From the IMG/VR virus record IMGVR_UViG_3300021365_000003: a stretch of DNA of 64,000 bases. One strand, 5' to 3'. Below, piece after piece: positions 1 through 64,000 of this stretch (positions are counted from its first letter, which is position 1; the number at the start of each line of letters is the position of its first letter). The notes under the pieces are model-generated. The model made no database searches and was not told the DNA's origin. It saw nothing but the letters and a program-made list of their open reading frames with translations. Origin of the DNA: a virus. The position numbers and the translations under genes are program-made.

Positions 1-5
1 AAAAA

Positions 6-302
6 ATGATTGAATATAATGTAAAAGTGTGGCCCGACGGAACCAAAAAATGGTTTCTAAACGACAAGCGTCACCGTGAAGATGGACCTGCTATTGAGTA
101 TGCCAGCGGAGCCAAAGAGTGGTTTCTAAACGGAAAGCGCCACCGTGAAGATGGCCCAGCTGTTGAGAGGGCCAACGGAAACAAATGGTGGTTCCTAAAC
201 GGAAAGCGGCTTACCGAAAAAGAACACCAAGATCAAACTCAAACATGTACAAACAAAGTAATTGAGATTGACGGAAAGAAATACAAACTAGTCGAGGCAT
301 AA
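6..302 (+). CDS. HREDGPA-repeat (MORN-variant-like) phage protein, 2 full repeats
   Basis: 23-aa repeats W(F)LNGKRHREDGPA(I/V)ExxxGxK; paralog of the next ORF. Confidence 0.85.
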   Translation: MIEYNVKVWPDGTKKWFLNDKRHREDGPAIEYASGAKEWFLNGKRHREDGPAVERANGNKWWFLNGKRLTEKEHQDQTQTCTNKVIEIDGKKYKLVEA

Positions 303-303
303 A

Positions 304-669
304 ATGATTGAATACAAAGTAAAAGTATGGCCCAACGGAACCAAAGCGTGGTCGCTAAACGGAAAGCGTCACCGTGAAGATGGCCCGGCTATAGAGTGTT
401 CCGACGGAACCAAAGAATGGCGGCTAAACGGAGAGTATCACCGTGAAGATGGTCCGGCTATTGAGTGTGCCAGCGGAGACAAAATGTGGTTTCTTGAAGG
501 AAAGTTTCACCGTGAAGATGGCCCTGCTGTTGAACATGCCGACGGAGAAAAATGGTGGTTCCTAAACGACGAACGGCTTACCGAAAAAGAACACCGAGAT
601 CAAACTCAAGCTTGCACAAACAAAGTAATTGAGATCGACGGAAAGAAATACAAACTAGTCGAACTATAA
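304..669 (+). CDS. HREDGPA-repeat phage protein, 3 full repeats
   Basis: Same N- and C-termini as 6..302 plus one extra 69-bp repeat unit. Confidence 0.85.
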   Translation: MIEYKVKVWPNGTKAWSLNGKRHREDGPAIECSDGTKEWRLNGEYHREDGPAIECASGDKMWFLEGKFHREDGPAVEHADGEKWWFLNDERLTEKEHRDQTQACTNKVIEIDGKKYKLVEL

Positions 670-691
670 AATAAATTAAACACAAACAAAA

Positions 692-862
692 ATGAAAGTA
701 GCTGTATATATTGATGGTTTCGAATTCCAAACAAGATTCAATGACGTAGAAGAAGCAATGCTAGGTATTGCCGGACGTGAATCAACTTGGGCTTATGATA
801 ATAATGAATGGAATTGGATTAGCCCTGTTAGTGGAAAACGCTATACAGTAAAACAACTTTAG
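692..862 (+). CDS. small hypothetical protein (56 aa, MKVAVYIDGF...)
   Basis: ATG..TAG ORF read by hand; fills the gap before the tRNA; below the ORF-track cutoff. Confidence 0.6.
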   Translation: MKVAVYIDGFEFQTRFNDVEEAMLGIAGRESTWAYDNNEWNWISPVSGKRYTVKQL

Positions 863-877
863 TGAGAACTACTTAAA

Positions 878-951
878 GCACCCTTAGCTCAGCTGGATAG
901 AGCAATTGCCTTCTAAGCAATCGGTCGCACGTTCGAATCGTGCAGGGTGTA
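878..951 (+). tRNA. tRNA-Arg(TCT)
   Basis: Cloverleaf: GCACCCT/AGGGTGT acceptor, TAGCTCAGCTGGATAGAGC D arm, ATTGC-CTTCTAA-GCAAT anticodon arm, GTTCGAATC T loop; no encoded CCA. Confidence 0.97.
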
Positions 952-976
952 CTATAACGGCAAAGAGAACAAAACA

Positions 977-1123
977 ATGTCAAAGAACAAAAATAAAAAC
1001 AAAGCAAAACCTCGGAACCCTTATCACGAGGTTATGAGAACCCTGTTCAAACCAAAAACCATTCCAGATAAAACAAAACAGAATAACAAGAAAGCCTGTA
1101 GAGGAAAGGTAAGGGAAGACTAA
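977..1123 (+). CDS. small basic protein, possibly ArfA-like (48 aa)
   Basis: MSKNKNKNKAKPRNPYHEVMRTLFKPKTIPDKTKQNNKKACRGKVRED; RNP...LFKPKxIPDK...basic tail pattern. Confidence 0.45.
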   Translation: MSKNKNKNKAKPRNPYHEVMRTLFKPKTIPDKTKQNNKKACRGKVRED

Positions 1124-1333
1124 AACAAAACAAAGACGTTACGTTATATAAACGTTAACATATATATAAAACAAAATTAAACCCCTTATTGAAACAAATA
1201 AGGGGCCGAATAAACCGACTACGATAGGAGAGGCCCCCATCGATTTTGTTTTTAGGTTTTTCGGCCCCCGCCGGGACGCCGCCCCACCGGAGCGACGCTT
1301 GGCGATTTTGTTTTTTTATTTATACCGATCGGA

Positions 1334-1573
1334 TCAGAGTTCAGTCCAATGCGGCGAAGCGCCCTGCCATCTTGCTTGGCAACAATCGCACCAATCTTCG
1401 TAAACCAGAACCTCCCTATTCGACCGGTCCAGGCAGGCAACTTTCCACCAGCCAGCGGCAACATCCTCGCAGTCAGTCAGGGCCGTTTGTTCTAGTTTCA
1501 ATTGCGTCGCTTCAGACCGTCGGACAAGTTCTTGATCAAGTTCGTTCATTACTGCCGTGGTAAGGTCATACAT
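1334..1573 (-). CDS. hypothetical protein
   Basis: ORF co-oriented with 1634..2080; no clear RBS, and it lies past a terminator. Confidence 0.35.
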   Translation of the reverse strand: MYDLTTAVMNELDQELVRRSEATQLKLEQTALTDCEDVAAGWWKVACLDRSNREVLVYEDWCDCCQARWQGASPHWTEL

Positions 1574-1604
1574 AGCGAAGCTTCAAAAAATTTAGGGGAA
1601 AAGC

Positions 1605-1625
1605 AAAAAGGGGGCCGAAGCCCCC
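1605..1625 (-). terminator. intrinsic terminator (minus strand)
   Basis: Minus strand reads GGGGGC-TTCG-GCCCCC-TTTTT just after the stop of 1634..2080. Confidence 0.85.
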
Positions 1626-1633
1626 GAGCCGCC

Positions 1634-2080
1634 TTACTTGGCGACCGTCTCGCCGGAGAGGACCGAAGCGAATGCATCCTCGCTTGAGGTCAGGAAGAAG
1701 AACACCGGAGGCGCTCCTCGCTTGCCCGGTTCGCATTCCATCTTGCGAGCCGAGTCAATGAAGCCGCCAGCCTTGAGCTTGGCGAGGTGCTGTGCAACCG
1801 CATTGCGCTTGATGTTCGCACCACCTTCGAGCAGGACGTTATGAACGTCCGCACACGTTGGACCGTATTGATCCGGGTCGGTTGAGAAGCCGACAAAGCC
1901 CATGAGGACGCTTGCGACAGTCGATTGACGAACGGTGTCCGTCTCACGAGTGCGGCGAGCCTCGGCAGCAAGCGAAGCGGTGAGATCGTAAATCTCCTCA
2001 CGGCGGGATTCGATGCGAATGTCTCGCAGCGTGTATCCGAGTTGAGCCATTGCGATTGCCTTGAAGTTCTGATTAGCCAT
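1634..2080 (-). CDS. winged helix-turn-helix DNA-binding protein
   Basis: VHNVLLEGGANIKRNAVAQHLAKLKAGGFI...KRGAPPVFFFLT is a wHTH-plus-wing pattern; GAGG RBS; downstream of two copies of the repeated promoter. Confidence 0.7.
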   Translation of the reverse strand: MANQNFKAIAMAQLGYTLRDIRIESRREEIYDLTASLAAEARRTRETDTVRQSTVASVLMGFVGFSTDPDQYGPTCADVHNVLLEGGANIKRNAVAQHLAKLKAGGFIDSARKMECEPGKRGAPPVFFFLTSSEDAFASVLSGETVAK

Positions 2081-2124
2081 TGTTTACCTCGTGGGTAGAA
2101 AGAAAGGGCGGCTGAGCCCCGTTA

Positions 2125-2161
2125 CATTAGTTAGACGATTGAGCGCCGGATCTTATCCACA
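2125..2161 (-). promoter_or_regulatory. bipartite ECF-type promoter, copy 1
   Basis: Minus strand TGTGGATAAGATCC-ggcgctcaat-CGTCTAACTAATG. Confidence 0.8.
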
Positions 2162-2227
2162 TAAAGTGAAATAAAGTTCGATTCGGTTGACTTAGCGTCG
2201 CCGCTTTGTCTTCGCTCTCCCGTCTCT

Positions 2228-2264
2228 CATTAGTTAGACGATCGAAGGCCGGATCTTATCCACA
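2228..2264 (-). promoter_or_regulatory. bipartite ECF-type promoter, copy 2
   Basis: Minus strand TGTGGATAAGATCC-ggccttcgat-CGTCTAACTAATG; shares upstream TTTATTTCACTTTA with copy 1. Confidence 0.8.
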
Positions 2265-2355
2265 TAAAGTGAAATAAAATGATAAAAGATGAAAAACCCA
2301 ATGGTTACGGTAGGTTACAGGAATCGGCCCCCGCCGGGCGCTTTTATTGCTTTTA

Positions 2356-2392
2356 TGTGGATAAGATCCGCCCGTTGTTCGTCTAACTAATG
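2356..2392 (+). promoter_or_regulatory. bipartite ECF-type promoter, copy 3
   Basis: TGTGGATAAGATCC-gcccgttgtt-CGTCTAACTAATG. Confidence 0.8.
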
Positions 2393-2412
2393 AACCCAAC
2401 ATGTGAGGAACT

Positions 2413-2565
2413 ATGGCTACAGAAGACTACACGGGGGCGCTAACGAGCGCCATTCTAGAACTTGCTAAGATAATCGAACTCCTGCTAGCTGAGCGCCAGG
2501 CGCTTGTAGAGAAAATCGAATCCCTAGAGTGGCAAGCGGAACACTACGGCATGCCGCCGCTTTAA
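2413..2565 (+). CDS. small coiled-coil-like early protein (50 aa, MATEDYTGAL...)
   Basis: GAGGAA RBS directly after promoter copy 3; read by hand. Confidence 0.65.
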   Translation: MATEDYTGALTSAILELAKIIELLLAERQALVEKIESLEWQAEHYGMPPL

Positions 2566-2587
2566 ACCCAACACGAGAGGAAAGAAA

Positions 2588-2791
2588 ATGAAAAGAACCA
2601 AACGAACCATTGGATATGAACTCTATCAAGACGGTCAGCTGACTAAAAGCTTTCGAGGCAAGGGCGCTGAACGTCAATTAAAGATGCACATGCGGACGGT
2701 GACCGATTACGATCGGGTCATCCAGAAGGTTCGCCAGAAAGATGGATCGGTCAAGTGGAAATTCTATAAGACAGATCGCAACGTACTTTGA
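2588..2791 (+). CDS. small basic early hypothetical protein
   Basis: Preceded by the conserved leader AACCCAACACGAGAGGAAAG. Confidence 0.75.
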   Translation: MKRTKRTIGYELYQDGQLTKSFRGKGAERQLKMHMRTVTDYDRVIQKVRQKDGSVKWKFYKTDRNVL

Positions 2792-2797
2792 TCTTTA

Positions 2798-2834
2798 TGT
2801 GGATAAGATCCTCGTCTTATTCGTCTAACTAATG
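2798..2834 (+). promoter_or_regulatory. bipartite ECF-type promoter, copy 4
   Basis: TGTGGATAAGATCC-tcgtcttatt-CGTCTAACTAATG. Confidence 0.8.
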
Positions 2835-2855
2835 AACCCAACACAAAGGAAGAAA

Positions 2856-3047
2856 ATGCTACACACTATTCAAGAAGCCGCCCAATGGATCAACAACTGC
2901 GGCCAGCTTAAGCCCGGCTTGGTTGCCGATATCGAAGTGCTCGCCACCGATCAAGGCTTTGCCGAAGACGATGACGGGATCCGATCGGTGGCTTATCCTC
3001 TTTGGCGAGTCGAGGACTTTCAAGAGTTGCTTGGTTTGATTTCGTAA
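2856..3047 (+). CDS. small acidic early hypothetical protein
   Basis: Start moved to ATG 2856 after the AAGGAAG RBS; the ORF-track start at 2832 lies inside the promoter motif. Confidence 0.7.
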   Translation: MLHTIQEAAQWINNCGQLKPGLVADIEVLATDQGFAEDDDGIRSVAYPLWRVEDFQELLGLIS

Positions 3048-3061
3048 TAAATCAAACTTTA

Positions 3062-3098
3062 TGTGGATAAGATCCTCGTCTTATTCGTCTAACTAATG
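3062..3098 (+). promoter_or_regulatory. bipartite ECF-type promoter, copy 5
   Basis: Identical to copy 4. Confidence 0.8.
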
Positions 3099-3119
3099 AA
3101 CCCAACACGAGAGGAAAAA

Positions 3120-3185
3120 ATGATTGACCTACTTTTCGCAAGCTATCTCATTCTTGGCTTTGTCGGCGCCCTCGCAACCCTCTAA
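3120..3185 (+). CDS. 21-aa hydrophobic peptide MIDLLFASYLILGFVGALATL
   Basis: GAGAGGAA RBS in the conserved leader; single TM-like helix. Confidence 0.55.
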   Translation: MIDLLFASYLILGFVGALATL

Positions 3186-3199
3186 TCGGAGTATACTTT

Positions 3200-3442
3200 A
3201 TGAGCTGCACTTTTACTATTAATCGAGACGGAACCGTCCACGCTTGGCATTCACGAGCTAATACTGATATGCCATTCGGGCGGGTTAGTCTTACCGAGTT
3301 GCTTCAGGGCATGCGTGAATGGGAAGGCGGAAAGCTTATTCAGAACGCCATGCCTTTCCTTGACGCCGGCCGTCGGGAATTCATCATGACCGGAATGACT
3401 CCGGCAATGTGGGATGAATTGTTTCCAGAAAATTGTGGATAA
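3200..3442 (+). CDS. phage hypothetical protein
   Basis: GGAG RBS; GxLIQNAMPFLxAxxREFIMTGxTxxxWDELF pattern recalled from phage small proteins. Confidence 0.75.
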   Translation: MSCTFTINRDGTVHAWHSRANTDMPFGRVSLTELLQGMREWEGGKLIQNAMPFLDAGRREFIMTGMTPAMWDELFPENCG

Positions 3443-3470
3443 GATCCGTCGCCCGTACGTCTAACTAATG
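3434..3470 (+). promoter_or_regulatory. bipartite ECF-type promoter, copy 6
   Basis: TGTGGATAAGATCC-gtcgcccgta-CGTCTAACTAATG; overlaps the stop of the upstream ORF. Confidence 0.8.
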
Positions 3471-3488
3471 AACCCAAGGAGGAAGAAA

Positions 3489-3704
3489 ATGATTTATATT
3501 GTTGGAAATTTTAATGGCGCTTATGGCGCAGAGGGCGCAGTCGATATTGAAGGCGTATACGATTCAAGGGGAGCGGCCGAGCAAGCAATTGCTGAATTCA
3601 ATGAAGATCGAGTTTCAACACTTCGAGCGGCCGGAATCGAGACCGGCTCAATTGATTTCGAAATTCATGAGCTGCCCTTGAACATTTGGATCGGCGGCTT
3701 ATAA
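3489..3704 (+). CDS. small early hypothetical protein (MIYIVGNF...)
   Basis: AGGAGG RBS then ATG 3489. Confidence 0.75.
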   Translation: MIYIVGNFNGAYGAEGAVDIEGVYDSRGAAEQAIAEFNEDRVSTLRAAGIETGSIDFEIHELPLNIWIGGL

Positions 3705-3758
3705 TTAACAAGGCCGCCGATTCCGGTAGGCTAGCAAACCCAACACTAGAGGAAAGCA

Positions 3759-3848
3759 ATGGACGCAGAAAGTATCAAAGACGTTTTAGGTGGTATCGTT
3801 TTAGGTTGTATGTTGATCGTAGGATTGTGCTTGGCCTTTGTGCTTTGA
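3759..3848 (+). CDS. 29-aa membrane peptide MDAESIKDVLGGIVLGCMLIVGLCLAFVL
   Basis: Conserved leader AACCCAACACTAGAGGAAAG; one TM helix. Confidence 0.6.
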   Translation: MDAESIKDVLGGIVLGCMLIVGLCLAFVL

Positions 3849-4029
3849 CGATTTTGTTTTGTTGGGGTAGGGGTCCCCCCTCCCCTCCCCCGGAACCAGG
3901 TTGGCCCGTGGGAGAATGGCCTCCGGCCCGGCTAAGGACACTCGCATGACGCACAGAAAATTTTGAGATTTTAGACCCCCCTCCCCCTATAAGAAAAATA
4001 AGGCCCCCCAAAAAAATCCCGCTCCAAAA

Positions 4030-4081
4030 TTTTTGAGATTTTAAGACTATTTATAAGGCAAGAAACAATTTAAAAGGAAAA
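4030..4081 (+). repeat. about 52-bp promoter/RBS cassette, repeated at 4565..4616 and partly at 5597..5630
   Basis: AGATTTTAAGACTATTTATAAGGCAAGAAACA(A/T)TTTAAAAGGA in front of MK(I/L)TK genes. Confidence 0.9.
4046..4055 (+). promoter_or_regulatory. putative late promoter ACTATTTATA (core CTATTTA also at 4581, 5597, 8128, 9603, 10428, 11239, 17292, 22007, 44537, 47219, 56608)
   Basis: Recurrent CTATTTA(T) shortly upstream of structural and tagged genes, with no -35 element. Confidence 0.7.
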
Positions 4082-4085
4082 TTAA

Positions 4086-4538
4086 ATGAAAATCACAAAA
4101 CAGCATCTAACACATATCATTAAAGAAGAATTGGAAGCGATCATGCAGGAAGGCCAGTCCTTAAGCGATAAGATCGATAATCTTGTCAAGGATATCAAGG
4201 ACCCCGAAACCGGCGTCGATCTAGAGGAGCCTGACTTAATCAAAACGCCGAAATCGTTTCGGGGTCGGGGCACTCAGGTGTACTCAGGCGGTACCGGCGC
4301 CACCAAAGCTCCAAAAGCTTTTCTAAAATTGGGTTCAGAGAACGACACTAGAGCTGTATACAATTACCTCAAAGAAAGATCAGATAAAATAGAAAAAGGA
4401 ATCGTCGGAAAAAATCCGGACGTGAAAGCAACATTTTACATGCTTGGCAAAAATTTTCTTTTAAGAGACATAGATACAAAGAACTTTAGGGTATACTTTT
4501 CAACGGCCGGAATAATGAATAACGTTAGATATCTCTAG
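4086..4538 (+). CDS. MKITK..IIKEE-tagged protein, putative virion cargo
   Basis: N-terminus MKITKQHLTHIIKEELEAIMQE; late promoter upstream. Confidence 0.8.
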   Translation: MKITKQHLTHIIKEELEAIMQEGQSLSDKIDNLVKDIKDPETGVDLEEPDLIKTPKSFRGRGTQVYSGGTGATKAPKAFLKLGSENDTRAVYNYLKERSDKIEKGIVGKNPDVKATFYMLGKNFLLRDIDTKNFRVYFSTAGIMNNVRYL

Positions 4539-4621
4539 TAGAACAGCCAATCCCCCATAGCATTTTTTTCAGATTTTAAGACTATTTATAAGGCAAGAAA
4601 CATTTTAAAAGGAAAAAAACA

Positions 4622-5017
4622 ATGAAGCTCACAAAAGAATACCTAACACAAATCATTAAAGAAGAGATAGAGAAGACGTATAAACACCCACTAGCCCGAG
4701 GAGTTCAGGTTGTTAAAACCGGCGAGACCGTCCGTCCAGAAGATCCAGATGATCCTCATGATGAAATGGCCGGCTATAAAGATACAACCTACGATATTCT
4801 AGATCAACAAGGAAACAAGATCGGCTTCCTAGAGCACGAAAACTACTTTGGCAACCTTGACGGCGAGTTGTACGATAGGTATCTTCCTAGATTGCAGGGA
4901 TATCGCTCTCACGGATCCGGACCATTAGGAAAATTACAATCTTTTTTCAAGTCTAAAACTGGAAGAAAGTGGCTTGATGTAAGCCAGAGAAGGATGCAAA
5001 AGAAAAAAAGTCAATGA
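4622..5017 (+). CDS. MKLTK..IIKEE-tagged protein, putative virion cargo
   Basis: N-terminus MKLTKEYLTQIIKEEIE; late promoter upstream. Confidence 0.8.
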   Translation: MKLTKEYLTQIIKEEIEKTYKHPLARGVQVVKTGETVRPEDPDDPHDEMAGYKDTTYDILDQQGNKIGFLEHENYFGNLDGELYDRYLPRLQGYRSHGSGPLGKLQSFFKSKTGRKWLDVSQRRMQKKKSQ

Positions 5018-5568
5018 AGCTCACAAAACAGTATCTTAGAACCTTAGTTGAAACGGTTTTGGTCGAAGCTTCAGAGGAACGCATTCCTTCCGAAGGGGGC
5101 ACAACGCAATTATACCACTTTACTCAAGAATCACCCGAGAACGCAAAGGAAAAGATATTGCTTGACCCAAAATTATTCGGAAAAATGGGTTATTCAAAAA
5201 AAGATTTGGCGATTTCGGCGGTTCCTCGCACGTTTTTCTATGTGAATCCAGCAGAGAAAGAAAGTTTTTTTGCTAACAAGGCGCTTTATACAGCAAACGT
5301 TCCCACGGCCGACATTTATAACCTTGCCGATGACCCGGAGGGGGTGAAAGCGGCAGTCCGAAAAGAAAACTATAACATTCTTGACATGGATCAGGTGCTA
5401 AAAAAGGTTTCCGGATGGCAACAAGGCGCTTGGGGCACCGAAAACCAAGGAAAATGGATAAAAAATCCTGGTATGGCCGATGGAATGTACTATGAAACAC
5501 CAAGTTTTGCTGTTGTGGTAATGTTCCGGCCCGTTGAGGCTTTTCTTTCCGACGAACAAACCTCTTAA
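5014..5568 (+). CDS. tagged protein with possible ADP-ribosyltransferase fold
   Basis: Tag MKLTKQYLRTLVETVLVE; LYHFT...FFY...LY...DGMYY...VVMFRP spacing resembles H-Y-type ART domains. Confidence 0.5.
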   Translation: MKLTKQYLRTLVETVLVEASEERIPSEGGTTQLYHFTQESPENAKEKILLDPKLFGKMGYSKKDLAISAVPRTFFYVNPAEKESFFANKALYTANVPTADIYNLADDPEGVKAAVRKENYNILDMDQVLKKVSGWQQGAWGTENQGKWIKNPGMADGMYYETPSFAVVVMFRPVEAFLSDEQTS

Positions 5569-5637
5569 ACATCAAAAAATTTATAAAAAATTCGAAACTA
5601 TTTATAAGGCAAGAAACATTTTAAAGGAGAAACAAAA

Positions 5638-6144
5638 ATGAAAATCACAAAACAGTACCTCGTTAAAGTCATCAAAGAGGAGCTTGAGGGGACACTCGAA
5701 GAAGACGAGAAACAAGGCGCCGCAATGATTTTAAAAGCATTAAATAAAGAGATCGCAGAAAGACCAGAACTGCAAAAAGACGTTAAAGCAATTGCAGAGG
5801 CGATATCGCTTAATGAAAACTCACCTCGATCGTACGCCTGGCACGACGCCCTGGAGACCGATCCTGAACGACTCGGCAAGGCAGGTGCGATCTTAGGAGG
5901 GGGTATCGGGGCCATGACAGGTACCGGTACGGCGGTGGCGGCCACCGTTGCAACCGCCATAGCTAGCCTCTCTAGCCCGCAAATAGCTGATATGATCCGG
6001 ATGCTTACCGATCGTGGGCTCATGACGTTTGGGCCGGCCGGGACTTTAGCAATCATGGGTACCGCAGCTGTGGTAATCCCTGCGATCATAGGCGCTATTA
6101 AAGGTTATAAGAAGGGAAAATCGATCGGGGTACCTAACTCCTAG
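5638..6144 (+). CDS. tagged protein with Gly/Ala-rich hydrophobic helices
   Basis: Tag MKITKQYLVKVIKEELE; GxxxG-rich GAILGGGIGAMTG and a C-terminal TM-like segment. Confidence 0.75.
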   Translation: MKITKQYLVKVIKEELEGTLEEDEKQGAAMILKALNKEIAERPELQKDVKAIAEAISLNENSPRSYAWHDALETDPERLGKAGAILGGGIGAMTGTGTAVAATVATAIASLSSPQIADMIRMLTDRGLMTFGPAGTLAIMGTAAVVIPAIIGAIKGYKKGKSIGVPNS

Positions 6145-6202
6145 AGCATGCCCCCTAGCATGTCAAACTATCGATAAAAACACCACTAAAAAGGAGAAAT
6201 TA

Positions 6203-7783
6203 ATGAAAAACTATAAAACAACCGTTATCGCTGCTTGCTTGGTTGGCATGATGGGCGCTTGTGCTGCGGATGGAAGTGTCTCGTATGAAGGCACAACAAA
6301 CGAACCTCGACCCTGCTGTGAGCCTGACGACAACCCACCGATCGACACCCAACCTGACGATCGGCCTCCAATTGCTTATCCCCCGGCGGACCCAATTGAC
6401 CCTCCTGTCGAGCCCCCTGTCGAGCCCCCTGCCGATCCTTTCGTGGAAGCAGAAGACCTTAGCGCCGACGAGCTTCAACGGGTCGAGATTCTCCGAGACT
6501 CTATCAATATTGGTTTGAATTTGGGCACAGAGCTTTACTTGGACCAAATGGCCATTCAATTGCAAAACCTCAACATTGCAATGGACTATAACCTTTCTCA
6601 TGAAGATTTGTTTGCCGGATTGGATGCATCAATAACGGATTGCCCTTTTGTGGAGTTTTACGATAATGTTGAACAAGCAAATTCGGTTTCCTGCGATTAT
6701 CTTGCGGACATGGCGAAAGTGGAAGTTTATTCTAGTTTAACACAAGAATTGGACGCTGCGCCGCTAACAAGTGCAATCGCCGGCTCTATTCATTTTGAGG
6801 AGGCCCAGTTTTGGTATGAGCAAGGAGCAATTAGCGCCTTGGAAGACAACCGTGTTCGGGTTCGCTTCGACCTAATGAACCGAGGCTTTTGTAGTATTGA
6901 GCCCACACCGGTGGAAAGCTCTTATATAAAAGGCATTGCGATCGGCCGGCAACACTTTGCGCAAACTTTTAATTTGGAATTAGAGCGACGAGGATTTGCT
7001 CCTTCTTATCCTGAAATGCCAATTATCGAGATCTGCGATGCTAATGAAGCTTTTATCGAACCGGCAATGAGCAACGCCCTTGGCAGCCTTGGAATGGCCA
7101 TGGAAGCCGAGCCTCTTTGTGCTTCTGACTATACCCCACCAAATGCCGAAGCTTCATTGCAGTGGGCGCAAGCTCAAATCGATTATGAGCGAGGCGTTCG
7201 TCAAGGTTTAGAAGATGAAATGGCCCTTGCGGCTGTTGCGGCGTTTCGGGTTATTCCTTGTAATGTTGGTGACCCGTTGGTGATTGACTTGGATGGCGAC
7301 GGTATTGAATTAAGCTCAATTAATGATGGAGTTAACTTTGACTTATACAACATTGGCCGAGAACAAGCAATGGCATGGCCTAATGGTGGCGACGGCTTTT
7401 TGGCTTATGATTGGAATGGTGATGGTGTTATAACTTCCGGCGCTGAACTTTTTGGAAACGTTCAAGGCGATTGGACCGACGGATTTGACCATCTTGCTTC
7501 TTTTGATTTAGACATGGACAACCTTATAACAAAAAATGATAAAATTTTTTCCGGGTTGGTTGTTTGGCAAGATATCAATCAAGATGGGCTTTGCGCCGCC
7601 AATGAGCTTTCACCCTTGGCCAACTTTGGTGTTTCTGCTGTCCCAACAATTGGTTCCGGCGGGCACGACGCTGTAAATGGAAACCCAATCCCGCTTGTTG
7701 CTTGGACCGAAGGTGAAGTGCTGCTTATTGGTGATGCCGAGCTTTCAATTGCCCCAAACCCCAGGCTTGCTCGCTTGGATTAA
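6203..7783 (+). CDS. putative lipoprotein with C-terminal FrpC-type self-processing module (SPM)
   Basis: Signal peptide ending GMMGAC, Pro-rich linker, then GD|PLVIDLDGDGIEL...DGFLAYDWNGDGVITSGAELFG...LVVWQDINQDG...EL. Confidence 0.8.
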   Translation: MKNYKTTVIAACLVGMMGACAADGSVSYEGTTNEPRPCCEPDDNPPIDTQPDDRPPIAYPPADPIDPPVEPPVEPPADPFVEAEDLSADELQRVEILRDSINIGLNLGTELYLDQMAIQLQNLNIAMDYNLSHEDLFAGLDASITDCPFVEFYDNVEQANSVSCDYLADMAKVEVYSSLTQELDAAPLTSAIAGSIHFEEAQFWYEQGAISALEDNRVRVRFDLMNRGFCSIEPTPVESSYIKGIAIGRQHFAQTFNLELERRGFAPSYPEMPIIEICDANEAFIEPAMSNALGSLGMAMEAEPLCASDYTPPNAEASLQWAQAQIDYERGVRQGLEDEMALAAVAAFRVIPCNVGDPLVIDLDGDGIELSSINDGVNFDLYNIGREQAMAWPNGGDGFLAYDWNGDGVITSGAELFGNVQGDWTDGFDHLASFDLDMDNLITKNDKIFSGLVVWQDINQDGLCAANELSPLANFGVSAVPTIGSGGHDAVNGNPIPLVAWTEGEVLLIGDAELSIAPNPRLARLD

Positions 7784-7804
7784 AATTAACTAAAGGAGAT
7801 TATA

Positions 7805-8065
7805 ATGAAAATCACAAAACAAAAACTTGTCAAGATCATCAAAGAAGAGCTTGAGGCTGCTCTTGATGAGTCAAAGAGCCCAATGCCCCTTGAAGATCTT
7901 ACTGATGCAGAGTGGGAATTTTGGAAAAGCGCTTTCGAAGAAGCCGAAGCTGCCGGTGCTGATGTCGATGAGGCATCCGCTCACGCAAATAAAGAAGTTG
8001 ATGCGCTAAGAAATGCGGAAACTTCCGAAGCCCTCCCGGCAAACGATGACGGCATAGACTTCTAA
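7805..8065 (+). CDS. small acidic tagged protein
   Basis: Tag MKITKQKLVKIIKEELEAALDE; AAGGAG RBS. Confidence 0.8.
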   Translation: MKITKQKLVKIIKEELEAALDESKSPMPLEDLTDAEWEFWKSAFEEAEAAGADVDEASAHANKEVDALRNAETSEALPANDDGIDF

Positions 8066-8087
8066 GAAAAATAAATCTTGCGAATCC

Positions 8088-8117
8088 AAGCCCCGCTTTT
8101 TCGGCGGGGCTTTTTTT
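8088..8117 (+). terminator. intrinsic terminator
   Basis: AAGCCCCGC-TTTTTCG-GCGGGGC followed by T7. Confidence 0.9.
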
Positions 8118-8168
8118 GTTTTGACTAACTATTTATAACAAAACATAACTTATAAGGAGTTTTTTAAA

Positions 8169-9320
8169 GTGAAAATCAAGAAAACTAGGCTGCTGCAAAT
8201 CATCCAAGAGGAGATTGCACGCATTGATGAAGATAAAGCGGAGAGCATGGAAGCACTTGCTGCCAAAGCCAAGGAAAACCCAAATAGTCCGGCGATGGAA
8301 GAGCTTTTAACCAGACTTTCAAAAAAGCATCGTTTTCTTGCGCTTAAGTTAGCCGGCGGAAACGAAGCTGACGCCGAGGACGCAATGCAAAGCGCCCTTA
8401 TCAAAATCATGACTCAAATTGGTGGGTTCCGAGGAGATTCTGCATTCTCCACTTGGGCCGGCGCCATTATGAAAAATGAATTAATTGACAGTTTCCGAGC
8501 AGGACGCAAAGAGCTTCCTTTTGCCGGTGGCGGCGCAGCTGAAGGCGAGCCGGATATCACAAGTATGTCCGACAAGAGCGAAATCTATCCGTTGGTTCCA
8601 AAAATTAAGAACCCCGAGCAGATTCTTCTTGACAAAGAGCGCAATGAAGCTTTCGATGCTATGGTCCAAGCAATCAAGGATGACAAAATCAACCTCAACG
8701 ATCGGCAAAAAATTGTTACCCTAAATCAGTTTGCGGCCGATCCAAAGTCAGTCGAGGAACTGCGTGTCGAGCTTGGTTACAACACTGTCGGAGAAGTTGG
8801 TCGTGAAATTTCTCGGTCACGTGAAAGAATTGATCGATGGTTGTACTCTCCAGGTGATGAAGGCGTCAAGAAAACTCTTCGAATCGCATTTGCTGGTGGT
8901 GTGAAGCCCGGCGATATCCGAGAAGGCGAAACAGCCGATCGTATGTTTGATGATGCCGAAGCTATCAGAGCAGATGAAAAGCAGTTCTTTGAAGACTTTT
9001 ATAAATGGGCTTATGATAATTATGGCTCAATGGTCGAGGACGGTGAGCTTGACGATGAGCTTTTAGCTGTTTACCGAAAAGTTTTAGCTAAGTCAGAAGA
9101 TCCTGATGCCGACCTTATGGAGCCCGGAATCGACTTGGACTATGAATCACTTCCAAAGGCAGGATCAATGGCTGGTTCATCGACGAATCCGACTCCCCCA
9201 ACAGCAAGACGTCGAGGATCTATGTTTCCTCGACGACCAGATGAAAGATATCGCAAAAATGAAGAACTTTCTTTAGAAGAAACAATTGCTGCAGTCGTAA
9301 AAGAGACTTTGGGTCTATAA
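8169..9320 (+). CDS. ECF (RpoE-like) RNA polymerase sigma factor with N-terminal cargo tag and acidic C-terminal extension
   Basis: Sigma2: DAEDAMQSALIK...FRGDSAFSTW...N..ID.FR; sigma4-like LNDRQKIV...SVEELRVELG..VGEVGREISRSRERI; GTG start with AAGGAG RBS. Confidence 0.88.
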   Translation: MKIKKTRLLQIIQEEIARIDEDKAESMEALAAKAKENPNSPAMEELLTRLSKKHRFLALKLAGGNEADAEDAMQSALIKIMTQIGGFRGDSAFSTWAGAIMKNELIDSFRAGRKELPFAGGGAAEGEPDITSMSDKSEIYPLVPKIKNPEQILLDKERNEAFDAMVQAIKDDKINLNDRQKIVTLNQFAADPKSVEELRVELGYNTVGEVGREISRSRERIDRWLYSPGDEGVKKTLRIAFAGGVKPGDIREGETADRMFDDAEAIRADEKQFFEDFYKWAYDNYGSMVEDGELDDELLAVYRKVLAKSEDPDADLMEPGIDLDYESLPKAGSMAGSSTNPTPPTARRRGSMFPRRPDERYRKNEELSLEETIAAVVKETLGL

Positions 9321-9345
9321 ACAACTTTAAAGTTATGTTATAATG

Positions 9346-9376
9346 AAAGGGCGGGTTCTTCCCGCCCTTTTCTTTT
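9346..9376 (+). terminator. intrinsic terminator
   Basis: AAAGGGCGGG-TTCTT-CCCGCCCTTT followed by TCTTTT. Confidence 0.85.
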
Positions 9377-9385
9377 ATCTAAATT

Positions 9386-9571
9386 ATGAAAAAACCTTTA
9401 ATTTGCAAAGTTATTGTTTGGCGAATTTTTTCTACCACAGTGGCCGGTACAGTTTCTTGGATTTGGATTGGCGAACTTAAAAAATCTTTAACGCTTACAA
9501 TCTTTTTAACTTTCTTGATGATGTTTTTACATTATTTATTTGAAAGAGTTTGGGAAAGCTTAAATAAATAA
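9386..9571 (+). CDS. small membrane protein (DUF2061-like)
   Basis: KxIxWRIxST...ERVW pattern with two hydrophobic segments. Confidence 0.6.
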   Translation: MKKPLICKVIVWRIFSTTVAGTVSWIWIGELKKSLTLTIFLTFLMMFLHYLFERVWESLNK

Positions 9572-9613
9572 AAATATTTGTGGTTATTTTCACTTGCGGT
9601 TTCTATTTATTTT

Positions 9614-10402
9614 ATGCGGCGAATGATTTTTATTGCGATTTTTTGTTTTTCTTTGTTTGATTGTAAAGGAAATAATCTCTCTCAAACGTCTTCTGCCGCC
9701 TCCGAAGTTTTTGTCCCGGCCCTTGCCTATGTTCAACTCTCCAAAGCGCTTACAATGCGTTTTGAGGGCAATGAAATACCTTATGGTTGGTGGTCTGCCG
9801 GCGGTGTTTGCATCAAAAGCGACGAAGATGGCTGTTTTATCTTAACTGTTGATCATTTTTGCCATTCTGACCCCGAAGATTTGTTTGGGCCGGAGCCAGA
9901 GCACATTGATTATAACGTTAATTTTAATTATTCTTTTTCTGGTGAGAACTTGGTTGGCGATTTCGGTGATGGCTGGGTGGTTGCGCAAAATCCGGATGTT
10001 GATTTATGCTTGATTTGGCTTCAAGGCGACTTTGATCATGAAATTAATGCTATAGCTGATGAAGGAAACATAAAATTTTTTGCTGAGCTTCATAATTGGG
10101 GCGCACCAAGAGGATTTTTCCGCACATTTCCTTCTTTTGGGCTGCTTTTGTTTGAAGGATACTGGGGAGGTTGGTGTGACGACTTTTGTCAGCTTCCAAA
10201 TAACTTAGATGGAAACAACTTTTTCATGCATTCTATTCCCACATCTTCTGGCCAGTCCGGATCTGCCATCTTTTTAGGTGATAAACTGTTTGGATTGCAA
10301 GTTGCTTCAAATTCTTCTGTTGATAGTTTTGGAATTTCAGCTCGTCCGTCTATTATAAATAATTTTCTAAGGGCAAATAACATTGTCAAGCCTTATTTAT
10401 AA
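9614..10402 (+). CDS. secreted trypsin-like serine protease
   Basis: ILTVDHFC (His), VDLCLI (Asp), GQSGSAIF (Ser); hydrophobic N-terminus; start codon uncertain. Confidence 0.75.
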   Translation: MRRMIFIAIFCFSLFDCKGNNLSQTSSAASEVFVPALAYVQLSKALTMRFEGNEIPYGWWSAGGVCIKSDEDGCFILTVDHFCHSDPEDLFGPEPEHIDYNVNFNYSFSGENLVGDFGDGWVVAQNPDVDLCLIWLQGDFDHEINAIADEGNIKFFAELHNWGAPRGFFRTFPSFGLLLFEGYWGGWCDDFCQLPNNLDGNNFFMHSIPTSSGQSGSAIFLGDKLFGLQVASNSSVDSFGISARPSIINNFLRANNIVKPYL

Positions 10403-10477
10403 CAAAATACTTTAAAACCTTTACTTAACTATTTATTGTAGTGGTGATTTTTACCACAATTGTAAAGGAGTATCATT

Positions 10478-10591
10478 ATGTCAGCATTTATGTGGGGCGT
10501 CGTTTGTGGCGCCGTTGCTTCACCTTTCGTTTGGGAAAGCTTGAAGTGGTGTTACCGTAAATATCTCAGCGTTCTAAAGAAAGCAGAGTAA
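10478..10591 (+). CDS. 37-aa membrane peptide
   Basis: Late promoter, AAGGAG RBS, MSAFMWGVVCGAVASPFVW... with a basic tail. Confidence 0.6.
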   Translation: MSAFMWGVVCGAVASPFVWESLKWCYRKYLSVLKKAE

Positions 10592-10597
10592 ATTTAC

Positions 10598-10617
10598 TGC
10601 CCCCGCTCAAGGGGGCA
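10598..10617. terminator. hairpin between convergent genes
   Basis: TGCCCCC-GCTCAA-GGGGGCA. Confidence 0.6.
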
Positions 10618-10638
10618 CATCATAAATCTTTCTATAAT

Positions 10639-11280
10639 TTACTTTACGTAGCTATCGTAATACCAGCGCCTGTTCCCACGTTCGGAAAGAAGGCCAAGAT
10701 GGATAGAATAGCCGCCTAAACCTAAAGACATTCCTAGTTCTAGATCGTCATAAAGGGCTTCCAGCAGCGCTTCAACGTGCCGGCGATCGTCTTGTGTCTT
10801 GAAATCCATGTCAAAAGCATAAGCACCAATGTGATCGGAAGCTTTTGCTCCACCAACTTTTTCATTATAGTCTTCTGGGCGCCACCAATTTCTTACAACA
10901 ATTGGCTTTCCTAAATCTTCCCTGAGATAGTCGAAGAGGGACGCAAGCGCAGCACCCCTGTCCCACCATTCGTGTTCCGGAACAAACGCTTCATAGCCCA
11001 ACTCAGAAGCAGTATCAAGGTGGTGAGGTGTGCACATCTCCTTGGCGGAAACAAAAACAATACCTGTGGCGTCTAGATAAGATTGATACCCAGCCATAGT
11101 TAGTTCATAGTCCTGTGGATCGACAACTGCCTTGTTAAATCGATCTACAATTCTTTCAAAAGGGTTCATTTCTTTAAATCTATCAGTCTTGGGCATTTCA
11201 TCGGTCTCCTCTTCTGCTGGCGCATTTGGGTTGCGCAAACTATTTAAAGCAGTTCTTAGAATGTTATATAGGGTTTTCAT
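10639..11280 (-). CDS. peptidase M15-family Zn peptidoglycan hydrolase (endolysin candidate)
   Basis: WRPEDYNEKVGGAKASDH...AFDMD...IHLG; probable start MKTLYN after minus-strand CTATTTA at 11301..11307. Confidence 0.8.
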   Translation of the reverse strand: MKTLYNILRTALNSLRNPNAPAEEETDEMPKTDRFKEMNPFERIVDRFNKAVVDPQDYELTMAGYQSYLDATGIVFVSAKEMCTPHHLDTASELGYEAFVPEHEWWDRGAALASLFDYLREDLGKPIVVRNWWRPEDYNEKVGGAKASDHIGAYAFDMDFKTQDDRRHVEALLEALYDDLELGMSLGLGGYSIHLGLLSERGNRRWYYDSYVK

Positions 11281-11308
11281 ATTATTGGAATGTGTTGTGG
11301 TAAATAGA

Positions 11309-11422
11309 ATGATTAAAGAAAAAATAAAGAACAATTTAGTTGTTCAAAACACTTTGGTTGCAATTGCTTTTTTGTGGCTTGTGGTATTTACCATAATCCT
11401 TATGGCTAGCAAGAACAAATAA
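11309..11422 (+). CDS. small single-TM peptide
   Basis: MIKEKIKNNLVVQNTLVAIAFLWLVVFTIILMASKNK. Confidence 0.45.
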   Translation: MIKEKIKNNLVVQNTLVAIAFLWLVVFTIILMASKNK

Positions 11423-11443
11423 TTAATAAAGGAGAATAAAATA

Positions 11444-12022
11444 ATGTTTTTAATTAAATTACTTTACTTTTTTTGGAACTTTATACCGAACTTTGGTAAG
11501 TGGTGGTATGGGCTCACAATGAAGGTTACAAAAAATAACGAGTTTCCTGTTGAGAAAGTTTCTACGTATAGTGAAGTTGGTGAAAGATTAGAGTGGGGCA
11601 AGCGGTACCGAAAAGATAAATGGGAAGGAAAACTCGATAATCTTTCTCACCCAACTGAAATTCAAAAAAGAATCGCTAATGGTGAACTAATTGGTGACTG
11701 TGATGATCATAGCATTTATTGGGCTACTTGTCTACTAAAATCTGACCTAGTTTTAAAAGTTTGGTTTTCTTTCTTTCAAATGCGATCAAAAGATACTGGA
11801 AAATTAAGTGGGCACGTTGTTTGTGTTTTTGTCGACAAGGAAAATAAAATGAAGTGGTGCGATTATCGTATGCCTTCCGATATTGAGTCTCGTTGGAGCT
11901 GGGCAGAGCAAAGTGCGGAAAGGTATAATGCCGAAGTACTAACAGCGGCAATGGTAGAAGTAATCTCAATCAAGCCAGATGATACGCCCGTTTTTGGGGA
12001 AGTTGATAAAAAGATCTGGTAA
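11444..12022 (+). CDS. transglutaminase-like cysteine protease-fold protein
   Basis: GDCDDHS (Cys)...GHVVCVF (His)...WCDY (Asp); AAGGAG RBS. Confidence 0.7.
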   Translation: MFLIKLLYFFWNFIPNFGKWWYGLTMKVTKNNEFPVEKVSTYSEVGERLEWGKRYRKDKWEGKLDNLSHPTEIQKRIANGELIGDCDDHSIYWATCLLKSDLVLKVWFSFFQMRSKDTGKLSGHVVCVFVDKENKMKWCDYRMPSDIESRWSWAEQSAERYNAEVLTAAMVEVISIKPDDTPVFGEVDKKIW

Positions 12023-12043
12023 GGACACCGACGGACCAAATGC

Positions 12044-12073
12044 TTGACTTTGGGCCTCGTTTCGTGTTATAAT
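12044..12073 (+). promoter_or_regulatory. host sigma70-type promoter
   Basis: TTGACT-N18-TATAAT with extended TG. Confidence 0.7.
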
Positions 12074-12141
12074 AGACGACTGGCCTCGATCGTTTGCGGG
12101 GCCGGAACCGGTAAATTTATCGGAAAAAAAACGTTCGAAAA

Positions 12142-12171
12142 GTGGATAAGATCCGTCGCTCGTTCGTCTAA
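12142..12171 (+). promoter_or_regulatory. bipartite ECF-type promoter, copy 7
   Basis: GTGGATAAGATCC-gtcgctcgtt-CGTCTAA ending 40 nt upstream of the uvsE start. Confidence 0.8.
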
Positions 12172-12211
12172 TATATACACCGGGCTTTCCGGACCAACTC
12201 ACAGGAGGATT

Positions 12212-13141
12212 ATGAATAGCGACTATATCGGTTACGCTTGTATCAACATGGGTTTTAGTGAACGACCTAAGAGTCAACGCATCACTACTAACAGAACAAT
12301 GATTAAAAAAACTTTTGATGCGAAGGGTATCCACTATGCCTCTCAACTAACTCTACTAAATATAACAGACCTACTTGAGATTGTCAAGTGGAATGAGCAA
12401 AACAATGTAAAGTTTTTTCGAATGAGTTCTAATATGTTTCCTTGGGCATCTCATTACAACATTGATGATATGCCGGACATCAAGGAGATCTCTAAGAAGC
12501 TAAAAGAAGTTGGTGACTTTGCTAAAAAGCACAACCATAGACTTACATACCACCCTGGACCTTTCAACAAGTTGGCCTCACCTAAAGAACGTGTAGTCCA
12601 AAACACTATTACTGATTTGGAGATTCACGGCAAGGTTATGGATTTGATGGGCCTCCCAAGAGATCACTGGGCTAAGATCAACATTCACGTTGGTGCTGCT
12701 TATGGAGACAAGCCAAGCGCACTAAAAACGTTTTGTGAGAATGTAAACAAACTTTCTCCAGCAGTTAGATCAAGACTAACGGTGGAAAATGATGACAAGG
12801 TTTCTCTTTACTCAACAAAAGAACTTTACGAAGGAGTTCACGAACAAACTGGGATCCCTATTGTTTTTGATTACCACCATCACAAGCTTTGTACGGGAGG
12901 CCAGTCTGAACAAGATGCGTTAGAACTAGCTTTGTCGACCTGGGGAGATATCACCCCTGTAGTACATTACTCAGAGTCAGCTAGAGAAGAACAGAACAAT
13001 ATTAAGATTAGAGAAGAGAAACACTCTAACTATATATATAATACTATTAATAACTATAATAATAATATACATGTTATGGTAGAAGCTAAGGCTAAAGAAC
13101 TAGCAGTTATTAAATACAAAACGGAGATTATCAATGGTTAA
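12212..13141 (+). CDS. uvsE: UV damage endonuclease
   Basis: GYACIN, FFRMSS, HPG, NIHVG, LTVENDD, VFDYHHH, VHYSES, EAKAKE; start at ATG 12212 after AGGAGG. Confidence 0.95.
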   Translation: MNSDYIGYACINMGFSERPKSQRITTNRTMIKKTFDAKGIHYASQLTLLNITDLLEIVKWNEQNNVKFFRMSSNMFPWASHYNIDDMPDIKEISKKLKEVGDFAKKHNHRLTYHPGPFNKLASPKERVVQNTITDLEIHGKVMDLMGLPRDHWAKINIHVGAAYGDKPSALKTFCENVNKLSPAVRSRLTVENDDKVSLYSTKELYEGVHEQTGIPIVFDYHHHKLCTGGQSEQDALELALSTWGDITPVVHYSESAREEQNNIKIREEKHSNYIYNTINNYNNNIHVMVEAKAKELAVIKYKTEIING

Positions 13142-13664
13142 GTTAAGCTATGGGATTTGTTATATCCTTTTTACTGCTGGAGTTTTAAATACTCCAGAAC
13201 ATACCCTGAACCCTGAAAGGTTTAATACTTGTGAGGTGATTGCTAGTGAAGCAATTGCTAGAAACGTTTCACCCCTAATTGCTGTATCAGTAGCTTGGGA
13301 AGAATCTAGACTTCAAAAAGGAGTTGTTTCTTATACAGGTTGTTGCCATGGTCCATTACAGATCAACCCTAGATACTTTTGTGAAGAAGGAAAACTGGAG
13401 AATTGTGATTTGATTAATGATGGAGTCAATGCGGTAAAAGCTTTTCATTATAGATTTTCTAGATCGATCTCAACAGAACCATTCCAGCTTTTCTCTGTAG
13501 AACACCGACAAGAATGGGCTGAACCTCTCTGTCATTATAATGCTGGAAACCAGTGTACACCTAGATCTAGAGCTTATGCTCGCCGGATCATTAGACGTGC
13601 CGATCGACTATCGGAAGCAGTAACTCGCAATAGTGATAGAATTAGCGAACAGATCTGTATCTAA
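13134..13664 (+). CDS. SLT-family lytic transglycosylase
   Basis: AVSVAWEESR (catalytic Glu), GPLQIN, HYNAG; N-terminal hydrophobic segment. Confidence 0.8.
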   Translation: MVKLSYGICYILFTAGVLNTPEHTLNPERFNTCEVIASEAIARNVSPLIAVSVAWEESRLQKGVVSYTGCCHGPLQINPRYFCEEGKLENCDLINDGVNAVKAFHYRFSRSISTEPFQLFSVEHRQEWAEPLCHYNAGNQCTPRSRAYARRIIRRADRLSEAVTRNSDRISEQICI

Positions 13665-13846
13665 TGATTGGAGAGTCGTTTGTAAAGAACCTGGAACTTG
13701 GTGATTTAATACTTTATAAAAAAGAACTGTATTTAGTTGTTGACATTTACGTAAAGTATGATAGAATATGGTTTACTAAACTAGAAAGCATGAATACTAT
13801 TATTAAACACATAGAAGTTCCGGTACTTTATATTAATAAACAATGA
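13664..13846 (+). CDS. hypothetical protein
   Basis: Translationally coupled ORF; LELGDLI SH3-like start. Confidence 0.5.
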   Translation: MIGESFVKNLELGDLILYKKELYLVVDIYVKYDRIWFTKLESMNTIIKHIEVPVLYINKQ

Positions 13847-14094
13847 CTAATAAGGTTAATATTAATGATACAGTTAAACAATATAATGTTAGTGACTTAG
13901 TATTAGGAATATCAGATAATTATATTAATGATCTTTTAATTGGTGTTGTTATTGATCACCGAAAGTTAATGGGATTTCATTGTTATAAAATTGAATGGGC
14001 GTTAACTGCTGGGTTAACCCCAATAGAAGGATTAGATCCAGAGTGGTTTAAGCAAAAAGATTTAAGCTTATTCCGAAGAGCAATAAATATATAG
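13843..14094 (+). CDS. hypothetical protein
   Basis: Overlapping start/stop with the neighbouring ORF. Confidence 0.6.
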   Translation: MTNKVNINDTVKQYNVSDLVLGISDNYINDLLIGVVIDHRKLMGFHCYKIEWALTAGLTPIEGLDPEWFKQKDLSLFRRAINI

Positions 14095-14106
14095 GAGAAT
14101 ACAATA

Positions 14107-14316
14107 ATGCAACAAGACAATCTAAACATCAACATCCGACCAGAAGACTGCACTGACGTTAAGTGCGATGAATGCGACAGTGTCTTTTTTGAGCAAGTCG
14201 TTCAGATTAAGAGACTTTCCGCCCTACAGTCACCATCAGGTCAAACATCGTATGCACCGATTCCAATTTTTCGTTGTGTAGAATGTAAAACGGTTAATTC
14301 TGAGTTTACACACTAA
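14107..14316 (+). CDS. small zinc-ribbon protein
   Basis: CDEC...CVEC; AGGAG RBS. Confidence 0.75.
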   Translation: MQQDNLNINIRPEDCTDVKCDECDSVFFEQVVQIKRLSALQSPSGQTSYAPIPIFRCVECKTVNSEFTH

Positions 14317-14338
14317 TTATAAGTAAAGGTACCTTATA

Positions 14339-14908
14339 ATGTATGAAGATTTGGTAAATGAGTTTTATCCGTTTGCTAAAAAGCAACTTGGATTCGATCA
14401 AGATCCAACAATAAACTTTGTAGATGATCAAGAAAATGCGCAGAACCCAATGGGGTATACTGCTCATTATGATCCTTCTTCTATGGTGGTGACTATTTAT
14501 ACTACCGGAAGACACCCAAAAGACATTCTAAGGTCTCTTTCTCATGAGTTAGTGCATCACTCACAAAACTGTCGTGGCGAAGATCTAATGGTCAAGACAC
14601 ACGACATTGACGCTGACCCAAATCTAAAAGCAATGGAAGATGAAGCTTTTCACATAGGTTCAGGTCGGTTGATGAAAAGATATCAAAATCAAATCGGAGG
14701 ATACCCAATGGTAGAAGAAGAGAAAAAGCCAGACTTTTTAGATCTAGACAAAGACGGAGACAAAGAAGAACCTATGAGTAAGGCATCAAAAGAGGCTGAA
14801 GAGTCTAAAGAAGAAACACAAACTGAATCAAAAGATTACCATGACAAAAAGAATAGCATGCTTCATAACATGCTGCTCCGAAAGTTTGGAATCAAAAAAG
14901 GAGAATAA
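14339..14908 (+). CDS. HExxH metallopeptidase-like protein with DxDxDG motif
   Basis: SLSHELVHHSQ...MEDEA; KPDFLDLDKDGDKEEPM. Confidence 0.75.
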   Translation: MYEDLVNEFYPFAKKQLGFDQDPTINFVDDQENAQNPMGYTAHYDPSSMVVTIYTTGRHPKDILRSLSHELVHHSQNCRGEDLMVKTHDIDADPNLKAMEDEAFHIGSGRLMKRYQNQIGGYPMVEEEKKPDFLDLDKDGDKEEPMSKASKEAEESKEETQTESKDYHDKKNSMLHNMLLRKFGIKKGE

Positions 14909-14910
14909 AA

Positions 14911-15132
14911 ATGGCATCACCAAGAACAAGAAGGATTCGAAAGCTCAGAGCAATGAGAGCTGCCGAGGCCCGAAAAGCAGCTGCAGTAGAGCCGGCAGCA
15001 AAACCAGTACCAGCACCCGAGCCAGCACCTAAGCCCGAGCCTAAGCCCGAGCCAGTTGCGAAGAAAGAAGCCAAGCCGGCTCCTAGACGAAAAGCGAAGA
15101 AGGCGGCCCCGGCTGATCTAGCAGAGGGATAA
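14911..15132 (+). CDS. basic Pro/Ala/Lys-rich low-complexity protein
   Basis: PEPKPEPKPEP repeats, Arg-rich N-terminus, AAGGAG RBS. Confidence 0.7.
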   Translation: MASPRTRRIRKLRAMRAAEARKAAAVEPAAKPVPAPEPAPKPEPKPEPVAKKEAKPAPRRKAKKAAPADLAEG

Positions 15133-15133
15133 A

Positions 15134-15388
15134 GTGTTAAAGAGTATAGAAAAAAAGTTTAATGATTTTTTATACCTTAACGAATCCAAAAACAAACCTG
15201 GCCTAAGTGCCATCTTAGAGTCTGCTATAAGGAATCTAGAGTCACTTAGGCCTCGTTCTGTTGGTTCTCGCCGTGCGCTTGTTATGGCTCTTCATGAACT
15301 TAAACAAGCACGCTTAGAATCCCGAAGGATGGATGAGCGGTTAAAAACTCTAGAAGAACAAATAAAAGTTCTAGAAGAAGGAAAATAA
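15134..15388 (+). CDS. hypothetical coiled-coil protein
   Basis: Tightly packed ORF with GTG start. Confidence 0.65.
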   Translation: MLKSIEKKFNDFLYLNESKNKPGLSAILESAIRNLESLRPRSVGSRRALVMALHELKQARLESRRMDERLKTLEEQIKVLEEGK

Positions 15389-15389
15389 G

Positions 15390-18140
15390 ATGACTTCAAT
15401 GTTCGTTAACGAAGGAGGCGTCGCCGGTCATATGTCTCACCTTTATGATAACCCGGCGTTAACTTTTAAGCAGATGAAAGAAATATTCATCGCAGCCTCC
15501 CAGGGCGAACTTGAGGGAACAGAGAAGACTGATGGTCAGAACCTTTACATTTCTTATTCTGTAAAGGATGGTAAGGCCAAAGCAGCCAGGAACAAGGGGA
15601 ACATCAAGAAAGGCGGTTTAGACGCCGCCGGCCTTGCTGCGAAGTTTGCTGGGCGAGGTTCTGTTGAGCAAGCGTTCAACGATGCTTTTTCTGTTTTCGA
15701 GAAAGCAGTTCAGTCACTTCCAGCAGAGACACAGGAAAAGATCTTCGGACCAGATGCAAACATCTATTATAACGCCGAGATACAAGATCCTAGAAACGCA
15801 AACGTCATTAACTATGACACCAAGAACCTAACCATCCACCACGTTGGTCATGCCTATTTTAATAAAGAGTCGGGCCAAGTTGAGGATGTTGATGTCTCTG
15901 AGAGCTTTAACACTCTTCGGCATGCCCTTGTAAAGATGCAAGAGGCCGTCGCCAAGGAAGAGTTTGGGTTTATGGTTAACCCGATTCGAAAGCTAGACAA
16001 ACTAAGTGACGAGACACTGAACAGGAATCTTGCTGCTTTAGAACAAACAATATCCAGGGTTGGAGTTTCAGATAATGATACTGTATTAGATTACCTTGTT
16101 GCTAGAATAGCCCCAATGGTAGAAGACAGTTTTGGCTCTCTACCAGACGAAGCAAAAGCTCTCCTGGTAAATCGATTCGCCTCCGGTCAACGTAGCGGCC
16201 CATACTCAGTAGTAAAACTTAAAAGCATTATTCCTTCCGAACAACGGGCAGCTTTTAGTCGTATGGTTAAAGAAGCAGACACAAAGTTTTTGAAAGCAGC
16301 GATTGCTCCCGTAGAGAGTGTTGTCCACGACTTTACTGTTGATGCTTTAGAAGGCCTCCAATCACTTTTCATTCTTGACAACTCAACAGAAGTAGCAAGA
16401 CTGAAAGATGAAGTAGCCAACGCAATAAAAGTTATAGAGGCCTCCGGTCACGAAGAGGCTATAGAAATTCTCAAGTCTCAACTAGAAAAATTAAAAGATG
16501 CCGATCGTGTTACCACTGCCGCCGAAGGTTTTGTCTTTGACTGGAATGGAAGCACCTATAAGTTTACCGGTAATTTTGCCCCCATCAACCAGATCTTGGG
16601 TATGTTTAAATACGGCCGAGGAAAGATACCGGCCCTTAGTGCTTTAACAGAACAAGAAGATCAAGAAAAGATAGTCGCAGTAATACCAGGAAGCTTCAAA
16701 CCGCCTCACCGTGGCCATATGGATATGGTAGCACACTATGCCGGCATCGCAGACGAGGTTATCGTTTACGTCTCTCCGAAGACCAGAGAAGCAAACGGAG
16801 TTCAGGTAACGTCAGAACAGGCAAAACAAATATTTGACGTATACGCAAAAGCACTTGGCCTTAGAAACGTAAGAGTCGAAGAATCCCCATCAGCATCACC
16901 AGTAACCGCAGCCTACAAACATGTAGAAGAAGTAGCAAAGCCCGGTGAGAAAGTCCTATTAGGTACTAGCACAAAAGGCGGCGACCAAAGTCGTTTTGCA
17001 AAAAGTGTACAAAACTATGCTGCAGAGGGAGTAAAGGTCTTGGATCCAATGGAACACGCATTCACTCCACAACCTCCGGAATTGAGTGCTACAGACTTTA
17101 GAGAGGCCTTTTCGAAAGGAGAGGACATAACTCCATTCATACCGCAGGGCGTTGACCCTGATGAGGTTTTAGTTATTCTGGGAAAAGACCAACCCCCTTC
17201 TTCGGAATCTTCGCTGGATGAAATGTCTGCGATGGGGGGAGGAGCAGTTGGTGGGTTTGCTGCCCCTGTAGACGATGAACCTAAAAAGCGCACTATTTAT
17301 AGAGAGATGCAAGAAAACTATTTCATAAAAAGAGAAGATTTAATGGAAGAACTCAAACTTCGAAAAGCAATACGAAAGATTATCACCGAGAATAAAAGAA
17401 AACAACTAAACGAAGAGCAGCGCCTACGTAAAGCTATTCGTGGGATCCTTACAGAAGCAAAACAGTCCGATGAAGTTGTTTATCAAAACACCGGCGTCAA
17501 TAAACTTCGTGATCTCTTAAAAAATATTATCCCATCAATTCAGGATGACTATAAAGATCTTACAACCTCGTCAGAACAAAGGCAGGCGTATTCCAACCAC
17601 TTGATGATTGGTATCAAAAACCTCTTAGGTATCGCAGACATCTCAAAGAGTTCAGAGACCGACCCTGCCGCCAACTTAGAGCTAGAAGAAGACATCGAGA
17701 TTGGCGTCGCTCCGAGTGACCCAAATAGAATGGACTTAGGTCTTGGTAAGGAAGAAGAACCGGTAATCGATCCTGAAGAAGGAGATTCTAGGACCGAAGA
17801 AGAGAAGCTAGTATCTGGCGATGATATGCCAACCGACCCTGACCAGTTAACAGGGATGAGAGAAGCAGCTGTAACACTCAAGAAGATCCAGACACAGATT
17901 CTCAATGCTTATGAGACCTTATCTAACCCTGAAGATGAGAAAGCTTTTAAAGACTATATTCTTCCGAACATCGAAGCTCACTTAGAGGACCAGGAAGCAG
18001 AAATAACACCTGCTCCGGAAGTGGAAGTAGAAGACCCTGTCGGTTCTGTTGAGGTTGAAGAGCCTGAGCCTGAAGCCGAGGTCGAAGACCAGCTTGACTT
18101 ATCAGAGGACCTTCTTCACAAACTAGCTAGCTTACTTTAA
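15390..18140 (+). CDS. RNA-ligase-like nucleotidyltransferase fused to a HIGH-family (NadD/CoaD-like) nucleotidyltransferase and an acidic C-terminal region
   Basis: EKTDG (motif I), YNAEI, EGFV, YKF; then PGSFKPPHRGH...SATDFR. Confidence 0.8.
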   Translation: MTSMFVNEGGVAGHMSHLYDNPALTFKQMKEIFIAASQGELEGTEKTDGQNLYISYSVKDGKAKAARNKGNIKKGGLDAAGLAAKFAGRGSVEQAFNDAFSVFEKAVQSLPAETQEKIFGPDANIYYNAEIQDPRNANVINYDTKNLTIHHVGHAYFNKESGQVEDVDVSESFNTLRHALVKMQEAVAKEEFGFMVNPIRKLDKLSDETLNRNLAALEQTISRVGVSDNDTVLDYLVARIAPMVEDSFGSLPDEAKALLVNRFASGQRSGPYSVVKLKSIIPSEQRAAFSRMVKEADTKFLKAAIAPVESVVHDFTVDALEGLQSLFILDNSTEVARLKDEVANAIKVIEASGHEEAIEILKSQLEKLKDADRVTTAAEGFVFDWNGSTYKFTGNFAPINQILGMFKYGRGKIPALSALTEQEDQEKIVAVIPGSFKPPHRGHMDMVAHYAGIADEVIVYVSPKTREANGVQVTSEQAKQIFDVYAKALGLRNVRVEESPSASPVTAAYKHVEEVAKPGEKVLLGTSTKGGDQSRFAKSVQNYAAEGVKVLDPMEHAFTPQPPELSATDFREAFSKGEDITPFIPQGVDPDEVLVILGKDQPPSSESSLDEMSAMGGGAVGGFAAPVDDEPKKRTIYREMQENYFIKREDLMEELKLRKAIRKIITENKRKQLNEEQRLRKAIRGILTEAKQSDEVVYQNTGVNKLRDLLKNIIPSIQDDYKDLTTSSEQRQAYSNHLMIGIKNLLGIADISKSSETDPAANLELEEDIEIGVAPSDPNRMDLGLGKEEEPVIDPEEGDSRTEEEKLVSGDDMPTDPDQLTGMREAAVTLKKIQTQILNAYETLSNPEDEKAFKDYILPNIEAHLEDQEAEITPAPEVEVEDPVGSVEVEEPEPEAEVEDQLDLSEDLLHKLASLL

Positions 18141-18467
18141 TTGAGAAAAACAAAAAGTAAAATAAAAAAATCTAAATACTCAATCATAAAACAACTTAAA
18201 GAAGAAAATTTGATTGACGATAGATTCTTAGTTCGTATATCAAACCTGCCACTAGAAGACATTATAGCAATCAAACTTGAGTCTTTGAGCCACAAGATAA
18301 ATGGCAAGATGTACGGCCTAAGTTTAGCAAGATCAATAAAAAAAATAACTATAGAGGCATTAGTAAAGTATGCCAAATCTGTTTGTTCATCCCAACAAGA
18401 AACAGCTTTGTTTTTAGGGATAGACACTATACACCTAAACCGGCTAGAAAATAGCCTTAGACAATAA
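18141..18467 (+). CDS. protein with C-terminal Fis-like HTH
   Basis: SQQETALFLGIDTIHLNRL. Confidence 0.55.
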   Translation: MRKTKSKIKKSKYSIIKQLKEENLIDDRFLVRISNLPLEDIIAIKLESLSHKINGKMYGLSLARSIKKITIEALVKYAKSVCSSQQETALFLGIDTIHLNRLENSLRQ

Positions 18468-18775
18468 GGGGATGCACTGGCTTCGACTTGGAATAAAAAA
18501 TAAATCGTGCAAAAGCTTGGCTGGACATACGAAAACCAGAAAAAAAATAATTGCCAACAATAACGTTGAATTTGACTCTGTTGCGTTAGCAGCATAATCA
18601 GGGGGCGGCAACTGCCTTTTTATCCAAAGTTGCTTTTTTGTTAATTTGTTTCTATTTAATGTAGATTCCCTCATTGTATGAGGTGGCTTGTTAGTCGGGT
18701 GGTTGACTAACTAATTTTGTGAATGACGATTGATTTTAAGTTTTAAGGACTGGGGTTCGACTCCCCACATCTCCA
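18468..18775 (+). ncRNA. ssrA: tmRNA, tag (A)ANNNVEFDSVALAA
   Basis: GGGGATG/CATCTCC-A acceptor with G3:U, GGCTTCGAC 5' motif, GGGGTTCGACTCCCC T arm; tag ORF 18553..18597 ends ALAA-stop. Confidence 0.95.
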
Positions 18776-18778
18776 CTA

Positions 18779-19108
18779 ATGATTGAAAAACACCCACATG
18801 ATAAATATCTAAAAACACTAGTTATTTTAAACCTTTTAGATCTATGCATAACAATCTTTGCTGTAGAAGGAGGCTTTGCCGAAGAAGTTAATCCGATAAT
18901 GGGATACTTTTTAGAGAATTCAGTAATCTCCTTTGCTATGTTTAAAATCTTTGTTATGCAGCACGCCTTGTTGGTTGAATATAATCGTTGGGTTAAAAAA
19001 GATAAACTTTCGAAAAAATGGGTATGGTATTTCTTGATCACGGTCTACGGAGCAACAGTAATATGGAACATAGTAACGGTAAGCCTACACGCAGCTGGAG
19101 TTATATAG
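18779..19108 (+). CDS. membrane protein (DUF5658-like)
   Basis: LNLLDLCIT...G.AEEVNPIM...F..FK. Confidence 0.7.
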   Translation: MIEKHPHDKYLKTLVILNLLDLCITIFAVEGGFAEEVNPIMGYFLENSVISFAMFKIFVMQHALLVEYNRWVKKDKLSKKWVWYFLITVYGATVIWNIVTVSLHAAGVI

Positions 19109-19176
19109 GAGCAGTAAGTTTTATTATTGGCTCTTTTCTTCTTTCGATATCTGCGCTAGCTTGAAAAAATAATTTA

Positions 19177-19205
19177 TTGACTTTTTCATACAAGTAATTT
19201 ATAAT
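19177..19205 (+). promoter_or_regulatory. host sigma70-type promoter
   Basis: TTGACT-N17-TATAAT; the tilS ATG follows after only 6 nt. Confidence 0.8.
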
Positions 19206-19211
19206 GCTTGT

Positions 19212-19823
19212 ATGATTCAACTACTTGGAAACATCCCAAGAGTATCTTATGTTGCCTGTTCCGGCGGCGTTGACTCTATGGCGGCCTTGAGTTTTGTCTC
19301 AAATAACCCATCAAATGACGTTGAGGTGCTTTTCTTTAATCACAACACCCCAACGTCAAACGAAGCAGAAGCCTTTCTAAGACGTTTCTGTGAAAACCGC
19401 ACCCTTACCCTCCACACCGGCTTCCTTGGCGCTGTGAAGCCTCCTGGGGCCTCTCAAGAGGAATTCTGGCGAGATCAAAGATATAAATTCTTTGATGAAT
19501 TTAGCGACAAGCCAATCATCACAGGTCACCACTTGGATGATGTTGTTGAGTTTTATGTTTTTTCTTCATTACACGGAAAAGCAAAAATCACACCATACAG
19601 GAGGGGTAATGTTATACGTCCTTTCCTTTTGACAAAAAAAGAAAAGTTGATCAAATGGTGTGATAAAAAAGAAATGCCTTGGATTGAGGATAAATCTAAT
19701 AATGATAATGCTTTCGCAAGAAACAGAATCCGAAACGTTATTATTCCAGAGATTAAGAAAATCAACCCAGGCATACAAAAAGTTGTTGCAAAAAAAGTAA
19801 AAAGCTTATACAATGAGTTATAA
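19212..19823 (+). CDS. tilS: tRNA(Ile)-lysidine synthase, catalytic domain only
   Basis: ACSGGVDSM PP-loop, R..RY.FF, GHHLDD, RPFL, DKSN, RNRIR. Confidence 0.9.
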   Translation: MIQLLGNIPRVSYVACSGGVDSMAALSFVSNNPSNDVEVLFFNHNTPTSNEAEAFLRRFCENRTLTLHTGFLGAVKPPGASQEEFWRDQRYKFFDEFSDKPIITGHHLDDVVEFYVFSSLHGKAKITPYRRGNVIRPFLLTKKEKLIKWCDKKEMPWIEDKSNNDNAFARNRIRNVIIPEIKKINPGIQKVVAKKVKSLYNEL

Positions 19824-19886
19824 GGTTTACGGTTCCCTTCAGACAATGTCACCGTCCCTCCTGAACAGTCTGTAAAAACCGTATAA

Positions 19887-19961
19887 GGACCTATAGCTCA
19901 ATTGGTTTAGAGTAGTCGTCTCATAAACGATTGGTTCCAGGTTCAAGTCCTGGTGGGTCTA
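19887..19961 (+). tRNA. tRNA with CAT anticodon, most likely tRNA-Ile2
   Basis: GTCGT-CTCATAA-ACGAT anticodon arm; C4-G69 and C5-G68 acceptor pairs; A73; adjacent to tilS. Confidence 0.9.
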
Positions 19962-19977
19962 CTAAATAAGGAGAAAA

Positions 19978-20283
19978 ATGAATGCAAAGGAAATGAAAGA
20001 TCTACAAATTAGAACGTTACAGCCGAGAATCTTAGCGGTAATAAGTCAAATTATTGAAGATATACAATCAGAAGTCAAGACTGGAAACTCACGTGGTTTT
20101 AAAACGTTTAACATCAAGAATGGCACCGAACTGGAGCTTCTTCTCTCTTACGTTGTATTGGAGCTAAAACTTCTTGGATATAAAACCCATGTTCGCCTTA
20201 CCGGCTGTGATGAAAATGGCTGGCGAACTGGCTGTGAGCTTGAAGTAAGTTGGTTCTTTAAACATCCGACCGTACATGGTTAA
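19978..20283 (+). CDS. hypothetical protein
   Basis: AAGGAG RBS. Confidence 0.75.
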   Translation: MNAKEMKDLQIRTLQPRILAVISQIIEDIQSEVKTGNSRGFKTFNIKNGTELELLLSYVVLELKLLGYKTHVRLTGCDENGWRTGCELEVSWFFKHPTVHG

Positions 20284-20303
20284 CTATTAAAATAAGGAGA
20301 AAA

Positions 20304-21005
20304 ATGAATACAACAACAAAAAACTGGACAAACTTTTTTGATAACTTAGATGCCGACGATGAAAACCAAGTCTCTATCACTATTGAAGGAACTTACTATG
20401 GCATCCACGTTGATGATGACTTTGTAGATCTGGCAATTGAAGAGACCGGTCTTTTGGACGATGTACATCAACTTCTCACAGATCGGGAAGTTATTAGAAA
20501 CAATAACCTTTGCCTTGAGGGAGAAACTTATCTAGATCTTTATGGTACCGGAGTGGCTTTGATCGGCGGCTTCTATTTTGATTGGGATGTTTTCAAGACC
20601 CTCCTAAACTTAGAGGAAGAACTTTCAACCAGAGTAATTACTGCGCCCCTTGAGAAACTTCTAGATGGGAAAGAGATGAACGGAGAAAATGTTAATGCCG
20701 CTCTAAGGGAAGATAGAGGCCGCACAATGTCTGATGCTATTGTTGATTACTTTGATACGCTAATTGATGCTAAGCCAAGTGCTATCTACGATGCGTTTGA
20801 GAAAACAACCGAGATGACTGATCGTGAGAGTGCCGAAGTTTCTATTTCCACCGTTATTACTACAACCGTTGGAGAACTCAGAGCAACATTAGAGGATGCC
20901 GCCGACGGCCGCATCGGAAGAACTTGGTTTGAGAAGCGTGATGTTACAATCAAACTAAACTCCGGAGAGAAACAAGAGTTCTCACTAGAATGCTCAAATG
21001 ACTGA
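20304..21005 (+). CDS. acidic hypothetical protein
   Basis: AAGGAG RBS; 233 aa. Confidence 0.8.
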   Translation: MNTTTKNWTNFFDNLDADDENQVSITIEGTYYGIHVDDDFVDLAIEETGLLDDVHQLLTDREVIRNNNLCLEGETYLDLYGTGVALIGGFYFDWDVFKTLLNLEEELSTRVITAPLEKLLDGKEMNGENVNAALREDRGRTMSDAIVDYFDTLIDAKPSAIYDAFEKTTEMTDRESAEVSISTVITTTVGELRATLEDAADGRIGRTWFEKRDVTIKLNSGEKQEFSLECSND

Positions 21006-21717
21006 AAAAGTATATATATTTGATGTTGATGGAACTCTAACCCCGGCAAGACAGCCCGCAACAAAAGAGTTCCTAACTTTCTTTGAGAGTTGGGCAAAGG
21101 AGCATACATTTTATTTATGCTCAGGTTCAGATCTAGAAAAAATAGAAGAGCAGTTGCCCCCGGACATTCTCAACTTGTCCGGGGGTATTTTTGCTTGTAT
21201 GGGAAATGCCTTTTACAAGAACAATAAAAAAGTTTATCAAAGAGACTTTAGACCACCACTTGGCTTTGAAGGGTTTCTCAAATCCCAACTTAGATCTTCT
21301 GACTATCCTTTTAAGACTGGAAACCACATAGAAAAAAGAATTGGAATGTGGAACTTTTCTATTGTTGGCCGAAATGCGACACTGCAGGAACGAAAAGAAT
21401 ACCATGCTTGGGATAAAATGTCCGGTGAAAGGTTAGGCTTAATAAAGAAGATAGAACAAACATTCCCAGGAGTATCTGCTGTTGCCGGTGGAGAGATTTC
21501 ACTAGACCTAAACAACCCAGGTCAAGATAAGTCTCAGGTTGCTGAAGAGGTCTTAGAGCTTCACCCAGATACAAGGTTGGCTTTTGTTGGAGATAGAACT
21601 CGCCCTGGTGGAAATGATTATGCTCTTTCTAAAAAGATTATTGATAATAGATTAGGAGTTTCCGTTCAGACAGAAGGATGGGAAGAGACAATAAGTATTT
21701 TAAATATTCTGGCATAG
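20998..21717 (+). CDS. HAD-IIB phosphomannomutase (eukaryote-type PMM-like)
   Basis: FDVDGTLTPARQ, GSDL, NFSIVGRNA, GGEISLD, FVGDRTRPGGNDY. Confidence 0.85.
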   Translation: MTEKVYIFDVDGTLTPARQPATKEFLTFFESWAKEHTFYLCSGSDLEKIEEQLPPDILNLSGGIFACMGNAFYKNNKKVYQRDFRPPLGFEGFLKSQLRSSDYPFKTGNHIEKRIGMWNFSIVGRNATLQERKEYHAWDKMSGERLGLIKKIEQTFPGVSAVAGGEISLDLNNPGQDKSQVAEEVLELHPDTRLAFVGDRTRPGGNDYALSKKIIDNRLGVSVQTEGWEETISILNILA

Positions 21718-21780
21718 CTCAGTTGGTAGAGCAGCGGACTGTTAATCCGCTTGTCCTTGGTTCGAGTCCAAGTGTCAGAG
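21708..21780 (+). tRNA. tRNA-Asn(GTT)
   Basis: TCTGGCA/TGTCAGA acceptor, GCGGA-CTGTTAA-TCCGC anticodon arm, TTCGAGT T loop, G73. Confidence 0.97.
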
Positions 21781-21809
21781 CTGGTAGCGAAACACAGAAG
21801 GAAAAAATT

Positions 21810-22004
21810 ATGTATGATGAAAAATTAGACCCTAGCTTTGCTAGAAATATCAATATCGAGTTTGACGAAGCAACCTCCTCAGAAAAATGCTTAAACTTTA
21901 TTCTCACAACGAAAACTAACTTTGGAACAACAAAAAGAAAGGTTGTTTTTACTAGTTTCTCGGTTCTCCCAAAATGTTATAGAAAGGCCATGGAATCGAT
22001 CTAA
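21810..22004 (+). CDS. hypothetical protein (MYDEKLDP...)
   Basis: AAGGA RBS; the ORF-track upstream extension runs through the tRNA and is rejected. Confidence 0.5.
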   Translation: MYDEKLDPSFARNINIEFDEATSSEKCLNFILTTKTNFGTTKRKVVFTSFSVLPKCYRKAMESI

Positions 22005-22033
22005 ACACTATTTAAAGAAAGGAGATAAACCAC

Positions 22034-23344
22034 ATGGCAAAAAAAACTTATGTTCTAGATACGAATGTACCTTTGACACATCCGGATTCGCTTTATGCGT
22101 TTGAGAATAACGATATTTTATTACCCTTCAAGGTCCTAGAAGAGTTAGACAAACACAAGAAAAGGCAAGATGGAGTTGGTAGAAATGCCAGAGAAACAAT
22201 CCGCATTTTAGACAGTTTGCGAGAAAAAGGATCTCTTTATAAAGGAGTTCGCTTAGGAAAAGGTTTAGGAATTTTAAAAGCAGTTCAGTTAGATCCTGAA
22301 AATCTAGCAGACTGTCCGGACATTCAATTAAAAGATCCAGACAATGAGATCATTTGCTGCGCCTTCCAAGAGCGAGCCGCCAACCCACGAAGAAAGCATG
22401 TTATGGTTTCCAGAGACATCAACATGCGAGTCAAATGTGACTCCCTTGGTCTCCTGTGTGAAGACTATATTCGCTCAAAGGTCGTAAAAGACACAAGCGA
22501 GCTTTACACAGGCTTCTCATCGGTTTTGGTTGATGATGAAGTTGTTGATCGGTTTTATGCCGGTGAAGAAATCTTTGTAGATGAAGCTTATTACCCAAAT
22601 CAGTTCTTGATGTTGGTTTCCAATGCTAATGATAAAAAGACTGCGCTAGCAAGATACATTAGGCCGTCATCACCTTTGCGAAAAGTTCGTTCAGGTGAGC
22701 GTGTAAAGGTATTTAGCGCCCTGTCTCCAAGAAACAAAGAGCAGGCATTTGCTATAAATTTACTTTTAGATGATAGTATTAGTTTGGTAAGCCTTATCGG
22801 AAAAGCGGGAACTGGCAAAACTTTGACCGCAATCGCTGCCGGCTTGGAGTTGGTACTGGAAAAGGAAGAATACGACAAACTTATTGTATCACGCCCCGTA
22901 ACTCCTATGGGCAAGGACATTGGCTTCCTTCCAGGCACGCTAGAAGAGAAAATGCTTCCCTGGCTAGCACCCGTTCAGGACAACTTAGAAACCCTGCTCT
23001 CCGGCAAGGAAAACTTTAAGATGTTCCAAGAGCGAGGAATTATTGAGATTGAAGCACTTACTTACATTCGTGGTCGCTCAATAAACAACGCTTACATTAT
23101 TATTGATGAAGCACAAAACTTGACAATGCATGAAATAAAAACTATTATTACACGTGTTGGAAATAATACAAAGATTGTTCTCACCGGAGACATTGAGCAA
23201 ATCGATAATGACTATACTGACGAGACATCAAACGGACTTGCTTACGCAGTTGAGAAGTTCAAGGAGTACGAAATCTCCGGCCACGTCACACTTGTTAGAG
23301 GTGAGCGATCCAAGATTGCTACTCTAGCATCCAAGATCTTATAA
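22034..23344 (+). CDS. phoH: PIN-domain PhoH-family ATPase
   Basis: VLDTNV PIN domain; GKAGTGKT; IGFLPG; RGRS; IIDEAQN; GDIEQID. Confidence 0.95.
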   Translation: MAKKTYVLDTNVPLTHPDSLYAFENNDILLPFKVLEELDKHKKRQDGVGRNARETIRILDSLREKGSLYKGVRLGKGLGILKAVQLDPENLADCPDIQLKDPDNEIICCAFQERAANPRRKHVMVSRDINMRVKCDSLGLLCEDYIRSKVVKDTSELYTGFSSVLVDDEVVDRFYAGEEIFVDEAYYPNQFLMLVSNANDKKTALARYIRPSSPLRKVRSGERVKVFSALSPRNKEQAFAINLLLDDSISLVSLIGKAGTGKTLTAIAAGLELVLEKEEYDKLIVSRPVTPMGKDIGFLPGTLEEKMLPWLAPVQDNLETLLSGKENFKMFQERGIIEIEALTYIRGRSINNAYIIIDEAQNLTMHEIKTIITRVGNNTKIVLTGDIEQIDNDYTDETSNGLAYAVEKFKEYEISGHVTLVRGERSKIATLASKIL

Positions 23345-23355
23345 GAGGTAAAAAA

Positions 23356-23742
23356 ATGGAAAAGATAAAAACAATGGAAGAAGCAATGCGCAACCCTGAT
23401 CTTGATGAGGTTGTACAAGTCGACAACGAACTAAAAACTTTTGTTGTTGATTATGTTGGAAAAGAGCTTCAACCGGAAACCGGCAATGTTACGGTTGAGA
23501 TGGTTATTGATGTCCTGGCTTCACACTTCCCAGAGCTTGTTTTTGCTCTTGCTGAGGAAAACTTTATTCGTGGCTATGAACAAGCCGCAGACGATCTGGC
23601 TGAAGTGGGTGAAGCAGTCGCAGCATCAACTCCATACGAAGAGGCACAGGATCTCAGTGTAGAGGAGTACCTAGAATGGAAGAAAACACTTCGGTGTTAT
23701 ACGAATTCTCAAGAGACCGTTCAAGCAGAAGACGATGAATAA
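23356..23742 (+). CDS. hypothetical protein
   Basis: GAGG RBS; AEENFIRGYEQA. Confidence 0.75.
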   Translation: MEKIKTMEEAMRNPDLDEVVQVDNELKTFVVDYVGKELQPETGNVTVEMVIDVLASHFPELVFALAEENFIRGYEQAADDLAEVGEAVAASTPYEEAQDLSVEEYLEWKKTLRCYTNSQETVQAEDDE

Positions 23743-24385
23743 TTTTTTTACTTTATACGCCGGACAAATCGAGGTTTTTATACAAGGAAAGACTAGGTTT
23801 GATTTTAAACAAGCCTTGGAAAAATTAGAAAAAACCTTACCGGGTTATTTTCTAATGCAAGGTATCGATGTTATTTATGTTGGTGAGTTTGAGGATCTTA
23901 GAGAAAGAGACCTAAATGCTGCCTATGCTGACGGTGCTATCTACGTCTTGCCTGAACAGTCTTCCGAGCAGGACTTTCTTGACGACATTGTTCACGAGGT
24001 TGCGCACTCTCTTGAGGAGCGCTTCACCGACTTTATCTATGGCGACGGCAAGATCCAACAAGAGTATAAAGAAAAATACTTAAAGCTAATCGGCCTAATG
24101 GGAAAGCAAGCTCAAATAGGAATTCCAGAAAAGTTCCTTAAAACTGTTCCGTTTGAGTATGATCCAGAATGGGATGAGTTTCTTTATCAAACTGTTGGCT
24201 ACGACATCTTACACATCCTAACTCCAGGCCTCTTCGCCTCTCCGTATGGGGCGACGTCTCTCAGGGAATACTGGGCCAACGCTTTTGAGCACTTTTACTT
24301 GACAAGCGCCTCCGCATCTGCTAAGATCTCACCAGAGGCGTTTAACAAGATAAAGGAGCTAAATGACCGAGCCGAAGCTACATAA
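23735..24385 (+). CDS. HExxH zinc metallopeptidase-like protein
   Basis: IVHEVAHSL...REYWANAFE. Confidence 0.7.
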   Translation: MNNFFTLYAGQIEVFIQGKTRFDFKQALEKLEKTLPGYFLMQGIDVIYVGEFEDLRERDLNAAYADGAIYVLPEQSSEQDFLDDIVHEVAHSLEERFTDFIYGDGKIQQEYKEKYLKLIGLMGKQAQIGIPEKFLKTVPFEYDPEWDEFLYQTVGYDILHILTPGLFASPYGATSLREYWANAFEHFYLTSASASAKISPEAFNKIKELNDRAEAT

Positions 24386-25166
24386 ACCACATATTTCTTT
24401 TTCCGAACTTTCCAATTGGCATAAGTGCCCTTGGTATCACAAGCTAGTATACGTCGATGACATTGCTGGTTTCAAGGGCTCTGCCCACACCGCTTTTGGT
24501 TCCGCTGTGCACAACACAGCGGAACAGTTGCTTTTGGAGAATGTAGAAGACCCTATTTCTTATTTCCAAAAAGATTTTACAAAACAAATCAACCAACTCC
24601 AAAAGGATGGTGTAGAATACGATGAAATGCTCGTAGAGCAGATGAAAGCACAAGGTGAAGACCTAGTTGAGCTTATTTTACCCGCTCTTCGCATCGAATT
24701 CGGCAAGTTTGAGTTAGTTGCTGTAGAATACTCTCTTTATGAAGACTGTAAAGAAGATCTAGGCATTGATTATAACTTTTCTTTCAAAGGCTTTATCGAT
24801 CTTATTATCAAGACTTCAGATGGTAAGATTCACATTCTAGATTACAAAACTTGTTCTTGGGGATGGAAAGCAGAAAAGAAAAGCAGCAAGATGACGAACT
24901 ACCAGTTAGTTCTTTACAAGTATTTTTATGCTAAGAAATACGGCATCCCACTAAAAGACGTTGAATGTCACTTTGCGCTTCTTAAAAGAACAGCAAAGAA
25001 AAATAGGGTAGAAATATTTAAAATCACTTCAGGGCAAAAAAAAGTTGAAAATGCTCTTGACTTTACGAAAAAAGCAGTTTATAATATTCACAAACAGTTA
25101 TACTTTAAGAATAGAATGAATTGCACTTATTGTGAATTCAAACATACAAAACATTGCCCGAGGTAA
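24363..25166 (+). CDS. PD-(D/E)XK exonuclease, Cas4/RecB-like
   Basis: KCP, FGSAVH, VEY, GFIDL, LDYKT, YQL, CxxCxxxxxxxC. Confidence 0.88.
   Translation: MTEPKLHKPHISFSELSNWHKCPWYHKLVYVDDIAGFKGSAHTAFGSAVHNTAEQLLLENVEDPISYFQKDFTKQINQLQKDGVEYDEMLVEQMKAQGEDLVELILPALRIEFGKFELVAVEYSLYEDCKEDLGIDYNFSFKGFIDLIIKTSDGKIHILDYKTCSWGWKAEKKSSKMTNYQLVLYKYFYAKKYGIPLKDVECHFALLKRTAKKNRVEIFKITSGQKKVENALDFTKKAVYNIHKQLYFKNRMNCTYCEFKHTKHCPR
25057..25085 (+). promoter_or_regulatory. sigma70-type promoter inside the nuclease gene, upstream of the glycosylation island
   Basis: TTGACT-N17-TATAAT. Confidence 0.6.
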
Positions 25167-25167
25167 A

Positions 25168-26430
25168 ATGACAGACAAGATTAAGATTCTAACAATATCA
25201 GACATGCCTCTTTCCCCGTCTGGTGTTGGCACTCAAACAAAGTATGTAATAGAATCCCTTCTAAAAACAGGAAAGTACCAAGTTATTTCACTTGGTGGTG
25301 CTATAAAACACCCAAAATACGACCCCATCAAAACAGAGGAATGGGGCGATGATTGGGTTATTTACCCGATTGACGGGTTTGGAACACCTGATGTGGTCCG
25401 GTCGATTATGAGAAATCATCGACCGGACCTTTTGTGGTTTATGACAGATCCACGTTTCTTTGGGTGGCTTTGGGAAATGGAAGACGAGATCCGTTCTCAA
25501 ATGCCGATGGTTTATTATCACGTATGGGACAACTTTCCAGCTCCCCATTATAATGAAAAGTTTTATAACTCAAATGATGTTATCTGTTCAATCTCAAAGG
25601 TTACAGATGCTATTGTTCGAGAAGTTGCGCCGGATGTTGAATCTCATTATGTTCCACACGCAGTTGATGGCGACATCTTCAAGCCAATGCCAACAGAAGC
25701 TACATCAGATCTTAGGAAAGAACAACTAGGAGAGTCCCACGAAAAGTTTGTATTCTTTTGGAACAACCGAAACGCACGACGAAAGCAGTCAGGTACCCTA
25801 CTATTTTGGTTCAAAGAGTTTTTGGAAAGAGTTGGAAAGGACAAGGCAACTCTTATTATGCATACAGAACCAAAAGATCCAAACGGTCAAGATCTAGAAG
25901 CAATTGCAAAGAAACTTGACATGCACGAAGATGGCCAAGTATTCTTTTCAAAGCAAAAGTATCCACCGCAGATTCTTGCGAACATTTATAACATGGTCGA
26001 TTGTACCCTCAACATTTCAGATGCTGAAGGTTTTGGCCTAGCAACCCTTGAATCTCTTTCTTGTGGTACCCCAATCATTGTAAATATGACCGGTGGGCTC
26101 CAAGAACAAGTAACTGATGGTGAGAACTGGTTTGGAATAGGCCTAGAACCGCCCTCAAAGGCCATCATAGGCTCTCAAGACATTCCTTACATCTACGAGG
26201 ACCGCCTCAACAAGGAAGACTTTATAGAGGCTCTCACGAAGATTATGGAAATGCCCGAAGAAGAGCGAAAAGCACTTGGTGAAGCTGGTCGAGAACACGT
26301 ACAAAAGAACTATAACTTTAAAGACTTTTGTGATAAGTGGCCAACACTCCTAGAAGACATTCATAATCGTTATGGATCTTGGGAAAGCAGAAAAAATCAT
26401 TCAACTTGGACATTTGAGGAGGTAGTATGA
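25168..26430 (+). CDS. GT-B (GT4) glycosyltransferase
   Basis: NRNARRK, EGFGLATLESLSCGTPII. Confidence 0.9.
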   Translation: MTDKIKILTISDMPLSPSGVGTQTKYVIESLLKTGKYQVISLGGAIKHPKYDPIKTEEWGDDWVIYPIDGFGTPDVVRSIMRNHRPDLLWFMTDPRFFGWLWEMEDEIRSQMPMVYYHVWDNFPAPHYNEKFYNSNDVICSISKVTDAIVREVAPDVESHYVPHAVDGDIFKPMPTEATSDLRKEQLGESHEKFVFFWNNRNARRKQSGTLLFWFKEFLERVGKDKATLIMHTEPKDPNGQDLEAIAKKLDMHEDGQVFFSKQKYPPQILANIYNMVDCTLNISDAEGFGLATLESLSCGTPIIVNMTGGLQEQVTDGENWFGIGLEPPSKAIIGSQDIPYIYEDRLNKEDFIEALTKIMEMPEEERKALGEAGREHVQKNYNFKDFCDKWPTLLEDIHNRYGSWESRKNHSTWTFEEVV

Positions 26431-27710
26431 AAAAGGTATTAGTTAGAGGCCCAGCGCTATCGCAATCAGGTTATGGAGAACACACACGCTTGGTTCTTCG
26501 TTCGCTTCGCTCAAGAGAGGAAGAACTAGATCTTTACCTTCTTTCAACCAGCTGGGGTGCGACAAACTGGATCTTTGAAGATGATGAGGAGCGAGCATGG
26601 CTTGACTCACTCATCCAAAAGACAGCTATGCTAATGCAACAAAAGCAAATGCCTCAGCCAGACGTCTCAATACAAGTCACAATACCTCTTGAATGGGAGC
26701 GCATGGCCCCGATTAACATTGGCGTCACCGCAGGTATTGAAACCACAAAGATTGCGGGAGAATGGATTGAGAAGGCAAATTTGATGGATAAAATCATTGT
26801 TCCGTCTCAGTTTGCTCGTTATGCTTTTGACGAAACTTCTTATGACGCACAAAACCAACAAACCGGAGAAATCGTCAAGGGCTACAAAAACGAAACACCT
26901 ATTGAAGTTATTCCTTATCCAAGAAAAGATTGGGACTTTAAAGACAGCCCAGAGTCAATTGAAAACCAAATCTCTTTTGAAACAGATTTTAACTTTCTTT
27001 CAGTTGCCCAATGGGGGCCACGAAAGAATCTAGAGAACCTAGTCAAGTGGTTTATCGAAGAAAACTTTGATCGTGAAAATGTTGGCCTAGTTCTAAAGAC
27101 CAACCTAGCAAAGAACTGCGAGATTGATCGGGTTCATTGTATTGAGAGAATCAAGGTTCTTCTAGATCACGAAGATTACAAAGAAAAGAAATGTAAGGTA
27201 TATCTTCTTCATGGCTATATGACAGAAGAGGAGATGGCGCTTCTTTATCGGCACAAGGACATTCACGCCTTTATCACAACAACTCACGGTGAAGGTTATG
27301 GGCTTCCGCTATTCGAGGCAGCACAAGCAGGCCTTCCCATCATCGCACCGGCTTGGTCAGGGCACACCGACTTCTTGACGATGCCTGTAAAGGGAAAAAA
27401 CAAGTTCATTCCACTTAAGGTAGATTATGAACTTCGCCATGTCCAGAAAGAAGTTGTATGGGATAAAGTTATTATTCCTGATTCTATGTGGTGTTTTCCA
27501 AAGGAGGGCTCATTTAAAATGAAGATGCGCTCGATGATGGAGAATCACGGCGCAATGCAAAAGAAAGCAAACCAGCTAGCAGAATGGCTTGAAGAAAACT
27601 GGCCCGATGAAGAAAAAACTTTTGAGAGATTCTTTGAAGAAATATTTTACAAAGAAAGCTTTCTTGGAGTGCCTACCTTGAACGACGAAGAAATACTGGA
27701 ATATGCATAA
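26427..27710 (+). CDS. GT-B (GT4) glycosyltransferase
   Basis: SGYG, RKNL, EGYGLPLFEAAQAGLPII. Confidence 0.9.
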   Translation: MKKVLVRGPALSQSGYGEHTRLVLRSLRSREEELDLYLLSTSWGATNWIFEDDEERAWLDSLIQKTAMLMQQKQMPQPDVSIQVTIPLEWERMAPINIGVTAGIETTKIAGEWIEKANLMDKIIVPSQFARYAFDETSYDAQNQQTGEIVKGYKNETPIEVIPYPRKDWDFKDSPESIENQISFETDFNFLSVAQWGPRKNLENLVKWFIEENFDRENVGLVLKTNLAKNCEIDRVHCIERIKVLLDHEDYKEKKCKVYLLHGYMTEEEMALLYRHKDIHAFITTTHGEGYGLPLFEAAQAGLPIIAPAWSGHTDFLTMPVKGKNKFIPLKVDYELRHVQKEVVWDKVIIPDSMWCFPKEGSFKMKMRSMMENHGAMQKKANQLAEWLEENWPDEEKTFERFFEEIFYKESFLGVPTLNDEEILEYA

Positions 27711-29319
27711 AAAAGGTATAGTCTTTGTTTCTGACTTCTTTGCCGACCAGGTTTTTGGTGGTGCTGAGATTTATGATGCTGTTTTAATCAGGGAATTAGA
27801 GAAAAGAGCTCTTAAAGTTGTAAAGTTCAACAGTAAGGATTTTACAAGAGCATATTATAATTTTTACTTAAAACATGATTTTTATTTCTTGTTTTCAAAC
27901 TTTACTGCTCTAGATAAAAACCTGATAAAGCACATTCAGGCGCATAAAAACACGTATTCTATAGTTGAACACGATCATAAATACGACGCAAATAGAAATC
28001 CAGGAATTTATAATAATGATTTTAAAGTACCTGCTCATCTTATTATCAACAAATTATTTTATCAAAATGCAAAAAATTTGTTTTGTCAGTCTAAGTTCCA
28101 TGAAGACATAATTAATAAAAATTTAAGCTTACAAAATACAATTAATCTTTCTTGCTCCTTGTGGGATGAAGAACAGCTAAAAATAATCAGAAAAAACTTA
28201 ACTAATCAAAAAAATACAAACTTAGTATTAAAAGACCCAAACCCCATAAAGGGCTATAAACAGGCGGAATTGTACTGTAAAGAAAAAAGTATTGAATTTA
28301 CTTGTTTAAAGAAAACAGATTATAGTGACTATATAGCCAATCTTTCGAGAGCAGAAAGGTTTATCTTCTTTCCTCAAACGCCCGAAAGTTTTTGTCGTGT
28401 GGTACTAGAAGCAAGAATGCTCAATTGTTCAGTTGTAACAAACAAACTAAACGGGTGCACTCACGAATCTTGGTTTGCAGGCCTGAAAGGTGAAGATCTG
28501 ATTGATTTTGTTTCTAACTCTAGAGATGAAATTGTACAAACTATTGTTGATAGCATTTCTTCAGAAAAGAAAAACAAAGAAGCTGATCTAACAGTTATCT
28601 TGAATTGCTACAGGCGCCCGGCTAATCTGGCACTACAAGTCAAGGCAATAAGGGAGCAAAGCTGCCCGCCGAACCAGGTTTGGCTTTGGGTCAATGATCA
28701 TGAAGATAATCATGGTTTTGATTTCGACTCTTTAGATGTCGACAAAGTGTTTTTGAATAACCACAATTGGAAGTTTTATGGTCGTTTTGCCGCCGCCCTT
28801 CTGGCAGATACTGAGTTCATCGCAGTCTATGACGATGACACGATCCCAGGTGGTAATTGGCATAAAAACTGCTTTGAGACGATGGAGAGGGAAGAAGGAA
28901 TATTGGGATCTGCTGGCATCATACTTAAAAGCGCAGAGTACGCCAATCACGATCGGTGTGGCTGGCCAACAAGAAATAGCGAACCAACAGAAGTTGATCT
29001 TGTTGGCCATGCATGGTTCTTCAAGAGAGAGTGGTTAAGTTTCCTTTGGAAAGAAAAGCCCTTCACTTGGGAGAATGGTGAAGATATACAGTTTTCTTCA
29101 ATGGCAAAAATCCATGGCGGCATTAAAACATTTTGTCCGGCCCATCCTCCCACCGATCAGAGTCTGCATGGATCAATTCTAGGAAATGAGCTTGGAATCG
29201 ATTCAAAAGCAACGTCAAACAACAACGAAGTAACACATCAACAGTTTTTTCATGAAAGGGATCTGTGTGTGCAAAATGCGCTCAAAAATGGGTGGGCAAC
29301 AGTTAACGAGGTTGTTTAA
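27703..29319 (+). CDS. fused GT-B + GT-A (GT2-like) glycosyltransferase
   Basis: ESFCRVVLEARM, then TVILNCYRR...AVYDDD...GEDI. Confidence 0.8.
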   Translation: MHKKGIVFVSDFFADQVFGGAEIYDAVLIRELEKRALKVVKFNSKDFTRAYYNFYLKHDFYFLFSNFTALDKNLIKHIQAHKNTYSIVEHDHKYDANRNPGIYNNDFKVPAHLIINKLFYQNAKNLFCQSKFHEDIINKNLSLQNTINLSCSLWDEEQLKIIRKNLTNQKNTNLVLKDPNPIKGYKQAELYCKEKSIEFTCLKKTDYSDYIANLSRAERFIFFPQTPESFCRVVLEARMLNCSVVTNKLNGCTHESWFAGLKGEDLIDFVSNSRDEIVQTIVDSISSEKKNKEADLTVILNCYRRPANLALQVKAIREQSCPPNQVWLWVNDHEDNHGFDFDSLDVDKVFLNNHNWKFYGRFAAALLADTEFIAVYDDDTIPGGNWHKNCFETMEREEGILGSAGIILKSAEYANHDRCGWPTRNSEPTEVDLVGHAWFFKREWLSFLWKEKPFTWENGEDIQFSSMAKIHGGIKTFCPAHPPTDQSLHGSILGNELGIDSKATSNNNEVTHQQFFHERDLCVQNALKNGWATVNEVV

Positions 29320-30323
29320 TGATTTTAGTATCTTTTGGGACTAGACCAGAATGGATAAAGATCAAGCCGATACTTGACGCTTTTGATTATAGTAAAGTTC
29401 CATACAGGGTGCTTTTTACAGGTCAGCATGAAGATTTAATAAAAAACGTTCAGAACTGTCTAGCACTCAATATCAAACCTGGCGATAACAGACTAGACTC
29501 TATAGTCGCTTCAGTGCTAAACAATAATCAGATCTTTCATCGGATTACATCTGTACTGGTACAAGGAGACACGACGTCATCCTTTGCTGTTGCGCTAGCT
29601 GCCTTTCATCGGAATAAGAAGATAATTCATCTAGAAGCAGGATTGAGAACCTACAACAAGAGTCATCCATACCCAGAAGAATTTAACCGTCGCTCTATTT
29701 CGGCTATGGCAGATATTCACCTTTGTCCAACAGAGTTGACAAGACAAAATCTGATAACTGAGAATTTTAAAGATAATATTTTTGTTGTTGGCAATAGTGT
29801 ACTAGATAATTTGATTAATCTTAAGGTATCGGAAACAAATAAAATTATAATTACCTTGCATAGAAGAGAAAACCATGATAACATTAGATTGTGGTTTAAA
29901 GAAATAGAAAAGATAGCAAACCACCATCATGAATTGGATTTTTTCATTCCACTGCACCCCAATCCGAATGTCGCACAACATAGAGACGTCTTTAAAAAAG
30001 TTAGGGTGATAGAGCCACTACAATACGAACAGTTTATAACAGAAATAGCTCAGTGTAAAATGATTATAACGGACTCCGGCGGAATTCAAGAAGAGGCATC
30101 TTTCCTAGGAAAACATTGTTTAGTATGCAGAGACACAACAGAGCGTCCTGAATCTCTAGGTGAGTATTCAACGCTAGTTCAGATACAAACCCTACATACA
30201 GCCTTTGAGAAGCAATTGAGAGCGGTACCGTCAACGACACAATGCCCTTTCGGTGACGGCCAAACATCTAAACGGGTCGTCATGATATTGAATAAATTGA
30301 ACAAAAATGAAAGATTATACTAA
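29319..30323 (+). CDS. wecB: UDP-N-acetylglucosamine 2-epimerase
   Basis: FGTRPE, TGQH, VQGDT, HLEAGLR, PEE, TLHRREN, TDSGGIQEEA. Confidence 0.93.
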   Translation: MILVSFGTRPEWIKIKPILDAFDYSKVPYRVLFTGQHEDLIKNVQNCLALNIKPGDNRLDSIVASVLNNNQIFHRITSVLVQGDTTSSFAVALAAFHRNKKIIHLEAGLRTYNKSHPYPEEFNRRSISAMADIHLCPTELTRQNLITENFKDNIFVVGNSVLDNLINLKVSETNKIIITLHRRENHDNIRLWFKEIEKIANHHHELDFFIPLHPNPNVAQHRDVFKKVRVIEPLQYEQFITEIAQCKMIITDSGGIQEEASFLGKHCLVCRDTTERPESLGEYSTLVQIQTLHTAFEKQLRAVPSTTQCPFGDGQTSKRVVMILNKLNKNERLY

Positions 30324-31101
30324 AGCTTTTAATACAATTTTAAATAAATTAAAAAATAAAGAAAATTTTGCGTTTACGAGATTTTCTGATGGTGAATTGT
30401 TTATCATGCAGAATAAAAAGTTAGTTTTAGCAGATAAATTTTATCAAACAGGTGATATTATAGGAAGCAACATCTATACAAAAGAGGAGCAGAAAGAGTT
30501 CATTCCAGAAAAGCACCAATCATATCGTGCACTTTTACTTAAATGTTTCAAGCACAATCAAGAAGGGTACTTCAAGGGAATCTGCACACCAACAGACTCC
30601 CATGTCGGCAAGGATAACTTCGCCTGGATGGTGAAAGAACACGGCGCCCCTGGAGATAATTTAACTTTTGCAAACTTGTTAATAAATGCAAATTATAAAA
30701 GATTTGTAGAAGAAATAATTCCTTTGTTCAAAAGAAGAGAAGTCATTTATGTAGTTAACGAGCTAGCAGACACTAATCGATTACCTTTTGAGATTTCGAA
30801 AGAGTTTAGAGTTGGCTCAAATTGCATGATTGATAGTTATGATACTATTGAGAAGGTAAAGACATACATATCTAAAAACAGCATTAAAGACGCCATAGTA
30901 TTATGTTCAGCTGCCTCGTTATCAAATTTTATTATCTATGAGTGCTTTAAAGAAGACAATCAGAATACTTTTCTAGATATTGGAAGTTGCTTAAACCCGC
31001 TTTTAAATCTTGAGGGCTGGGTCCATACAAGAGGCTATCTAACCTCCTATTGGTTGGGGCACAGTAATCACTATAGTAGCCAGAGGGATATATGGAGCTA
31101 A
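30307..31101 (+). CDS. GT-D-fold-like glycosyltransferase
   Basis: FTRFSDGE...LDIGS. Confidence 0.6.
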   Translation: MKDYTKAFNTILNKLKNKENFAFTRFSDGELFIMQNKKLVLADKFYQTGDIIGSNIYTKEEQKEFIPEKHQSYRALLLKCFKHNQEGYFKGICTPTDSHVGKDNFAWMVKEHGAPGDNLTFANLLINANYKRFVEEIIPLFKRREVIYVVNELADTNRLPFEISKEFRVGSNCMIDSYDTIEKVKTYISKNSIKDAIVLCSAASLSNFIIYECFKEDNQNTFLDIGSCLNPLLNLEGWVHTRGYLTSYWLGHSNHYSSQRDIWS

Positions 31102-31478
31102 AATTGGTAAAGAACGACTACACATTCTGGGAGTTCATAAGAAATTTAAGGAATGCTCCTGGCACCAAGGAGTCCTTTATCGAGCAAGAACATATCGAGC
31201 AAACAACTCATGAACGTTTTATGAAGAAACATTCTGATTGTTATTTTATATGTTTGTCTGATGAGACACCGGTTGGCTTTATTGGTGTTATCGAAGGCGA
31301 TATAAGAGTGGCGGTGAGTCCGGAGTTTCAAGGCATGAAGATTGGAAGCTACATGGTCAGCGAAATGGCCAAACATCACCCAACAGCTGCAGCCAAAGTA
31401 AAAATTGCCAACGAGGCTAGCCTGAGATTGTTTGAAAGTTGTGGATACAAGAGAAAATACTATATATTAGAGAGATGA
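31092..31478 (+). CDS. GNAT N-acetyltransferase
   Basis: VSPEFQGMKIG, NEASLRLFESCGY. Confidence 0.85.
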   Translation: MELKLVKNDYTFWEFIRNLRNAPGTKESFIEQEHIEQTTHERFMKKHSDCYFICLSDETPVGFIGVIEGDIRVAVSPEFQGMKIGSYMVSEMAKHHPTAAAKVKIANEASLRLFESCGYKRKYYILER

Positions 31479-31479
31479 C

Positions 31480-32091
31480 ATGAGACACAATCCATATAAA
31501 ATAGTGAAAATGTTCGAAGAAACCATGGCTGATTATTGCGGATCCAAGTATGCAATTTCGACTGATAACTGCACCGACGCAATCCTGCTTTGCTGTGAGT
31601 ATCTGGAAGTAAAAGACGTTATCATCCCAGCCCGTACATATCTTTCAGTGCCCCAATCTATTATGCATGCCGGAGGCACGGTTAAGTTTAAAGATTATGA
31701 CTGGAAGGGGATATATCAACTCGAACCCTACCCCATATATGATGCAGCAAAAAGGCTCACTAGCAATATGTACATGCCAGGTAGCTATATGTGTTTATCG
31801 TTCCACATCAAGAAGCATTTAAAAATAGGTAAAGGTGGCATGATCCTAACTGACGATAAGGATGCGGCCGAGTGGTTTCGGAAGGGGAGATATGAAGGCC
31901 GAGGTGAAGTAGCATACCACGATGACAACATTGAGATCAATGGATGGAATGCATATATGACACCAGAGCAAGCGGCAAGGGGTCTTACCCTTATGCAAAA
32001 CTATCCGGATCACGTGGAGGATCTCCCGGAGCTCCCTAGTTATAAAGATCTCAGAGAGTTTAAGTTATTTAAGGACCATAAAACCGTCTAG
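31480..32091 (+). CDS. shortened DegT/DnrJ sugar aminotransferase
   Basis: FEE...YAIS..NCT.A, DAA, SFHIKKHL..GKGGMI. Confidence 0.8.
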   Translation: MRHNPYKIVKMFEETMADYCGSKYAISTDNCTDAILLCCEYLEVKDVIIPARTYLSVPQSIMHAGGTVKFKDYDWKGIYQLEPYPIYDAAKRLTSNMYMPGSYMCLSFHIKKHLKIGKGGMILTDDKDAAEWFRKGRYEGRGEVAYHDDNIEINGWNAYMTPEQAARGLTLMQNYPDHVEDLPELPSYKDLREFKLFKDHKTV

Positions 32092-32092
32092 T

Positions 32093-32776
32093 ATGAAGAT
32101 AGCTATCAATCAATCAAATTATATATCCTGGAAAGGTTATTTTGACATGATCCAGTCAGTCGACACTTTTGTGCTGTACGACGACGTACAATACACTAAA
32201 CGTGATTGGCGAAACAGGAACAAGATTAAGACATGTCATGGCCTGAAGTGGCTAACTGTGCCGGTAGGCGTCAAGGGGCGGTATCATCAAAAGATAAAAG
32301 ATGCAATAATTATTAATGATGGAGATTGGAGAAGCAGTCATCTTAAGTCAATCAAAGAAGCATATTCTAAAGCCCCAGACTATAAGAAAGTCCTTCCATA
32401 CATCGAGAATTTATATACGACATCTAATTATAACACCATCTCTGAAGTTAATCGGCATTTTATAGTCGGTATATGCGACTACTTGGATATTAATACAAAT
32501 ATAGTTTCTTCTGCAGAGTATAATTTGTCAGCTGAAGACAAAACTGATAGGCTAATCGACATATGCACTCAGGCCGGCGCATCTGAGTATGTCTCCGGTC
32601 CTGCCGCTAAAGATTATATCGATCGAGATAAGTTCGAATTGGCCGGGATCAAGTTAACATGGATGGATTACAGCAAATATCCAGAATATCCGCAGCTGCA
32701 TGGTGACTTTGTGCACAAGGTGAGCATAATAGATTTGCTATTCAGCTGTGGGAAACAATCGATCAATTTTATATAA
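32093..32776 (+). CDS. WbqC-like protein
   Basis: QSNYISWKGYFD, DDVQY, RNRNKI, YVSGP, SIIDLL. Confidence 0.9.
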   Translation: MKIAINQSNYISWKGYFDMIQSVDTFVLYDDVQYTKRDWRNRNKIKTCHGLKWLTVPVGVKGRYHQKIKDAIIINDGDWRSSHLKSIKEAYSKAPDYKKVLPYIENLYTTSNYNTISEVNRHFIVGICDYLDINTNIVSSAEYNLSAEDKTDRLIDICTQAGASEYVSGPAAKDYIDRDKFELAGIKLTWMDYSKYPEYPQLHGDFVHKVSIIDLLFSCGKQSINFI

Positions 32777-32789
32777 ACTGAATTAAAAA

Positions 32790-33770
32790 ATGACAAACAA
32801 CATAGAAAATTATGCTTTTCGAGATGGCCTCTCAGCTGAGTTTCCATCTCAATTGATAATGGACATTACAGAGATTTGCAACTTGGCGTGTATCCATTGC
32901 CCCCATCCAGTGTTCAAAAAATCAGAGTATTATGCAAAAAGATATTTAGAGCCAGCACTAAATAAAAAAATGGTGCACGAAGTACGAGACGATGCAGCCG
33001 GCGCTTGTAAATATATACGTTACACTAGTAATGGAGAACCCTTAATACACCCAGAAGGCTATAAGATGGTAAAATACGCCGTGGATAATTCAAACACTTT
33101 TGTGTGTTTGACGACGAATGGCACCATCATGAGAGAAAGAAAAACACGTGAGCTTCTAGACTCCGGAATTCACATGATTGATATTAGCATTGATGCCCAC
33201 ACGCCGGAGACCTATTCGAAGGTAAGAGTCAATGGTGACCTGACAAGAACTAAAACCAACGTCCTTAGACTCATTGACTGGGTAAGGCGGGACCAACTAG
33301 GTACAAAAGTGGTCGTTAGTTTCGTAGAACAACCACAAAACACCCACGAGATCAACAACTTCCGGAAGTTTTGGACAGAAAATGGAGCAGATAAAGTTAT
33401 TATTAGGCGTCTTCATTCAGCCGCCGGGGCTGTCGACAACATCGCCAAAAGAATGCATCATGAACAAAAAGAAGAAGAGAGGTACCCTTGCCTTTACCCA
33501 TGGGAAAGACTGACTCTCGACCCCAAAGGATACCTGTCCTTCTGCCCTACAGACTGGAAGTATAAATCAACGTTTACGGATTTTCGCAAGACCACGATCA
33601 AAGAAGCTTGGCAAGGCCCTTTTCTTAAATCTCTAAGAGAGGCTCATGTCCGTAATGAGTTTGGCTGTCATAAATTTTGCGGTCAATGTCCGGATTGGAA
33701 GCAGACTAGATGGCCAGGCGAAGGAAGACGGTATGCAAATCTAGTTGATCAACTCAAAGGTGATTCATGA
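32790..33770 (+). CDS. radical SAM/SPASM-domain protein
   Basis: CNLACIHC, GEPL, TNG, C-terminal cysteines. Confidence 0.9.
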   Translation: MTNNIENYAFRDGLSAEFPSQLIMDITEICNLACIHCPHPVFKKSEYYAKRYLEPALNKKMVHEVRDDAAGACKYIRYTSNGEPLIHPEGYKMVKYAVDNSNTFVCLTTNGTIMRERKTRELLDSGIHMIDISIDAHTPETYSKVRVNGDLTRTKTNVLRLIDWVRRDQLGTKVVVSFVEQPQNTHEINNFRKFWTENGADKVIIRRLHSAAGAVDNIAKRMHHEQKEEERYPCLYPWERLTLDPKGYLSFCPTDWKYKSTFTDFRKTTIKEAWQGPFLKSLREAHVRNEFGCHKFCGQCPDWKQTRWPGEGRRYANLVDQLKGDS

Positions 33771-34423
33771 TGAAAGCTTATGTTTTTTACACCAACTCTG
33801 TGATATCATGTTTAGAACTGCTAGAACAAAGCTGCGCAGAACTTGAGGACCTAGAGATAGTCCGGTTACTAGGGGGTGACGACTCAACCAAGAGCCTCGC
33901 CGGCCAAACTGGAACGATTGAATATATGAAGTTAATGCTGTCACGATGGCTGCGTTTACCCGAGTTGATCGAGGAGAACGTGGGATCTAAGATCCTGTTT
34001 ATCGACTCCGACATTGTGTTTAACAGGTATAAGAAAGACACTATCCGAAACATCGAGTTGTTTCTAGATGACTACGATTTAGTCACACAGTATGATGACA
34101 ACAGCGGCATGTCGGCCGGTGTAAATATGGGTTTTCTTGGGATCAACTGTACCTCAAAGGCTTTGGTTAAGTTTTCAGAATTCATGGATCTGATATCTAC
34201 ACTGATCACTGAAAACCCTCCAGCTGGATACCCTCAGATTCAGTTCAATGATTATCTCATCGCCGGCGGCGGTACCCCGCCGTTAGATTATAAAGTGCTG
34301 TCATGTGACTACGGGCAGCGCACGTCTAACTGCCGCTTTTATCACGCAATAGGTGTAGGTGGCTGCGGTGAGAAGGTGAATGCTATGAAATCAGCCTTAT
34401 ACAGCTTTGATCAAAATAAATAA
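33767..34423 (+). CDS. nucleotide-diphospho-sugar transferase (GT-A)
   Basis: LFIDSDI, NMGF. Confidence 0.7.
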   Translation: MMKAYVFYTNSVISCLELLEQSCAELEDLEIVRLLGGDDSTKSLAGQTGTIEYMKLMLSRWLRLPELIEENVGSKILFIDSDIVFNRYKKDTIRNIELFLDDYDLVTQYDDNSGMSAGVNMGFLGINCTSKALVKFSEFMDLISTLITENPPAGYPQIQFNDYLIAGGGTPPLDYKVLSCDYGQRTSNCRFYHAIGVGGCGEKVNAMKSALYSFDQNK

Positions 34424-35176
34424 ATGAAAATAGCGCTTGTAATTAATACAATAAGTAAAAATAATGATGTATGGAAAGCCTTCTTTGACAGGCTTGATCG
34501 TCATATACCAGAAGGTTTTTTTCATAAAAAGTACGTCTTTGTCGACGATGATTTAGGTGCCATGCCTGCAGGGTATGACATAGTAAAGTACGATTCGACC
34601 AAAAAATACCAGGAACAATTTAGCTCGTGTATTGAGTCTGTTAAAGAGGAGTATTGTATATATATATCCGAAGATTACATACTTTACGAAAATGTGCGCA
34701 TCGATCTCATTAGCGACTTTGTTTCGTTGTTGAGTAAAGAAAGTAACTTATCATTCATAAGGCTTATGAAAGGAGGTCTAGTTGATGTTGATTACCCAAA
34801 GTATAAAAGATGCGATAATATACACCATCTTTACAATGAAGTTCCATACTTCTACACCAACCAAGCAGCGCTTTGGCGAACGGAAAAGTTGAAACTAATC
34901 CATAAAAAAGGACCCGATGCACACATTGCAAATGTTGATTGGGAGAATTCTTTTGAATTCAAAGCGACCAAGACATGTCAGGAGTTGGGGATTAGGGGAT
35001 CTTATTGTTATTATGGTGAACAAAAGAGAGGCCTTTATCATTATGATTCAATAGTTTTTCCACATATATCGACTGCTTTGGTGAAGGGGAAGTGGAACCT
35101 AGCCGAATATCCGGATAAAATGGCCACTATGATTAAAGAATATAACATCGATATCAACAAAAGAGGGTTTGTATAA
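34424..35176 (+). CDS. putative GT-A glycosyltransferase
   Basis: YISEDY, QAALWR, KGKW; gene context. Confidence 0.6.
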   Translation: MKIALVINTISKNNDVWKAFFDRLDRHIPEGFFHKKYVFVDDDLGAMPAGYDIVKYDSTKKYQEQFSSCIESVKEEYCIYISEDYILYENVRIDLISDFVSLLSKESNLSFIRLMKGGLVDVDYPKYKRCDNIHHLYNEVPYFYTNQAALWRTEKLKLIHKKGPDAHIANVDWENSFEFKATKTCQELGIRGSYCYYGEQKRGLYHYDSIVFPHISTALVKGKWNLAEYPDKMATMIKEYNIDINKRGFV

Positions 35177-36138
35177 TGCAAATAGTCGAAGACCTAACAG
35201 CAGAAGTTCCTGATACGAATGCATTTCATTGGGGTTTTAAAGATTTTTCTGAACCCTCCAATGAAAACGTATTGTTTTATGGTTATAACTCTGCAACAAA
35301 TACCATCTTACATAATAGATATGCTGACTTTAAGAGACGAATTTTTTTCAACAACTGGGCACCGTGCGAATTTGCGCAACCCTCGGTCATCGATGGCGTA
35401 CATACTTTTGACAGAGAGTCCTTTTTTAACGAGGTCTATTCTATTTGCCCATACACAAACCAGTGGTTGAACTCACTTGGATTAGATCGAGAGTACGCTA
35501 ACCTTTTCTATCCATACAGCCCTTCGCTAATACCAGAGAGGCAAGAAAAGCAATACGATGTGATATATCATGGTGGTATCCACGGGATCGAGCACGTGCA
35601 GTGCTTGCAAGTTATGAAAAATTTTGCTTATCGCTATTGCACAATGACAAGCCACATAAACAACCTAACTATCGCATGTATAAAAAATGGCTATGCTACA
35701 AACTTAAATTTAGCGTTCCAAGAAAAAGTTAATCTTATTGCGAAAACAAAAATATCTGTATGCTACAACATAGTACACGTTAACCAGGAGCACATTCCAA
35801 ACATAATGTCCTTTGATAAATGGAATGAAAATGAAGCTTTCAAAGAGGTTGGAGAAAATCGATGGAATATAATGCCACAATTTAAAACCAGGATGCACGA
35901 AGCCGCCTTTTCGAGAACTTTGAATCTTGTTATGAGAGATCCGTGGAATATTGCCGAGCTTTACTACAAGCCTGGTGAAGACTTTGTTTATTTCGAAGAT
36001 CAAGAAGACTTAAACAAAAAAATAAAAGACATAGTTAATAATTGGAATGACTATCAACACATTGTTGATAATGCATATGAAAAATCTAAATCTTATCAAG
36101 TTTCAAACTTTTTAAGCACAATAAGGAATAAACAATGA
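35176..36138 (+). CDS. putative GT-B glycosyltransferase (CgeB-like)
   Basis: KTRMHEAA...YKPGEDFVYF. Confidence 0.7.
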   Translation: MQIVEDLTAEVPDTNAFHWGFKDFSEPSNENVLFYGYNSATNTILHNRYADFKRRIFFNNWAPCEFAQPSVIDGVHTFDRESFFNEVYSICPYTNQWLNSLGLDREYANLFYPYSPSLIPERQEKQYDVIYHGGIHGIEHVQCLQVMKNFAYRYCTMTSHINNLTIACIKNGYATNLNLAFQEKVNLIAKTKISVCYNIVHVNQEHIPNIMSFDKWNENEAFKEVGENRWNIMPQFKTRMHEAAFSRTLNLVMRDPWNIAELYYKPGEDFVYFEDQEDLNKKIKDIVNNWNDYQHIVDNAYEKSKSYQVSNFLSTIRNKQ

Positions 36139-37343
36139 AATGTAGAGGCTGTGGCTCAAAAGAGCTAGAATTAATTTTGGATCTCGGGGAGCACCCTTGG
36201 TGTAATGATTTTCTAAAAGAAGAGGAAGTTGGGAGAGAAGAGACGTTCCCACTCAGGCTTAAGTGTTGCGAGGGATGTAATTTGCTGCAGCTAGACCATA
36301 CGGTACCGAAAGAAAAAATGTTTGCAGATCATTGCTACCTGTCTGGTGTGACATCGACACTGCGAAATCATTTTTATGAGGTTGCAAGTGAGAACGTCGA
36401 ACAATTTGATATGAAGTCGGACGATCTTGTGGTTGATATTGGTGGGAATGACGGCTCGCAACTATTACAATACAAGGAGTGCGGCATTGAAAATGTTTTA
36501 AACGTTGAGTCTTCTAGTAGGGTATCAGACTACTCTAAGATGAGTGGCGTCCGGACTATTAATGAATTTTTCAACAGGGAGTGTGTAGACCAACATCTCG
36601 GAAACAACTCTGTAAAGCTTTACAATGCATCCGGCGTGTTCTTTCACCTGGAGGAACTGCACAGCGTTATTGACGGTATCAAGGTATCACTTAGAGACGA
36701 TGGTGTATTGATCGTACAGTTTATGTATGCCGGCACAATGATTGAGAAGATGAATTTTGACACAATCTACCACGAACACCTCTGCTACTACACTCTTGCT
36801 AGCCTTAAGAGCCTCTTGCAACGATATGATTTAGAGATCTTCGATGCTTACTACTCTGAAATCCACAGTGGTTCGATTATTGCAAAGGTTACACATAGGG
36901 GCGGGAGCTATGATGTAAAGACCGATCGGTATCTTGAGCTGCATGAAAATGATAAAAAATACACAACAGACAGCTTTAAAGAGTTTGCGCAAAAGGTTGA
37001 GAGCAAGAAAGGTGATTTAAAAGATTTCCTACAAAAGCTCAAAGCTAGCGGCAAAACCATTTACGCTTATGGTGCACCGGCAAAAGGAAACACCCTACTT
37101 AATTACTTTGGCATTGATAACTCTCTAATCGACATGTCTGTCGAGATAAACGAGCTTAAAATTGGCCATTACTTACCGGGTTCCCACATCCCTATTATCG
37201 ATGAAAAGACTGTCGAACACCCAGATTACTATCTTCTTTTGTCTCACAATTTTGAAAAAGAGATAATAGAGAAAAACAAAGACTTGATCGATCGTGGTGT
37301 AAAATTTATTATTCCATTTCCCACATTGAGAGTTGTAGAGTGA
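36135..37343 (+). CDS. NDP-sugar C-methyltransferase
   Basis: CRGC Zn site, DIGGNDG, FDTIYHEH, HSGS, YGAPAKGNTLLN. Confidence 0.9.
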   Translation: MKCRGCGSKELELILDLGEHPWCNDFLKEEEVGREETFPLRLKCCEGCNLLQLDHTVPKEKMFADHCYLSGVTSTLRNHFYEVASENVEQFDMKSDDLVVDIGGNDGSQLLQYKECGIENVLNVESSSRVSDYSKMSGVRTINEFFNRECVDQHLGNNSVKLYNASGVFFHLEELHSVIDGIKVSLRDDGVLIVQFMYAGTMIEKMNFDTIYHEHLCYYTLASLKSLLQRYDLEIFDAYYSEIHSGSIIAKVTHRGGSYDVKTDRYLELHENDKKYTTDSFKEFAQKVESKKGDLKDFLQKLKASGKTIYAYGAPAKGNTLLNYFGIDNSLIDMSVEINELKIGHYLPGSHIPIIDEKTVEHPDYYLLLSHNFEKEIIEKNKDLIDRGVKFIIPFPTLRVVE

Positions 37344-38257
37344 AAGTTTTAATAACGGGCGCCACTGGTTTCCTCGGAAAACACTTAGTCAAAAAGGTCG
37401 AGCGCTTAGGATGGGATATCTCAATCTCTAACTCAAAGATAGCAAACCTTAAAAATATTGAGAACCTATACCGGTACAATGACATACGGTTTGATCTTAT
37501 CTTCCACTTAGCCGCAGTAACGAAAGCCGGTGATTATTGTTTAAAACATCCGGGAGATCAATGGCTAGCGAATCAAGCCATCAACACTAATATCCTTGAG
37601 TATTGGAAAACAAATCAGCCGCATGCAAAGATGATCTGTATGGGGACTAGTTGTTCGTACAGTCCGGACTTAGAGATGGTTGAGGAAAATTACCTCTTAG
37701 GAAAGCCAGAAAAGTCTCTCTACACCTATGCCATGACGAAGAGGATGCTCCTAGCAGGCCTGCATGCAATAGAGAAACAATATGGATTGAAGTGGCTGTA
37801 TTTTGTCCCCTCAACGCTGTATGGGCCTAATTTTGAACTAGATGATAATCATTTTATTTTTGATTTTATTCGTAATTGTTATAATGCTAAAAACTACAAT
37901 AACGAGTTTGTTGTCTGGGGTGATGGCGAGCAAAGAAGGGAATTGGTTTATGTTGATGACGCCGTCGATATCATGTTAAACCTACTTGATAAAGAAAATG
38001 AGATTTATAACATAGGCACAGGCCAAGATAATTCAATTAATGATTTTGCTAGCATGGTAGCTGAGAATTTTAACTTTGATCAAACTTTAATTGGCCATGA
38101 TTTAACAAAATACGTAGGAGTAAAAGAGAAAAAAATAAATATACAAAAAACACTAGCTGCTTTAAACAAAGATTTTTTATTTAAATTCTCTCTTGACACC
38201 GGTATAAAAAATAGTGTAAAATACTTTATAGAGGAAACAAAAAAACAAAATGAATAA
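37340..38257 (+). CDS. NAD-dependent epimerase/reductase (GDP-L-fucose synthase-like)
   Basis: GATGFLG, HLAA, TSCSY, YAMTK, LYGP, WGDG..RE. Confidence 0.85.
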   Translation: MKVLITGATGFLGKHLVKKVERLGWDISISNSKIANLKNIENLYRYNDIRFDLIFHLAAVTKAGDYCLKHPGDQWLANQAINTNILEYWKTNQPHAKMICMGTSCSYSPDLEMVEENYLLGKPEKSLYTYAMTKRMLLAGLHAIEKQYGLKWLYFVPSTLYGPNFELDDNHFIFDFIRNCYNAKNYNNEFVVWGDGEQRRELVYVDDAVDIMLNLLDKENEIYNIGTGQDNSINDFASMVAENFNFDQTLIGHDLTKYVGVKEKKINIQKTLAALNKDFLFKFSLDTGIKNSVKYFIEETKKQNE

Positions 38258-38672
38258 TAGATTATATTTACCAACTTTATCTGAACTAATAGATAGATTA
38301 TCAATTGCACAATTAAAAGAAGTTTTTATAACCGAGCACAAGAAAGAATATGCTGGTGAGATATCAGATATCGTGCATGATATTCAACTATTGTTAGAAG
38401 CAAGCGAGCCCATCACAGCCGAGACCATTCGTGCTATAGTTGTTTTGTCTCAAATGAATCTGCACATCTGGCACAATGAAGCAAACTATAGAAAAGGTAT
38501 CAAAGATGGAAACAATTTAGAGTTAACTCATGGTCTCAATGGGATAAGAAATGTGGCAAAGAACAAAATTCAAGAAGTCGCCGGCGGCCGAAAAGATTAC
38601 AAGATTGATTGTTTAGCAGCCGACTTCAAGGACTGGGATATATCATGGCCCCGGAGAATGAAAAATGAGTAG
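38250..38672 (+). CDS. hypothetical protein of the glycosylation island
   Basis: TLSELIDRLSI...N..IWH.E...N..R. Confidence 0.7.
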   Translation: MNNRLYLPTLSELIDRLSIAQLKEVFITEHKKEYAGEISDIVHDIQLLLEASEPITAETIRAIVVLSQMNLHIWHNEANYRKGIKDGNNLELTHGLNGIRNVAKNKIQEVAGGRKDYKIDCLAADFKDWDISWPRRMKNE

Positions 38673-39411
38673 GATTCTAGTTGTTGGTGATAGCTGCAGA
38701 GATGTACATGTATATGGGAGTTCTCATCGCCTTTGTCCAGATGCGCCTGTGCCTGTTTTTATACCATCTCATGAAAAACAAAACTTAGGCATGGCTGGGA
38801 ACGTTTATCAAAACGTAACTTCCCTAGGGGTTCCGGCAATAATAAAAACAAATAAAATTTTAATTGAAAAAAAAAGATTCGTGCACGAAGAGACAAACCA
38901 TATGTTTCTTCGGGTAGACTCCGGAGAAGCAAAAATTGAAAGAATCCAAAATTTAGATCGTGATTTCTTATCAGATTTTGAGTTGATTATAGTGTCAGAT
39001 TATAATAAAGGTTTTCTGCTTGAAGAAGATATTAGATTTATTTGTGATAATCATAATTTGGTTTTTATTGATACAAAAAAAATTATAGGAGATTATTGCA
39101 AGGGGTGCAAATACATCAAGATCAACAAGCACGAATACGAAGCTTCGAAGGGATTCATTGAAAAAACAAAATGGGCACAGGAAAAAGTAATCGTGACTCT
39201 TGGTTCTGGTGGTTGCCGGTTGGGCAAGACACACTTCCCAGTTGGGAAGGTAGAAATTAAAGACGTCTGTGGCGCTGGGGATACCTTCTTGGCCGCCTTG
39301 GGCGTTGATTTTATAAAAAATAAAGATATTGCTTGTGCCATACAGTTTGCAAACGAGTGTGCAACAAGGGTTGTTCAGACAAAAGGAGTTAATACAATAA
39401 ATGAATTTTAA
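38665..39411 (+). CDS. PfkB-family sugar kinase (HldE/RfaE kinase-like)
   Basis: VVGD..D, P.APVPV, G.AGNV, SDYNKG, DVCGAGDTF. Confidence 0.88.
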   Translation: MSRILVVGDSCRDVHVYGSSHRLCPDAPVPVFIPSHEKQNLGMAGNVYQNVTSLGVPAIIKTNKILIEKKRFVHEETNHMFLRVDSGEAKIERIQNLDRDFLSDFELIIVSDYNKGFLLEEDIRFICDNHNLVFIDTKKIIGDYCKGCKYIKINKHEYEASKGFIEKTKWAQEKVIVTLGSGGCRLGKTHFPVGKVEIKDVCGAGDTFLAALGVDFIKNKDIACAIQFANECATRVVQTKGVNTINEF

Positions 39412-39691
39412 GGAGTACTATAATAAATATTTATCTTTACATCAAAACTTATGGTGTCGAAGACTGCACGTGCTGGGCCAACTTGTAACAATGAGTTACA
39501 TAATTTACTGTATTATAACATTTAAGTTTTTATTACTATTCTTAGCACCACTGGTTGTGTATCCTTTTGCTTGGTCCGGACATTACTTTTTTGAGCAAAA
39601 CACTCCTGCGGCCTTTAGAAACCCCCTGTTTGCGAAAATGTCTGATGCAGTTATGTTTAAACAGTGGATCTTTGGAGAAATAGAAAGATGA
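39401..39691 (+). CDS. DUF962/Mpo1-like membrane protein
   Basis: YLSLHQ..CRRLH...AWSGHYFFEQNTPA.F. Confidence 0.8.
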   Translation: MNFKEYYNKYLSLHQNLWCRRLHVLGQLVTMSYIIYCIITFKFLLLFLAPLVVYPFAWSGHYFFEQNTPAAFRNPLFAKMSDAVMFKQWIFGEIER

Positions 39692-40650
39692 AAGCAATAA
39701 CAACAGATTTTACAAAAAAATTAAATATTCTTATAACCGGGGGTGCTGGATACATAGGAAGCGAGCTGGTTGGCTTCTTTCTCAAGGAAGGCCATACAGT
39801 TAAAGTTGTTGACACACTAGAATATGAGCCAACATCTTTATTGAGGTATGTTGGCGACCCCAATTTTTATTTTAAAAAACTGGACGTCCGCAAAAAAGAA
39901 CCCTTCCGACATCTACTAGCAGAGGCGAACGTCATCATTCCTCTTGCAGCCCTGGTCGGATTTCCTCTTTGTGACAAGAGGGAGCGTGACGCCGTTGAGA
40001 TTAACTTCGAGATTAATAAATGGATAGCAGAAGTTAAAAGACCAGAGCAGATCTTGATTTACCCGTGCACCAACTCTGGATATGGTGTTAGCAAGAGCGG
40101 ATCTGTATGTACTGAAGAGTCCCCTCTAAACCCGGTTTCTCTCTATGGAAAAACAAAAGTTGAAGCAGAGAAAGTCTATCAAGATACTGATGGCAGCTGT
40201 ACACTTAGGTTGGCAACTGTTTTTGGACCATCAAGCAGAGCTAGAACGGATTTGCTAGTTAATAATTTTGTTCTAAAGGCGCTCAAAGACAAGGTTTTAG
40301 TACTTTATGAGTGTGAATTTATGAGAAATTATGTGCATATTTGGGACATATGTCGTGTTTTTCAGTTTGTTATCAACAATTGGGACAAATGTAAAAATGA
40401 GACATTTAACATAGGAAATGACTCTATTAATATGAACAAATTACAATTAGCTAAAAAAATTCAACAGCATATACCGGTTGAAATCATAAAAGCTGAATTT
40501 ACTCAAGATCCGGACAAGAGAGACTATATTGTTAGCAGCCAAAAGCTTTATGATCTGGGTTTTGAATGCAAATATGATCTAGACGATGGTATCCGACAGT
40601 TGATTAAAATGTACAAACTTATAGATGAGCCATGGTATGGAAACTATTAA
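39688..40650 (+). CDS. NAD-dependent sugar epimerase/dehydratase
   Basis: GGAGYIG, LAALVG, YGKTK, LRLATVFG. Confidence 0.9.
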   Translation: MKAITTDFTKKLNILITGGAGYIGSELVGFFLKEGHTVKVVDTLEYEPTSLLRYVGDPNFYFKKLDVRKKEPFRHLLAEANVIIPLAALVGFPLCDKRERDAVEINFEINKWIAEVKRPEQILIYPCTNSGYGVSKSGSVCTEESPLNPVSLYGKTKVEAEKVYQDTDGSCTLRLATVFGPSSRARTDLLVNNFVLKALKDKVLVLYECEFMRNYVHIWDICRVFQFVINNWDKCKNETFNIGNDSINMNKLQLAKKIQQHIPVEIIKAEFTQDPDKRDYIVSSQKLYDLGFECKYDLDDGIRQLIKMYKLIDEPWYGNY

Positions 40651-41035
40651 GACGGTTTGGACAAATGGATGTTTTGATGTCCTGCATCGAGGTCATTTAG
40701 AACTTTTCAAGTTCGCTCAATCGTTCGGTGAGCGGCTCATTGTCGGAGTTGATACCGATGATAGGGTTAGAGGGTCCAAAGGCCCTGAGCGACCATATAA
40801 CAACCTGCAGGACAGGGTGGCGATGTTGAAAGCAATTAGGTTTATTGATGAAGTAAAAGTTTTTGGTACAGACGCCGAGCTTGAAGACCAAATAGTACTT
40901 TGCGATGCCAAGATAATTGTTATTGGTTCTGATTATAAAAATAAAAAAATTATAGGTAAAAATTTAGTTGACAAAATAATTTTTTATGATAGAATAAGTA
41001 AGTATTCAACAACTAAGATCTTAAACGGACTATGA
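40637..41035 (+). CDS. HldE/RfaE-like adenylyltransferase
   Basis: TNGCFDVLHRGH, KGPERP, GSDY, STT. Confidence 0.88.
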   Translation: METIKTVWTNGCFDVLHRGHLELFKFAQSFGERLIVGVDTDDRVRGSKGPERPYNNLQDRVAMLKAIRFIDEVKVFGTDAELEDQIVLCDAKIIVIGSDYKNKKIIGKNLVDKIIFYDRISKYSTTKILNGL

Positions 41036-41367
41036 AGACATATGTATTCGATATAGATGGTACCATTTGTACAAACGTTGATGGCGTGTATAAGAATTCA
41101 GAGCCACTACAAGAGAGAATAGATGAAATTAATAAACTATTTGAAGAAGGTAATACTATAATTTTTCAAACAGCACGAGGAATGGGACGAACTTGTAATA
41201 ATGCAATCGAGGCCCATAAACTGTTTTTCACCCTTACACAAGAGCAGTTAGAGAATTGGGGTGTTAAATACCATAGCTTATTTCTAGGTAAGCCATCCGG
41301 AGATGTGTATGTTGATGATAAAGGAATAAATGATGAAGAATTTTTTAGAAATGCACTTTGTCCCTAA
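41032..41367 (+). CDS. HAD phosphatase (capsule-biosynthesis type)
   Basis: FDIDGT, TARG, GKP, YVDDK. Confidence 0.85.
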   Translation: MKTYVFDIDGTICTNVDGVYKNSEPLQERIDEINKLFEEGNTIIFQTARGMGRTCNNAIEAHKLFFTLTQEQLENWGVKYHSLFLGKPSGDVYVDDKGINDEEFFRNALCP

Positions 41368-41692
41368 AGGTTGGGGTTATGAAAAGTGGATTGTTAACAA
41401 AGAAGAATATTGCGGAAAGCTTTTATTTTTTGTGAAAGGAAAAAAATGCTCTTGGCATTACCACGAACTGAAAGATGAAGTCTTCTATATACAGTCCGGA
41501 AAGGTCCTGGTTAGATATTCTGATCAGGATGACATTGAGAAGGCAGATGAAGTTGTGCTAGAGAGAGGAGATAATTTTCATGTGCATCGAGGTCTAAGAC
41601 ACCAGATGATAGCATTAGAAGATACTGAGTTGTTTGAGTTCTCAACTCAACATTTTGATGATGACAGTTACAGAATAATTAAAGGTGATTAA
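41330..41692 (+). CDS. cupin sugar isomerase-like protein
   Basis: KGWGYE, SWHYH..KDE, EFST. Confidence 0.8.
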   Translation: MMKNFLEMHFVPKGWGYEKWIVNKEEYCGKLLFFVKGKKCSWHYHELKDEVFYIQSGKVLVRYSDQDDIEKADEVVLERGDNFHVHRGLRHQMIALEDTELFEFSTQHFDDDSYRIIKGD

Positions 41693-42643
41693 ATGAAGAT
41701 AGTTATTGTAACCGGATGCCTGGGCCTAATAGGATCGCACGTCACTAGAAAGTGCCTGAGTGAAGGGTGGAAAGTGTTGGGCATTGATAAATGCTCATAT
41801 GCCGCAAACCAAAATTTAATTTATGAGTTTAAAAAGCACAAAAATTTCTCTTTTTTGAAAGAGGATATAGCTTCTTTGAAACACCTACCAGATTGTGATT
41901 ATGTTATCAATCTAGCTGCTGAATCACATGTAGGAAATAGTATTGTCGACAGTAATGATTTTCTTCATTCAAATATTAATGGAGTTAAAAATCTTTTAGA
42001 CTTAATTCGCAATAAACAAAAAAACGTTTTCAACCAGCCGATATTACTACATTTTAGTACCGATGAAGTGTATGGAGACATCGTTGAAGGAGAACATTTT
42101 GAGACAGATACATTGAACCCTAGTAACCCTTACTCGGCATCTAAAGCAGCTGCAGATATGTTGATAAATGCATGGGCGAGAACTTATAACATTAATTATG
42201 TTATTGTAAGACCAACAAACAACTATGGGATAAATCAATACCCGGAAAAATTGATACCAATTTCAGTTAAAGCTTTGCAATTAGGAAAAAGAATAAAACT
42301 TCACAATAAAGGGGAGCCGGTTAGAAATTGGCTTCACGCTGAAGATACTGCCGAAGCCGTGTTAGCAATTATTAATTCTGGCAAAGTAAATGAAATTTAT
42401 AACATTTCAGGTAATTTAGAACAAAAAAACAAAACAACAGTTCAAAAAATAATAAACGCTTACTTTGGCAAGGAATTGCCTATAGAATCTTATGTTGATC
42501 TAGAACACACCAGAGAAGGGCAAGATGTTAGATATTCCTTAAATGATAACAAACTAAGGCAGCTGGGGTGGAGTCCGCAAAAACAGTTCGATGAAGAAAT
42601 AAAAAATATAGTTAATTTTTTTAATATTAACTTTAGATGGTAA
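41693..42643 (+). CDS. rfbB: dTDP-glucose 4,6-dehydratase-like
   Basis: AAESHV, STDEVYG, PYSASKA, NNYG..QYPEKLIP. Confidence 0.9.
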   Translation: MKIVIVTGCLGLIGSHVTRKCLSEGWKVLGIDKCSYAANQNLIYEFKKHKNFSFLKEDIASLKHLPDCDYVINLAAESHVGNSIVDSNDFLHSNINGVKNLLDLIRNKQKNVFNQPILLHFSTDEVYGDIVEGEHFETDTLNPSNPYSASKAAADMLINAWARTYNINYVIVRPTNNYGINQYPEKLIPISVKALQLGKRIKLHNKGEPVRNWLHAEDTAEAVLAIINSGKVNEIYNISGNLEQKNKTTVQKIINAYFGKELPIESYVDLEHTREGQDVRYSLNDNKLRQLGWSPQKQFDEEIKNIVNFFNINFRW

Positions 42644-42658
42644 TAAAGGAGAAAACTA

Positions 42659-42862
42659 ATGAAACTATCAAATCAAGCAGCCGGAGCCCTGTTAATGGTT
42701 CTACAAAAATGTCTTTGGGAGCAAGCAGATATTATGCCGCTTCTTAACGATATGGTTTTTGAGATGTCCGATGATGGGCTTGTGGTAACCAATCCGCCTG
42801 TCGTATCCGGAGACCTTTCAGAGCTAGAAGAGGCAGTAGAAGGTGATCTTGAAAGAGAATAG
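42659..42862 (+). CDS. hypothetical protein
   Basis: AAGGAG RBS. Confidence 0.7.
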   Translation: MKLSNQAAGALLMVLQKCLWEQADIMPLLNDMVFEMSDDGLVVTNPPVVSGDLSELEEAVEGDLERE

Positions 42863-43259
42863 AACAGTCGTGGCCAGCGGTTATTTTGATCCGATTCACG
42901 TTGGTCACATTGAGTATTTAGAGATGGCCGCCAAGCTTGGAGATAAGTTGATTGTTATTGTTAATAATGATAATCAGGCAGTACTCAAGAAGGGCACCCC
43001 GTTTATGACCGAGGGAGATAGACTTAAGATCGTCTCCTCTCTCAAGTGTGTCGACGAGGTGTTCCTTTCTATCGATGAGGACCCTACGGTATGTAGGTCT
43101 TTACAAGCCGTTAGCCCCGACATCTTCGCAAAAGGCGGAGATCGCTTTGTAGATGAGATTCCAGAAGCTACAACTTGTAAAGAGATTGGAGCAGAAATAG
43201 TTGATGGACTTGGAATGAAGATCCGTTCATCTTCTGATTACTATAACAAAGAAGAATAA
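42843..43259 (+). CDS. cytidylyltransferase-family protein
   Basis: SGYFDPIHVGH, KGGDR, SSS. Confidence 0.88.
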   Translation: MILKENRTVVASGYFDPIHVGHIEYLEMAAKLGDKLIVIVNNDNQAVLKKGTPFMTEGDRLKIVSSLKCVDEVFLSIDEDPTVCRSLQAVSPDIFAKGGDRFVDEIPEATTCKEIGAEIVDGLGMKIRSSSDYYNKEE

Positions 43260-43525
43260 TGCCCATTTACGCTTACGAATGTAAAAAATGTGGTTCATCC
43301 TTCAAGGCAATGGTTGGGTCCGACGAAACCCCAACCACTTGCTCAGAAGTGTATGATTGCGCCGATAAAGGCGAAATAACAAAACAATTATCTACTGTTA
43401 GTATCCGAAGAACCGCCGAAGAAACTTCAAAAAAGACCGGCGAACTAACAAAAGATTACATTGAAGAAAACAGAAAAATTCTTCAAGACGAAAAAAATAA
43501 TTTAGCAAATAGGATGTTGGATTGA
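43259..43525 (+). CDS. FmdB-like zinc-ribbon protein
   Basis: MPIYAYECKKCG. Confidence 0.8.
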   Translation: MPIYAYECKKCGSSFKAMVGSDETPTTCSEVYDCADKGEITKQLSTVSIRRTAEETSKKTGELTKDYIEENRKILQDEKNNLANRMLD

Positions 43526-43911
43526 TGATTTATGGTATTATAACAGTTTCGGTATTACTTAATGTAATTCTAACTTGGTATGGCCGCCGCCTTGTAACCG
43601 ACCTTTCAGACCTTTCATTAGAAGTCGAGGAAGTGATTACAGACCTCAACATTTATCATCGCCACGTCGAACAAGTATACCAGCTTGAATCCTTTTATGG
43701 AGATGAAACCTTACGTGCCTTGTTAGAGCACTCAAAGGCCGTCTCAGAGAGAGTTGGAGACTTTACAACCCTGTTTAGCAGGTTAGAGGAAGAAGAGCTT
43801 ACAGATGCCCTAGAGGAGCAAATAGATGACAGTGAAGAAGAGAAGGAAGAGCAAGTATCCAAAGAAAAAAAACATGTATTTTACGCAGGTACACGAGGAC
43901 GCAATCCTTGA
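43522..43911 (+). CDS. membrane-anchored hypothetical protein
   Basis: N-terminal TM segment; coiled-coil/acidic body. Confidence 0.7.
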   Translation: MMIYGIITVSVLLNVILTWYGRRLVTDLSDLSLEVEEVITDLNIYHRHVEQVYQLESFYGDETLRALLEHSKAVSERVGDFTTLFSRLEEEELTDALEEQIDDSEEEKEEQVSKEKKHVFYAGTRGRNP

Positions 43912-44530
43912 ATACTGTAAATCAGAATCAAAAGCTAGAAGAGAAGAGCTATACGGCACACTAATCCAACCTGCTTTTGACGAGTTAGTTGATAAGATTG
44001 TTTATACCTATAAGTTTAACTCACTTCCAAATTGCGATATTCTAAAAGAAGATTGTAAAGTCTTTTTGGTTACAATCTTAGAAAAGTTTGATGTTGAAAA
44101 GGGTTATAAAGCCTTTACTTACTTTTCAGTGATCACAAAGAACTGGTTTATTGCCGAGACCAAGAAAAGAAAAAAGAAGCTTCAAAAAGAAGTTGCCTTG
44201 GATGTTTCTGATACAATGATGGATGAAAAGCTTATCGTTCGAAACACTTACATCCAAGATCGCACAAAAGCAGAGTTCATTGAGGTGCTCCACGAAGAAA
44301 TAGTATGGTGGAAGGAAGAAACATCCAGCGCTCAAGATAGAAAAATCTTAGAAGCAGTCGAAGTTTTATTTGAGTCAGTAGAGCAGATTGACATTTTTAA
44401 CAAAAAAGCTGTGTATGTTTACCTGCGGGAGATTACCGGCTTTAGCACAAAGCAAATAACTTCTTCTCTAACAAAAGTAAGAAAAAAATATCGAAATCTA
44501 AGAGCCGAGTGGGACAACGGAGAAATCTAA
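43826..44530 (+). CDS. phage late sigma factor (gp55-like)
   Basis: YFT...KFDVEKGYKAFTYFSVITKN region-2 pattern; positioned just before structural genes. Confidence 0.7.
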   Translation: MTVKKRRKSKYPKKKNMYFTQVHEDAILEYCKSESKARREELYGTLIQPAFDELVDKIVYTYKFNSLPNCDILKEDCKVFLVTILEKFDVEKGYKAFTYFSVITKNWFIAETKKRKKKLQKEVALDVSDTMMDEKLIVRNTYIQDRTKAEFIEVLHEEIVWWKEETSSAQDRKILEAVEVLFESVEQIDIFNKKAVYVYLREITGFSTKQITSSLTKVRKKYRNLRAEWDNGEI

Positions 44531-44563
44531 GGCGGAACTATTTATCTTAAGAGGTAGTTTTGT

Positions 44564-46084
44564 ATGGCAAATACACCACGTCGACAAAGACCAGAAAGAT
44601 TTGGGTCTTATAATAATATAAGTCCAAATAACTATTCAAACTCTGAAAAGGTTTTGGATGTAAGAACCGGAATATTAGAACCTTTTTATCAAATGGTTCA
44701 AAGCACCCTGCAAAATTCTTATAGTACCGACACTTTATCAAGTTTCGGGAACCTGTTCAGGGCAAAAGTACTTGGCGTGACAGCCGGCCGCCCAGCCCGC
44801 CATCTATACCCCGGTTTGTATGCCAGTTCGGCAAAAATGCCAGAGGAAATGCCTGAATATTTTATTTTTTCCCTGAGAGATGAATCTGATCAGTTTGCGC
44901 CAGATCCTTCTAATTACGCAAACTCACCCGAGCAACATGTTGATATGATGGGGCTTCAAGGTAATGCAATATCAGAAAAGCCGGTTAGTGAAACAATAGA
45001 GTCTTTTGGTCGTGGTGACATTGTTGAGGTATATAAACCAGAACAAAACTCATGGAACGGCGCCGTAGTTAGAAAAGTTGTCGTAAGAAACAACTTTTCT
45101 GAAGGTGTTGTACGAGGCGGTGGAGCGGCATCTCATTTTGGAACCAATCCGTTGGCCGATGGGTTATTTAGAGTTTTCGGAAGTGCGCTAGGCAGCCCGG
45201 GAGGCTTTTTCACACCCAGACTAGCCACTGCGTCAGACATAGAAGGGCGCCTAGGCACACCAGCAGATTGGGAGGTGTTTAGCCCTGGAGTTGTCTATCC
45301 ACCTGGCTCCACACAGTTAACGGAGTTATTTGTCGAAGCCGCCAGAAGAGAAGAAGGTATGCCTGAGCAATGGGGGCGCCTCCCTGGCCTAGTCGGCTCT
45401 AGAAGAGATATAGATGGCGGCGGGTTGGTTTCACGTGAGTCTGGTGGTGTTGTTGGTCGACTAAACTACAAATTTGAATTTTCACGTGATCCCAGTTTTA
45501 GACTGCCACAACCATGGACGGAAGACATCGACGGAGGCAAGAACCCAGAAAATATAGTAGCCGGAATAAATTGGGTCCAGAACCCCTCGCACCTGCGATC
45601 TGCGTCTCACCCCGAACGGGGTGTTAGACTACCAGACGGAATAAACTCATCAGCTATAGGCCTAGGACAGCTGCTTTCTTCTGTTGGTTATGTTAACATG
45701 CCACTAAATTATGGAGGCTATGGTATACCAATGCAAGAAGCGAGAGGTATGCTAAAATATATTAAAGGGCGATATGGGCACCCTACCGCCGGCTACTCGT
45801 TTCACAACTTTCCTGGCCCAACCGGCGATCGTGTATATTATATTGGAAATGCCGGAAGACACCATAGCGAGGCAGTCAGGGTAGAAAAACGTGACGGGGA
45901 TTATTATCGCACTGATACTGGCGCAGAGGTGGCCAGAGGTGACATCCACTTTACTCTCGACGAAGCTCACAACCGGGTGCGCTACTCTGGTTTCTTTAAA
46001 GAAAGGAGCGCATCAGGCCAAATGATAACATCTGGCTTCGACGAATTCGGCCGACAAGAAGTCAAAGCGCACGAAGGATATTAA
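44564..46084 (+). CDS. virion/baseplate protein with lytic transglycosylase-like domain
   Basis: SRESGG...SSAIGLGQLL...YIKGRYG; late promoter; baseplate context. Confidence 0.65.
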   Translation: MANTPRRQRPERFGSYNNISPNNYSNSEKVLDVRTGILEPFYQMVQSTLQNSYSTDTLSSFGNLFRAKVLGVTAGRPARHLYPGLYASSAKMPEEMPEYFIFSLRDESDQFAPDPSNYANSPEQHVDMMGLQGNAISEKPVSETIESFGRGDIVEVYKPEQNSWNGAVVRKVVVRNNFSEGVVRGGGAASHFGTNPLADGLFRVFGSALGSPGGFFTPRLATASDIEGRLGTPADWEVFSPGVVYPPGSTQLTELFVEAARREEGMPEQWGRLPGLVGSRRDIDGGGLVSRESGGVVGRLNYKFEFSRDPSFRLPQPWTEDIDGGKNPENIVAGINWVQNPSHLRSASHPERGVRLPDGINSSAIGLGQLLSSVGYVNMPLNYGGYGIPMQEARGMLKYIKGRYGHPTAGYSFHNFPGPTGDRVYYIGNAGRHHSEAVRVEKRDGDYYRTDTGAEVARGDIHFTLDEAHNRVRYSGFFKERSASGQMITSGFDEFGRQEVKAHEGY

Positions 46085-46375
46085 ATGAAAAACCTAGACG
46101 AAACATTATCAAGCGCCCTAGACAACATTGAGGAAGACAGGGCAACAACAAAAGAACTTCTCCAAGACCTAATGAAATACCTAGGCGCAGCCGAAGAACG
46201 TCACAGAGAAGTTGGCCCTGTTGCTGCTAAATATGTTGAAACTCTACAACGATCCAATGAGCAGTTAGTAAAGGTTGCTGCTTTGATGCAAAAACAAAAA
46301 ACTTCATCTTTTGAGTTCTCGTCATCAGACAAAGATCAGTTATACGACATTATAAACGATAAAGAAGAAGAATAA
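46085..46375 (+). CDS. hypothetical coiled-coil protein
   Basis: Tightly packed ORF. Confidence 0.75.
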   Translation: MKNLDETLSSALDNIEEDRATTKELLQDLMKYLGAAEERHREVGPVAAKYVETLQRSNEQLVKVAALMQKQKTSSFEFSSSDKDQLYDIINDKEEE

Positions 46376-47277
46376 TGCCAAGAATAGAAAAACTAAATGA
46401 AAACAATGTTGTATCCAAAGAAGCCAACAAACAGATAGAAGAAAAAACTTTTGAAAAGAACAGTACAGGCTCAGGTATTGGATGCGCCGAAAAGTTTGAG
46501 CCCTTACCAGAGTTTATTTCTGCCAAGTGTGAAAAAGTATTCTCAAACGCAAACTCTTTTATTGTTTTAGGAAGGGACCGCCCAAAGGACCGCCTAACCG
46601 GTTACGGCGGCATTGGAGCACCGGGCGCCCATTCTATTGACTTAGTTGTCGGCCGCAGAGCGCCGGGTGCGCCAAAAGACGAAAAGGTTTTTGTCGATCC
46701 TAACTTTATAACAGACGCTGCCAGAGTTTACATTGCCGAGAAGACAGACGTAGATCAAAACTTTAAAATCACCAGCAAGAATTCTCCAAACGCCATTGCT
46801 CGCTCTGCCGTCGCTCTAAAAGCAGACGCTATAAGAATAATAGCAGACGACGCTGGAATAAAGCTTGTAACAAAGGTCAATAACAGAAACTCCAATGGAA
46901 AACTAATCAACCGGTCTCTTGGAGTGGACCTGATAGGTGGGAATGATGACTCGGATCTACAGCCTATGGTAAAAGGAGAGAACTTAGTTGAGTTTCTAAA
47001 CAAACTTATAAAGCAGATCAGCGATACAAACGGTCTTGTAATGGAAATGTCCAAGGCGATGCTTACTTATGAAACCGGCATCTTGTTAGCTCTAGGAGTG
47101 CCGTGGCCAGGAAATGGCACCGTCGCAACCGTCCCCACTGTGCTCAAGTCCCTAGAGGACACAAAGATTATCTTAAAAGGTATCTCACAAAAGATAAGTT
47201 TGACATCAGACACAGTAAACTATTTAACTAGCATTGGCTATAAAGACATACTTTCTAGTTATCATAGAGTAAACTAA
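46375..47277 (+). CDS. putative baseplate hub/spike protein
   Basis: IVLGRDR, IDLVVGR, ADAIRI, QPMVKGENL; position before the gp25-like gene. Confidence 0.6.
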   Translation: MPRIEKLNENNVVSKEANKQIEEKTFEKNSTGSGIGCAEKFEPLPEFISAKCEKVFSNANSFIVLGRDRPKDRLTGYGGIGAPGAHSIDLVVGRRAPGAPKDEKVFVDPNFITDAARVYIAEKTDVDQNFKITSKNSPNAIARSAVALKADAIRIIADDAGIKLVTKVNNRNSNGKLINRSLGVDLIGGNDDSDLQPMVKGENLVEFLNKLIKQISDTNGLVMEMSKAMLTYETGILLALGVPWPGNGTVATVPTVLKSLEDTKIILKGISQKISLTSDTVNYLTSIGYKDILSSYHRVN

Positions 47278-50200
47278 TGATTTTTGAAGAACTAATACTA
47301 AATAAAGTTAGCGAAATAGAGACGTCCAACCCTGGAGGCTTATCCTCAGTTGCAGCAATCTATGTAGAAACTAGATTCAGCATAAAGAACTCAGGCGGAA
47401 TTGACCTACCTTCTTTGAGGACCAACCTAAAAACAGAAGCTATTAACATTTTCTCCTTATATTATGCAAACCTTGGAAAGGGTGCGGCCTTCTTTACAAA
47501 CAATACAGTTGACGGAACTGCAATAACGTCAGAGGGGGATAGGATCACACTAGAAAGGGTTGAATTTATAAACCTAGGCGAAGAAGAATGTGAAGATGTT
47601 GTATTTAAAAAGGTTTTCTTCATACCACTAGACTTACTGAAGCCCCCTGCCGGCACAGGCTCTGCTGGTGAAGACCCTATTTTATACCCCAGCGAAGATT
47701 TACCGACAATTGCAAGAATAAAGATCTGCAACTATAGAGACTTTAAAAAGAAAGTTAGGTTCATACAAACGTTTATGAAGATCAACTTCCTAGCGTTACA
47801 AAGGCCAACAAGCCGTAGCATAGTAAAAGGAATCAACTTTAGAAAGTTCTCAACTAAAAAGAAGCAGCTAACCAAGCTTGCAAGCTTCCTAGACACTGTT
47901 ATCCCAAACAAGCCAAACAAAGATGGTGAAAGCATAACCATACACTTTGCAGACAACTTTCAGACCATATCCAAGATCGAGTATGTAAACGAAAAAGTAA
48001 GTAACGAAATACAATTAGTTTTTCGTCAATCAGCTGAAGAGTTTGAGACTAGGAAATACAAAGCCCTCAATGACGCTCGGGCAAACTTTTATCTTTATAA
48101 CTTTGAATCAATTTATCCAGACCTATTTGCGACAACATTCAGAGGGCTGAACATAAAGTTTGACAACCTGGTAAGAAGAAACTTTATAGCGCCCAATGTA
48201 GAAATCGTACAAAATGATTGTTTGGCTGCTGCTAACTCCCGCCAAAACGTATCCGCTGCTGACATTACAGCAAGGATTAGACAAAGTTTATCAGACGTGC
48301 CCACGAAAGAAGCCAGATCTCTACTGAAGGACAACCCCTTCAAAACCGCCGAGGACCTTATAGACGAAAGCGGATTCCTAGAAAATAGTGATATTAGGGA
48401 CGCTATGAAGCAAACTCTGAGAAAAGAGTTTCTTGTTGGGGGAAGTTCAATAAAGGACGAGGTGACAGACTTCTTCGAACAACTTCAGAAGGCTGGCAAT
48501 TTTATTAGTAGCGATCAGGACTCAAAAAAACTCTCAAAGTTTGGCCAGTTTGCAAACTCTATAGAATGGCAGCAAATTTTAGCAATTGCATTAGCGAGCA
48601 CAGCCTCAAGATATGGTATCGACGAAATCTTAGATGATAGTTTTGTCAAGAAAATAATGGCTGAACGCATTTCTAAGTTTTTCAATGATCCAAGAACTAT
48701 AAACACTTTAATGTCAGGGCTTCCACCCGCTGCCCTGCAAAGAGCTGCTTTATTTTTTGCGAGTATCGACTTGGCCAACTCGGTAGGTGGTGGATTCTCC
48801 ATAGAGGAAAGAAGACTACGAAGACTGAACACCTTGCTTGATGAGCGTGCAGGTCTAGTGGAAGAAGAGCGACAAATAATACAAGAAGGAACAGCAGAAG
48901 AAATAGCAGAAATCCGTAACCGTCGAGATGAGTTAGAAGCTAGGATCGAGATAGCAAAAGAAAGGTTGAATGGGCCAGCTGGTTTAGCCGGCCTATCAGC
49001 CGATATCGAAGCCGAACAAGAGGAAGAAAATAAAGATGATATATATATCGACGAGTTACAGAGTGTATTAGAAACACTTGAAGGCATCGGAGATCTATCA
49101 ACCGTTGAGATGCCAGAGTCAGAAGGGTCTTTCCTCGCAAGGCAATTTCTTGGCACCGATCTAGATGAGACAGCTAATCTCGAAGACATTGAAGCTGAAG
49201 AAGAGCCCGGCGCTGGTAATTCACGTGAACCCCAAGCCGGACTTGAACTGAATTCTACAAAAAAAGAAAAGAGAACAAGACTAGTCAACATAGCAAGGGG
49301 CACCGATTTTACACCCGAAATGAAAAACGAACTAATCGATTTAATTATTGGTTTGTCAAACTGCGATCGTCAAAACAATGCTGAGGTCTATACAGAGTTT
49401 ATAATGTTCTTAGTTGACGAACTAGGTGCGCCCATCTTGGAATACTTTGATGAGTGGTCTGAGTGGCTAAATGCTTGGGACGTGAAAAATTTAGACTTCT
49501 GTAACCTACCAGATCTAAATTTACCAGACTTTAAGTTATTTCCTTTAAACATTAGATTACCAGAAATATCAATGCCTGACATTTTTGGTTTCATTTTAGG
49601 CTCAGTTTTATCAATTCTGTATGCTCTCTTGTTAAGGTTGATAAATGCACTGGTTCAGTTCTTATTATCACTGATACCTGACTTTATTTTTGATTTTGAG
49701 CCCTGCGAGTTTGCAAACGCCCTGCGTGATTTTGGCCAAACTCTTGCCGGTGCTATTTGTGCTGGTCTAGATGGTGTCGACCTGCCTTCTGTCGCTGCCT
49801 GTAGCGTCCTAACACCGAGAATAGGCAACCAAAGAAACAATCGTGACTTGCTCAACTTTTTTAAAGATGCTTGCGGAAAAGGCATTTTACCTGGACCCGA
49901 TCTAGCACGCCTGCTTGATGGCGATGCCAGTGAGGGCACCTTCCAAAGAGCAGACGTCTATTTCAGAGCAATCAATTCCGATTTAGCATCAGAAATAAGG
50001 CTAAACCCAAGTATCCTTTCAGATGCTGGCTCAGCAATGGGTAGTATCATTGGCATAGGCGACTTGCTTGACACACTAGATGGCTTCTCACCCCAACTAC
50101 CGGGCCTGAGCGCAAACGGCTTTGTAAACAACTTAGACTTATGTTCAGATCCTAGTATTTCTGACTTGATTGATCAACTGTGCACAGAACCAAATCCAGC

Positions 50201-52877
50201 ATTGAGAGAAGAGCTAGAAAAGATTTTACAACAACAAAGAGAAGCAGATAAGGACGATGCCGCAAAGATCTTTAAATATCTTACAGATCCAGAAAGCCTT
50301 ACAAGGGAGATAGAGGATCAACTTCCAAACCAAGCTCACCCCTCACTATTGATCCCACAGTTAGCAGCTGCCGGACAAACCAATGAACTACCGGTAATCA
50401 AGAACACACCAAAATTCGCCCTAAACAGAGACCAGGAGGCCCTAGGAGAGCTTCATGAAGATGGCATAAAGGCTAGATTAGGCAGCTTGGATGCTTGCAT
50501 AACAGCGTATGGCAAGTCCCTTATGAAAAGATCAAAAAACTATGAGGACAAAATTGATAAACTAAGTTCTCCTCTGAGGTCGGGTGTTGATCCAGAGAAC
50601 GGCCCGATTGACGTTCCGCTTCCGCAAGGCGCTGGTGGTGGCTTCTTAACAGCAGCTTTTAATAATGACTTATTTTACTTAGATGAAATGCCAGAAGCCG
50701 CAAGAGAGATGGCAGCGGGATATGCAGATTTGCCTAAAATAGTTGATTGGTCAGAAAGTTTTGACATAGGGTTAAAATTCTATGAAGAACAAGTATACAC
50801 CCCGCTCACAGAGGCGCTGTCGATTCCCGTTTTGAACAACCCCCTCAATGGCCTACTTACCGATGAGGATTTGTACAGCACATCATTTGGCGCCCTGAAT
50901 ACCCAAAGGATAAAAGAAGGTCAGTTTGTTAGGCAGGCCCTGGAGAAAGTTCGATTTCACGATGAAGTCGACTTTAATGCTTTATCTAGGCAAATAGAGG
51001 CGATGGGCAAAGACATAACTATCGCTTCTTTGAGAAATCGATTAGAAAATGCCGGCATTGACTTAGAGCCCGCCGTTGTCGACGAGCTAATGACAGAAAG
51101 CGAAGAGCTTCCGCCAGCAGCTGCAGAGGGCGATGAGCGAGAGCTTCCGGTTGCTGATAATTCAAATCTTCTACCATCTTCGCAGTTAGAAGGCATAATG
51201 GAAAATTATCTGAACGGATCTTTTAAACAAGAAAAAACTTATAAAAGATTTATCAAGGAACTTCCAGAATATTCCCAACTTTTATTAACAAAAACAGATG
51301 ATGAAGTTGTTAGCATACAAGAAAACATAAAAGCAATCTTTACTTGCATTCTTCTTGAAGACGCCCATTTAAGATTTGCGGTCTTAGATGCAGGAGGAAG
51401 AATTTTTTCAACTAACAATCTCTCAACGGCTACTTACAATCGATCGCTCTTGGCAAAAACGCTAGAAATAAAGAAAAAAATCAATATGTTATTTTTTGAT
51501 TTTGAGGTTAATTATCTTAATAATAAAATTCGTGGCTGGAATGCTATCTCATATTATGTATATGAAATAGCAAAAACAACCAACCAGCTAACTTCTCTTA
51601 ACAATACACTGGGCCGCCGTGCCACGCCTCAAGATTTAATGTATCTATTATTAGAAGAGGCTATTTCTTCTGTATCTAAATCTTTTATTACAAATCGATC
51701 TGTCTTAAGAGATGACAACTTACAATATTCGAACGTTATTGAAGGTAGCACAGATAATTCAATTATATACAACTTTAAAACACCAAATCTTTTAGTGGGC
51801 CATCTTAGCGAGACGGTATATGACTTGGCGATGGGCGAGCCGGACACCATTGGCGGCTTGGTCCCCCTCGTCGAAGAGCCGAGGCAGACCTTTCAATCTT
51901 TGACAAAAATGCTTAAATACTCACTAGCGCCCGATGGCTCAGAGCAGACTTTCTTGACGTCAAATGTGTCTTTTGTTGTCACTCTCAAGTCCCCACACAC
52001 TCTGGGCGACGCCCTTAATGGAGTAGATCTTGCTAGCATTACTTCAGAAGAACAACGCAGCGGCACAAATTCGTCAAGTACTTCGGTTACCGCCGATGGC
52101 GCCGGCAAGGGACTCTTACAGGGTGCGGTCCTCAACTCTCTCATAGATGGAGAACCTGTTCTTTTGAGTTATGATGATGTTTTTGGGGACAACGAAGGTA
52201 GCAAACCTTTGATGCATAAACTGTATGACTATGCGGAAAGGCAGCCTAATCTTCCAGCGGGGTATGAACTTGCCGACGATCTAAACGATTTTATATTTAA
52301 AAATTTTAATATTAAAATAAAGTATAGAGTGTTTGTTTCCTACGCAACAAAGCGTTTGCCAATTTTCAACCCCACCCGTCGCTTAAGGAGTGATCCTTTT
52401 CTGGAGATTCGTAGGGAGTACTCTGAGCTTGGTACCGATGGAGAAGCTGATACTCTAGGCCTGTACAAAGATCAAAAGATAAGCGTTATGTTTGCTAGAC
52501 ACAATGAAGAATCATATGGTGCTACTTTTATAATGACTGAACTTTGTTCGTTCGAATATCCAGTTCCTGACTATAGCATGATTGAAGACAATCAAGATTT
52601 ACTCACCGAAGGTAATTTTATTTCAAAACTAATGATAGCCGATAACGTCACGGAATTAGCTAATAATTTCAAAGGTGATGCTTCTATTAACATTTTCTTA
52701 TCTTGTATGCTACCAGTTCCAAACATTATAAATCAAGCAACTAGTTATTCTGTAGAGGGAGTTCAAGACCAGCTAGGTAGTTCTTCGGGTGAGGTTAGGG
52801 ACATAATCTTCAAACCTGTAAAAATACAAAATATGATTTGCGCAATGGTAAGCAAGAGGCTCTTAAAGAATGTCTAA
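47277..52877 (+). CDS. large structural hypothetical protein (1866 aa)
   Basis: Long ORF in the baseplate module. Confidence 0.75.
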   Translation: MIFEELILNKVSEIETSNPGGLSSVAAIYVETRFSIKNSGGIDLPSLRTNLKTEAINIFSLYYANLGKGAAFFTNNTVDGTAITSEGDRITLERVEFINLGEEECEDVVFKKVFFIPLDLLKPPAGTGSAGEDPILYPSEDLPTIARIKICNYRDFKKKVRFIQTFMKINFLALQRPTSRSIVKGINFRKFSTKKKQLTKLASFLDTVIPNKPNKDGESITIHFADNFQTISKIEYVNEKVSNEIQLVFRQSAEEFETRKYKALNDARANFYLYNFESIYPDLFATTFRGLNIKFDNLVRRNFIAPNVEIVQNDCLAAANSRQNVSAADITARIRQSLSDVPTKEARSLLKDNPFKTAEDLIDESGFLENSDIRDAMKQTLRKEFLVGGSSIKDEVTDFFEQLQKAGNFISSDQDSKKLSKFGQFANSIEWQQILAIALASTASRYGIDEILDDSFVKKIMAERISKFFNDPRTINTLMSGLPPAALQRAALFFASIDLANSVGGGFSIEERRLRRLNTLLDERAGLVEEERQIIQEGTAEEIAEIRNRRDELEARIEIAKERLNGPAGLAGLSADIEAEQEEENKDDIYIDELQSVLETLEGIGDLSTVEMPESEGSFLARQFLGTDLDETANLEDIEAEEEPGAGNSREPQAGLELNSTKKEKRTRLVNIARGTDFTPEMKNELIDLIIGLSNCDRQNNAEVYTEFIMFLVDELGAPILEYFDEWSEWLNAWDVKNLDFCNLPDLNLPDFKLFPLNIRLPEISMPDIFGFILGSVLSILYALLLRLINALVQFLLSLIPDFIFDFEPCEFANALRDFGQTLAGAICAGLDGVDLPSVAACSVLTPRIGNQRNNRDLLNFFKDACGKGILPGPDLARLLDGDASEGTFQRADVYFRAINSDLASEIRLNPSILSDAGSAMGSIIGIGDLLDTLDGFSPQLPGLSANGFVNNLDLCSDPSISDLIDQLCTEPNPALREELEKILQQQREADKDDAAKIFKYLTDPESLTREIEDQLPNQAHPSLLIPQLAAAGQTNELPVIKNTPKFALNRDQEALGELHEDGIKARLGSLDACITAYGKSLMKRSKNYEDKIDKLSSPLRSGVDPENGPIDVPLPQGAGGGFLTAAFNNDLFYLDEMPEAAREMAAGYADLPKIVDWSESFDIGLKFYEEQVYTPLTEALSIPVLNNPLNGLLTDEDLYSTSFGALNTQRIKEGQFVRQALEKVRFHDEVDFNALSRQIEAMGKDITIASLRNRLENAGIDLEPAVVDELMTESEELPPAAAEGDERELPVADNSNLLPSSQLEGIMENYLNGSFKQEKTYKRFIKELPEYSQLLLTKTDDEVVSIQENIKAIFTCILLEDAHLRFAVLDAGGRIFSTNNLSTATYNRSLLAKTLEIKKKINMLFFDFEVNYLNNKIRGWNAISYYVYEIAKTTNQLTSLNNTLGRRATPQDLMYLLLEEAISSVSKSFITNRSVLRDDNLQYSNVIEGSTDNSIIYNFKTPNLLVGHLSETVYDLAMGEPDTIGGLVPLVEEPRQTFQSLTKMLKYSLAPDGSEQTFLTSNVSFVVTLKSPHTLGDALNGVDLASITSEEQRSGTNSSSTSVTADGAGKGLLQGAVLNSLIDGEPVLLSYDDVFGDNEGSKPLMHKLYDYAERQPNLPAGYELADDLNDFIFKNFNIKIKYRVFVSYATKRLPIFNPTRRLRSDPFLEIRREYSELGTDGEADTLGLYKDQKISVMFARHNEESYGATFIMTELCSFEYPVPDYSMIEDNQDLLTEGNFISKLMIADNVTELANNFKGDASINIFLSCMLPVPNIINQATSYSVEGVQDQLGSSSGEVRDIIFKPVKIQNMICAMVSKRLLKNV

Positions 52878-53403
52878 TAAAAAACAAACAACAAATATTG
52901 ATTTTGATATCTTTGAAAACGATCAGGTTTTCGATACAGCCACTGATGCTGACCGGTTAGTAGACAACTCGCTTGTAATTCCGTCGGACGATCAGATCTT
53001 AACAAGATCTCCTTTCTTATCGGTTAATCTGCCTCTAGACAAGAACACAACAAATGCATCTGCAGACGGATATCAGATGATTCGTGGTTATAGAAACCTA
53101 GTTGTACAAAATTTTAAAAATCTAATGTTAACATCACCAGGTGAAAAGATTATGGATCCTTTATTTGGAGTTGGCGTAAAAAAGTATTTGTTTGAATTGA
53201 GGCAACGTGGGCTGGAGGCAAAATTGGAAGGCCGTATTTATTCACAAACTAAGAAATACCTTTCCTATATAACAATCAGACAAGTGAGTTTTGGCGAACA
53301 ACAGAATGATAACCTTTTGGGTGTAAGCGTGTCTTACCTCATCAACCCATTAAACGTTAGTGCATTCTTTAACTATTCTACAAACACCGAACAAAGCTTA
53401 TAG
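52870..53403 (+). CDS. baseplate wedge protein, gp25/GPW-like
   Basis: QNFKNLMLTSPGEKIMDPLFGVG..YLFE. Confidence 0.9.
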   Translation: MSNKKQTTNIDFDIFENDQVFDTATDADRLVDNSLVIPSDDQILTRSPFLSVNLPLDKNTTNASADGYQMIRGYRNLVVQNFKNLMLTSPGEKIMDPLFGVGVKKYLFELRQRGLEAKLEGRIYSQTKKYLSYITIRQVSFGEQQNDNLLGVSVSYLINPLNVSAFFNYSTNTEQSL

Positions 53404-53422
53404 GCCCTAGAGGAGAAACCAA

Positions 53423-55237
53423 ATGTCAAAGGTCACAAAACCAGCGATACGCTACACATCAAGAGAATTTGATACAATTAAGCAGGATTTAGTATCTTTC
53501 ATTAAAAGATATTATCCGGATACTTTCCAAGACTTCCAAGAAGCCGGCTTTGGCTCAATGGTTCTTGACACCACTGCTTATGTTGGTGACATTCTTTCTT
53601 TTTACTTAGACTATTCTGTTAACGAGTCTTTTTTAGACACCGCCGGCGAGTTTGAGAACATAATAAAGATCGCTAGGCAAATGGGTTATCGATATCAGCC
53701 AAACAAAACATCAACTGGTATTTGCTCGTTTTACATTTTAGTCCCGGCAATAACCTCCAGCGACCTAGAAGGCGGCGCAGCGCCAAACTATAGTTATGCT
53801 CCTGTTTTATCTAGAGGGACATCGCTTAGATCGTCATCCGGAATAGCATTTACTCTCTCAACAGCTGTTGACTTTTCTAATCTCAATAACGAAGTCGTTG
53901 TAGCTGAGAGGGACGACGAAACCGGTCGGCCAACCAGGTTTGCGATAAAAGCATTCGGCCGTGTTGTTTCTGGAAAGAATTCAGTTCTGCAAAGAACTGT
54001 TGGCAACTTCAAGCCTTTTCAGAAAATTAGATTAAACAACAACAACATTATTGAGATACTTTCTGTCACAGACTCAAACAACAACGAATATTTTGAAGTT
54101 CCGAACTTGGCGCAGGATACAATCTATAGACAAGTACCTAACAATGGTCCAGATAAAGCGTATGTAAAATACCTCCTACAACCAAAAGCAACCCCAAGAA
54201 GATTTGAATTGCTTCGAGAACAAGGATCTGTTTATCTTAGGTTTGGATATGGATCAGAAGAAAATGTCGAGAGCCAAGAAAAAACAATTATACCAAGCAA
54301 GAAAACATTAGATTTATTCGGCAAAGAATACATTTCAGACACTTCCTTCGATCCAAACGTTCTTCTTAAGAGTGGCAAGTTTGGAATCTCTCCAGCAAAT
54401 ACAGTTCTTAACGTGGTGTATAGAGAGAACACCAATGCTAATGTCAACATTGCCGCCGGCACTCTAAACGCAATTGCAAGACCTTATTTTAAGTTTACTG
54501 ACGATGCGACTAGCGATAGTTTAAAATCACAAGTAATAAACAGTCTAGAAGTCACCAACGAGGAGCCTATCACCGGTGACCTATCTCCGCTAACAACTAG
54601 TGACATAAAAGTTCTTGCTTCTAACTCCTTATTCGCACAAAACAGAGCGGTAACAACAGCCGACTATAAAGCCCTGCTATCAGCAATGCCTTCTGGTCTC
54701 GGAGGGGTCAAACGAGTTGCGGCTTATAAAGATTCTGCAAGTTTGAAAAATAATATAAACTTATTTATTTTGTCAGAGGATGATTCCGGAAAGTTATCTA
54801 CACCTACCGATTCAATGTTCAACAACACTAAAGCGTGGTTGGCTAGATACAAACTAATAAACGATTCAGTTGACATCTTTTCTGCAAAAATCGTAAATGT
54901 TAAAGTAGACTTTGTTGCCGTAGCTGAAGAAGGGTATGACAAAGCTTCTGTCTTGGCACGAGTTAAAAGGGACCTCACTAGATACCTACGGCAAAACCCA
55001 AATGAAATAGGCGAGTCGGTTCAAGTAACAAAGCTTGCGAATGTTATTAACGAAACAGAAGGTATTGCTGATGTTATAAAACTTTTCTTGGAAAGAAAAA
55101 CAGGAGCAGATTATTCCTCAACTGTATACAATCTAAACGCAAACTATTCATCTGATGGTAGGAAGATCTTTATACCAAAAAATGTTATTTGGGAAGTTAA
55201 GTTTCCAAATCAAGATATCAACGGAGAGGTAAGATAA
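53423..55237 (+). CDS. baseplate wedge protein, gp6-like
   Basis: YTSREFD.IK, AYVGDILSFYLD, NESFLDTA, QNRAVT..DY. Confidence 0.9.
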   Translation: MSKVTKPAIRYTSREFDTIKQDLVSFIKRYYPDTFQDFQEAGFGSMVLDTTAYVGDILSFYLDYSVNESFLDTAGEFENIIKIARQMGYRYQPNKTSTGICSFYILVPAITSSDLEGGAAPNYSYAPVLSRGTSLRSSSGIAFTLSTAVDFSNLNNEVVVAERDDETGRPTRFAIKAFGRVVSGKNSVLQRTVGNFKPFQKIRLNNNNIIEILSVTDSNNNEYFEVPNLAQDTIYRQVPNNGPDKAYVKYLLQPKATPRRFELLREQGSVYLRFGYGSEENVESQEKTIIPSKKTLDLFGKEYISDTSFDPNVLLKSGKFGISPANTVLNVVYRENTNANVNIAAGTLNAIARPYFKFTDDATSDSLKSQVINSLEVTNEEPITGDLSPLTTSDIKVLASNSLFAQNRAVTTADYKALLSAMPSGLGGVKRVAAYKDSASLKNNINLFILSEDDSGKLSTPTDSMFNNTKAWLARYKLINDSVDIFSAKIVNVKVDFVAVAEEGYDKASVLARVKRDLTRYLRQNPNEIGESVQVTKLANVINETEGIADVIKLFLERKTGADYSSTVYNLNANYSSDGRKIFIPKNVIWEVKFPNQDINGEVR

Positions 55238-56658
55238 TGGCTTATAAAAAGTTTTTTGCAAATAAAGACAATACAATAACAAACGCCTCAAAGTTTGGTG
55301 GCACAACAAGGGCAACCGGTTCTAACATGGGTCTAGCAGACTCTGTTGAGATCTTTAAGCTCTATGGCAACATAACAACCTCGTCAGTAGAACAAAGCCG
55401 TGCCTTATTTGAGTTTGACACCGCAGAAATAAACACAGCAAGGACCAACGGTCAGATTCCTGCCTCTGGATCCGTTTCATTTTATCTCAACTTATTCAAT
55501 GCTAAGACCCCATTCACAACACCGAGAAACGTCGATCTAATAGTTCAAACAGTCTCTCGGGAGTGGGACGAAGGTCGTGGAATGGATATGGACGAATACA
55601 AAGATCTGGGCGAGTCAAGCTGGGTTTCCGCTTCCACCACTGCCGCCTGGACAACAGCAGGTGGTGACTTTCTTGATTCAGCCACTTACAATAAAACTTA
55701 TCGCCTAACAGAAGGAACTGAGGATTTATCAGCTGATATTTCAGACCTTGTAGAGGATTGGATTGATAGCACCGTAGCAAATTATGGAGTTATTGTAAGA
55801 CTCTCAGGCTCTTTGGAAACAGACTCTGACTCTTATTACACGAAAAAGTTCTTTGCTCGATCATCAGAGTTTTTCTTTAAACGCCCAACAATAGAAGCTC
55901 GTTGGGACTCTTCTGTGAAGGATCAAAGAGGAGACTTTTATGTTTCATCCTCAATGTTATCAACAGAAAATCTTCATACTGTTTATCTTTATAACAACTT
56001 TCGTGGTATCGCAAAAAACATTCCAGCAATAGGAACCGGCCCGATTTATGTAAAAATTTTTGATGCTGAGTCAGGCGGCACAGAACTAAACTCAGCAGTA
56101 TCTGTTAGTTATCCAGTGACTGGCGGCTATGCTGATACTGGTCTTTATTCTTGCTCATTTGATCTGAACACAACTTCGTCAACAGTGTATGATCGATGGT
56201 TTAACGCAGATTACTCAACTTGTTTCCACACAGGCACAATAGAGCTAAAAACTTATAATGCGCAAGAAGATAATAAAATAGAACCTTTAATTCTTTCTAT
56301 TACAAACTTACAAGACATTTATAGTCGAACAGGAATAGACACAAGGGTAAGGCTCTTTACTAGAAAACGCAACTGGTCCCCAACTGTTTATACGGTGGCG
56401 AGCACAGCAATAGAAAACTATTTTGTCGACAACATCTACTATAAAGTAGTAAGAAAGGTTGATAATGCTGATGTTGTTCAGTATGGCACAGGCTCAGTAG
56501 AACACACTCTTTTGTCTTACGATAAGCAAGGCTCTTATTTCGATTTTGACTTCTCTAGCTTAGAAGCGGGGTACCTCTATGAATTCAAGTTCATTATTAA
56601 AGAAGGAACTATTTATAATGAATACCCAACTGGCTTTAAGTTTAGAGTAGACGAATAA
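55237..56658 (+). CDS. structural protein (DNRLRE-like domain)
   Basis: SRALFEFD, WDEG, WTTAGGD, DISDLVEDW, NYG. Confidence 0.7.
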   Translation: MAYKKFFANKDNTITNASKFGGTTRATGSNMGLADSVEIFKLYGNITTSSVEQSRALFEFDTAEINTARTNGQIPASGSVSFYLNLFNAKTPFTTPRNVDLIVQTVSREWDEGRGMDMDEYKDLGESSWVSASTTAAWTTAGGDFLDSATYNKTYRLTEGTEDLSADISDLVEDWIDSTVANYGVIVRLSGSLETDSDSYYTKKFFARSSEFFFKRPTIEARWDSSVKDQRGDFYVSSSMLSTENLHTVYLYNNFRGIAKNIPAIGTGPIYVKIFDAESGGTELNSAVSVSYPVTGGYADTGLYSCSFDLNTTSSTVYDRWFNADYSTCFHTGTIELKTYNAQEDNKIEPLILSITNLQDIYSRTGIDTRVRLFTRKRNWSPTVYTVASTAIENYFVDNIYYKVVRKVDNADVVQYGTGSVEHTLLSYDKQGSYFDFDFSSLEAGYLYEFKFIIKEGTIYNEYPTGFKFRVDE

Positions 56659-59600
56659 TGACAATAAAAAAGTATTTTGAAAACAATTCTTTTTCGAATA
56701 ACTCATTAACCGACCTAGAAAACAAGGAAGGGATAGACTTTGAGTCGTTTGAGTATCTTGATGAGTTAGAAAAGCAAAGAACAAGGTTTATCCCCAACGT
56801 TGACTTTTCTAAGCCGGAAAACTTTGCTTTTTACGGTCTTGCTGAACAGTATTATAAAGATGCTACGTCAAGAGTTATCAACAACTATCCTTATGATGGT
56901 TCTAAAAAAGAGTTGACCGAATGGTATAATGACTCAACCTACTTTGACTTATATGTCTTTGAGAATGAATACCCCAGGTCTAATGGCTATGGTATCTTCG
57001 CCGCAAATGGTTGGGGTACAAAAGTATCAGTATCGCCCGACAATTATCGTTTAGATGAAAGCTTAGAATACATCTCTATCAAGGGCGGCCCAAACGCAGG
57101 CCCTGGCAACACATACGCCGGCGGCAACATTTATGACCCGTCTAAACAAAGAAACTCAAATTTAGCGCTAAACCTAGACACAAAAGGTGCCACGGTTGAG
57201 TTCTGGCTCAAAAAAAGTATTGTCGATCACCAAATCCGAGAGGTTGTCTTTGATCTCTGGAACAACGAGGTAAGCGGCACATCTGGTGTAGCCAATGAAA
57301 ACTATGGCCGGTTTAGAATCGAAATAAACACCTCAAGCGCCGGCAGTTTCGCTTCTCATAAGGCCTTCAGAGCCATTGTGCACTCTGGATCCAACAGGCA
57401 AGAGGTCTTACTAGGGGACTATACAACTACTGATTCTTTTGACAACCAAGGGTGGACCCACTTTGCTTTTGCGACATCAAAAAGCACCATAAAGCTTTAT
57501 AAAAACGGCGAATTAGACTCCTCTGCGGCCTATGGAACAGACTTTGGGAATGTTTCTGGTACACTAAACGCTTTTGTTGGCGCACTTATAACAAACCCTT
57601 CTGGCTCTACCGCAACAACCGGCTCTGGCAAGCTTTCAGGTTCAATTGACGAGTTTAGATACTGGAAAACTACTAGAACTGAGCGAGACATAGAAAGAAA
57701 CTGGTATACAAACGTCTATGGTGGCACTAATACAGACGACGCAAACACAGATCTTGGTGTTTACTTTAAGTTTAACGAAGGAATAACGGGAGATGCCACA
57801 ACGGATGCAACTGTCCTAGACTATTCAGGACGTATCTCTAATGGCACTTGGATCGGCTATACCTCCAACTCACGCAACATAGGCTCAGCGATTGTTTCAG
57901 CCTCTGCCGCCGAGAAAGAGTTTAAAGATCCAATCCTAAGAACCACAAACGCTCTTTATACCACTTATTATAATGATTCCCTAGAGAAAGGAAAGCGCCA
58001 CGATCTAAATAACTCATCAAACATTTACTATTCATTCCCTGATTGGATTATCGATGAAGACTTAGAAAGTGGAGAGAAGCTGCTCCAACTAGCACAAGCA
58101 GCCGCAAGTTATTTTGACACGGCCCAACTACAAGTTCAGTCTCTTAGAGAGCTAAAGGACATAGAATACTCTTCACAAACTGACGCACTAGACGATAAGC
58201 CAAATCCTTTTGCGGAACGCCTCTTGACCGAAAGAGGAATGATAGCACCCGACTTCTTTGTCGAGAGAACAGTATTAGAAGATCTTTCTCAAAAGACAGC
58301 AGGAGATGCTTTAGAATCAGATCTGTTCGATCTAAAGAACCTTATTTATCAAAACATTTATAACAACTTAGCGGATCTAGTAAAGCAGAAAGGCACAAGA
58401 GAAGCAATACGAAACGTTCTCCACACTATGGGAGTCGGTGAAGAGCTAGTTTCTGCCAAGACCTACATAACCAGTGAGAAACTAGTATTAGAAGACGAAA
58501 AATCTTACAGCAATCAAAGTATAAGGTTTATTGACTTTTCCAAGAAAAACTTTAGAGATGCCGTTGTTTACCAAACCGGCTCAACCTCAAACGAACTAGG
58601 ATACATAAGTTCTTCATCAGATAAAAATGCATTATGTGTAGAATCTTTTGTTCGATTCCCAAAAATAGATGAAAATACAGACACTGATCTTATACCAAAC
58701 TTTTTAGTTTCTTCTCTTTTTGGTTTTCACGACATTGATGAAACGTCAGCGCCATACAACACTTGGGAGTCCACATCAGCTGCCAGTGCTTTCGTAAGAA
58801 CGGTTAAAAATAACTTTCTTGCCGAAAAAGTATACTTTGAGCTAAGCTCTTCTGTAGTGGGTGTCACCGCTCTGACATCTTCTAATTTCTACAATGTATA
58901 CAACAACAGCGACTGGTACTTCTCGGTCCAGTTGGAGCCGCAAAACATTTTATTTCCTTCCTCGTCAGTTCCTGATTATGACCTAGTCTTTAGCGGATAC
59001 TCTTATATAGGAAACAACCTAAATGAGTCTTTTGTTGTTTCTTCATCAGTAAGTCGAGCAACAGCACTTTCATTCCTACAGACCAACCAAAAGGCCTACA
59101 TAGGCGCAGAGCGAACAAACTTTACTGCTGGAACGGTAAATAGCTCAGACGTTAAAAATGCTGGTTTGAGATTTTGGCTTAGAAACCTAACAGCCGACGA
59201 ACAAAAAAGCCATGCCCAAGACTTCCTAAACTATGGGTCTTCGACAAGGTTAAACAATTCCTATTCTTTAACTAGTTCCGTAAGACAAGGAGATCTAGCG
59301 CCAACTGACTATCTTGCTCTTAATTGGCAGTTTGACAAAATCACCACAACAGATGCGTCCGGATTGATTGAGGTGCTAGACTCAACCTCTGGTTCGGCCG
59401 AGAGAAGATCAAGAGGAACGTTCGTCAATAAAATAGCCGGGTATCACCATCCAGCCACATCATACGAGTTTCCGGTATCATCGACAGATGTTGTTCAGAC
59501 CTTATTTATTGACTCTTACTCACCTGTAGAGTTTGATGGCTACAACTCTGACAATTTGATTCAGATCAAGACAACAGAAGATGAAAAATACGGCCTAAAC

Positions 59601-62600
59601 TCACGTTTTGTTTCATTTGTAAGCACAGTAGAGAAAAGTGCGCAAGCAGGCATCAATGAAGAAATGCTAAAAATGTTTGGCTCTGTCAAGGAACTAGCAT
59701 CAAACTTTGCTCAGCCGTCAGATCGTTATAAAAAAGAATACAAAAACCTAAGATTCCTAAGAGAGAGGTTCTTTAAGAACGTTGCAAACGACGTTGATGT
59801 TGAGGACTTCCTACACTTCTATAAATGGATTGACAGCGCAGTCCAGGCGCTTGTCGGGCAGTTCATACCTGCAGCTGCGGACTATAATGAAGATGTATTT
59901 AACGTTATAGAATCGCACGTTCTTGAAAGAAACAAATACCAAACCAAGTTCCCGACTCTAGAAACGATGGACCGAGATCCGATAGCTGGCGCCGGCTCAA
60001 CGGCGTCGTCAATGACCATCTCACAAATGGGCGGCGTCTCCGAGCGAATTCCGACAGAGTATACCCTGGCTCCGGTTCAAAGTGTAAGCCCATCACCCGA
60101 AGACCAAAGCAGCCATACTGCCTGGTGGAAGGACAAAGTTAAACGCACTAACCCTGTTGTGTCTTCTGGTGATGCTGATGTTGATGCTGATCGAGAACAA
60201 ATAAGGCTGGTTAAACAGTCAGCTGCTGGCCGTTCTTATACAACCCCCCAAACTTTAGTTACTGATGATCTTAAGAATGAAAAAGATACAAGAGAAGCAA
60301 CTTATTGGGACGCATCAGTAAAAGAGTTCGGAGAGATTGTAGATGGAGAGTCTGAAGATTATCTTATTTCGTACGCTGATGATGTTGCTGCTTTAAAAGA
60401 TGATAATGATGTTATAGATCCGAACAAGAAAACTAAAATGGACTTCAAGGTTGAGAACGCTAGCGATCCCGATGGTTCCTATTCTCTTGGTAAAGGATCT
60501 TTGTTGGCGCCATACACAATGTGGGAATCCTCTGTTGATACGGGTTACCAAGCCGACTTATCAAATAACTTCAAAGCAGGCATTGGTATCAACAACCATC
60601 ACGACGATGTCTACTCAAAGTTCCGCAATGCCCCGATGCAGTCTCCGGTTACCCAACAATGGGTCGGTGGTAGAAAATACCGACATGTCCCTTTAAACAA
60701 AGGCTCAGACGCATTTGGAACACGCCCGGAAGGTTTTTATGTAAAAACAGTACCAATTGGCACAGTAACAGCAGTCCAGGCCAGCGGCACAATAAATTTA
60801 AACTCAAACCCAAACAACAATGATACAATAACAATCCCGTATACTTCTACCGATTCCGTTGTCTTTATTTTCAAGTCTAGCGCAAGTGGCGGCTCTACTA
60901 CACAAATACAGATTGGTGGAGGAGCCGGCTCAACGGCTACCACCGCAAGAAGTAAAATAAGTGCACACCCAGACCTTACTAGTCTTCTAACCGTTGGTGG
61001 TTCGGGAGCTAACATAACCTTGTTGTTCAATTCGGGCGAGGCAGAGCGCAACAACACGATAAGCACAACCGGCGGCGGCCGTATTACAGTTGCCGGGTTT
61101 GCCGGTGGGGTTGCGGCAGTAGCTGGCGTCAAGAACTTAAAAATTACAAAAACATCTTACACCATCGATGGAACGGCCGACTTTGATACTCCTCGTGGTT
61201 CTTTATATCGTGAAGAGCTAGCAAAAAGATCTGTTAACATAAAAAACAGGCCGTTTGAAAGCCCTGGTAACTTCAAGAAGAACTATGAAATTGTAATGGT
61301 TAACGGAAGAACCGAGAACAATCTCTGGTATCGCCATAACTCCACAGAAGTTTTGACAGAGGCTGAAGTTTGGAGTTTAAACAGAGGAACAACTTCACCC
61401 TATTTGAACGCCACGCTGCCCACAAGAGGCGTTGTAGAATCGGTTATAGTAAACCGCTTCTCTGCTCCTGGAGGCCCTGAGATCCAATCTCGTGGCTATT
61501 TAGAGCCTACTGGTGAAGAACTCTCACCTTATAATGCCTATCCTTTCCGAAACACAAGCGTTATTTACTCAAGTGGATCAGGAAACAATGATTTTACTGG
61601 CTCAACAGGTCCAAGAGTTAACGTTTATACAAACATCCACACACAAAATGATGGATTGAGAATACTTCTTTCCAGACGAAGAGGCAAATATGGTGTCGAC
61701 TCTGTCTTTGGAGCTGTAAGAGAACTTGACTACAACACAACTGGCTCTTATCACAAGATCTATGATAACCCAATAAGCCAATCAACAGGGATTAACTATG
61801 ACAACTTTTTTGTTTCACACCAGATCCCAAGAACTCCAGCCAGTTACTCTTGGGTTGCTAGTGCTCTAAACGGATCTAGTGGATCTTTCTCATACTCTAG
61901 AAACGCAACAGTCCCAAGTGGATCGACCTCACAAGCAGTTCCGTTTGCTGAGTTGATCAGCTCCATAGAAAGAACCACAACAGACAACAGAGCATTCACT
62001 GGTTTATTTAGTGGTTCTTCAACACCAACTAGTGCAGTATTGACCTCTTCTCTTTATGCCTCGATGGTCGATCAGGGAACCACAGAAATCACAAACGAAC
62101 TTACTGCTCCAAATGTTGGTATAGACAACTTCCACGTCTATACACACGCAATAAACAACTCTATCTTTGGGAACAACTCATTTAGCCAAATAAGAGGCGG
62201 AGACACAAGACAAGCAAGATCACTAAGAGAGAATAATACTTTATCATTTAGCTATCTTGATTCTCGTCGTTTGGCGGGAGGTGTATCAATACCGATAGAG
62301 TTGGTAAGGAACATCTCAATGGCGCCGATAGTAGAACATTATCCTGTAAAACAACAGTTGCTAATTGGCGCCACTACATCCAGTTTCCAATACTCATTTG
62401 GAAACGAGCTTGAGTATCTTCCACTATCAGATCCGCAACTTAATGCGCTGACCAATGTTCGTGAGATCCGAAGAAAGAAAAAAACAAACTTTAACTATAT
62501 TTCCGATTCTTATACCATAGGAACTCTAGCACAATTAAAAAGTATTACCTATAAGCAAAACATTTGGCCAAAGACTGAAAGAACATATTTAAAAGAAACC

Positions 62601-64000
62601 CGACAAAGAACGCAATTTACAATTAACTGGTGGAGTACTGGAAGGTCAACAAGAGATAGAGCATCAGATCCTTTATTGAACTCGTTAGGAAACAACGTTC
62701 TTTCTCAGTCAATTTGGGTTCTTGATGGCGTTAGTGATGTTGATAATCAGCCAAAAGATTTATTTGATTATAGTGGCTCCTACGCAGAAATTGACTTATA
62801 CAGCAGGAAAAACTTATTTAGCGCCGGTGAGTTAAACAACAATACCCAACTTAGTTATTTAATTGTTGGCATGCCCACTGGTCAAACTCTAGGCAGCCAG
62901 CCGTTCGTAAACAACCATTGGAAAAAGCTCTATATGGACTCACAAATTAGGCCAGGAGTTCAGTATGCTAGAGATTTCACAAGCTTTACCGGTAGTTTAA
63001 TCTTCTCAGCTAGTGCTGCTCCTGGTAATAATGTTGATTACTTTGTCCCACATCAAACAGTGGGCGGAACACCTTGGTCAGCAGCAGAAGAGGCCGGCAA
63101 AGAGCCTTTCTACTATGAGAACTATGATGCGTATATCCAAGAAGCAAAATCTGCTGGAAAAGAATATTCCGTCATTCCGGAATTTAGAATAAGCGAAACA
63201 ATAGATCAGATCCTAGCCGGCGAAGAAGGGGAGTCAACAATTCTTTCACCAATGCTTTCAATTACTGGCGGCTTCGTGGCGGATGATACTGAAAACAATT
63301 TCTATGCGGATTATACAAACTCAGATTTCTTAAAATATTTTAATATCATAAAAGACAAGCACGATTCGGCTGGTATCGAAAACCAAGGAACCCTAAGACT
63401 TTCTTGCGAAGCGATTAAAAAATTCCTTCCCTACGAAGGCTTCTACCCGGCTCAACGTGTTGTGCAACTAGGCACTCTATTCAGTCAATCATTTAGTGAT
63501 GTTATAACTATTAGCGGCGAGGGCAACCCTTACGATACTGGCGCTTCTAATCTTAACAATGGCGGCAGCTTTAGAACCGCTATGGCGCCATTCTATAGCC
63601 CAGGAATACTTTGCAACAGCATTAAATCAGGAATTTCAGTTGGATATCCTGTCTTTACATCAAGTTTTGACCCGGAATTAAATGTAACCGGCACTTATTT
63701 GTCCAACTCTTCAGGAACCTCCGTATATGATGATGAAGGGCCTAGAATCTCTGGATCGTTTAATTATAGGCTTCCTTTTGAGTCAATAACAGACCCTTTG
63801 GCTTACATCACTACAATGGTTGACTCGGAGCCCGATCCAACTGCTATTATAATCTCTACAGCTAGTTACGATTCTAGTCGTGGTGGATCTCCGCTTTACT
63901 CATTTGCTATTAATAACTTCTTAGCAGAAACAATGAACCTTTTCTTAAAAAACCGGTCTGTTTCTTCCTTGGTTTCAGCTGGTGAGAACGACTTTAGTTT
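56658..64000 (+). CDS. giant baseplate/tail protein with LamG-like domain, 3' partial (over 2400 aa)
   Basis: Start overlaps the previous stop (TAATG); MTIKKYFEN...VDFSKPENFAFYG...TVEFWLK...IDEFRYW; same frame open at the window end (spot-checked); absent from the ORF track, consistent with having no stop. Confidence 0.85.
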   Translation, partial: MTIKKYFENNSFSNNSLTDLENKEGIDFESFEYLDELEKQRTRFIPNVDFSKPENFAFYGLAEQYYKDATSRVINNYPYDGSKKELTEWYNDSTYFDLYVFENEYPRSNGYGIFAANGWGTKVSVSPDNYRLDESLEYISIKGGPNAGPGNTYAGGNIYDPSKQRNSNLALNLDTKGATVEFWLKKSIVDHQIREVVFDLWNNEVSGTSGVANENYGRFRIEINTSSAGSFASHKAFRAIVHSGSNRQEVLLGDYTTTDSFDNQGWTHFAFATSKSTIKLYKNGELDSSAAYGTDFGNVSGTLNAFVGALITNPSGSTATTGSGKLSGSIDEFRYWKTTRTERDIERNWYTNVYGGTNTDDANTDLGVYFKFNEGITGDATTDATVLDYSGRISNGTWIGYTSNSRNIGSAIVSASAAEKEFKDPILRTTNALYTTYYNDSLEKGKRHDLNNSSNIYYSFPDWIIDEDLESGEKLLQLAQAAASYFDTAQLQVQSLRELKDIEYSSQTDALDDKPNPFAERLLTERGMIAPDFFVERTVLEDLSQKTAGDALESDLFDLKNLIYQNIYNNLADLVKQKGTREAIRNVLHTMGVGEELVSAKTYITSEKLVLEDEKSYSNQSIRFIDFSKKNFRDAVVYQTGSTSNELGYISSSSDKNALCVESFVRFPKIDENTDTDLIPNFLVSSLFGFHDIDETSAPYNTWESTSAASAFVRTVKNNFLAEKVYFELSSSVVGVTALTSSNFYNVYNNSDWYFSVQLEPQNILFPSSSVPDYDLVFSGYSYIGNNLNESFVVSSSVSRATALSFLQTNQKAYIGAERTNFTAGTVNSSDVKNAGLRFWLRNLTADEQKSHAQDFLNYGSSTRLNNSYSLTSSVRQGDLAPTDYLALNWQFDKITTTDASGLIEVLDSTSGSAERRSRGTFVNKIAGYHHPATSYEFPVSSTDVVQTLFIDSYSPVEFDGYNSDNLIQIKTTEDEKYGLNSRFVSFVSTVEKSAQAGINEEMLKMFGSVKELASNFAQPSDRYKKEYKNLRFLRERFFKNVANDVDVEDFLHFYKWIDSAVQALVGQFIPAAADYNEDVFNVIESHVLERNKYQTKFPTLETMDRDPIAGAGSTASSMTISQMGGVSERIPTEYTLAPVQSVSPSPEDQSSHTAWWKDKVKRTNPVVSSGDADVDADREQIRLVKQSAAGRSYTTPQTLVTDDLKNEKDTREATYWDASVKEFGEIVDGESEDYLISYADDVAALKDDNDVIDPNKKTKMDFKVENASDPDGSYSLGKGSLLAPYTMWESSVDTGYQADLSNNFKAGIGINNHHDDVYSKFRNAPMQSPVTQQWVGGRKYRHVPLNKGSDAFGTRPEGFYVKTVPIGTVTAVQASGTINLNSNPNNNDTITIPYTSTDSVVFIFKSSASGGSTTQIQIGGGAGSTATTARSKISAHPDLTSLLTVGGSGANITLLFNSGEAERNNTISTTGGGRITVAGFAGGVAAVAGVKNLKITKTSYTIDGTADFDTPRGSLYREELAKRSVNIKNRPFESPGNFKKNYEIVMVNGRTENNLWYRHNSTEVLTEAEVWSLNRGTTSPYLNATLPTRGVVESVIVNRFSAPGGPEIQSRGYLEPTGEELSPYNAYPFRNTSVIYSSGSGNNDFTGSTGPRVNVYTNIHTQNDGLRILLSRRRGKYGVDSVFGAVRELDYNTTGSYHKIYDNPISQSTGINYDNFFVSHQIPRTPASYSWVASALNGSSGSFSYSRNATVPSGSTSQAVPFAELISSIERTTTDNRAFTGLFSGSSTPTSAVLTSSLYASMVDQGTTEITNELTAPNVGIDNFHVYTHAINNSIFGNNSFSQIRGGDTRQARSLRENNTLSFSYLDSRRLAGGVSIPIELVRNISMAPIVEHYPVKQQLLIGATTSSFQYSFGNELEYLPLSDPQLNALTNVREIRRKKKTNFNYISDSYTIGTLAQLKSITYKQNIWPKTERTYLKETRQRTQFTINWWSTGRSTRDRASDPLLNSLGNNVLSQSIWVLDGVSDVDNQPKDLFDYSGSYAEIDLYSRKNLFSAGELNNNTQLSYLIVGMPTGQTLGSQPFVNNHWKKLYMDSQIRPGVQYARDFTSFTGSLIFSASAAPGNNVDYFVPHQTVGGTPWSAAEEAGKEPFYYENYDAYIQEAKSAGKEYSVIPEFRISETIDQILAGEEGESTILSPMLSITGGFVADDTENNFYADYTNSDFLKYFNIIKDKHDSAGIENQGTLRLSCEAIKKFLPYEGFYPAQRVVQLGTLFSQSFSDVITISGEGNPYDTGASNLNNGGSFRTAMAPFYSPGILCNSIKSGISVGYPVFTSSFDPELNVTGTYLSNSSGTSVYDDEGPRISGSFNYRLPFESITDPLAYITTMVDSEPDPTAIIISTASYDSSRGGSPLYSFAINNFLAETMNLFLKNRSVSSLVSAGENDFS

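Follow-up and report, generated by a model that had tools for sequence, protein, structure and literature searches.

The question raised by positions 2,125 to 3,470 of this DNA is whether the two-block element repeated there on both strands is a promoter and, if so, which protein reads it and at what time of the infection. A sequence-only reading of the window (the whole stretch that was analysed, 64,000 nucleotides of an uncultured IMG/VR marine myovirus) had counted seven exact copies and taken them for a phage-specific, immediate-early promoter class. The count was confirmed: a scan of the window for GTGGATAAGATCC-N10-CGTCTAA, with up to three mismatches tolerated, returned seven matches, all with zero mismatches and all with a spacer of 10 nt whose letters are variable, and 100 dinucleotide-preserving shuffles of the window returned 0, none being expected by chance. 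The scan of the whole genome (168,882 bp, ~169 kb), which the same reading had asked for, gave 19 exact copies of this 30-bp motif (hereafter class A), unchanged in every one of them, and the seven of the window are only a share of these. No variant with one to three mismatches was found in the whole genome, and the reversed pattern used as a control gave 0 matches.

Two of the window copies are on the minus strand. The proximal one (2131..2160) lies 50 nt from the start, at 2080, of the minus-strand ORF 1634-2080, and the distal one (2234..2263) is aimed at the proximal copy, 103 bp off, so that both form a leftward tandem pair for this ORF. The other copies are on the plus strand: the first (2357..2386) comes after a terminator-like hairpin (2324-2337) and before the ORF 2413-2565, the second (2799..2828) is located 5' of the ORF 2856-3047, the third (3063..3092) is followed by a 21-codon hydrophobic ORF (3120-3185) and then by the ORF 3200-3442, the 3' end of which is overlapped by the fourth (3435..3464, with the ORF 3489-3704 next), and the last (12142..12171) stands 40 nt upstream of the start of UvdE (12212-13141). 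An RBS and a start codon were observed 24-50 nt past six of the seven copies; the earlier statement that each of them points toward an RBS and an ORF holds for these six, the remaining copy, 2234-2263(-), being the distal one of the tandem pair.

At the scale of the genome, all 19 copies are found between 24.5 and 92.5 kb, a 68-kb pre-replicative block representing 40% of the genome (the chance of such a confinement is 0.40^19, about 3e-8), and none is found in the head, tail and baseplate modules. The strand with nearly all genes bears 16 of the 19 copies, the three reverse ones facing a reverse ORF, the next copy and a short hairpin-ended stretch, respectively. Every copy in the genome is aimed at a gene, an RNA gene or the next copy, and approximately half of them are located immediately 3' of a GC hairpin with a T run. 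The start of tRNA-Thr is 17 nt from the putative -10 block (CGTCTAA) of one copy, and tRNA-Lys is 75 nt from that of another, suggesting that the element serves RNA genes besides ORFs.

The motif was also found in related metagenome contigs, which provided 119 further unique copies with the conserved core G-N-ATAAGATCC-N10-CGTCTAA-N5-GA. In the metagenome scan, 222 of the 229 occurrences of ATAAGATCC fall within a class A motif, the spacer being 10 nt in 220 of these and 11 nt in 2. CGTCTAA is invariant over all copies and lineages, a count limited by the fact that the search patterns held this block fixed. Both blocks are kept in close relatives, where the flanks drift, and a lineage whose sigma factor is 44% identical has GAATAAGATCC-N10-CGTCTAA 12-13 times, with the same divergent layout. 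A covariation between the second position of the -35 and residue 172 of the sigma factor (R with G, S with A) was considered and dropped, because GG, GA and GC copies occur together in single contigs. The matches of the viral contigs L040-L046 to the 16-base core are single, unrelated and due to chance. No cultured relative was found, the phage collection giving matches to tRNA only, plus DnaE at about 30% identity, and a literature search on the motif string returned only unrelated primers, the motif appearing as a promoter in none of the papers searched. The phage-specific class proposed at first is therefore maintained: the element behaves as a promoter would, is restricted to this phage group and was not found as a promoter in the literature searched.

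The element could be read in two other ways. Its left block contains TGTGGATAA, the complement of the DnaA box TTATCCACA, with a GATC next to it, and class A could then be a set of DnaA-binding or Dam-controlled sites involved in replication control or DnaA titration, or promoters gated by DnaA. A perfect 9-mer DnaA box is present in 16 of the 19 genome copies, and GATC lies inside the -35 block and also abuts the -10 in 11 copies. However, TGTGG is found in only 27 of the 119 unique copies of the related contigs, the GA lineages carry CCTGA, CCCGA, TTTGA or CACGA at this place, the conserved core is located to the right of the DnaA box, and neither the fixed partner CGTCTAA nor the gene-directed orientation plays a part in DnaA binding. 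The 9-mer TTATNCACA, absent from some copies here and from most of those in relatives, belongs to one lineage only; the DnaA-box cluster was rejected, and we regard a role of DnaA as highly improbable. Equally improbable is the reading of the left block as GGAT-AAG-ATCC, a palindromic operator bound by a dimeric repressor, or of spacer and leader as partners in a hairpin like that of N4-type promoters. GGAT and ATCC do form a 4+4 inverted repeat, but it is broken in the GA lineages (GAAT...ATCC) with no compensating change, and the operator was rejected on this ground. Spacer and leader are complementary over 6-9 bp in a few copies, but over 42 copies the pairing with the own leader (mean of -9.28 kcal/mol) is no better than with other leaders (-9.13 kcal/mol; permutation p = 0.33), and the hairpin, N4-like or cruciform, was rejected as a general feature.

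Judged from its sequence and layout, class A can be taken with near certainty for an ECF-type promoter specific to the phage, and we estimate at about 60% the probability that it is read by the ECF sigma factor of the phage and drives the pre-replicative half of the genome. The parse GGATAAG-N16-TCTAA proposed in the sequence-only reading is arithmetically right, and the 16 nt between the blocks, observed in all 19 genome copies, give an ECF/RpoE-like geometry within the 15-19 nt of ECF promoters. The E. coli sigmaE model (GGAACTT-16-TCAAA, a discriminator of 5/6 nt, a start at a purine and an upstream region rich in A/T; PMC1312014) agrees with class A in its spacing, in a -10 that contains GTC, in the A/T tracts and in the GA at +6/+7, which both lineages keep 5 nt past TCTAA. 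Like the promoters of sigmaE and of Pseudomonas AlgU (GGAACTT-N16-TCAAA/TCTGA; PMC1312014), class A is bipartite, with 16 nt between blocks, a -10 containing GTC, a discriminator of 5-6 nt followed by a purine, an A/T-rich upstream region and near-consensus copies only. It differs from them by its -35 (GGATAAG/GAATAAG) and by its spacing, which is fixed in the phage genome whereas RpoE tolerates 15-19 nt. The conserved -10 announced earlier is thus borne out by the GTC/CGTC core of CGTCTAA, and the novel -35 is a block of the form G[G/A/C]ATAAGATCC, conserved over 10-11 bp, which lacks the AAC core (GGAAC) and shares only 3/7 positions with GGAACTT, so that the host RpoE would not read class A.

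According to this model, the upstream A/T tract would act like an UP element, the -35 region would sit inside G-N-ATAAGATCC, the fixed gap would set GGATAAG 16 nt from TCTAA, CGTCTAA would be the -10 with the GTC core typical of ECF sigma factors, and transcription would start at the conserved GA, 5-6 nt past the -10. The reader would most likely be the host core RNA polymerase associated with the phage ECF sigma factor (8169-9320, or the allelic cores in the sister phages), and the genes driven would be small takeover-type ORFs, tRNAs, genes of nucleotide metabolism and replication, and UvdE. Class A would work alongside host sigma70-type promoters and separately from a third class, the late-type ACTATTTAT (class B). 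We infer promoter activity, start site and the identity of the reading sigma factor from these features.

The candidate reader is a protein of 383 aa encoded on the plus strand (8169..9320), the sole ECF sigma factor of the genome and thus located on the same replicon as its putative promoters. Its match to Sigma70_r2 (9e-11) is the only one in the genome, and a sigma-core HMM run against 210 ORFs did not reveal a second ECF sigma factor. The protein starts with a tag (residues 1-21), which is followed by sigma2 (about 27-112) and, after a linker, by sigma4 (about 149-241); beyond these come a tail that is disordered and a C-terminal helix that is conserved. Sigma2, linker and sigma4 are recovered in its AF2 model. 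Among solved proteins, AlgU and RpoE are its best relatives, and the alignment extends over sigma2 and sigma4; no close bacterial source of the core was found among shorter proteins. Two other readers were rejected: a phage RNA polymerase, since none of the seven largest proteins without an assigned family showed an RNAP domain in Pfam, and the T4 middle arrangement (MotA box and sigma70 -10), since no TAnnnT is conserved in any register past the block.

All contigs with the tagged sigma family and enough upstream DNA contain class A. The earlier proposal that the promoter mirrors a conserved sigma2 and a divergent sigma4 is valid for the protein of this genome, whose FRGDSAF loop is identical to that of RpoE/AlgU and whose sigma4 helix differs; it fails for the sister phages. 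In these near-isogenic phages, with flanks 90-97% identical and the same promoters, the sigma cores are only 19-26% identical and have other loops and other sigma4 helices, indicating that the promoter does not track the sigma sequence. At least four core types are found among them, plus a natural chimera joining a sigma2 of type I to a sigma4 of type IIa, which argues that the core types are interchangeable. Divergent cores facing identical promoters leave two possibilities, either one specificity common to very different cores or a reader other than the sigma factor 8169-9320.

In the second case, class A would still be a promoter, read by a host ECF sigma factor, by a sigma-like protein of 234 aa (43826..44530, plus strand) or with the help of a MotA-like activator bound to ATAAGATCC; with such an activator, a sigma factor would read only CGTCTAA. 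Whichever of these reads class A, the variable tagged sigma factor would then be a cargo for another target, host genes for example. The invariance of the promoter while the core is swapped among near-isogenic phages is in agreement with this possibility, as are the length of the conserved left block, which exceeds that of a usual -35 (a sigma4 helix usually reads less than 10-11 bp), and the strong conservation of the 234-aa protein, which has 6254 homologues. In contrast, CGTCTAA is a -10 of the ECF type, a gp55-like protein would better suit the AT-rich, single-block class B, a host RpoE would not read a block with 3/7 agreement, and class A and the tagged sigma factor co-occur on all informative contigs, the chimera pointing to one shared specificity. 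We therefore consider another reader unlikely. The fold matches of the 234-aa protein are nearly all to sigma factors, and it ends in a helical domain; it belongs with the gp55 family (phrog_234) by its match, and T4 gp55 has its top phmmer match of the proteome in it. Class B precedes head, sheath and baseplate genes, and its core TATTTATA agrees with TATAAATA, the late promoter of T4, at 6/8 positions; the 234-aa protein is the probable reader of class B and a minor rival candidate for class A.

The time at which the phage ECF sigma factor would act on class A depends on its own supply. Its gene is insulated from upstream transcription by an intrinsic terminator (8088..8112, plus strand, 10-bp stem and T run) and is preceded by a class B core, ACTATTTAT (8128..8136, plus strand), 41 nt 5' of the start codon. 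The order terminator, class B promoter, sigma gene is kept in five lineages (L031, L033, L034, L047 and L048), with an operon form in L035, and no class A copy was found upstream of the sigma gene in any lineage seen. Most ECF sigma genes have a promoter of their own class; here, unlike those of sigmaE and AlgU, the sigma gene has neither such a promoter nor an anti-sigma neighbour. Moreover, canonical sigma70-type promoters are present in the pre-replicative block, three of them in tandem with class A. One of these (TTGACT-18-TG-TATAAT, 12044..12073, plus strand) lies 5' of the class A copy of UvdE and is kept upstream of this gene in four distant relatives (L033, L034, L035 and L047), so that the host RNA polymerase could begin early transcription unaided. 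With sigma70-type promoters in the same block and the sigma gene behind a terminator and a late-type promoter, the designation of class A as immediate-early is not established. Class A would be either served from the virion, and then immediate-early, or switched on later; the first is possible only if the sigma factor arrives in the virion, and an early supply of it is otherwise unexplained.

In the case where the sigma factor would be delivered by the virion, the N-terminal tag of a precursor made late would direct it into the prohead, the gp21-type protease would then trim it, and the sigma factor would be injected with the DNA, class A firing at time zero. Class B, which precedes the sigma gene, is late-like and shared with the structural genes. 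Three more class B cores (at 4046, 4581 and 5597; 4046..5605, plus strand) each head a gene with the tag MK[IL]TK..L..[IV]IKEE, and the tag, in the form MK[ITL]xK..L..IIxEE, recurs in six proteins that are unrelated in other respects, among which is a 75-aa ORF that occupies the gp67/gp68 position of the head module. The DNA of the tag shows synonymous changes, pointing to selection on the peptide and not on the DNA, and the tag is 95-100% conserved, compared with 19-45% identity for the sigma cores. The prohead protease belongs to Peptidase_S77 (3e-28). T4 gp21 cleaves after L/I-x-E, the capsid-targeting sequence has about 10 residues and both ends of Alt are trimmed (PMC9026906). All six tagged proteins have I-[KQ]-E at residues 12-14; in the sigma factor, I-Q-E lies close to the N-terminus, and L-E-E and V-K-E lie close to the C-terminus. 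This capsid-targeting-like tag suggests packaging of the sigma factor. On the other side, packaging itself is purely what we infer, the sigma70-type promoters of the block could start the infection with no injected sigma factor, and the shared tag may serve recombination or another function. Delivery by the virion is thus possible but doubtful, and we hold as equally tentative the wider proposal in which class A promoters would be the first to fire, with a late, tagged, protease-matured and injected sigma factor whose core would be an exchangeable cassette reading one frozen promoter.

The overall programme resembles that of T4 (sigma70 early, MotA/AsiA middle, gp55 late with TATAAATA; PMC2988021) in its three promoter classes, its host-type and phage-type promoters in tandem before pre-replicative genes, and its single-block AT-rich late motif accompanied by a gp55-like protein. 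It differs in that the second class of T4 uses a remodelled sigma70, with MotA/AsiA, none of which was seen in this phage, whereas a separate ECF sigma factor is present here. As for the capsid-targeted cargo of T4 (IPI-III, Alt; PMC9026906), both phages have a gp21-type protease and a variable set of proteins that bear a short tag at the N-terminus, but for T4 no sigma factor is described among the capsid cargo. A tested precedent for the reader is gp47 of Salmonella phage 7-11, an ECF-like sigma factor that redirects the host core RNA polymerase to GTAAtg-N16-aCTA (PMC8948821), also bipartite with a 16-nt gap and with starts 6-9 nt downstream; gp36 of phiEco32 similarly brings the host core enzyme to a phage-specific motif (tAATGTAtA; PMC4281155). 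These motifs have no sequence likeness to class A and are present in 6-8 copies, compared with 19 here. They head late genes in 7-11 and middle and late genes in phiEco32 (PMC8948821, PMC4281155), whereas class A heads pre-replicative genes, and their sigma factor is a middle gene whereas here it lies behind a late-type promoter.

Over all contigs, there are more than 200 copies with one spacer length and almost no lone half-sites. Other phages are known to encode sigma factors that have promoters of their own; to our knowledge, only a few of these pairs have been put to the test, and the genes that they drive are middle or late. Class A marks the pre-replicative half in an abundant, uncultured group of marine myoviruses, and with a motif this strict, the transcription map of such phages can be drawn from the sequence by itself. 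Early-type targets facing a late-made, tagged sigma factor allow one to test in a concrete way whether phages are able to inject a sigma factor, and the exchange of sigma cores above unchanged promoters amounts to a natural experiment on ECF specificity.

Allowing up to 3 mismatches, the pattern search for the two-block element GTGGATAAGATCC-N10-CGTCTAA (class A) returned exactly seven sites in the window, every one with zero mismatches, and no match was obtained in 100 shuffles of the window sequence. The seven copies described in the sequence-only reading were therefore all recovered at their positions. Two copies on the minus strand (2131-2160 and 2234-2263) and four on the plus strand (2357-2386, 2799-2828, 3063-3092 and 3435-3464) diverge from a 94-bp gap, the seventh being located on the plus strand at 12142-12171. 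Sequence inspection combined with a start-codon scan placed an RBS and a start codon 24-50 nt downstream of six of the seven copies. The claim that every copy is aimed at an RBS and an ORF thus stands for six of them but not for 2234-2263, which faces the copy at 2131-2160 and so forms with it a tandem pair for ORF 1634-2080 (-). This ORF, driven by the leftward pair, encodes a possible regulator of the divergent control region, whose match to HTH_20 is sub-threshold (E = 0.03). Directly after the fifth copy, a strongly hydrophobic 21-codon ORF (MIDLLFASYLILGFVGALATL) with its own RBS is found at 3120-3185 (+).

The whole-genome motif scan, which the same reading had proposed as a check, covered the 168,882-bp IMG/VR virus record containing the window (rated 93% complete) and gave 19 exact copies, with no variant carrying 1-3 mismatches in either block anywhere in the genome. 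Gene direction is almost uniform across this genome (in the window orientation). The interval 0-24 kb contains the head, sheath and tape-measure genes, and the interval 125-169 kb those for baseplate, fibre, terminase and portal; RNR, a DnaE-type polymerase, a PurA/PurZ-like enzyme, GroEL, tRNAs and numerous small ORFs are encoded at 24-93 kb. The 19 class A copies are confined to 24.5-92.5 kb, 16 on the gene strand and 3 toward leftward units. A GC hairpin and a T run stand immediately 5' of about half of them, a tRNA-Thr starts 17 nt downstream of one copy and a tRNA-Lys lies 75 nt downstream of another. This placement is that expected of promoters starting transcription units; it does not fit translation signals, terminators or mobile repeats.

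The leftward copy at genome position 78749 (-), in the genome part L011 and some 1.66 kb to the left of where the window begins, is without the leading GT. It has no ORF behind it, a GC hairpin with a T run coming after about 35 nt, and it may be the promoter of a short non-coding RNA. Between the window and the genome record, 239 of 64,000 positions differ, and none of the listed differences (in the first ~30 bases, around 20.9-21.3 kb, and position 58150) falls inside a class A copy. The window also carries a phage-borne tmRNA at 18468-18778 (+) (Rfam, 104 bits; tag peptide ANNNVEFDSVALAA) and three tRNAs (Arg-tct, Met-cat and Asn-gtt). Elsewhere in the genome, one 1034-aa protein (L009:7984-11088 (-)) fuses an Mre11-like phosphoesterase domain to a Rad50/SMC-like ATPase head, and a 554-aa protein (L013:3453-5117 (-)) matches phrog_1211, adenylosuccinate-synthetase-like (PurZ/PurA), at 3e-69, which may raise the question of a 2-aminoadenine genome.

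Both class A blocks are retained in close IMG/VR relatives despite drifting flanks, and the ENA contig L035, which encodes a 44% identical sigma, repeats GAATAAGATCC-N10-CGTCTAA 12-13 times with the same divergent arrangement. Searching metagenomes with the class A core gave 43 contigs with at least two copies, and 119 unique copies. G, A and C all occur immediately before ATAAG, in some contigs together, the three bases further upstream are variable, and GA is found throughout at 5 nt downstream of the -10. The DnaA-box reading TGTGGATAA is valid for only 27 of the 119 unique copies. Over 434 kb of family DNA, 220 spacers measure 10 nt and 2 measure 11 nt, with no other length; these loci were picked with the N10 pattern, so that the first copy at each is biased, the remaining copies being free to vary. 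In the same DNA, ATAAGATCC occurs outside class A in just 7 of 229 occurrences.

In the E. coli sigmaE promoter model, GGAACTT and TCAAA are combined with a strongly preferred 16 nt between them, a discriminator of 5/6 nt, a purine start and A/T-rich tracts upstream (PMC1312014). Class A resembles this model in its spacing, its GTC-containing -10, its conserved GA and its A/T tracts, whereas its -35 lacks the AAC core. From this comparison, the earlier parse with RpoE geometry is right, and the description of the -35 as novel is fair. Among tested systems the nearest is phage 7-11, whose gp47 promoters drive late genes (PMC8948821). We conclude that class A is real, strictly conserved and almost certainly a phage-specific promoter class of ECF type, of which we infer the reader and the timing.

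The candidate reader is the 383-aa protein encoded at 8169-9320 (+), the sole Sigma70_r2 match in the genome. An HMM of the sigma core found no second ECF sigma among 210 ORFs, and no RNA polymerase domain was found among the seven largest proteins without an assigned family. Among solved structures, the protein at 8169-9320 is closest to AlgU and RpoE, both domains being aligned, with an identical FRGDSAF loop and a different sigma4 recognition helix. In its AF2 model, sigma2 (~27-112) and sigma4 (~149-241) are joined by a disordered linker, and a tail of 140 residues is largely disordered. Among the homologues, a 21-residue N-terminus and a 16-residue C-terminus are nearly invariant and the cores split into types, with core identities to the window protein (type I) of 45% for I', 25-26% for IIa and 19% for IIb, the tags being 95-100% identical. 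In the related contigs L034, L037 and L038, the flanks on both sides of the sigma gene are 90-97% identical to the window and the core is replaced; at least four core types occur among phages with such flanks. The core (8233-9093 against L034, L037, L038 and L039) is an exchangeable cassette set between the conserved N-terminal tag and the conserved C-terminal tail.

The type IIb contigs L037, L085 and L095 hold 5-7 exact class A copies apiece, and the type I' contigs L112 and L035 have the GA form. The sigma core does not track the class A promoter. The proposal that the promoter mirrors a conserved sigma2 and a divergent sigma4 is supported by the identical loop and the differing helix, but not by cores swapped under the same class A. 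Either the cores of all types have one common specificity, which is favored by the homologue P0003, a natural chimera with a sigma2 90% identical to type I and a sigma4 80% identical to type IIa, or the tagged sigma is not the reader of class A. We give a probability of about 0.6-0.65 to the ECF sigma being the reader.

Concerning timing, class A is hypothesized to be immediate-early. Strong TTGAC(A/T)-17-TGnTATAAT sites number 28 on the gene strand and 3 on the other; the intergenic sigma70-type sites lie mostly at 24-100 kb, and three adjoin class A copies in tandem. The form GC-TTGAC(A/T)-N17-TGnTATAAT is found at 12044-12073 in the window and at genome positions 24583, 31525, 36996, 43030, 53130, 59827 and 99586 (window orientation). 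GC-rich hairpins instead of an RBS follow several sigma70-type sites. The site 5' of UvdE is kept in L033, L035 and L047, which have no class A copy at this gene. Since sigma70-type promoters occur in the same region and are conserved at UvdE without class A, early transcription does not depend on class A.

A second promoter-like class (class B), ACTATTTAT(A), was located at window positions 4046, 4581, 5597, 8128, 10428, 22007, 44537, 47219 and 56608. Genome-wide, the gene strand has 26 occurrences of ACTATTTA, 20 of them at most 70 nt from a start codon, and the opposite strand has one. Class B heads the protease-scaffold-capsid, sheath, tube and baseplate genes and a tagged-protein cluster, and 6 of 8 positions of its core TATTTATA agree with the T4 late promoter. 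The 234-aa protein at 43826-44530 (+) gives weak gp55-family and RpoS sigma2 signals, is the top phmmer match of T4 gp55 in the phage proteome, and has Foldseek matches nearly all of which are sigma factors. It has 6254 homologues (E <= 1e-5), many of them more than 50% identical, and probably serves as late sigma in a very large marine phage group.

Upstream of the ECF sigma gene a strong terminator is followed by ACTATTTAT, an order also present in L031, L033, L034, L047 and L048, with an operon form in L035; this sigma therefore looks like a late product. Its N-terminal tag, maintained by selection on the peptide, is common to five other proteins, one of which, a 75-aa ORF, occupies the gp67/gp68 position in the head module. 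The prohead protease is of gp21 type. T4 cargo enters the prohead by means of a 10-residue tag, gp21 cleaves after L/I-x-E, and both ends of Alt are trimmed (PMC9026906). Taken together, the late-type supply, the tag, the gp21-type protease and the T4 cargo rules make it a coherent idea that the ECF sigma would be carried in the virion and injected.

Follow-up and report, generated by a model that had tools for sequence, protein, structure and literature searches.

The clip-and-link self-processing module (SPM) is viewed in the literature as a peculiarity of giant type I-secreted RTX proteins, with a biological role that is unclear, and it has been called exclusive to RTX proteins (PMC7078468). 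What, then, would a phage do with such a module at the end of a short lipoprotein? The gene that raises this question lies in a window of 64,000 nucleotides, the whole stretch of DNA analysed here, and its product had been read in an earlier note as a phage lipoprotein that uses its SPM to staple a membrane-anchored domain to host envelope proteins. The anatomy and the SPM assignment of that reading stand, resting as they do on sequence, fold, the invariant Asp-Pro, the Ca sites, the Trp pair and the lack of RTX repeats, whereas the target and purpose of the reaction can be argued for with less assurance. The best overall explanation, which we hold with more confidence than doubt, is a working phage gene for a self-clipping envelope lipoprotein.

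The gene and its self-processing module

The phage origin assumed for this DNA is confirmed by the full record, a 168,882-bp virus (93% complete) that carries baseplate, PhoH, tRNA and tmRNA genes. The source is an uncultured 169-kb marine T4-like phage; no close relative was found among cultured phages, the best baseplate matches (Microcystis and Flavobacterium phages) reaching 27-31% identity. The SPM lipoprotein gene is preceded by the ribosome-binding site AAGGAGA (GGAG at 6193-6196), with the ATG 5 nt downstream (Table 1). Exact copies of the promoter-like cassette CTATTTATAA start at 4047, 4582, 5598, 8129 and 56609, and the one at 5598 may drive a three-gene unit made up of 5638-6144, 6203-7783 and 7805-8065. 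On the + strand from 5598 to 8088 the sole predicted terminator-like site is a weak one within the SPM ORF, and we infer a single transcription unit from the 5598 cassette. The upstream ORF (5638-6144) encodes two Gly/Ala-rich hydrophobic segments, and its product may be a membrane protein of the same unit as the SPM gene. Downstream, a gap of 21 nt containing only a ribosome-binding site leads to ORF 7805-8065, which neighbours the SPM gene in another locus (L001) as well. No informative family match was obtained for the ORFs that neighbour the SPM gene.

Table 1. Features of the SPM lipoprotein gene and its surroundings, in window coordinates.
Feature	Position	Strand	Basis or detail
Promoter-like cassette CTATTTATAA, closest exact copy 5' of the SPM ORF	5598..5607	+	sequence repeat
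Degenerate cassette copy CTATCGATAA, then ribosome-binding site	6167..6197	+	8/10 positions match CTATTTATAA of neighbour genes
SPM lipoprotein ORF	6203..7783	+	ATG to TAA, 526 aa
Signal peptide, residues 1-19	6203..6259	+	K2/K5 n-region, hydrophobic core, lipobox M-G-A
Cys20, predicted lipid-modified residue 1 of the mature protein	6260..6262	+	+2 = Ala
Disordered Pro-rich acidic linker/stalk, residues 21-80	6263..6442	+	composition, pLDDT
All-alpha head, residues 81-356	6443..7270	+	model and alignment
Scissile Asp357-Pro358, GAC CCG	7271..7276	+	aligned to FrpC D414-P415
SPM, residues 358-526, to the C-terminus	7274..7780	+	sequence and fold match to 6sjw
Incomplete EF-hand-like Ca site, D362-x-D364-x-D366-G367	7286..7303	+	FrpC D419, D421, D423, G424
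EF-hand-like Ca loop 1, D403..E415	7409..7447	+	FrpC D462-E474
EF-hand-like Ca loop 2, D435..D446	7505..7540	+	FrpC D499-D510
W455 (FrpC W519) and EF-hand-like Ca loop 3, D457..E468	7565..7606	+	FrpC D521-E532
G510-D511-A-E-L514, probable counterpart of the FrpC D579-L582 port-closing strand	7730..7744	+	alignment, fold match to chain residue 175
Acidic ORF, 86 aa, MKITKQ.. N-terminal tag	7805..8065	+	probably co-transcribed
Intrinsic-terminator-like hairpin closing the unit	8088..8112	+	10-bp stem, 7 GC pairs, then T run

The last third of the protein opens as NVG-DP-LVIDLDGDGIEL, and the scissile pair stands exactly where it had been placed before. A phmmer search against the PDB returned the SPM structures 6sjw (E 2.9e-21) and 6sjx (E 5.5e-21) in alignments that begin at D357/P358, protein residues 358-496 pairing with residues 1-147 of 6sjw_A, the 177-residue SPM, at 36% identity. 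Fold comparison, proposed in the earlier note as a check, agrees: Foldseek aligned the phage module with the FrpC SPM over 176/179 columns (E 4.7e-11, TM 0.73), and VIA-align superposed model residues 358-521 on chain residues 1-175 with Z 20.1 and an rmsd of 2.3 Å over 151 residues, against Z 7.7 for the runner-up match. The model has a pLDDT of ~90 across the module, whose fold has been described as novel and as having no other look-alike in the PDB. Residues 358-526 are a complete FrpC-type SPM, and the match lies far beyond chance.

Family databases tell a compatible story. The precomputed Pfam annotation PF26745 is present on all relatives and on all RTX SPM proteins, its presence on the latter suggesting that it is the SPM family, while a profile search of the protein against NCBIfam and a Pfam copy without PF26745 gave no match. 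Among PHROGs the only match was phrog_3677 ('protease'), whose profile positions 74-204 aligned with the SPM part (E 1.3e-13), and PADLOC returned nothing for the SPM gene or for its bacterial partner gene (see below).

The residues on which the chemistry depends, their roles being taken from PMC7078468, are retained throughout the family. The Asp-Pro pair is invariant in alignment A1 and in all 34 family genes from the loci; an Asp occupies the scissile position in 48/88 RTX SPMs. All 13 viral and all 21 cellular copies keep D357, P358, D362, G367, W392, D397, D403, E415, G418, D435, D446, W455, D457, E468 and D511. The Ca ligands are all conserved, with D/N swaps only where RTX SPMs also have D or N, and the Trp pair W392/W455 (FrpC W451/W519) is present, so that the claim of a full set of SPM-type Ca-binding motifs holds for all four sites and both Trp. 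After loop 1, L416, G418 and N419 correspond to FrpC L475, G477 and D478. Of the two transient fifth Ca ligands, the probable counterpart of D579 (D511) is retained in 34/34 family genes, with D or E at this position in 83/88 RTX SPMs, whereas the counterpart of D478 is Asn419, a position that is Asn or Thr throughout the lipoprotein family. Mutagenesis of FrpC showed that neither D478 nor D579 is the catalytic proton donor (PMC7078468), and Asn419 is therefore probably tolerated.

RTX repeats were said to be missing, and they are: the 526-aa protein has zero GGxGxD motifs and no match to PF00353 (HemolysinCabind) at E up to 1, and the SPM ends the protein. With its 526 aa, its N-terminal lipoprotein signal and its lack of RTX repeats, the protein thus falls outside the clip-and-link RTX exoproteins. 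Given the agreement of sequence and fold, the invariant Asp-Pro, the Ca sites, the Trp pair and the absence of RTX repeats, the prediction of Ca-triggered clipping, which would leave the lipid-anchored fragment ending in a reactive Asp, has a sound basis in analogy with FrpC, and we consider Ca-dependent cleavage at D357 highly probable.

Predicted lipid anchor, stalk and cysteine-containing head

The protein begins with MKNYKTTVIAACLVGMMGA followed by C20, a signal with a basic n-region and a 12-residue core that is the sole hydrophobic segment of the 526-aa chain. Cys20 is invariant in 50/50 aligned sequences and lipoboxes are present in all viral and cellular relatives, which bears out the lipoprotein-like signal noted earlier. 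Judged by pattern and conservation, on which the signal peptide, lipidation and sorting calls are based, the protein is very probably an exported lipoprotein. A second lipobox-like site is present within the signal at Cys12. Lipoprotein sorting follows a Lys rule at position +2 in M. xanthus and an Asp rule in E. coli (PMC3222651); since the +2 residue here is neither, the predicted destination is probably the outer membrane.

The Pro-rich stalk is likewise as described before, with 18 Pro and 14 Asp/Glu in its 60 residues and a pLDDT of 32-49, below 50 throughout. In other viral clades the stalk is Thr/Glu-rich, not Pro-rich.

Beyond the stalk, the cysteine-containing helical domain extends over residues ~81-356, all of them helical in the model, and its six Cys (C147, C164, C230, C278, C306 and C353) are invariant. 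This head is rare, with 61 representatives among 1.84 billion proteins; nearly all of the complete ones continue into D-P and an SPM, and the head was found in this layout only. No known fold can be assigned to the modelled head, which does not by itself prove a new one: Foldseek gave nothing below E 0.06 in the PDB, a wide VIA search peaked at Z 7.7, a score under the helical background and obtained with assorted helical membrane proteins, BFVD gave no match and the ESM Atlas no usable match.

The lysines of the head bear on where the reactive Asp would end up. Lys243 (codon 6929-6931) is Lys in 49/50 relatives and never Arg, whereas at the other retained head lysine, K172, Lys and Arg interchange freely. 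Lysine is scarce in the mature protein, whose four Lys make up 0.8% of its residues where the figure for 34 other phage ORFs is 7.7 +/- 2.5%, so that few acceptors would compete, and the invariant Cys353 lies four residues N-terminal of Asp357, where a disulfide could pin the reactive end to the head. FrpC, moreover, cross-links non-specifically to adjacent lysines, its own included (PMC7078468). These features are what one would expect if the SPM were a self-removing pro-domain whose anhydride is captured in cis by Lys243 or hydrolysed, leaving a matured head, isopeptide-locked in the case of Lys243, that binds non-covalently and with no host protein attached. Such maturation is a serious rival, though in our judgement rather unlikely as the whole account. 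Lysine depletion is not family-wide, the heads of other viral copies having 8-21 Lys, and the conserved partner lipoprotein of the bacterial copies, described below, suggests a second player. Lysine depletion was also considered as a family signature of self-linkage avoidance and rejected, because it is confined to the clade of this phage and its high-GC sister; in this clade the scarcity may have been inherited from a donor of 68% GC.

Origin of the gene in Myxococcota

Proteins of ~500-650 aa that combine a lipobox, a linker, a helical head with six Cys and a D-P followed by the SPM make up a family that we found in 24 species of aquatic Myxococcota (GC 53-70%) and on 13 viral contigs (GC 36-45%), the latter answering the earlier suggestion to look for the architecture in other phages. 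The phage protein is 39-54% identical over its full length to the 24 Myxococcota genes and nests within them in the tree; its nearer relatives (P0002-P0004) are 64-74% identical. A metagenome scan recovered copies of 91-99% identity and otherwise unrelated SPM proteins, with 96-99% identical copies in several marine metagenomes. Viral copies occupy three separate positions in the bacterial tree (support >=95), and the hypothesis that they form one clade is rejected (p-AU 7.6e-41). Thus, the SPM lipoprotein belongs to a cellular family and did not originate in phages, a point absent from the earlier note, and phages captured it from Myxococcota at least three separate times. One of the viral clades has 10 diverged members, and the related phages L003 and L005 have the SPM gene elsewhere within a syntenic region.

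Phage copies have dN/dS ratios of 0.10-0.26 overall (0.06-0.09 in the head, 0.09-0.26 in the SPM) and are under purifying selection, with function kept. The possibility that the gene is a host gene caught by chance, unused and decaying, could draw on its location among small, variable genes and on its composition, since its GC of 47.9% and GC3 of 0.427 are somewhat raised relative to the rest of the phage genes (mean GC3 0.368, sd 0.026). Against this, the frame is intact, selection acts on both domains, all functional residues are kept, GC3 has largely ameliorated from that of a ~68% GC donor, and three independent captures and the persistence of a diverged 10-member viral clade would be hard to square with an inert passenger, which we disfavour as very improbable. 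Repeated capture together with purifying selection argues instead that the reaction is useful during infection.

The gene also ties an uncultured marine T4-like phage lineage to Myxococcota as its likely hosts. At 42%, the GC of the phage is much lower than in the family-carrying Myxococcota genomes. The phage tmRNA tag ANNNVEFDSVALAA is similar to ANDNVDFALAA, the tag in two Myxococcota MAGs, and this similarity is a weak hint at such a host; the tmRNAs themselves share 44-49% identity with those of Myxococcota, no closer than Myxococcota are among themselves.

In 18/24 Myxococcota loci a second lipoprotein gene adjoins the SPM gene on its downstream side, encoding an Ig-like domain (Big_7) and a PQQ/BamB-like beta-propeller. 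A tblastn search with 15 partner proteins found no homologue, either in the phage genome (168.9 kb) or at any of the 13 viral loci. From this bacterial gene neighbourhood, the Ig-plus-beta-propeller lipoprotein of the host is a candidate acceptor, and the pair in Myxococcota is a two-gene system in which the natural anhydride acceptor could be identified.

A proposed route and its relation to known systems

We propose the following route. Sec export and Lol sorting would bring the protein, lipidated on Cys20, to the outer membrane, where the head would hang on its flexible stalk of ~60 residues with its six conserved Cys in disulfides. In the Ca-rich periplasm or in sea water the SPM would fold and twist the Asp357-Pro358 bond, as suggested by the biochemistry of FrpC and ApxIVA. 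Asp357 would then attack its own carbonyl, freeing the SPM as a soluble fragment and leaving the lipid-anchored head (residues 20-357) with a terminal cyclic Asp anhydride. A nearby amine would capture the anhydride in an isopeptide bond, and the favoured target would be some host envelope protein to which the head binds, because the gene is a captured host lipoprotein gene whose bacterial copies adjoin a partner that the phage is without. The resulting irreversible change in the envelope of the infected cell would give the phage an advantage, most plausibly receptor masking or superinfection exclusion.

These steps differ in probability. Linkage in trans to a component of the host envelope, argued from the known systems, is evenly balanced, and Lys243 and Cys353 make linkage in cis equally possible. 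That the purpose is to exclude superinfecting phages or to mask a receptor is a suggestion we make with reserve. Equally tentative is its most specific form, in which the protein would be a covalent decoy of a host lipoprotein: the head would dock on the Myxococcota Ig-plus-propeller lipoprotein, on a different envelope protein or on an amine of peptidoglycan, and the Asp357 anhydride would lock it there, making masking or exclusion irreversible. If true, the phage would provide the first clip-and-link system that depends on Sec and the first from a virus, and one useful enough for at least three captures by phages.

In principle, any accessible primary amine is open to acylation by an Asp anhydride, which is established chemistry. 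The acceptor could then also be the diaminopimelate amine of peptidoglycan or an inner-membrane partner, the protein acting as an o-spanin-like tether whose link would hold or disrupt the envelope at lysis. A lipoprotein with a Pro-rich stalk, and a possible membrane protein encoded in the same unit (5638-6144), would suit this role. However, known o-spanins are several-fold smaller than this 526-aa protein, the PHROGs search matched no spanin or lysis family, the stalk loses its Pro-rich character in other viral clades, and the homologues in bacteria lie on chromosomes with a lipoprotein partner and are not lysis genes. We therefore regard a lysis or envelope-bridging function as improbable and prefer the self-clipping lipoprotein with a host-envelope target.

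The phage SPM is the same domain as that of Neisseria meningitidis FrpC/FrpA and Actinobacillus pleuropneumoniae ApxIVA (6sjw, 6sjx; PF26745), with Asp-Pro at its N-terminal edge, four EF-hand-like Ca sites, a Trp-Trp pair and a closing strand, and the same chemistry is thus expected: folding on Ca binding, twisting of the amide, then an Asp anhydride and finally an Asp-Lys isopeptide. The carriers differ. FrpC and ApxIVA are type I-exported RTX proteins of >1,000 aa, a class with a secretion signal at the C-terminus and none at the N-terminus, whereas the phage carrier is a phage-borne, 526-aa Sec/Lol lipoprotein in which the SPM is the last domain, without RTX repeats or a C-terminal secretion signal, its cargo is a lipid-anchored head predicted to be disulfide-rich, and FrpC D478 is replaced by Asn. 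Three other IMG/VR contigs encode SPM proteins of RTX type (1,100-3,200 aa, with 12-19 RTX repeats in two of the three), none of them with the lipoprotein-plus-head layout. An SPM that ends a short Sec-exported lipoprotein implies that the module would operate in a second setting of secretion and anchoring. Compact, Lys-poor and naturally C-terminal SPMs are also of practical interest for anhydride-based protein ligation, for which NeissLock tools exist (PMC7846742, PMC12538545).

The Myxococcota loci recall the FrpD arrangement in that a clip-and-link gene stands beside a lipoprotein gene, but here the SPM protein is itself predicted to be lipidated and the Ig-plus-propeller neighbour is unrelated to FrpD, and the phage carries the SPM protein alone. 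Our literature search found no paper joining the SPM with phages or with Myxococcota lipoproteins. By PHROGs, in which small, fast-evolving families are easily missed, phrog_3677 was matched and no Llp, Cor or spanin family. Llp of T5 and Cor of phi80/N15 are small superinfection-exclusion lipoproteins that act non-covalently. The SPM protein resembles them as a phage-encoded envelope lipoprotein, and receptor blocking would be an analogous outcome, but it is predicted to act covalently and irreversibly. Covalent modification of the host envelope would be a phage strategy not yet described, and the repeated capture of this gene points to it.

Domain organization of the phage lipoprotein

The ORF at 6203-7783 (+) proved to be real, with 526 codons from ATG to TAA and GGAG five bases upstream, and the Asp357-Pro358 pair described in an earlier note on this DNA lies exactly where it was placed, at GAC CCG (7271-7276), where DPLVIDLDGDGIEL starts. 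The same note had claimed a lipoprotein-like signal, a Pro-rich stalk and a Cys-containing helical domain, and sequence comparison and modeling support each of them. The predicted signal is the sole hydrophobic stretch of the protein, Cys20 follows M-G-A and is invariant across 50 relatives, and a lipobox is present in all viral and bacterial relatives. Inner-membrane lipoproteins are marked at +2 by Lys in Myxococcus xanthus and by Asp in E. coli (PMC3222651); since the +2 residue here is Ala, neither Lys nor Asp, the phage lipoprotein is predicted to reside in the outer membrane. Residues 21-80 are acidic, predicted to be disordered and include 18 Pro in 60, while residues 81-356 (the head) are modeled with high confidence as long helices and hold six more Cys, all invariant, as expected for a protein folding outside the cytoplasm. 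The protein is also extremely acidic, with the mature head at a net charge of about -45 and the C-terminal domain at -22. Structure searches found no convincing relative of the head, and when the head alone was the query, an exhaustive HMMER search among 1.84 billion representatives yielded only 61 proteins. Because nearly all complete head proteins run straight into D-P and the C-terminal domain, we regard the two domains as one evolutionary unit.

The C-terminal domain had been assigned to Neisseria FrpC's calcium-triggered self-processing module (SPM), and this assignment stands. When all PDB chains were searched with phmmer, only 6sjw (E 2.9e-21) and 6sjx (E 5.5e-21) matched, both FrpC SPM structures, with the alignment starting at Asp-Pro. 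We built an AlphaFold model of the protein with 50 relatives (mean pLDDT 81, about 90 in both folded domains), and its fold agrees with that of 6sjw, both for the whole chain by Foldseek (E 4.7e-11, TM 0.73, 176/179 columns) and for residues 358-521 against 6sjw chain residues 1-175 by VIA-align (Z 20.1, rmsd 2.3 A, 151 aligned residues; second-best match, Z 7.7). With residue roles taken from Kuban et al. 2020 (PMC7078468), the phage SPM retains the incomplete EF-hand (D362, D364, D366, G367 and D397), three EF-hand-like loops (D403-E415, D435-D446 and D457-E468), the Trp pair W392 and W455, and the port residues L416 and G418. All of these, together with D511, the probable counterpart of FrpC D579, are conserved in 13/13 viral and 21/21 bacterial family genes. 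The sole departure among the residues compared is Asn419, which replaces FrpC D478; the latter binds the transient fifth calcium and is not catalytic (PMC7078468). As the earlier note had stated, no RTX motif or HemolysinCabind match was found in the protein, which ends with the SPM. By every available computational test on sequence and model, the C-terminal domain belongs to the SPM family.

Gene neighborhood in the window

The lipoprotein gene lies inside an array of six otherwise unrelated ORFs sharing the N-terminal tag MK(I/L)(T/K)K..L...I.EE, yet it is itself untagged. Exact copies of a promoter-like cassette, CTATTTATAA, stand 30-40 nt ahead of four tagged ORFs, and the lipoprotein gene is preceded only by a degenerate version, CTATCGATAA. 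A second, ECF-type promoter-like element, GGATAA-N16-GTCTAA, occurs upstream of the region, with none of its four copies directly before the lipoprotein gene. In the C-terminal half of the 168-aa product of the tagged ORF just upstream of the lipoprotein gene lie two hydrophobic segments rich in Gly and Ala, and no family match was found for this protein; it looks like a membrane hairpin and may be co-transcribed with the lipoprotein gene.

Features of the window in and around the lipoprotein gene
Feature	Position	Remark
GGATAA-N16-GTCTAA	2359
GGATAA-N16-GTCTAA	2801
GGATAA-N16-GTCTAA	3065
GGATAA-N16-GTCTAA	3437
CTATTTATAA	4047	exact
Tagged ORF	4086-4538
CTATTTATAA	4582	exact
Tagged ORF	4622-5017
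Tagged ORF	5014-5568
CTATTTATAA	5598	exact
Tagged ORF	5638-6144	168 aa
SPM lipoprotein	6203-7783 (+)
Tagged ORF	7805-8065
CTATTTATAA	8129	exact
Tagged ORF	8169-9320
ORF, 274 aa	9578-10402	weak Trypsin_2 peptidase match, E 7.9e-06, slightly below Pfam cut-off
tmRNA	18468-18776	tag ANNNVEFDSVALAA
CTATTTATAA	56609	exact, fifth copy

Family distribution, transfer and possible host

The virus record spans 168,882 bp (estimated completeness 93%), has nearly all genes on a single strand, and encodes a baseplate wedge, PhoH, a sigma-factor-like gene, three tRNAs and a tmRNA; no close cultured relative of the phage was found. A survey for the same architecture among viruses identified 13 IMG/VR contigs with the family gene (GC 36-45%). 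Two of these loci, L003 and L005, are syntenic with the window but carry the gene at a different position, and another, L002, has phage-type nucleotide-metabolism genes. Among Myxococcota, 24 GTDB species have the full-length architecture too (Myxococcales, Bradymonadales, Polyangiaceae and unclassified MAGs); the contigs bearing it reach 369 kb, with a GC of 53-70%. It is present in 12 of 301 sampled Myxococcota genomes, a sample that includes five pre-chosen as carriers. In 18 of the 24 bacterial loci the family gene adjoins a gene for a second lipoprotein, which lies directly downstream in 16 and upstream, on the opposite strand, in L034 and L037. This partner, about 600 aa long, combines a Big_7 Ig-like domain with a PQQ/BamB-like beta-propeller. 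No partner gene was found in any viral locus or in the whole phage genome.

A maximum-likelihood tree, with the most distant Myxococcota copies as its root, puts the viral sequences in three places, each with support 100: the window copy and that of the viral locus L001 are together the sister group of a Myxococcales gene, L002 pairs with another such gene, and ten sequences form one clade. A tree forced to a single viral clade was rejected (delta lnL 175, p-AU 7.6e-41). Since the viral clades nest among bacterial ones and the partner is confined to bacteria, bacteria are the likelier donors. At 0.427, the GC3 of the gene lies near the level of the phage's other genes (0.368 +/- 0.026) and a long way from a donor of 68% GC, so the capture is old and the gene has been retained. 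Phage copies are under purifying selection (dN/dS 0.10-0.26 for the whole gene, 0.06-0.09 for the head and 0.09-0.26 for the SPM), and an inert passenger gene is unlikely. Between the window copy and a metagenome copy (L049:2-1288), dS is 0.07 in the head and 0.58 in the SPM, which suggests that recombination exchanged the SPM part between phage variants.

The three gene exchanges hint at Myxococcota as the host. The tmRNA points weakly the same way: in two marine Myxococcota MAGs that encode the lipoprotein family, the tag is ANDNVDFALAA and the start of its reading frame is near-identical to that of the phage, with an overall tmRNA identity of only 44-49%.

Proposed cleavage and capture, and relation to known SPM proteins

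The phage gene, of host origin, encodes a signal, a lipobox and an SPM that is intact, scissile bond included. From the biochemistry of FrpC and ApxIVA, we infer that once the protein is exported by Sec and lipidated, the SPM would encounter calcium at levels well over its roughly 150 uM affinity (PMC7078468), fold, and cut Asp357-Pro358. The lipid-anchored head would then carry an Asp anhydride at its C terminus. We favor capture of this anhydride by a host envelope protein to which the head would bind, the specific candidate being the host's propeller lipoprotein; the phage copies a host protein and lacks that protein's neighbor. The main rival is reaction in cis, within the head itself. At position 243, 49 of 50 relatives have Lys, whereas K172 alternates between Lys and Arg, and Cys353 lies four residues ahead of Asp357. 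The protein also has just four Lys after the signal peptide, against 7.7% in the phage's other proteins, but this depletion is restricted to the window clade and was therefore given no weight. Receptor masking or exclusion, the purpose suggested in the earlier note, would be reasonable given the analogous exclusion lipoproteins of phages. A spanin-like or tethering role for the lipoprotein is unlikely.

The SPM has been described as exclusive to RTX proteins (PMC7078468), and our literature search found no papers on SPMs in lipoproteins, Myxococcota or phages. Other non-RTX carriers exist among metagenomic proteins. In IMG/VR the lipoprotein is the main viral form, as just three other contigs bear an SPM, in long proteins, two of them with many RTX repeats. 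Further phage-protein SPMs may be hidden under the 'protease' label of phrog_3677 (profile length 1125), in which positions 74-204 match the SPM; an SPM-like stretch (35% identity) also occurs in an unannotated human-gut phage contig (MT835772.1:1038-1478). The scissile Asp is retained in 34/34 close family genes and replaced by Ser or Thr in distant members (P0161, P0162, P0168, P0169 and P0176) and in 33 of 88 sampled RTX-type SPM proteins (P0177-P0264). Such S-P/T-P proteins cannot form an Asp anhydride and so may lack activity or rely on a different chemistry. The window protein carries neither RTX repeats nor type I export features, which places it outside the clip-and-link RTX class. The bacterial pair of SPM lipoprotein and partner resembles the frpD-frpC arrangement (PMC5233953).

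Follow-up and report, generated by a model that had tools for sequence, protein, structure and literature searches.

A leader-tagged, RpoE-like ECF sigma factor encoded behind a virion-gene motif in a marine T4-like phage: a candidate for delivery in the capsid

The window analyzed here is a stretch of 64,000 nucleotides from the viral record IMGVR_UViG_3300021365_000003, whose source is an uncultured marine T4-like phage of 169 kb that is also present in runs X1-X12. An open reading frame at positions 8169-9320 of the plus strand begins with a GTG codon and encodes a two-domain ECF sigma factor of 383 residues. The unit that contains this gene consists of a terminator, the motif ACTATTTATA, a Shine-Dalgarno sequence, the gene and a second terminator (Table 1), and the sigma gene is an insulated single-gene unit flanked by the two strongest terminators of positions 1-13000. 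The nucleotide sequence of the upstream terminator is conserved in relatives. A contig variant departing at position 8162 was not found in the window, in the relatives' loci or in the viral contigs.

Table 1. Coordinates of the sigma unit, the ECF-type promoters and the associated genes in the window.
Feature	Position	Strand	Basis or remark
ECF-type promoter GGATAAGATCC-N10-CGTCTAA	2131..2158	-	
ECF-type promoter	2234..2261	-	
ECF-type promoter, the one cited in the preliminary description	2359..2386	+	
ECF-type promoter	2801..2828	+	
ECF-type promoter	3065..3092	+	
ECF-type promoter	3437..3464	+	
Leader-tagged cargo gene, 150 aa, behind ACTATTTATA	4086..4538	+	
Leader-tagged cargo gene, 131 aa, behind ACTATTTATA	4622..5017	+	
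Leader-tagged cargo gene, 184 aa, overlapping the end of the 4622..5017 gene; leader more divergent	5014..5568	+	
Leader-tagged cargo gene, 168 aa, behind ACTATTTATA	5638..6144	+	
Leader-tagged cargo gene, 86 aa; cargo part variable between strains	7805..8065	+	
Intrinsic terminator upstream of the sigma unit, ending the leader-tagged gene 7805-8065	8088..8112	+	10-pair stem, 7 GC pairs, T tract; second strongest in 1-13000
ACTATTTATA, putative gp55-type late promoter motif, 40 nt 5′ of the start codon	8128..8137	+	virion-gene motif
Shine-Dalgarno AAGGAG, 9 nt 5′ of GTG	8154..8159	+	read from sequence; conserved in relatives
Sigma leader, residues 1-21, MKIKKTRLLQIIQEEIARIDE, with two I-x-E sites (IQE-14, IDE-21)	8169..8231	+	
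Sigma region 2, residues 56-113, with the FRGDSAFSTW loop	8334..8507	+	Pfam, RpoE/AlgU alignment, superposition
Sigma region 4, residues 149-232, divergent helix-turn-helix	8613..8864	+	phmmer, AF2
Acidic C-terminal extension, residues 233-360, predicted mostly disordered	8865..9248	+	net charge -9; pLDDT <50
Conserved C-terminal helix (...ELSLEETIAAVVKETLGL) with an L-E-E site	9249..9317	+	allele comparison
Intrinsic terminator 3′ of the sigma gene	9345..9371	+	11-pair stem, 7 GC pairs; strongest in 1-13000
ECF-type promoter 5′ of the UvdE UV endonuclease gene	12144..12171	+	
Weak gp55-like late sigma candidate, presumed reader of ACTATTTA	43826..44530	+	phrog_234, E 7e-5 and 5e-4; no Pfam match

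The product of the gene is an RpoE-like ECF (group 4) member of the sigma-70 family. The Pfam model Sigma70_r2 (PF04542) matches residues 56-113 (E 9e-11; 41.8 bits, cut-off 24), and no other protein of the genome matches this model. According to phmmer searches of PDB sequences, the closest solved relatives are RpoE and AlgU; residues 50-226 cover nearly all of AlgU (8z6g, 6in7) and of E. coli RpoE (1or7, 6jbq), and 7qh5 was also among the matches. The alignment pairs the phage segment gfrgdsafstw with FRGDSAFYTW of RpoE/AlgU, the FRGDSAF-TW loop being identical in both, and places the region-4 helix vgevgreisrsreridr opposite VGTVRSRIFRAREAIDN. The preliminary description had recognized an ECF sigma core with the loop of RpoE, and Pfam, phmmer and Foldseek agree on this point. 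In Foldseek, the AF2 model matches ECF sigma factors best, with sigmaE (6jbq_F) in first place, and the alignments of ~200 columns span full-length ECF sigmas at an identity of just 23-25%; superposed alone, sigma2 fits region 2 of sigmaE at 1.7-3.0 A. Region 4 had been called divergent, which is fair because Pfam does not call it, yet residues 150-226 align with region 4 of RpoE/AlgU in phmmer and have an AF2 pLDDT of ~82. The linker between regions 2 and 4 comprises 35 residues (114-148) of low AF2 confidence, regions 1.1 and 3 are absent, and the model is poor beyond the two domains (mean pLDDT 58). Homology to T4 gp55 was considered and rejected, as no similarity was found. A domain scan of the neighbors of the sigma gene, which encode a DUF2061 protein and a Trypsin_2 peptidase (both downstream) and the leader-tagged 86-aa protein, revealed no anti-sigma domain, in accordance with the earlier statement that no anti-sigma gene is adjacent.

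The N-terminal leader of the sigma is not confined to this protein. The pattern MK[ILT][TK]K..L..[IV][IV].E opens the ORFs at 4086, 4622, 5014, 5638, 7805 and 8169, so the tag formerly seen on the sigma and five unrelated neighbors was recovered, and it also opens two ORFs outside the window. One of these encodes a 75-aa protein immediately upstream of the prohead protease, in the gp67/gp68 slot and with a near-identical 5′ UTR, and the other encodes a protein of ~187 aa near a putative portal gene, so named from its position and size only. The leader is therefore present in eight proteins of the 169-kb genome (the sigma and seven unrelated ones), and in many more in relatives. The cargo parts have no mutual BLAST similarity, and a PHROGs search of the cargo proteins returned just a weak leader-level match, phrog_7338 (function not assigned). 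The leader copies differ at synonymous sites and keep the amino-acid pattern, which indicates conservation as a peptide; moreover, K2, I3, K5, L8, I11, I12, E14, E15 and E21 are invariant in 19 homologues, the cores of which are 30-45% identical. Protease-type sites occur in the leaders of the sigma (IQE-14 and IDE-21) and of its paralogues (I-K-E and (L/M)-x-E). Neither the sigma nor the leader had a tblastn match in 50,697 phage records, and the tail sheath is <40% identical to any cultured phage protein. A radical-SAM reading of the tag was also considered; the one gene scanned in a sugar island, ~28 kb from the tagged genes, encodes a C-methyltransferase.

The opposite end of the sigma carries a 150-aa acidic extension that terminates in SLEETIAAVVKETLGL, and both the composition of residues 233-360 (Table 1) and this ending correspond to the acidic, helix-ended tail that had been noted before. 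The C-terminal helix is 87-100% identical among alleles with cores that are 10-33% identical, and the pattern SLE.xI..V...L is kept in all family clades whose C-termini were read. Both leader and tail are present in 7/7 close cluster representatives, and the termini of P0017, P0027 and P0028 were read directly. A sliding-clamp-binding function of the helix, of the T4 gp55/gp33/gp43 type, was considered and discarded, as no C-terminal motif is common to it and the large replication proteins or the gp55-like protein. The C-terminus loosely resembles the ends of protease/scaffold-like proteins (...LVGL, ...AFGL, ...AGIL), which we regard as a hint only.

The most enriched intergenic 8-mer of the genome is ACTATTTA, with 26 coding-strand copies, 21 of which are intergenic. 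It lies 19-50 nt 5′ of the genes for the protease, the scaffold-like/capsid operon, the sheath, the tube and a giant virion/tail protein, and it is solely this association with virion genes that makes it a putative late motif. The sigma gene had been placed behind such a motif, and ACTATTTATA indeed precedes it as it precedes virion genes; the motif is kept in all relatives' sigma loci that have upstream sequence, except L024. The phage also encodes a T4-type (gp21-type) prohead protease (Peptidase_S77, 98.6 bits), which is flanked by scaffold-like ORFs of 357 and 130 aa in its vicinity.

A second promoter class is defined by GGATAAG-N16-TCTAA, the element to which the sigma had been assigned in the preliminary description; the window contains seven copies, where 0.05 would be expected, and the whole genome contains 19. 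The 19 invariant GGATAAGATCC-N10-CGTCTAA promoters have RpoE architecture and a GTC-containing -10, and ~17 positions of the ~28-30-bp element are invariant in 19/19 copies. They are located 5′ of DNA-metabolism and small genes: UvdE, a DNA methylase, an AAA ATPase and the DNA polymerase region lie behind them, as do MORN-like arrays and numerous small genes. Divergent promoter hubs with many small genes are among the targets. The 1147-aa product encoded in the DNA polymerase region is a putative polymerase, judged by its size only. Degenerate copies of the element were absent near the sigma and gp55-like genes at ≤3 mismatches, and intergenic 8-mer enrichment revealed no other promoter class able to start the genes of this set. 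A search of the genome for a phage RNA polymerase beta′, in which the control worked, found none.

Between near-identical phage strains, the sigma cores share just 10-33% identity, and some of these cores are sigma2/sigma4 hybrids; the leader and the tail are constant. L025 represents a class II allele and P0003 a natural hybrid. Even where both sigma2 and sigma4 have diverged to 10-33% identity, the ECF-type promoters of the strains are exactly alike. Co-variation of sigma4 with the -35 motif had been proposed as a check; because the promoters are invariant across divergent sigma2 and sigma4 alleles, there is no co-variation that ties the sigma to the promoter. The earlier reading is partly supported: the ECF identity, the wiring to the virion-gene motif, the leader, the T4-type protease, the 19 promoters, the avoidance of the protease motif in the sigma cores and the two-end trimming of T4 Alt agree with it, and the co-variation check was negative. 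Co-occurrence of sigma and promoter was also read from other promoter-bearing viral contigs and then set aside, as these are 9-33% complete fragments, with one chance match in a provirus, and the absence of a sigma there is uninformative. We tentatively suggest, with more doubt than conviction, that a capsid-delivered sigma may be a fast-swapping cassette in which whole cores or single sigma2/sigma4 domains are exchanged between constant ends. If so, the exchange of cores over fixed promoters means that selection would act on the interface of the sigma with the host and not on DNA specificity. The selected interface could be core RNAP variants, a host anti-sigma or defense sensors, and the sigma would then be a determinant of host range or counter-defense. 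The allele swaps between fixed ends also represent a natural experiment on the question of which parts of an ECF sigma may vary while promoter choice stays the same.

The sigma cores contain fewer protease motifs than expected. In 18 cores, [LI]-x-E was seen 20 times against 48 expected (0.42 of expectation), and [LI]-x-D reached 1.79 of expectation in the same cores; the alleles behind these counts are non-independent samples, and strong depletion is confined to the RpoE-like class (2 vs. 20.7 expected, compared with 18 vs. 27 in the others). Cellular ECF sigmas show no depletion (1.06 for [LI]-x-E and 1.03 for [LI]-x-D). The [LI]-x-E ratio is 1.19-1.25 in the remaining phage proteome and 1.64 in the head module. 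In the cargoes of relatives it is 0.56, and the phage's own non-sigma cargoes (1.11; 9 vs. 8.1) and T4 Alt show no depletion.

From this arrangement we infer a timing of synthesis, packaging, cleavage, injection and a reading of the promoters by the sigma, as follows. The gene would be transcribed from the virion-gene motif as a single-gene unit and translated from its weak GTG start, and the 21-residue leader, perhaps together with the C-terminal helix, would tether the sigma to the prohead core. Trimming after Glu by the gp21-type protease would follow, and a few copies would exit the capsid along with the phage DNA. Once inside a new cell, the trimmed sigma would bind the host core RNAP and open the 19 GGATAAGATCC-N10-CGTCTAA promoters. 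We give this chain as a whole slightly less than an even chance.

The sigma could instead be a conventional middle-gene factor. It would be made in the infected cell, from an unrecognized start or because ACTATTTA is not late-specific, would turn on the ECF-type promoters of that cell in the manner of phiEco32 gp36 or SPO1 gp28, and would not be injected; what the leader contributes to all tagged proteins would then be something else, for example a module for translation initiation or a helix for assembly or tethering. No promoter is recognized near the gp55-like gene (43826-44530), so that the promoter catalogue is incomplete, and the metatranscriptome contigs, which span both late-motif and ECF-promoter genes, carry no starts, ends or timing, and their uncovered parts are uninformative. 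In addition, a TTGACT hexamer lies just 5′ of the late motif. However, this hexamer is TTGGCT or TTGGAT in relatives and its matching -10 is poor (CATAAC/CGCAAC), no sigma70 promoter was called 5′ of the sigma gene, and the region shows no enrichment of sigma-70-like sites. Moreover, the strong upstream terminator blocks read-through, the leader is kept as a peptide and is present on a head-module protein, and this explanation does not account for the avoidance of the protease motif. We consider it unlikely, but not negligible.

A sigma that is made late might also act late in the same cell. During packaging it would switch the ECF-type regulon, with its methylase, repair, nucleotide and small genes, back on in a feed-forward loop, and its leader and tail would do no more than hold it on proheads or regulate it. 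The late-type promoter of the sigma gene would fit this explanation, a methylase and a repair enzyme could serve at packaging time, and ECF sigmas with C-terminal extensions, such as those of the ECF41/42 type, are often self-regulated (7qh5 being among the matches here). However, the regulon includes the putative DNA polymerase and divergent small-gene hubs, a layout typical of early regions, and no other promoter class was found that would start its genes; we believe that late action of this kind is improbable. Alternatively, a host sigma of the RpoE/AlgU type could read the ECF-type promoters, and the phage sigma, packaged or not, would be a competitor, a decoy or a host-directed factor. 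This is suggested by the RpoE-like overall architecture of the promoters and by their constancy when the phage allele changes completely. The -35 is nevertheless GGATAAG and not the GGAAC of RpoE promoters, the AC that is conserved in ECF -35 boxes is lost, and in step with this change the region-4 recognition helix has residues other than those of RpoE. Furthermore, the ~17 invariant positions in 19 copies are more typical of a dedicated phage factor, and the phage would depend on a host stress response. Reading by a host factor has, in our opinion, little probability.

Three ways of starting an infection are known in phages: use of the host sigma70, injection of an enzyme that modifies host RNAP (T4 Alt) and injection of an entire RNA polymerase (N4, phiKZ). 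To our knowledge, an injected sigma factor has not been described, and none was found in the literature that we searched. If capsid delivery is correct, an injected sigma would be a fourth and much cheaper way to start infection. The 30-bp promoter and the ~200-residue sigma could serve as an orthogonal expression pair. The depletion of [LI]-x-E, the two-end layout similar to that of Alt and the swapping of sigma cores with unchanged promoters are newly observed here.

The phage sigma resembles E. coli RpoE and P. aeruginosa AlgU (ECF02-type; PDB 1or7, 6jbq, 6in7, 8z6g) in its order of sigma2, linker and sigma4, in the identical FRGDSAF-TW loop, which reads the -10, and in the RxRExID end of the region-4 helix; the phage promoters, with the form GGA...-N16-(C)GTCTAA, resemble those of RpoE, except that the -35 is GGATAAG in the phage and GGAACTT for RpoE. 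It differs from these proteins in a 45-residue N-terminal addition that includes the leader and in a 150-residue acidic extension with an end helix. An anti-sigma is usually, although not universally, encoded together with an ECF sigma; unlike RpoE and AlgU, the phage sigma has no RseA/MucA-type anti-sigma gene nearby and is encoded behind a virion-gene promoter. As a phage sigma that would redirect host core RNAP to phage-specific promoters, it is comparable to T4 gp55, phiEco32 gp36 and SPO1 gp28, which are made inside the cell from earlier promoter classes and have no capsid-type leader. It has no similarity to T4 gp55, and a separate weak gp55-like candidate is encoded in the same genome.

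The early promoters of T4 are read by the host sigma70. The internal proteins of T4, which the gp21 protease trims, are a close counterpart of the tagged genes. Every internal head protein of T4 has a capsid-targeting sequence; Alt is cleaved near its two termini (ITE-6 and LTE-619), acts on the host RNA polymerase and favors phage early transcription (PMC5694885, PMC3012670). The phage shares with IPI, IPII, IPIII and Alt an S77 protease and a short MK... leader that ends in I-x-E on unrelated proteins (MKTYQEFIAE in T4 IPII/IPIII), and its tagged genes likewise lie in a variable cluster with constant leaders. The trimming of Alt at two ends matches the leader-plus-tail layout of the sigma. 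However, the phage leader has 15-21 residues compared with 6-19 in T4, the cargo is a sigma and not an enzyme or a restriction inhibitor, and packaging and cleavage of the phage cargo are predicted. If delivery is real, a transcription initiation factor would join the small inhibitors and the single enzyme that are known as cargo of T4-type capsid targeting.

The virion RNA polymerases, namely the N4 vRNAP and the multisubunit vRNAPs of phiKZ, SPN3US and AR9, are made late, are carried in the capsid and start early transcription in the next cell (PMC4496689, PMC5449584, PMC5694885). The proposal for the present phage follows the same logic, and the sigma would be a sigma-only counterpart of these enzymes: the phage would deliver the specificity subunit only, and the catalytic core would be that of the host.

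The phage encodes an ECF sigma factor, as the preliminary description had proposed; it had also noted a loop identical to that of E. coli RpoE. The gene starts with GTG, 9 nt past AAGGAG, and its product of 383 residues gives the only Sigma70_r2 match of the whole genome (Pfam, residues 56-113, E 9e-11). The best PDB-sequence matches, AlgU and RpoE, align with residues 50-226 and span both sigma domains; the FRGDSAF-TW loop is identical, and the end of the region-4 helix reads RSRERID in the phage protein and RAREAID in these matches. An AF2 model based on 19 homologues reaches confidence only over the sigma domains (pLDDT of approximately 75 and 82; mean 58), and its top structural matches are ECF sigma factors, the first being sigmaE in the initiation complex 6jbq. 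Besides its two sigma domains, the protein has a leader helix of 21 residues, a linker of 35 residues, an extension of 128 residues that is acidic (net charge -9) and predicted to be mostly disordered, and a final helix, SLEETIAAVVKETLGL. T4 gp55 was ruled out as a relative of this protein, with no relationship between the two.

Within the 168,882-bp IMG/VR virus record, which is estimated to be 93% complete, the window covers bases 24474-88473, read on the minus strand; the sequencing runs in which the stretch occurs are marine. The phage is T4-like: it encodes a capsid protein of the Gp23 family, a tail sheath, a tail tube, baseplate wedge proteins and a prohead protease (Peptidase_S77, gp21-type). 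The tail sheath is less than 40% identical to its best match among cultured phages, which places the phage at a distance from all of them. A search of the genome for RNA polymerase beta', the control for which worked, found none; therefore, host core RNA polymerase must serve phage transcription.

Two words predominate in the intergenic DNA, the putative late motif ACTATTTA(TA) and the ECF-type promoter GGATAAGATCC-N10-CGTCTAA. The former occurs in 26 copies on the coding strand, 19-50 nt 5′ of start codons, upstream of the 75-aa core protein, the protease, the scaffold-like/capsid operon, the sheath, the tube, the giant virion proteins and PhoH. It also precedes the leader-bearing genes at 4086, 4622, 5638 and 8169, and the sigma gene lies behind the putative late motif as had been claimed. 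No sigma70-like site was called upstream of the sigma gene. Of all intrinsic terminators in the first 13 kb, the two strongest bracket this gene. The ECF-type promoter occurs in 19 copies, with no degenerate copies. All 19 are located in one genome half, several as divergent pairs; this half contains a DNA methylase, an AAA ATPase, an 1147-aa gene (a putative DNA polymerase, judged by size alone), UvdE, arrays of repeat proteins and numerous small genes.

A gene for a DUF2061 membrane protein begins 15 nt past the sigma terminator and is followed by one for a Trypsin_2-type peptidase whose N-terminus is hydrophobic. Because the gap is too short to hold a separate promoter, both could be made only by read-through from the sigma unit. 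A weak gp55-like candidate for the presumed late sigma closes 22 kb of genes in one orientation, a series that starts at the ACTATTTA copy before PhoH (22007), and no recognised promoter was found near this candidate (window 43522-44530).

The N-terminal tag said to be common to the sigma and five unrelated neighbours was recovered. The pattern MK[ILT][TK]K..L..[IV][IV].E[ET][LI], with a second hydrophobic-x-E behind it, heads six open reading frames of the window, and no mutual similarity was found among their cargo parts. Two more genome reading frames outside the window start with this leader. One encodes a protein of approximately 187 aa and lies near a putative portal gene, which is so named solely from its position and size; the other encodes the 75-aa protein, and its promoter and 5′ UTR are nearly letter-for-letter those of the tagged cluster. 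Its slot directly upstream of the protease is the one that the core proteins gp67 and gp68 occupy in T4. An internal stretch of T4 gp67, IDLIKEEKIA, resembles the leader of the 75-aa protein. The leader paralogues use different synonymous codons (CTT/CTA/CTC/CTG, ATT/ATC/ATA, GAA/GAG) but retain the peptide pattern, and selection therefore acts on the peptide. Relatives place more cargoes behind the same leader; one of these is an AAA_33 (P-loop kinase-like) protein, and enzymes are thus among the cargoes.

Positions of the sigma gene, leader-bearing genes and neighbouring features
Feature	Location	Strand	Remark
Sigma gene	window 8169-9320	+	
Sigma core	window 8232-9070		
Sigma C-terminus	window 9303-9317		ends ...TLGL
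DUF2061 membrane protein	window 9386-9571		
Trypsin_2-type peptidase	window 9578-10402		
916-aa protein	window 15390-18140		cytidylyltransferase/NMNAT-like segment
gp55-like candidate	window 43826-44530		
75-aa leader-bearing protein	G000 (whole genome) grc 1303-1530 (L013:17353-17580)	-	directly upstream of prohead protease
Head module	G000 grc 1672-5000		
AAA_33 (P-loop kinase-like) protein	L035:1206-1931 (relative)		headed by leader, behind late motif

The 916-aa protein contains two internal helices that resemble the leader, LRKAIRKIITE and LRKAIRGILTE. In the head module, the protease ends in ...LVGL, a 130-aa protein in ...AFGL and a 357-aa scaffold-like protein in ...AGIL, and the sigma C-terminus is similar; this common end, a handful of residues only, may be a core- or shell-binding element. 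The start codon is GTG in 23 of the 26 related sigma loci (window 8169; L015-L040), with ATG only in L019, L020, L021 and L024. The other tagged genes of the genome all start with ATG (7/7), and several tagged cargo genes in relatives use GTG. The GTG start of the sigma genes may have been selected to keep their copy number low.

T4-type proteases cleave after Glu in (L/I)-x-E (PMC5694885). Across 18 alleles, the sigma cores contain 20 [LI]-x-E words versus 47.6 expected from shuffles (ratio 0.42), whereas the ratio for [LI]-x-D was 1.79; the eight RpoE-like alleles had 2 versus 20.7 expected. The corresponding ratios were 1.06 and 1.03 in 92 cellular ECF sigmas used as controls. For [LI]-x-E, the ratio was 1.19-1.25 in the rest of the phage proteome, 1.64 in the head module, whose proteins are meant to be cut, and 0.56 in the non-sigma cargoes of relatives. 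As T4 controls, three internal proteins have their sole [LI]-x-E site at the known cut (IPII and IPIII start MKTYQEFIAE, and the sole site of IPI is ITE-19), and Alt shows no depletion. Because the sigma alleles are related to each other, this avoidance is supporting evidence and not proof.

The leader-sigma-tail layout is the same across 23 homologues of similar length, 25 metagenome loci and one viral contig. The upstream terminator, ACTATTTATA, SD, GTG and leader are near-identical as DNA, even between loci whose core proteins share 30-45% identity. A search of all cluster representatives returned only seven that are close to the core, the next matches being ordinary ECF sigmas, and all seven carry leader and tail (termini read directly for P0017, P0027 and P0028). 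We compared the window with the loci L025, L026 and L027 and the homologous proteins P0003 and P0018. Against L026, identity is 93-100% in most 60-nt bins of the flanks, and the sequences are unalignable (10-52%) from just past the leader to approximately residue 300. Against L025 or P0018, the leader is 100% identical, the tail 87-100%, sigma2 24-33% and sigma4 10-20%. P0003 is a natural hybrid, with sigma2 90% identical to the window and sigma4 79% identical to P0018. Moreover, in marine DNA and RNA libraries from one study, contigs diverge at 8232, where leader and core meet, and run on into the other allele class. The sigma core is an allelic cassette with breakpoints at the leader end and near residue 300. 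DNA and RNA-library contigs (runs X18-X20) depart at 8162, 7 nt before the GTG, with new sequence starting AAAAGATAGATTATT, for which the window, the analysed loci and the viral contigs gave no match; they may represent a strain with something else behind the sigma promoter and UTR.

The co-variation of sigma and promoter that the preliminary description had put forward as a check was not found: the ECF-type promoters are unchanged, often to the letter, across all sigma-allele backgrounds, while sigma2 and sigma4 are 10-33% identical. This constancy can be read as all alleles retaining the same DNA specificity and varying on their other surfaces, or as another factor reading the promoters. The viable-looking P0003 hybrid favours a single specificity. 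The product of the sigma gene is the only sigma fitting the promoters of the DNA-metabolism half. In the proposed circuit this sigma, which carries the head-core leader and avoids the protease motif, would be made together with the virion genes, then trimmed and injected in the manner of T4 Alt. This circuit, as originally proposed, is the most coherent of the readings considered, although the absence of co-variation between sigma and promoter argues against it; the full chain, a late-made, packaged, trimmed and injected sigma that opens the ECF-type promoters, is a serious possibility that falls somewhat short of probable.

In T4, the internal head proteins all enter the core via a capsid targeting sequence, and the internal proteins of T-even phages are a diverse set with this sequence as their only shared feature (PMC5694885; PMC3012670). 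T4 Alt is trimmed at both ends, injected, and acts on host RNA polymerase (PMC5694885). The phage sigma, with its leader and tail, is built like Alt.
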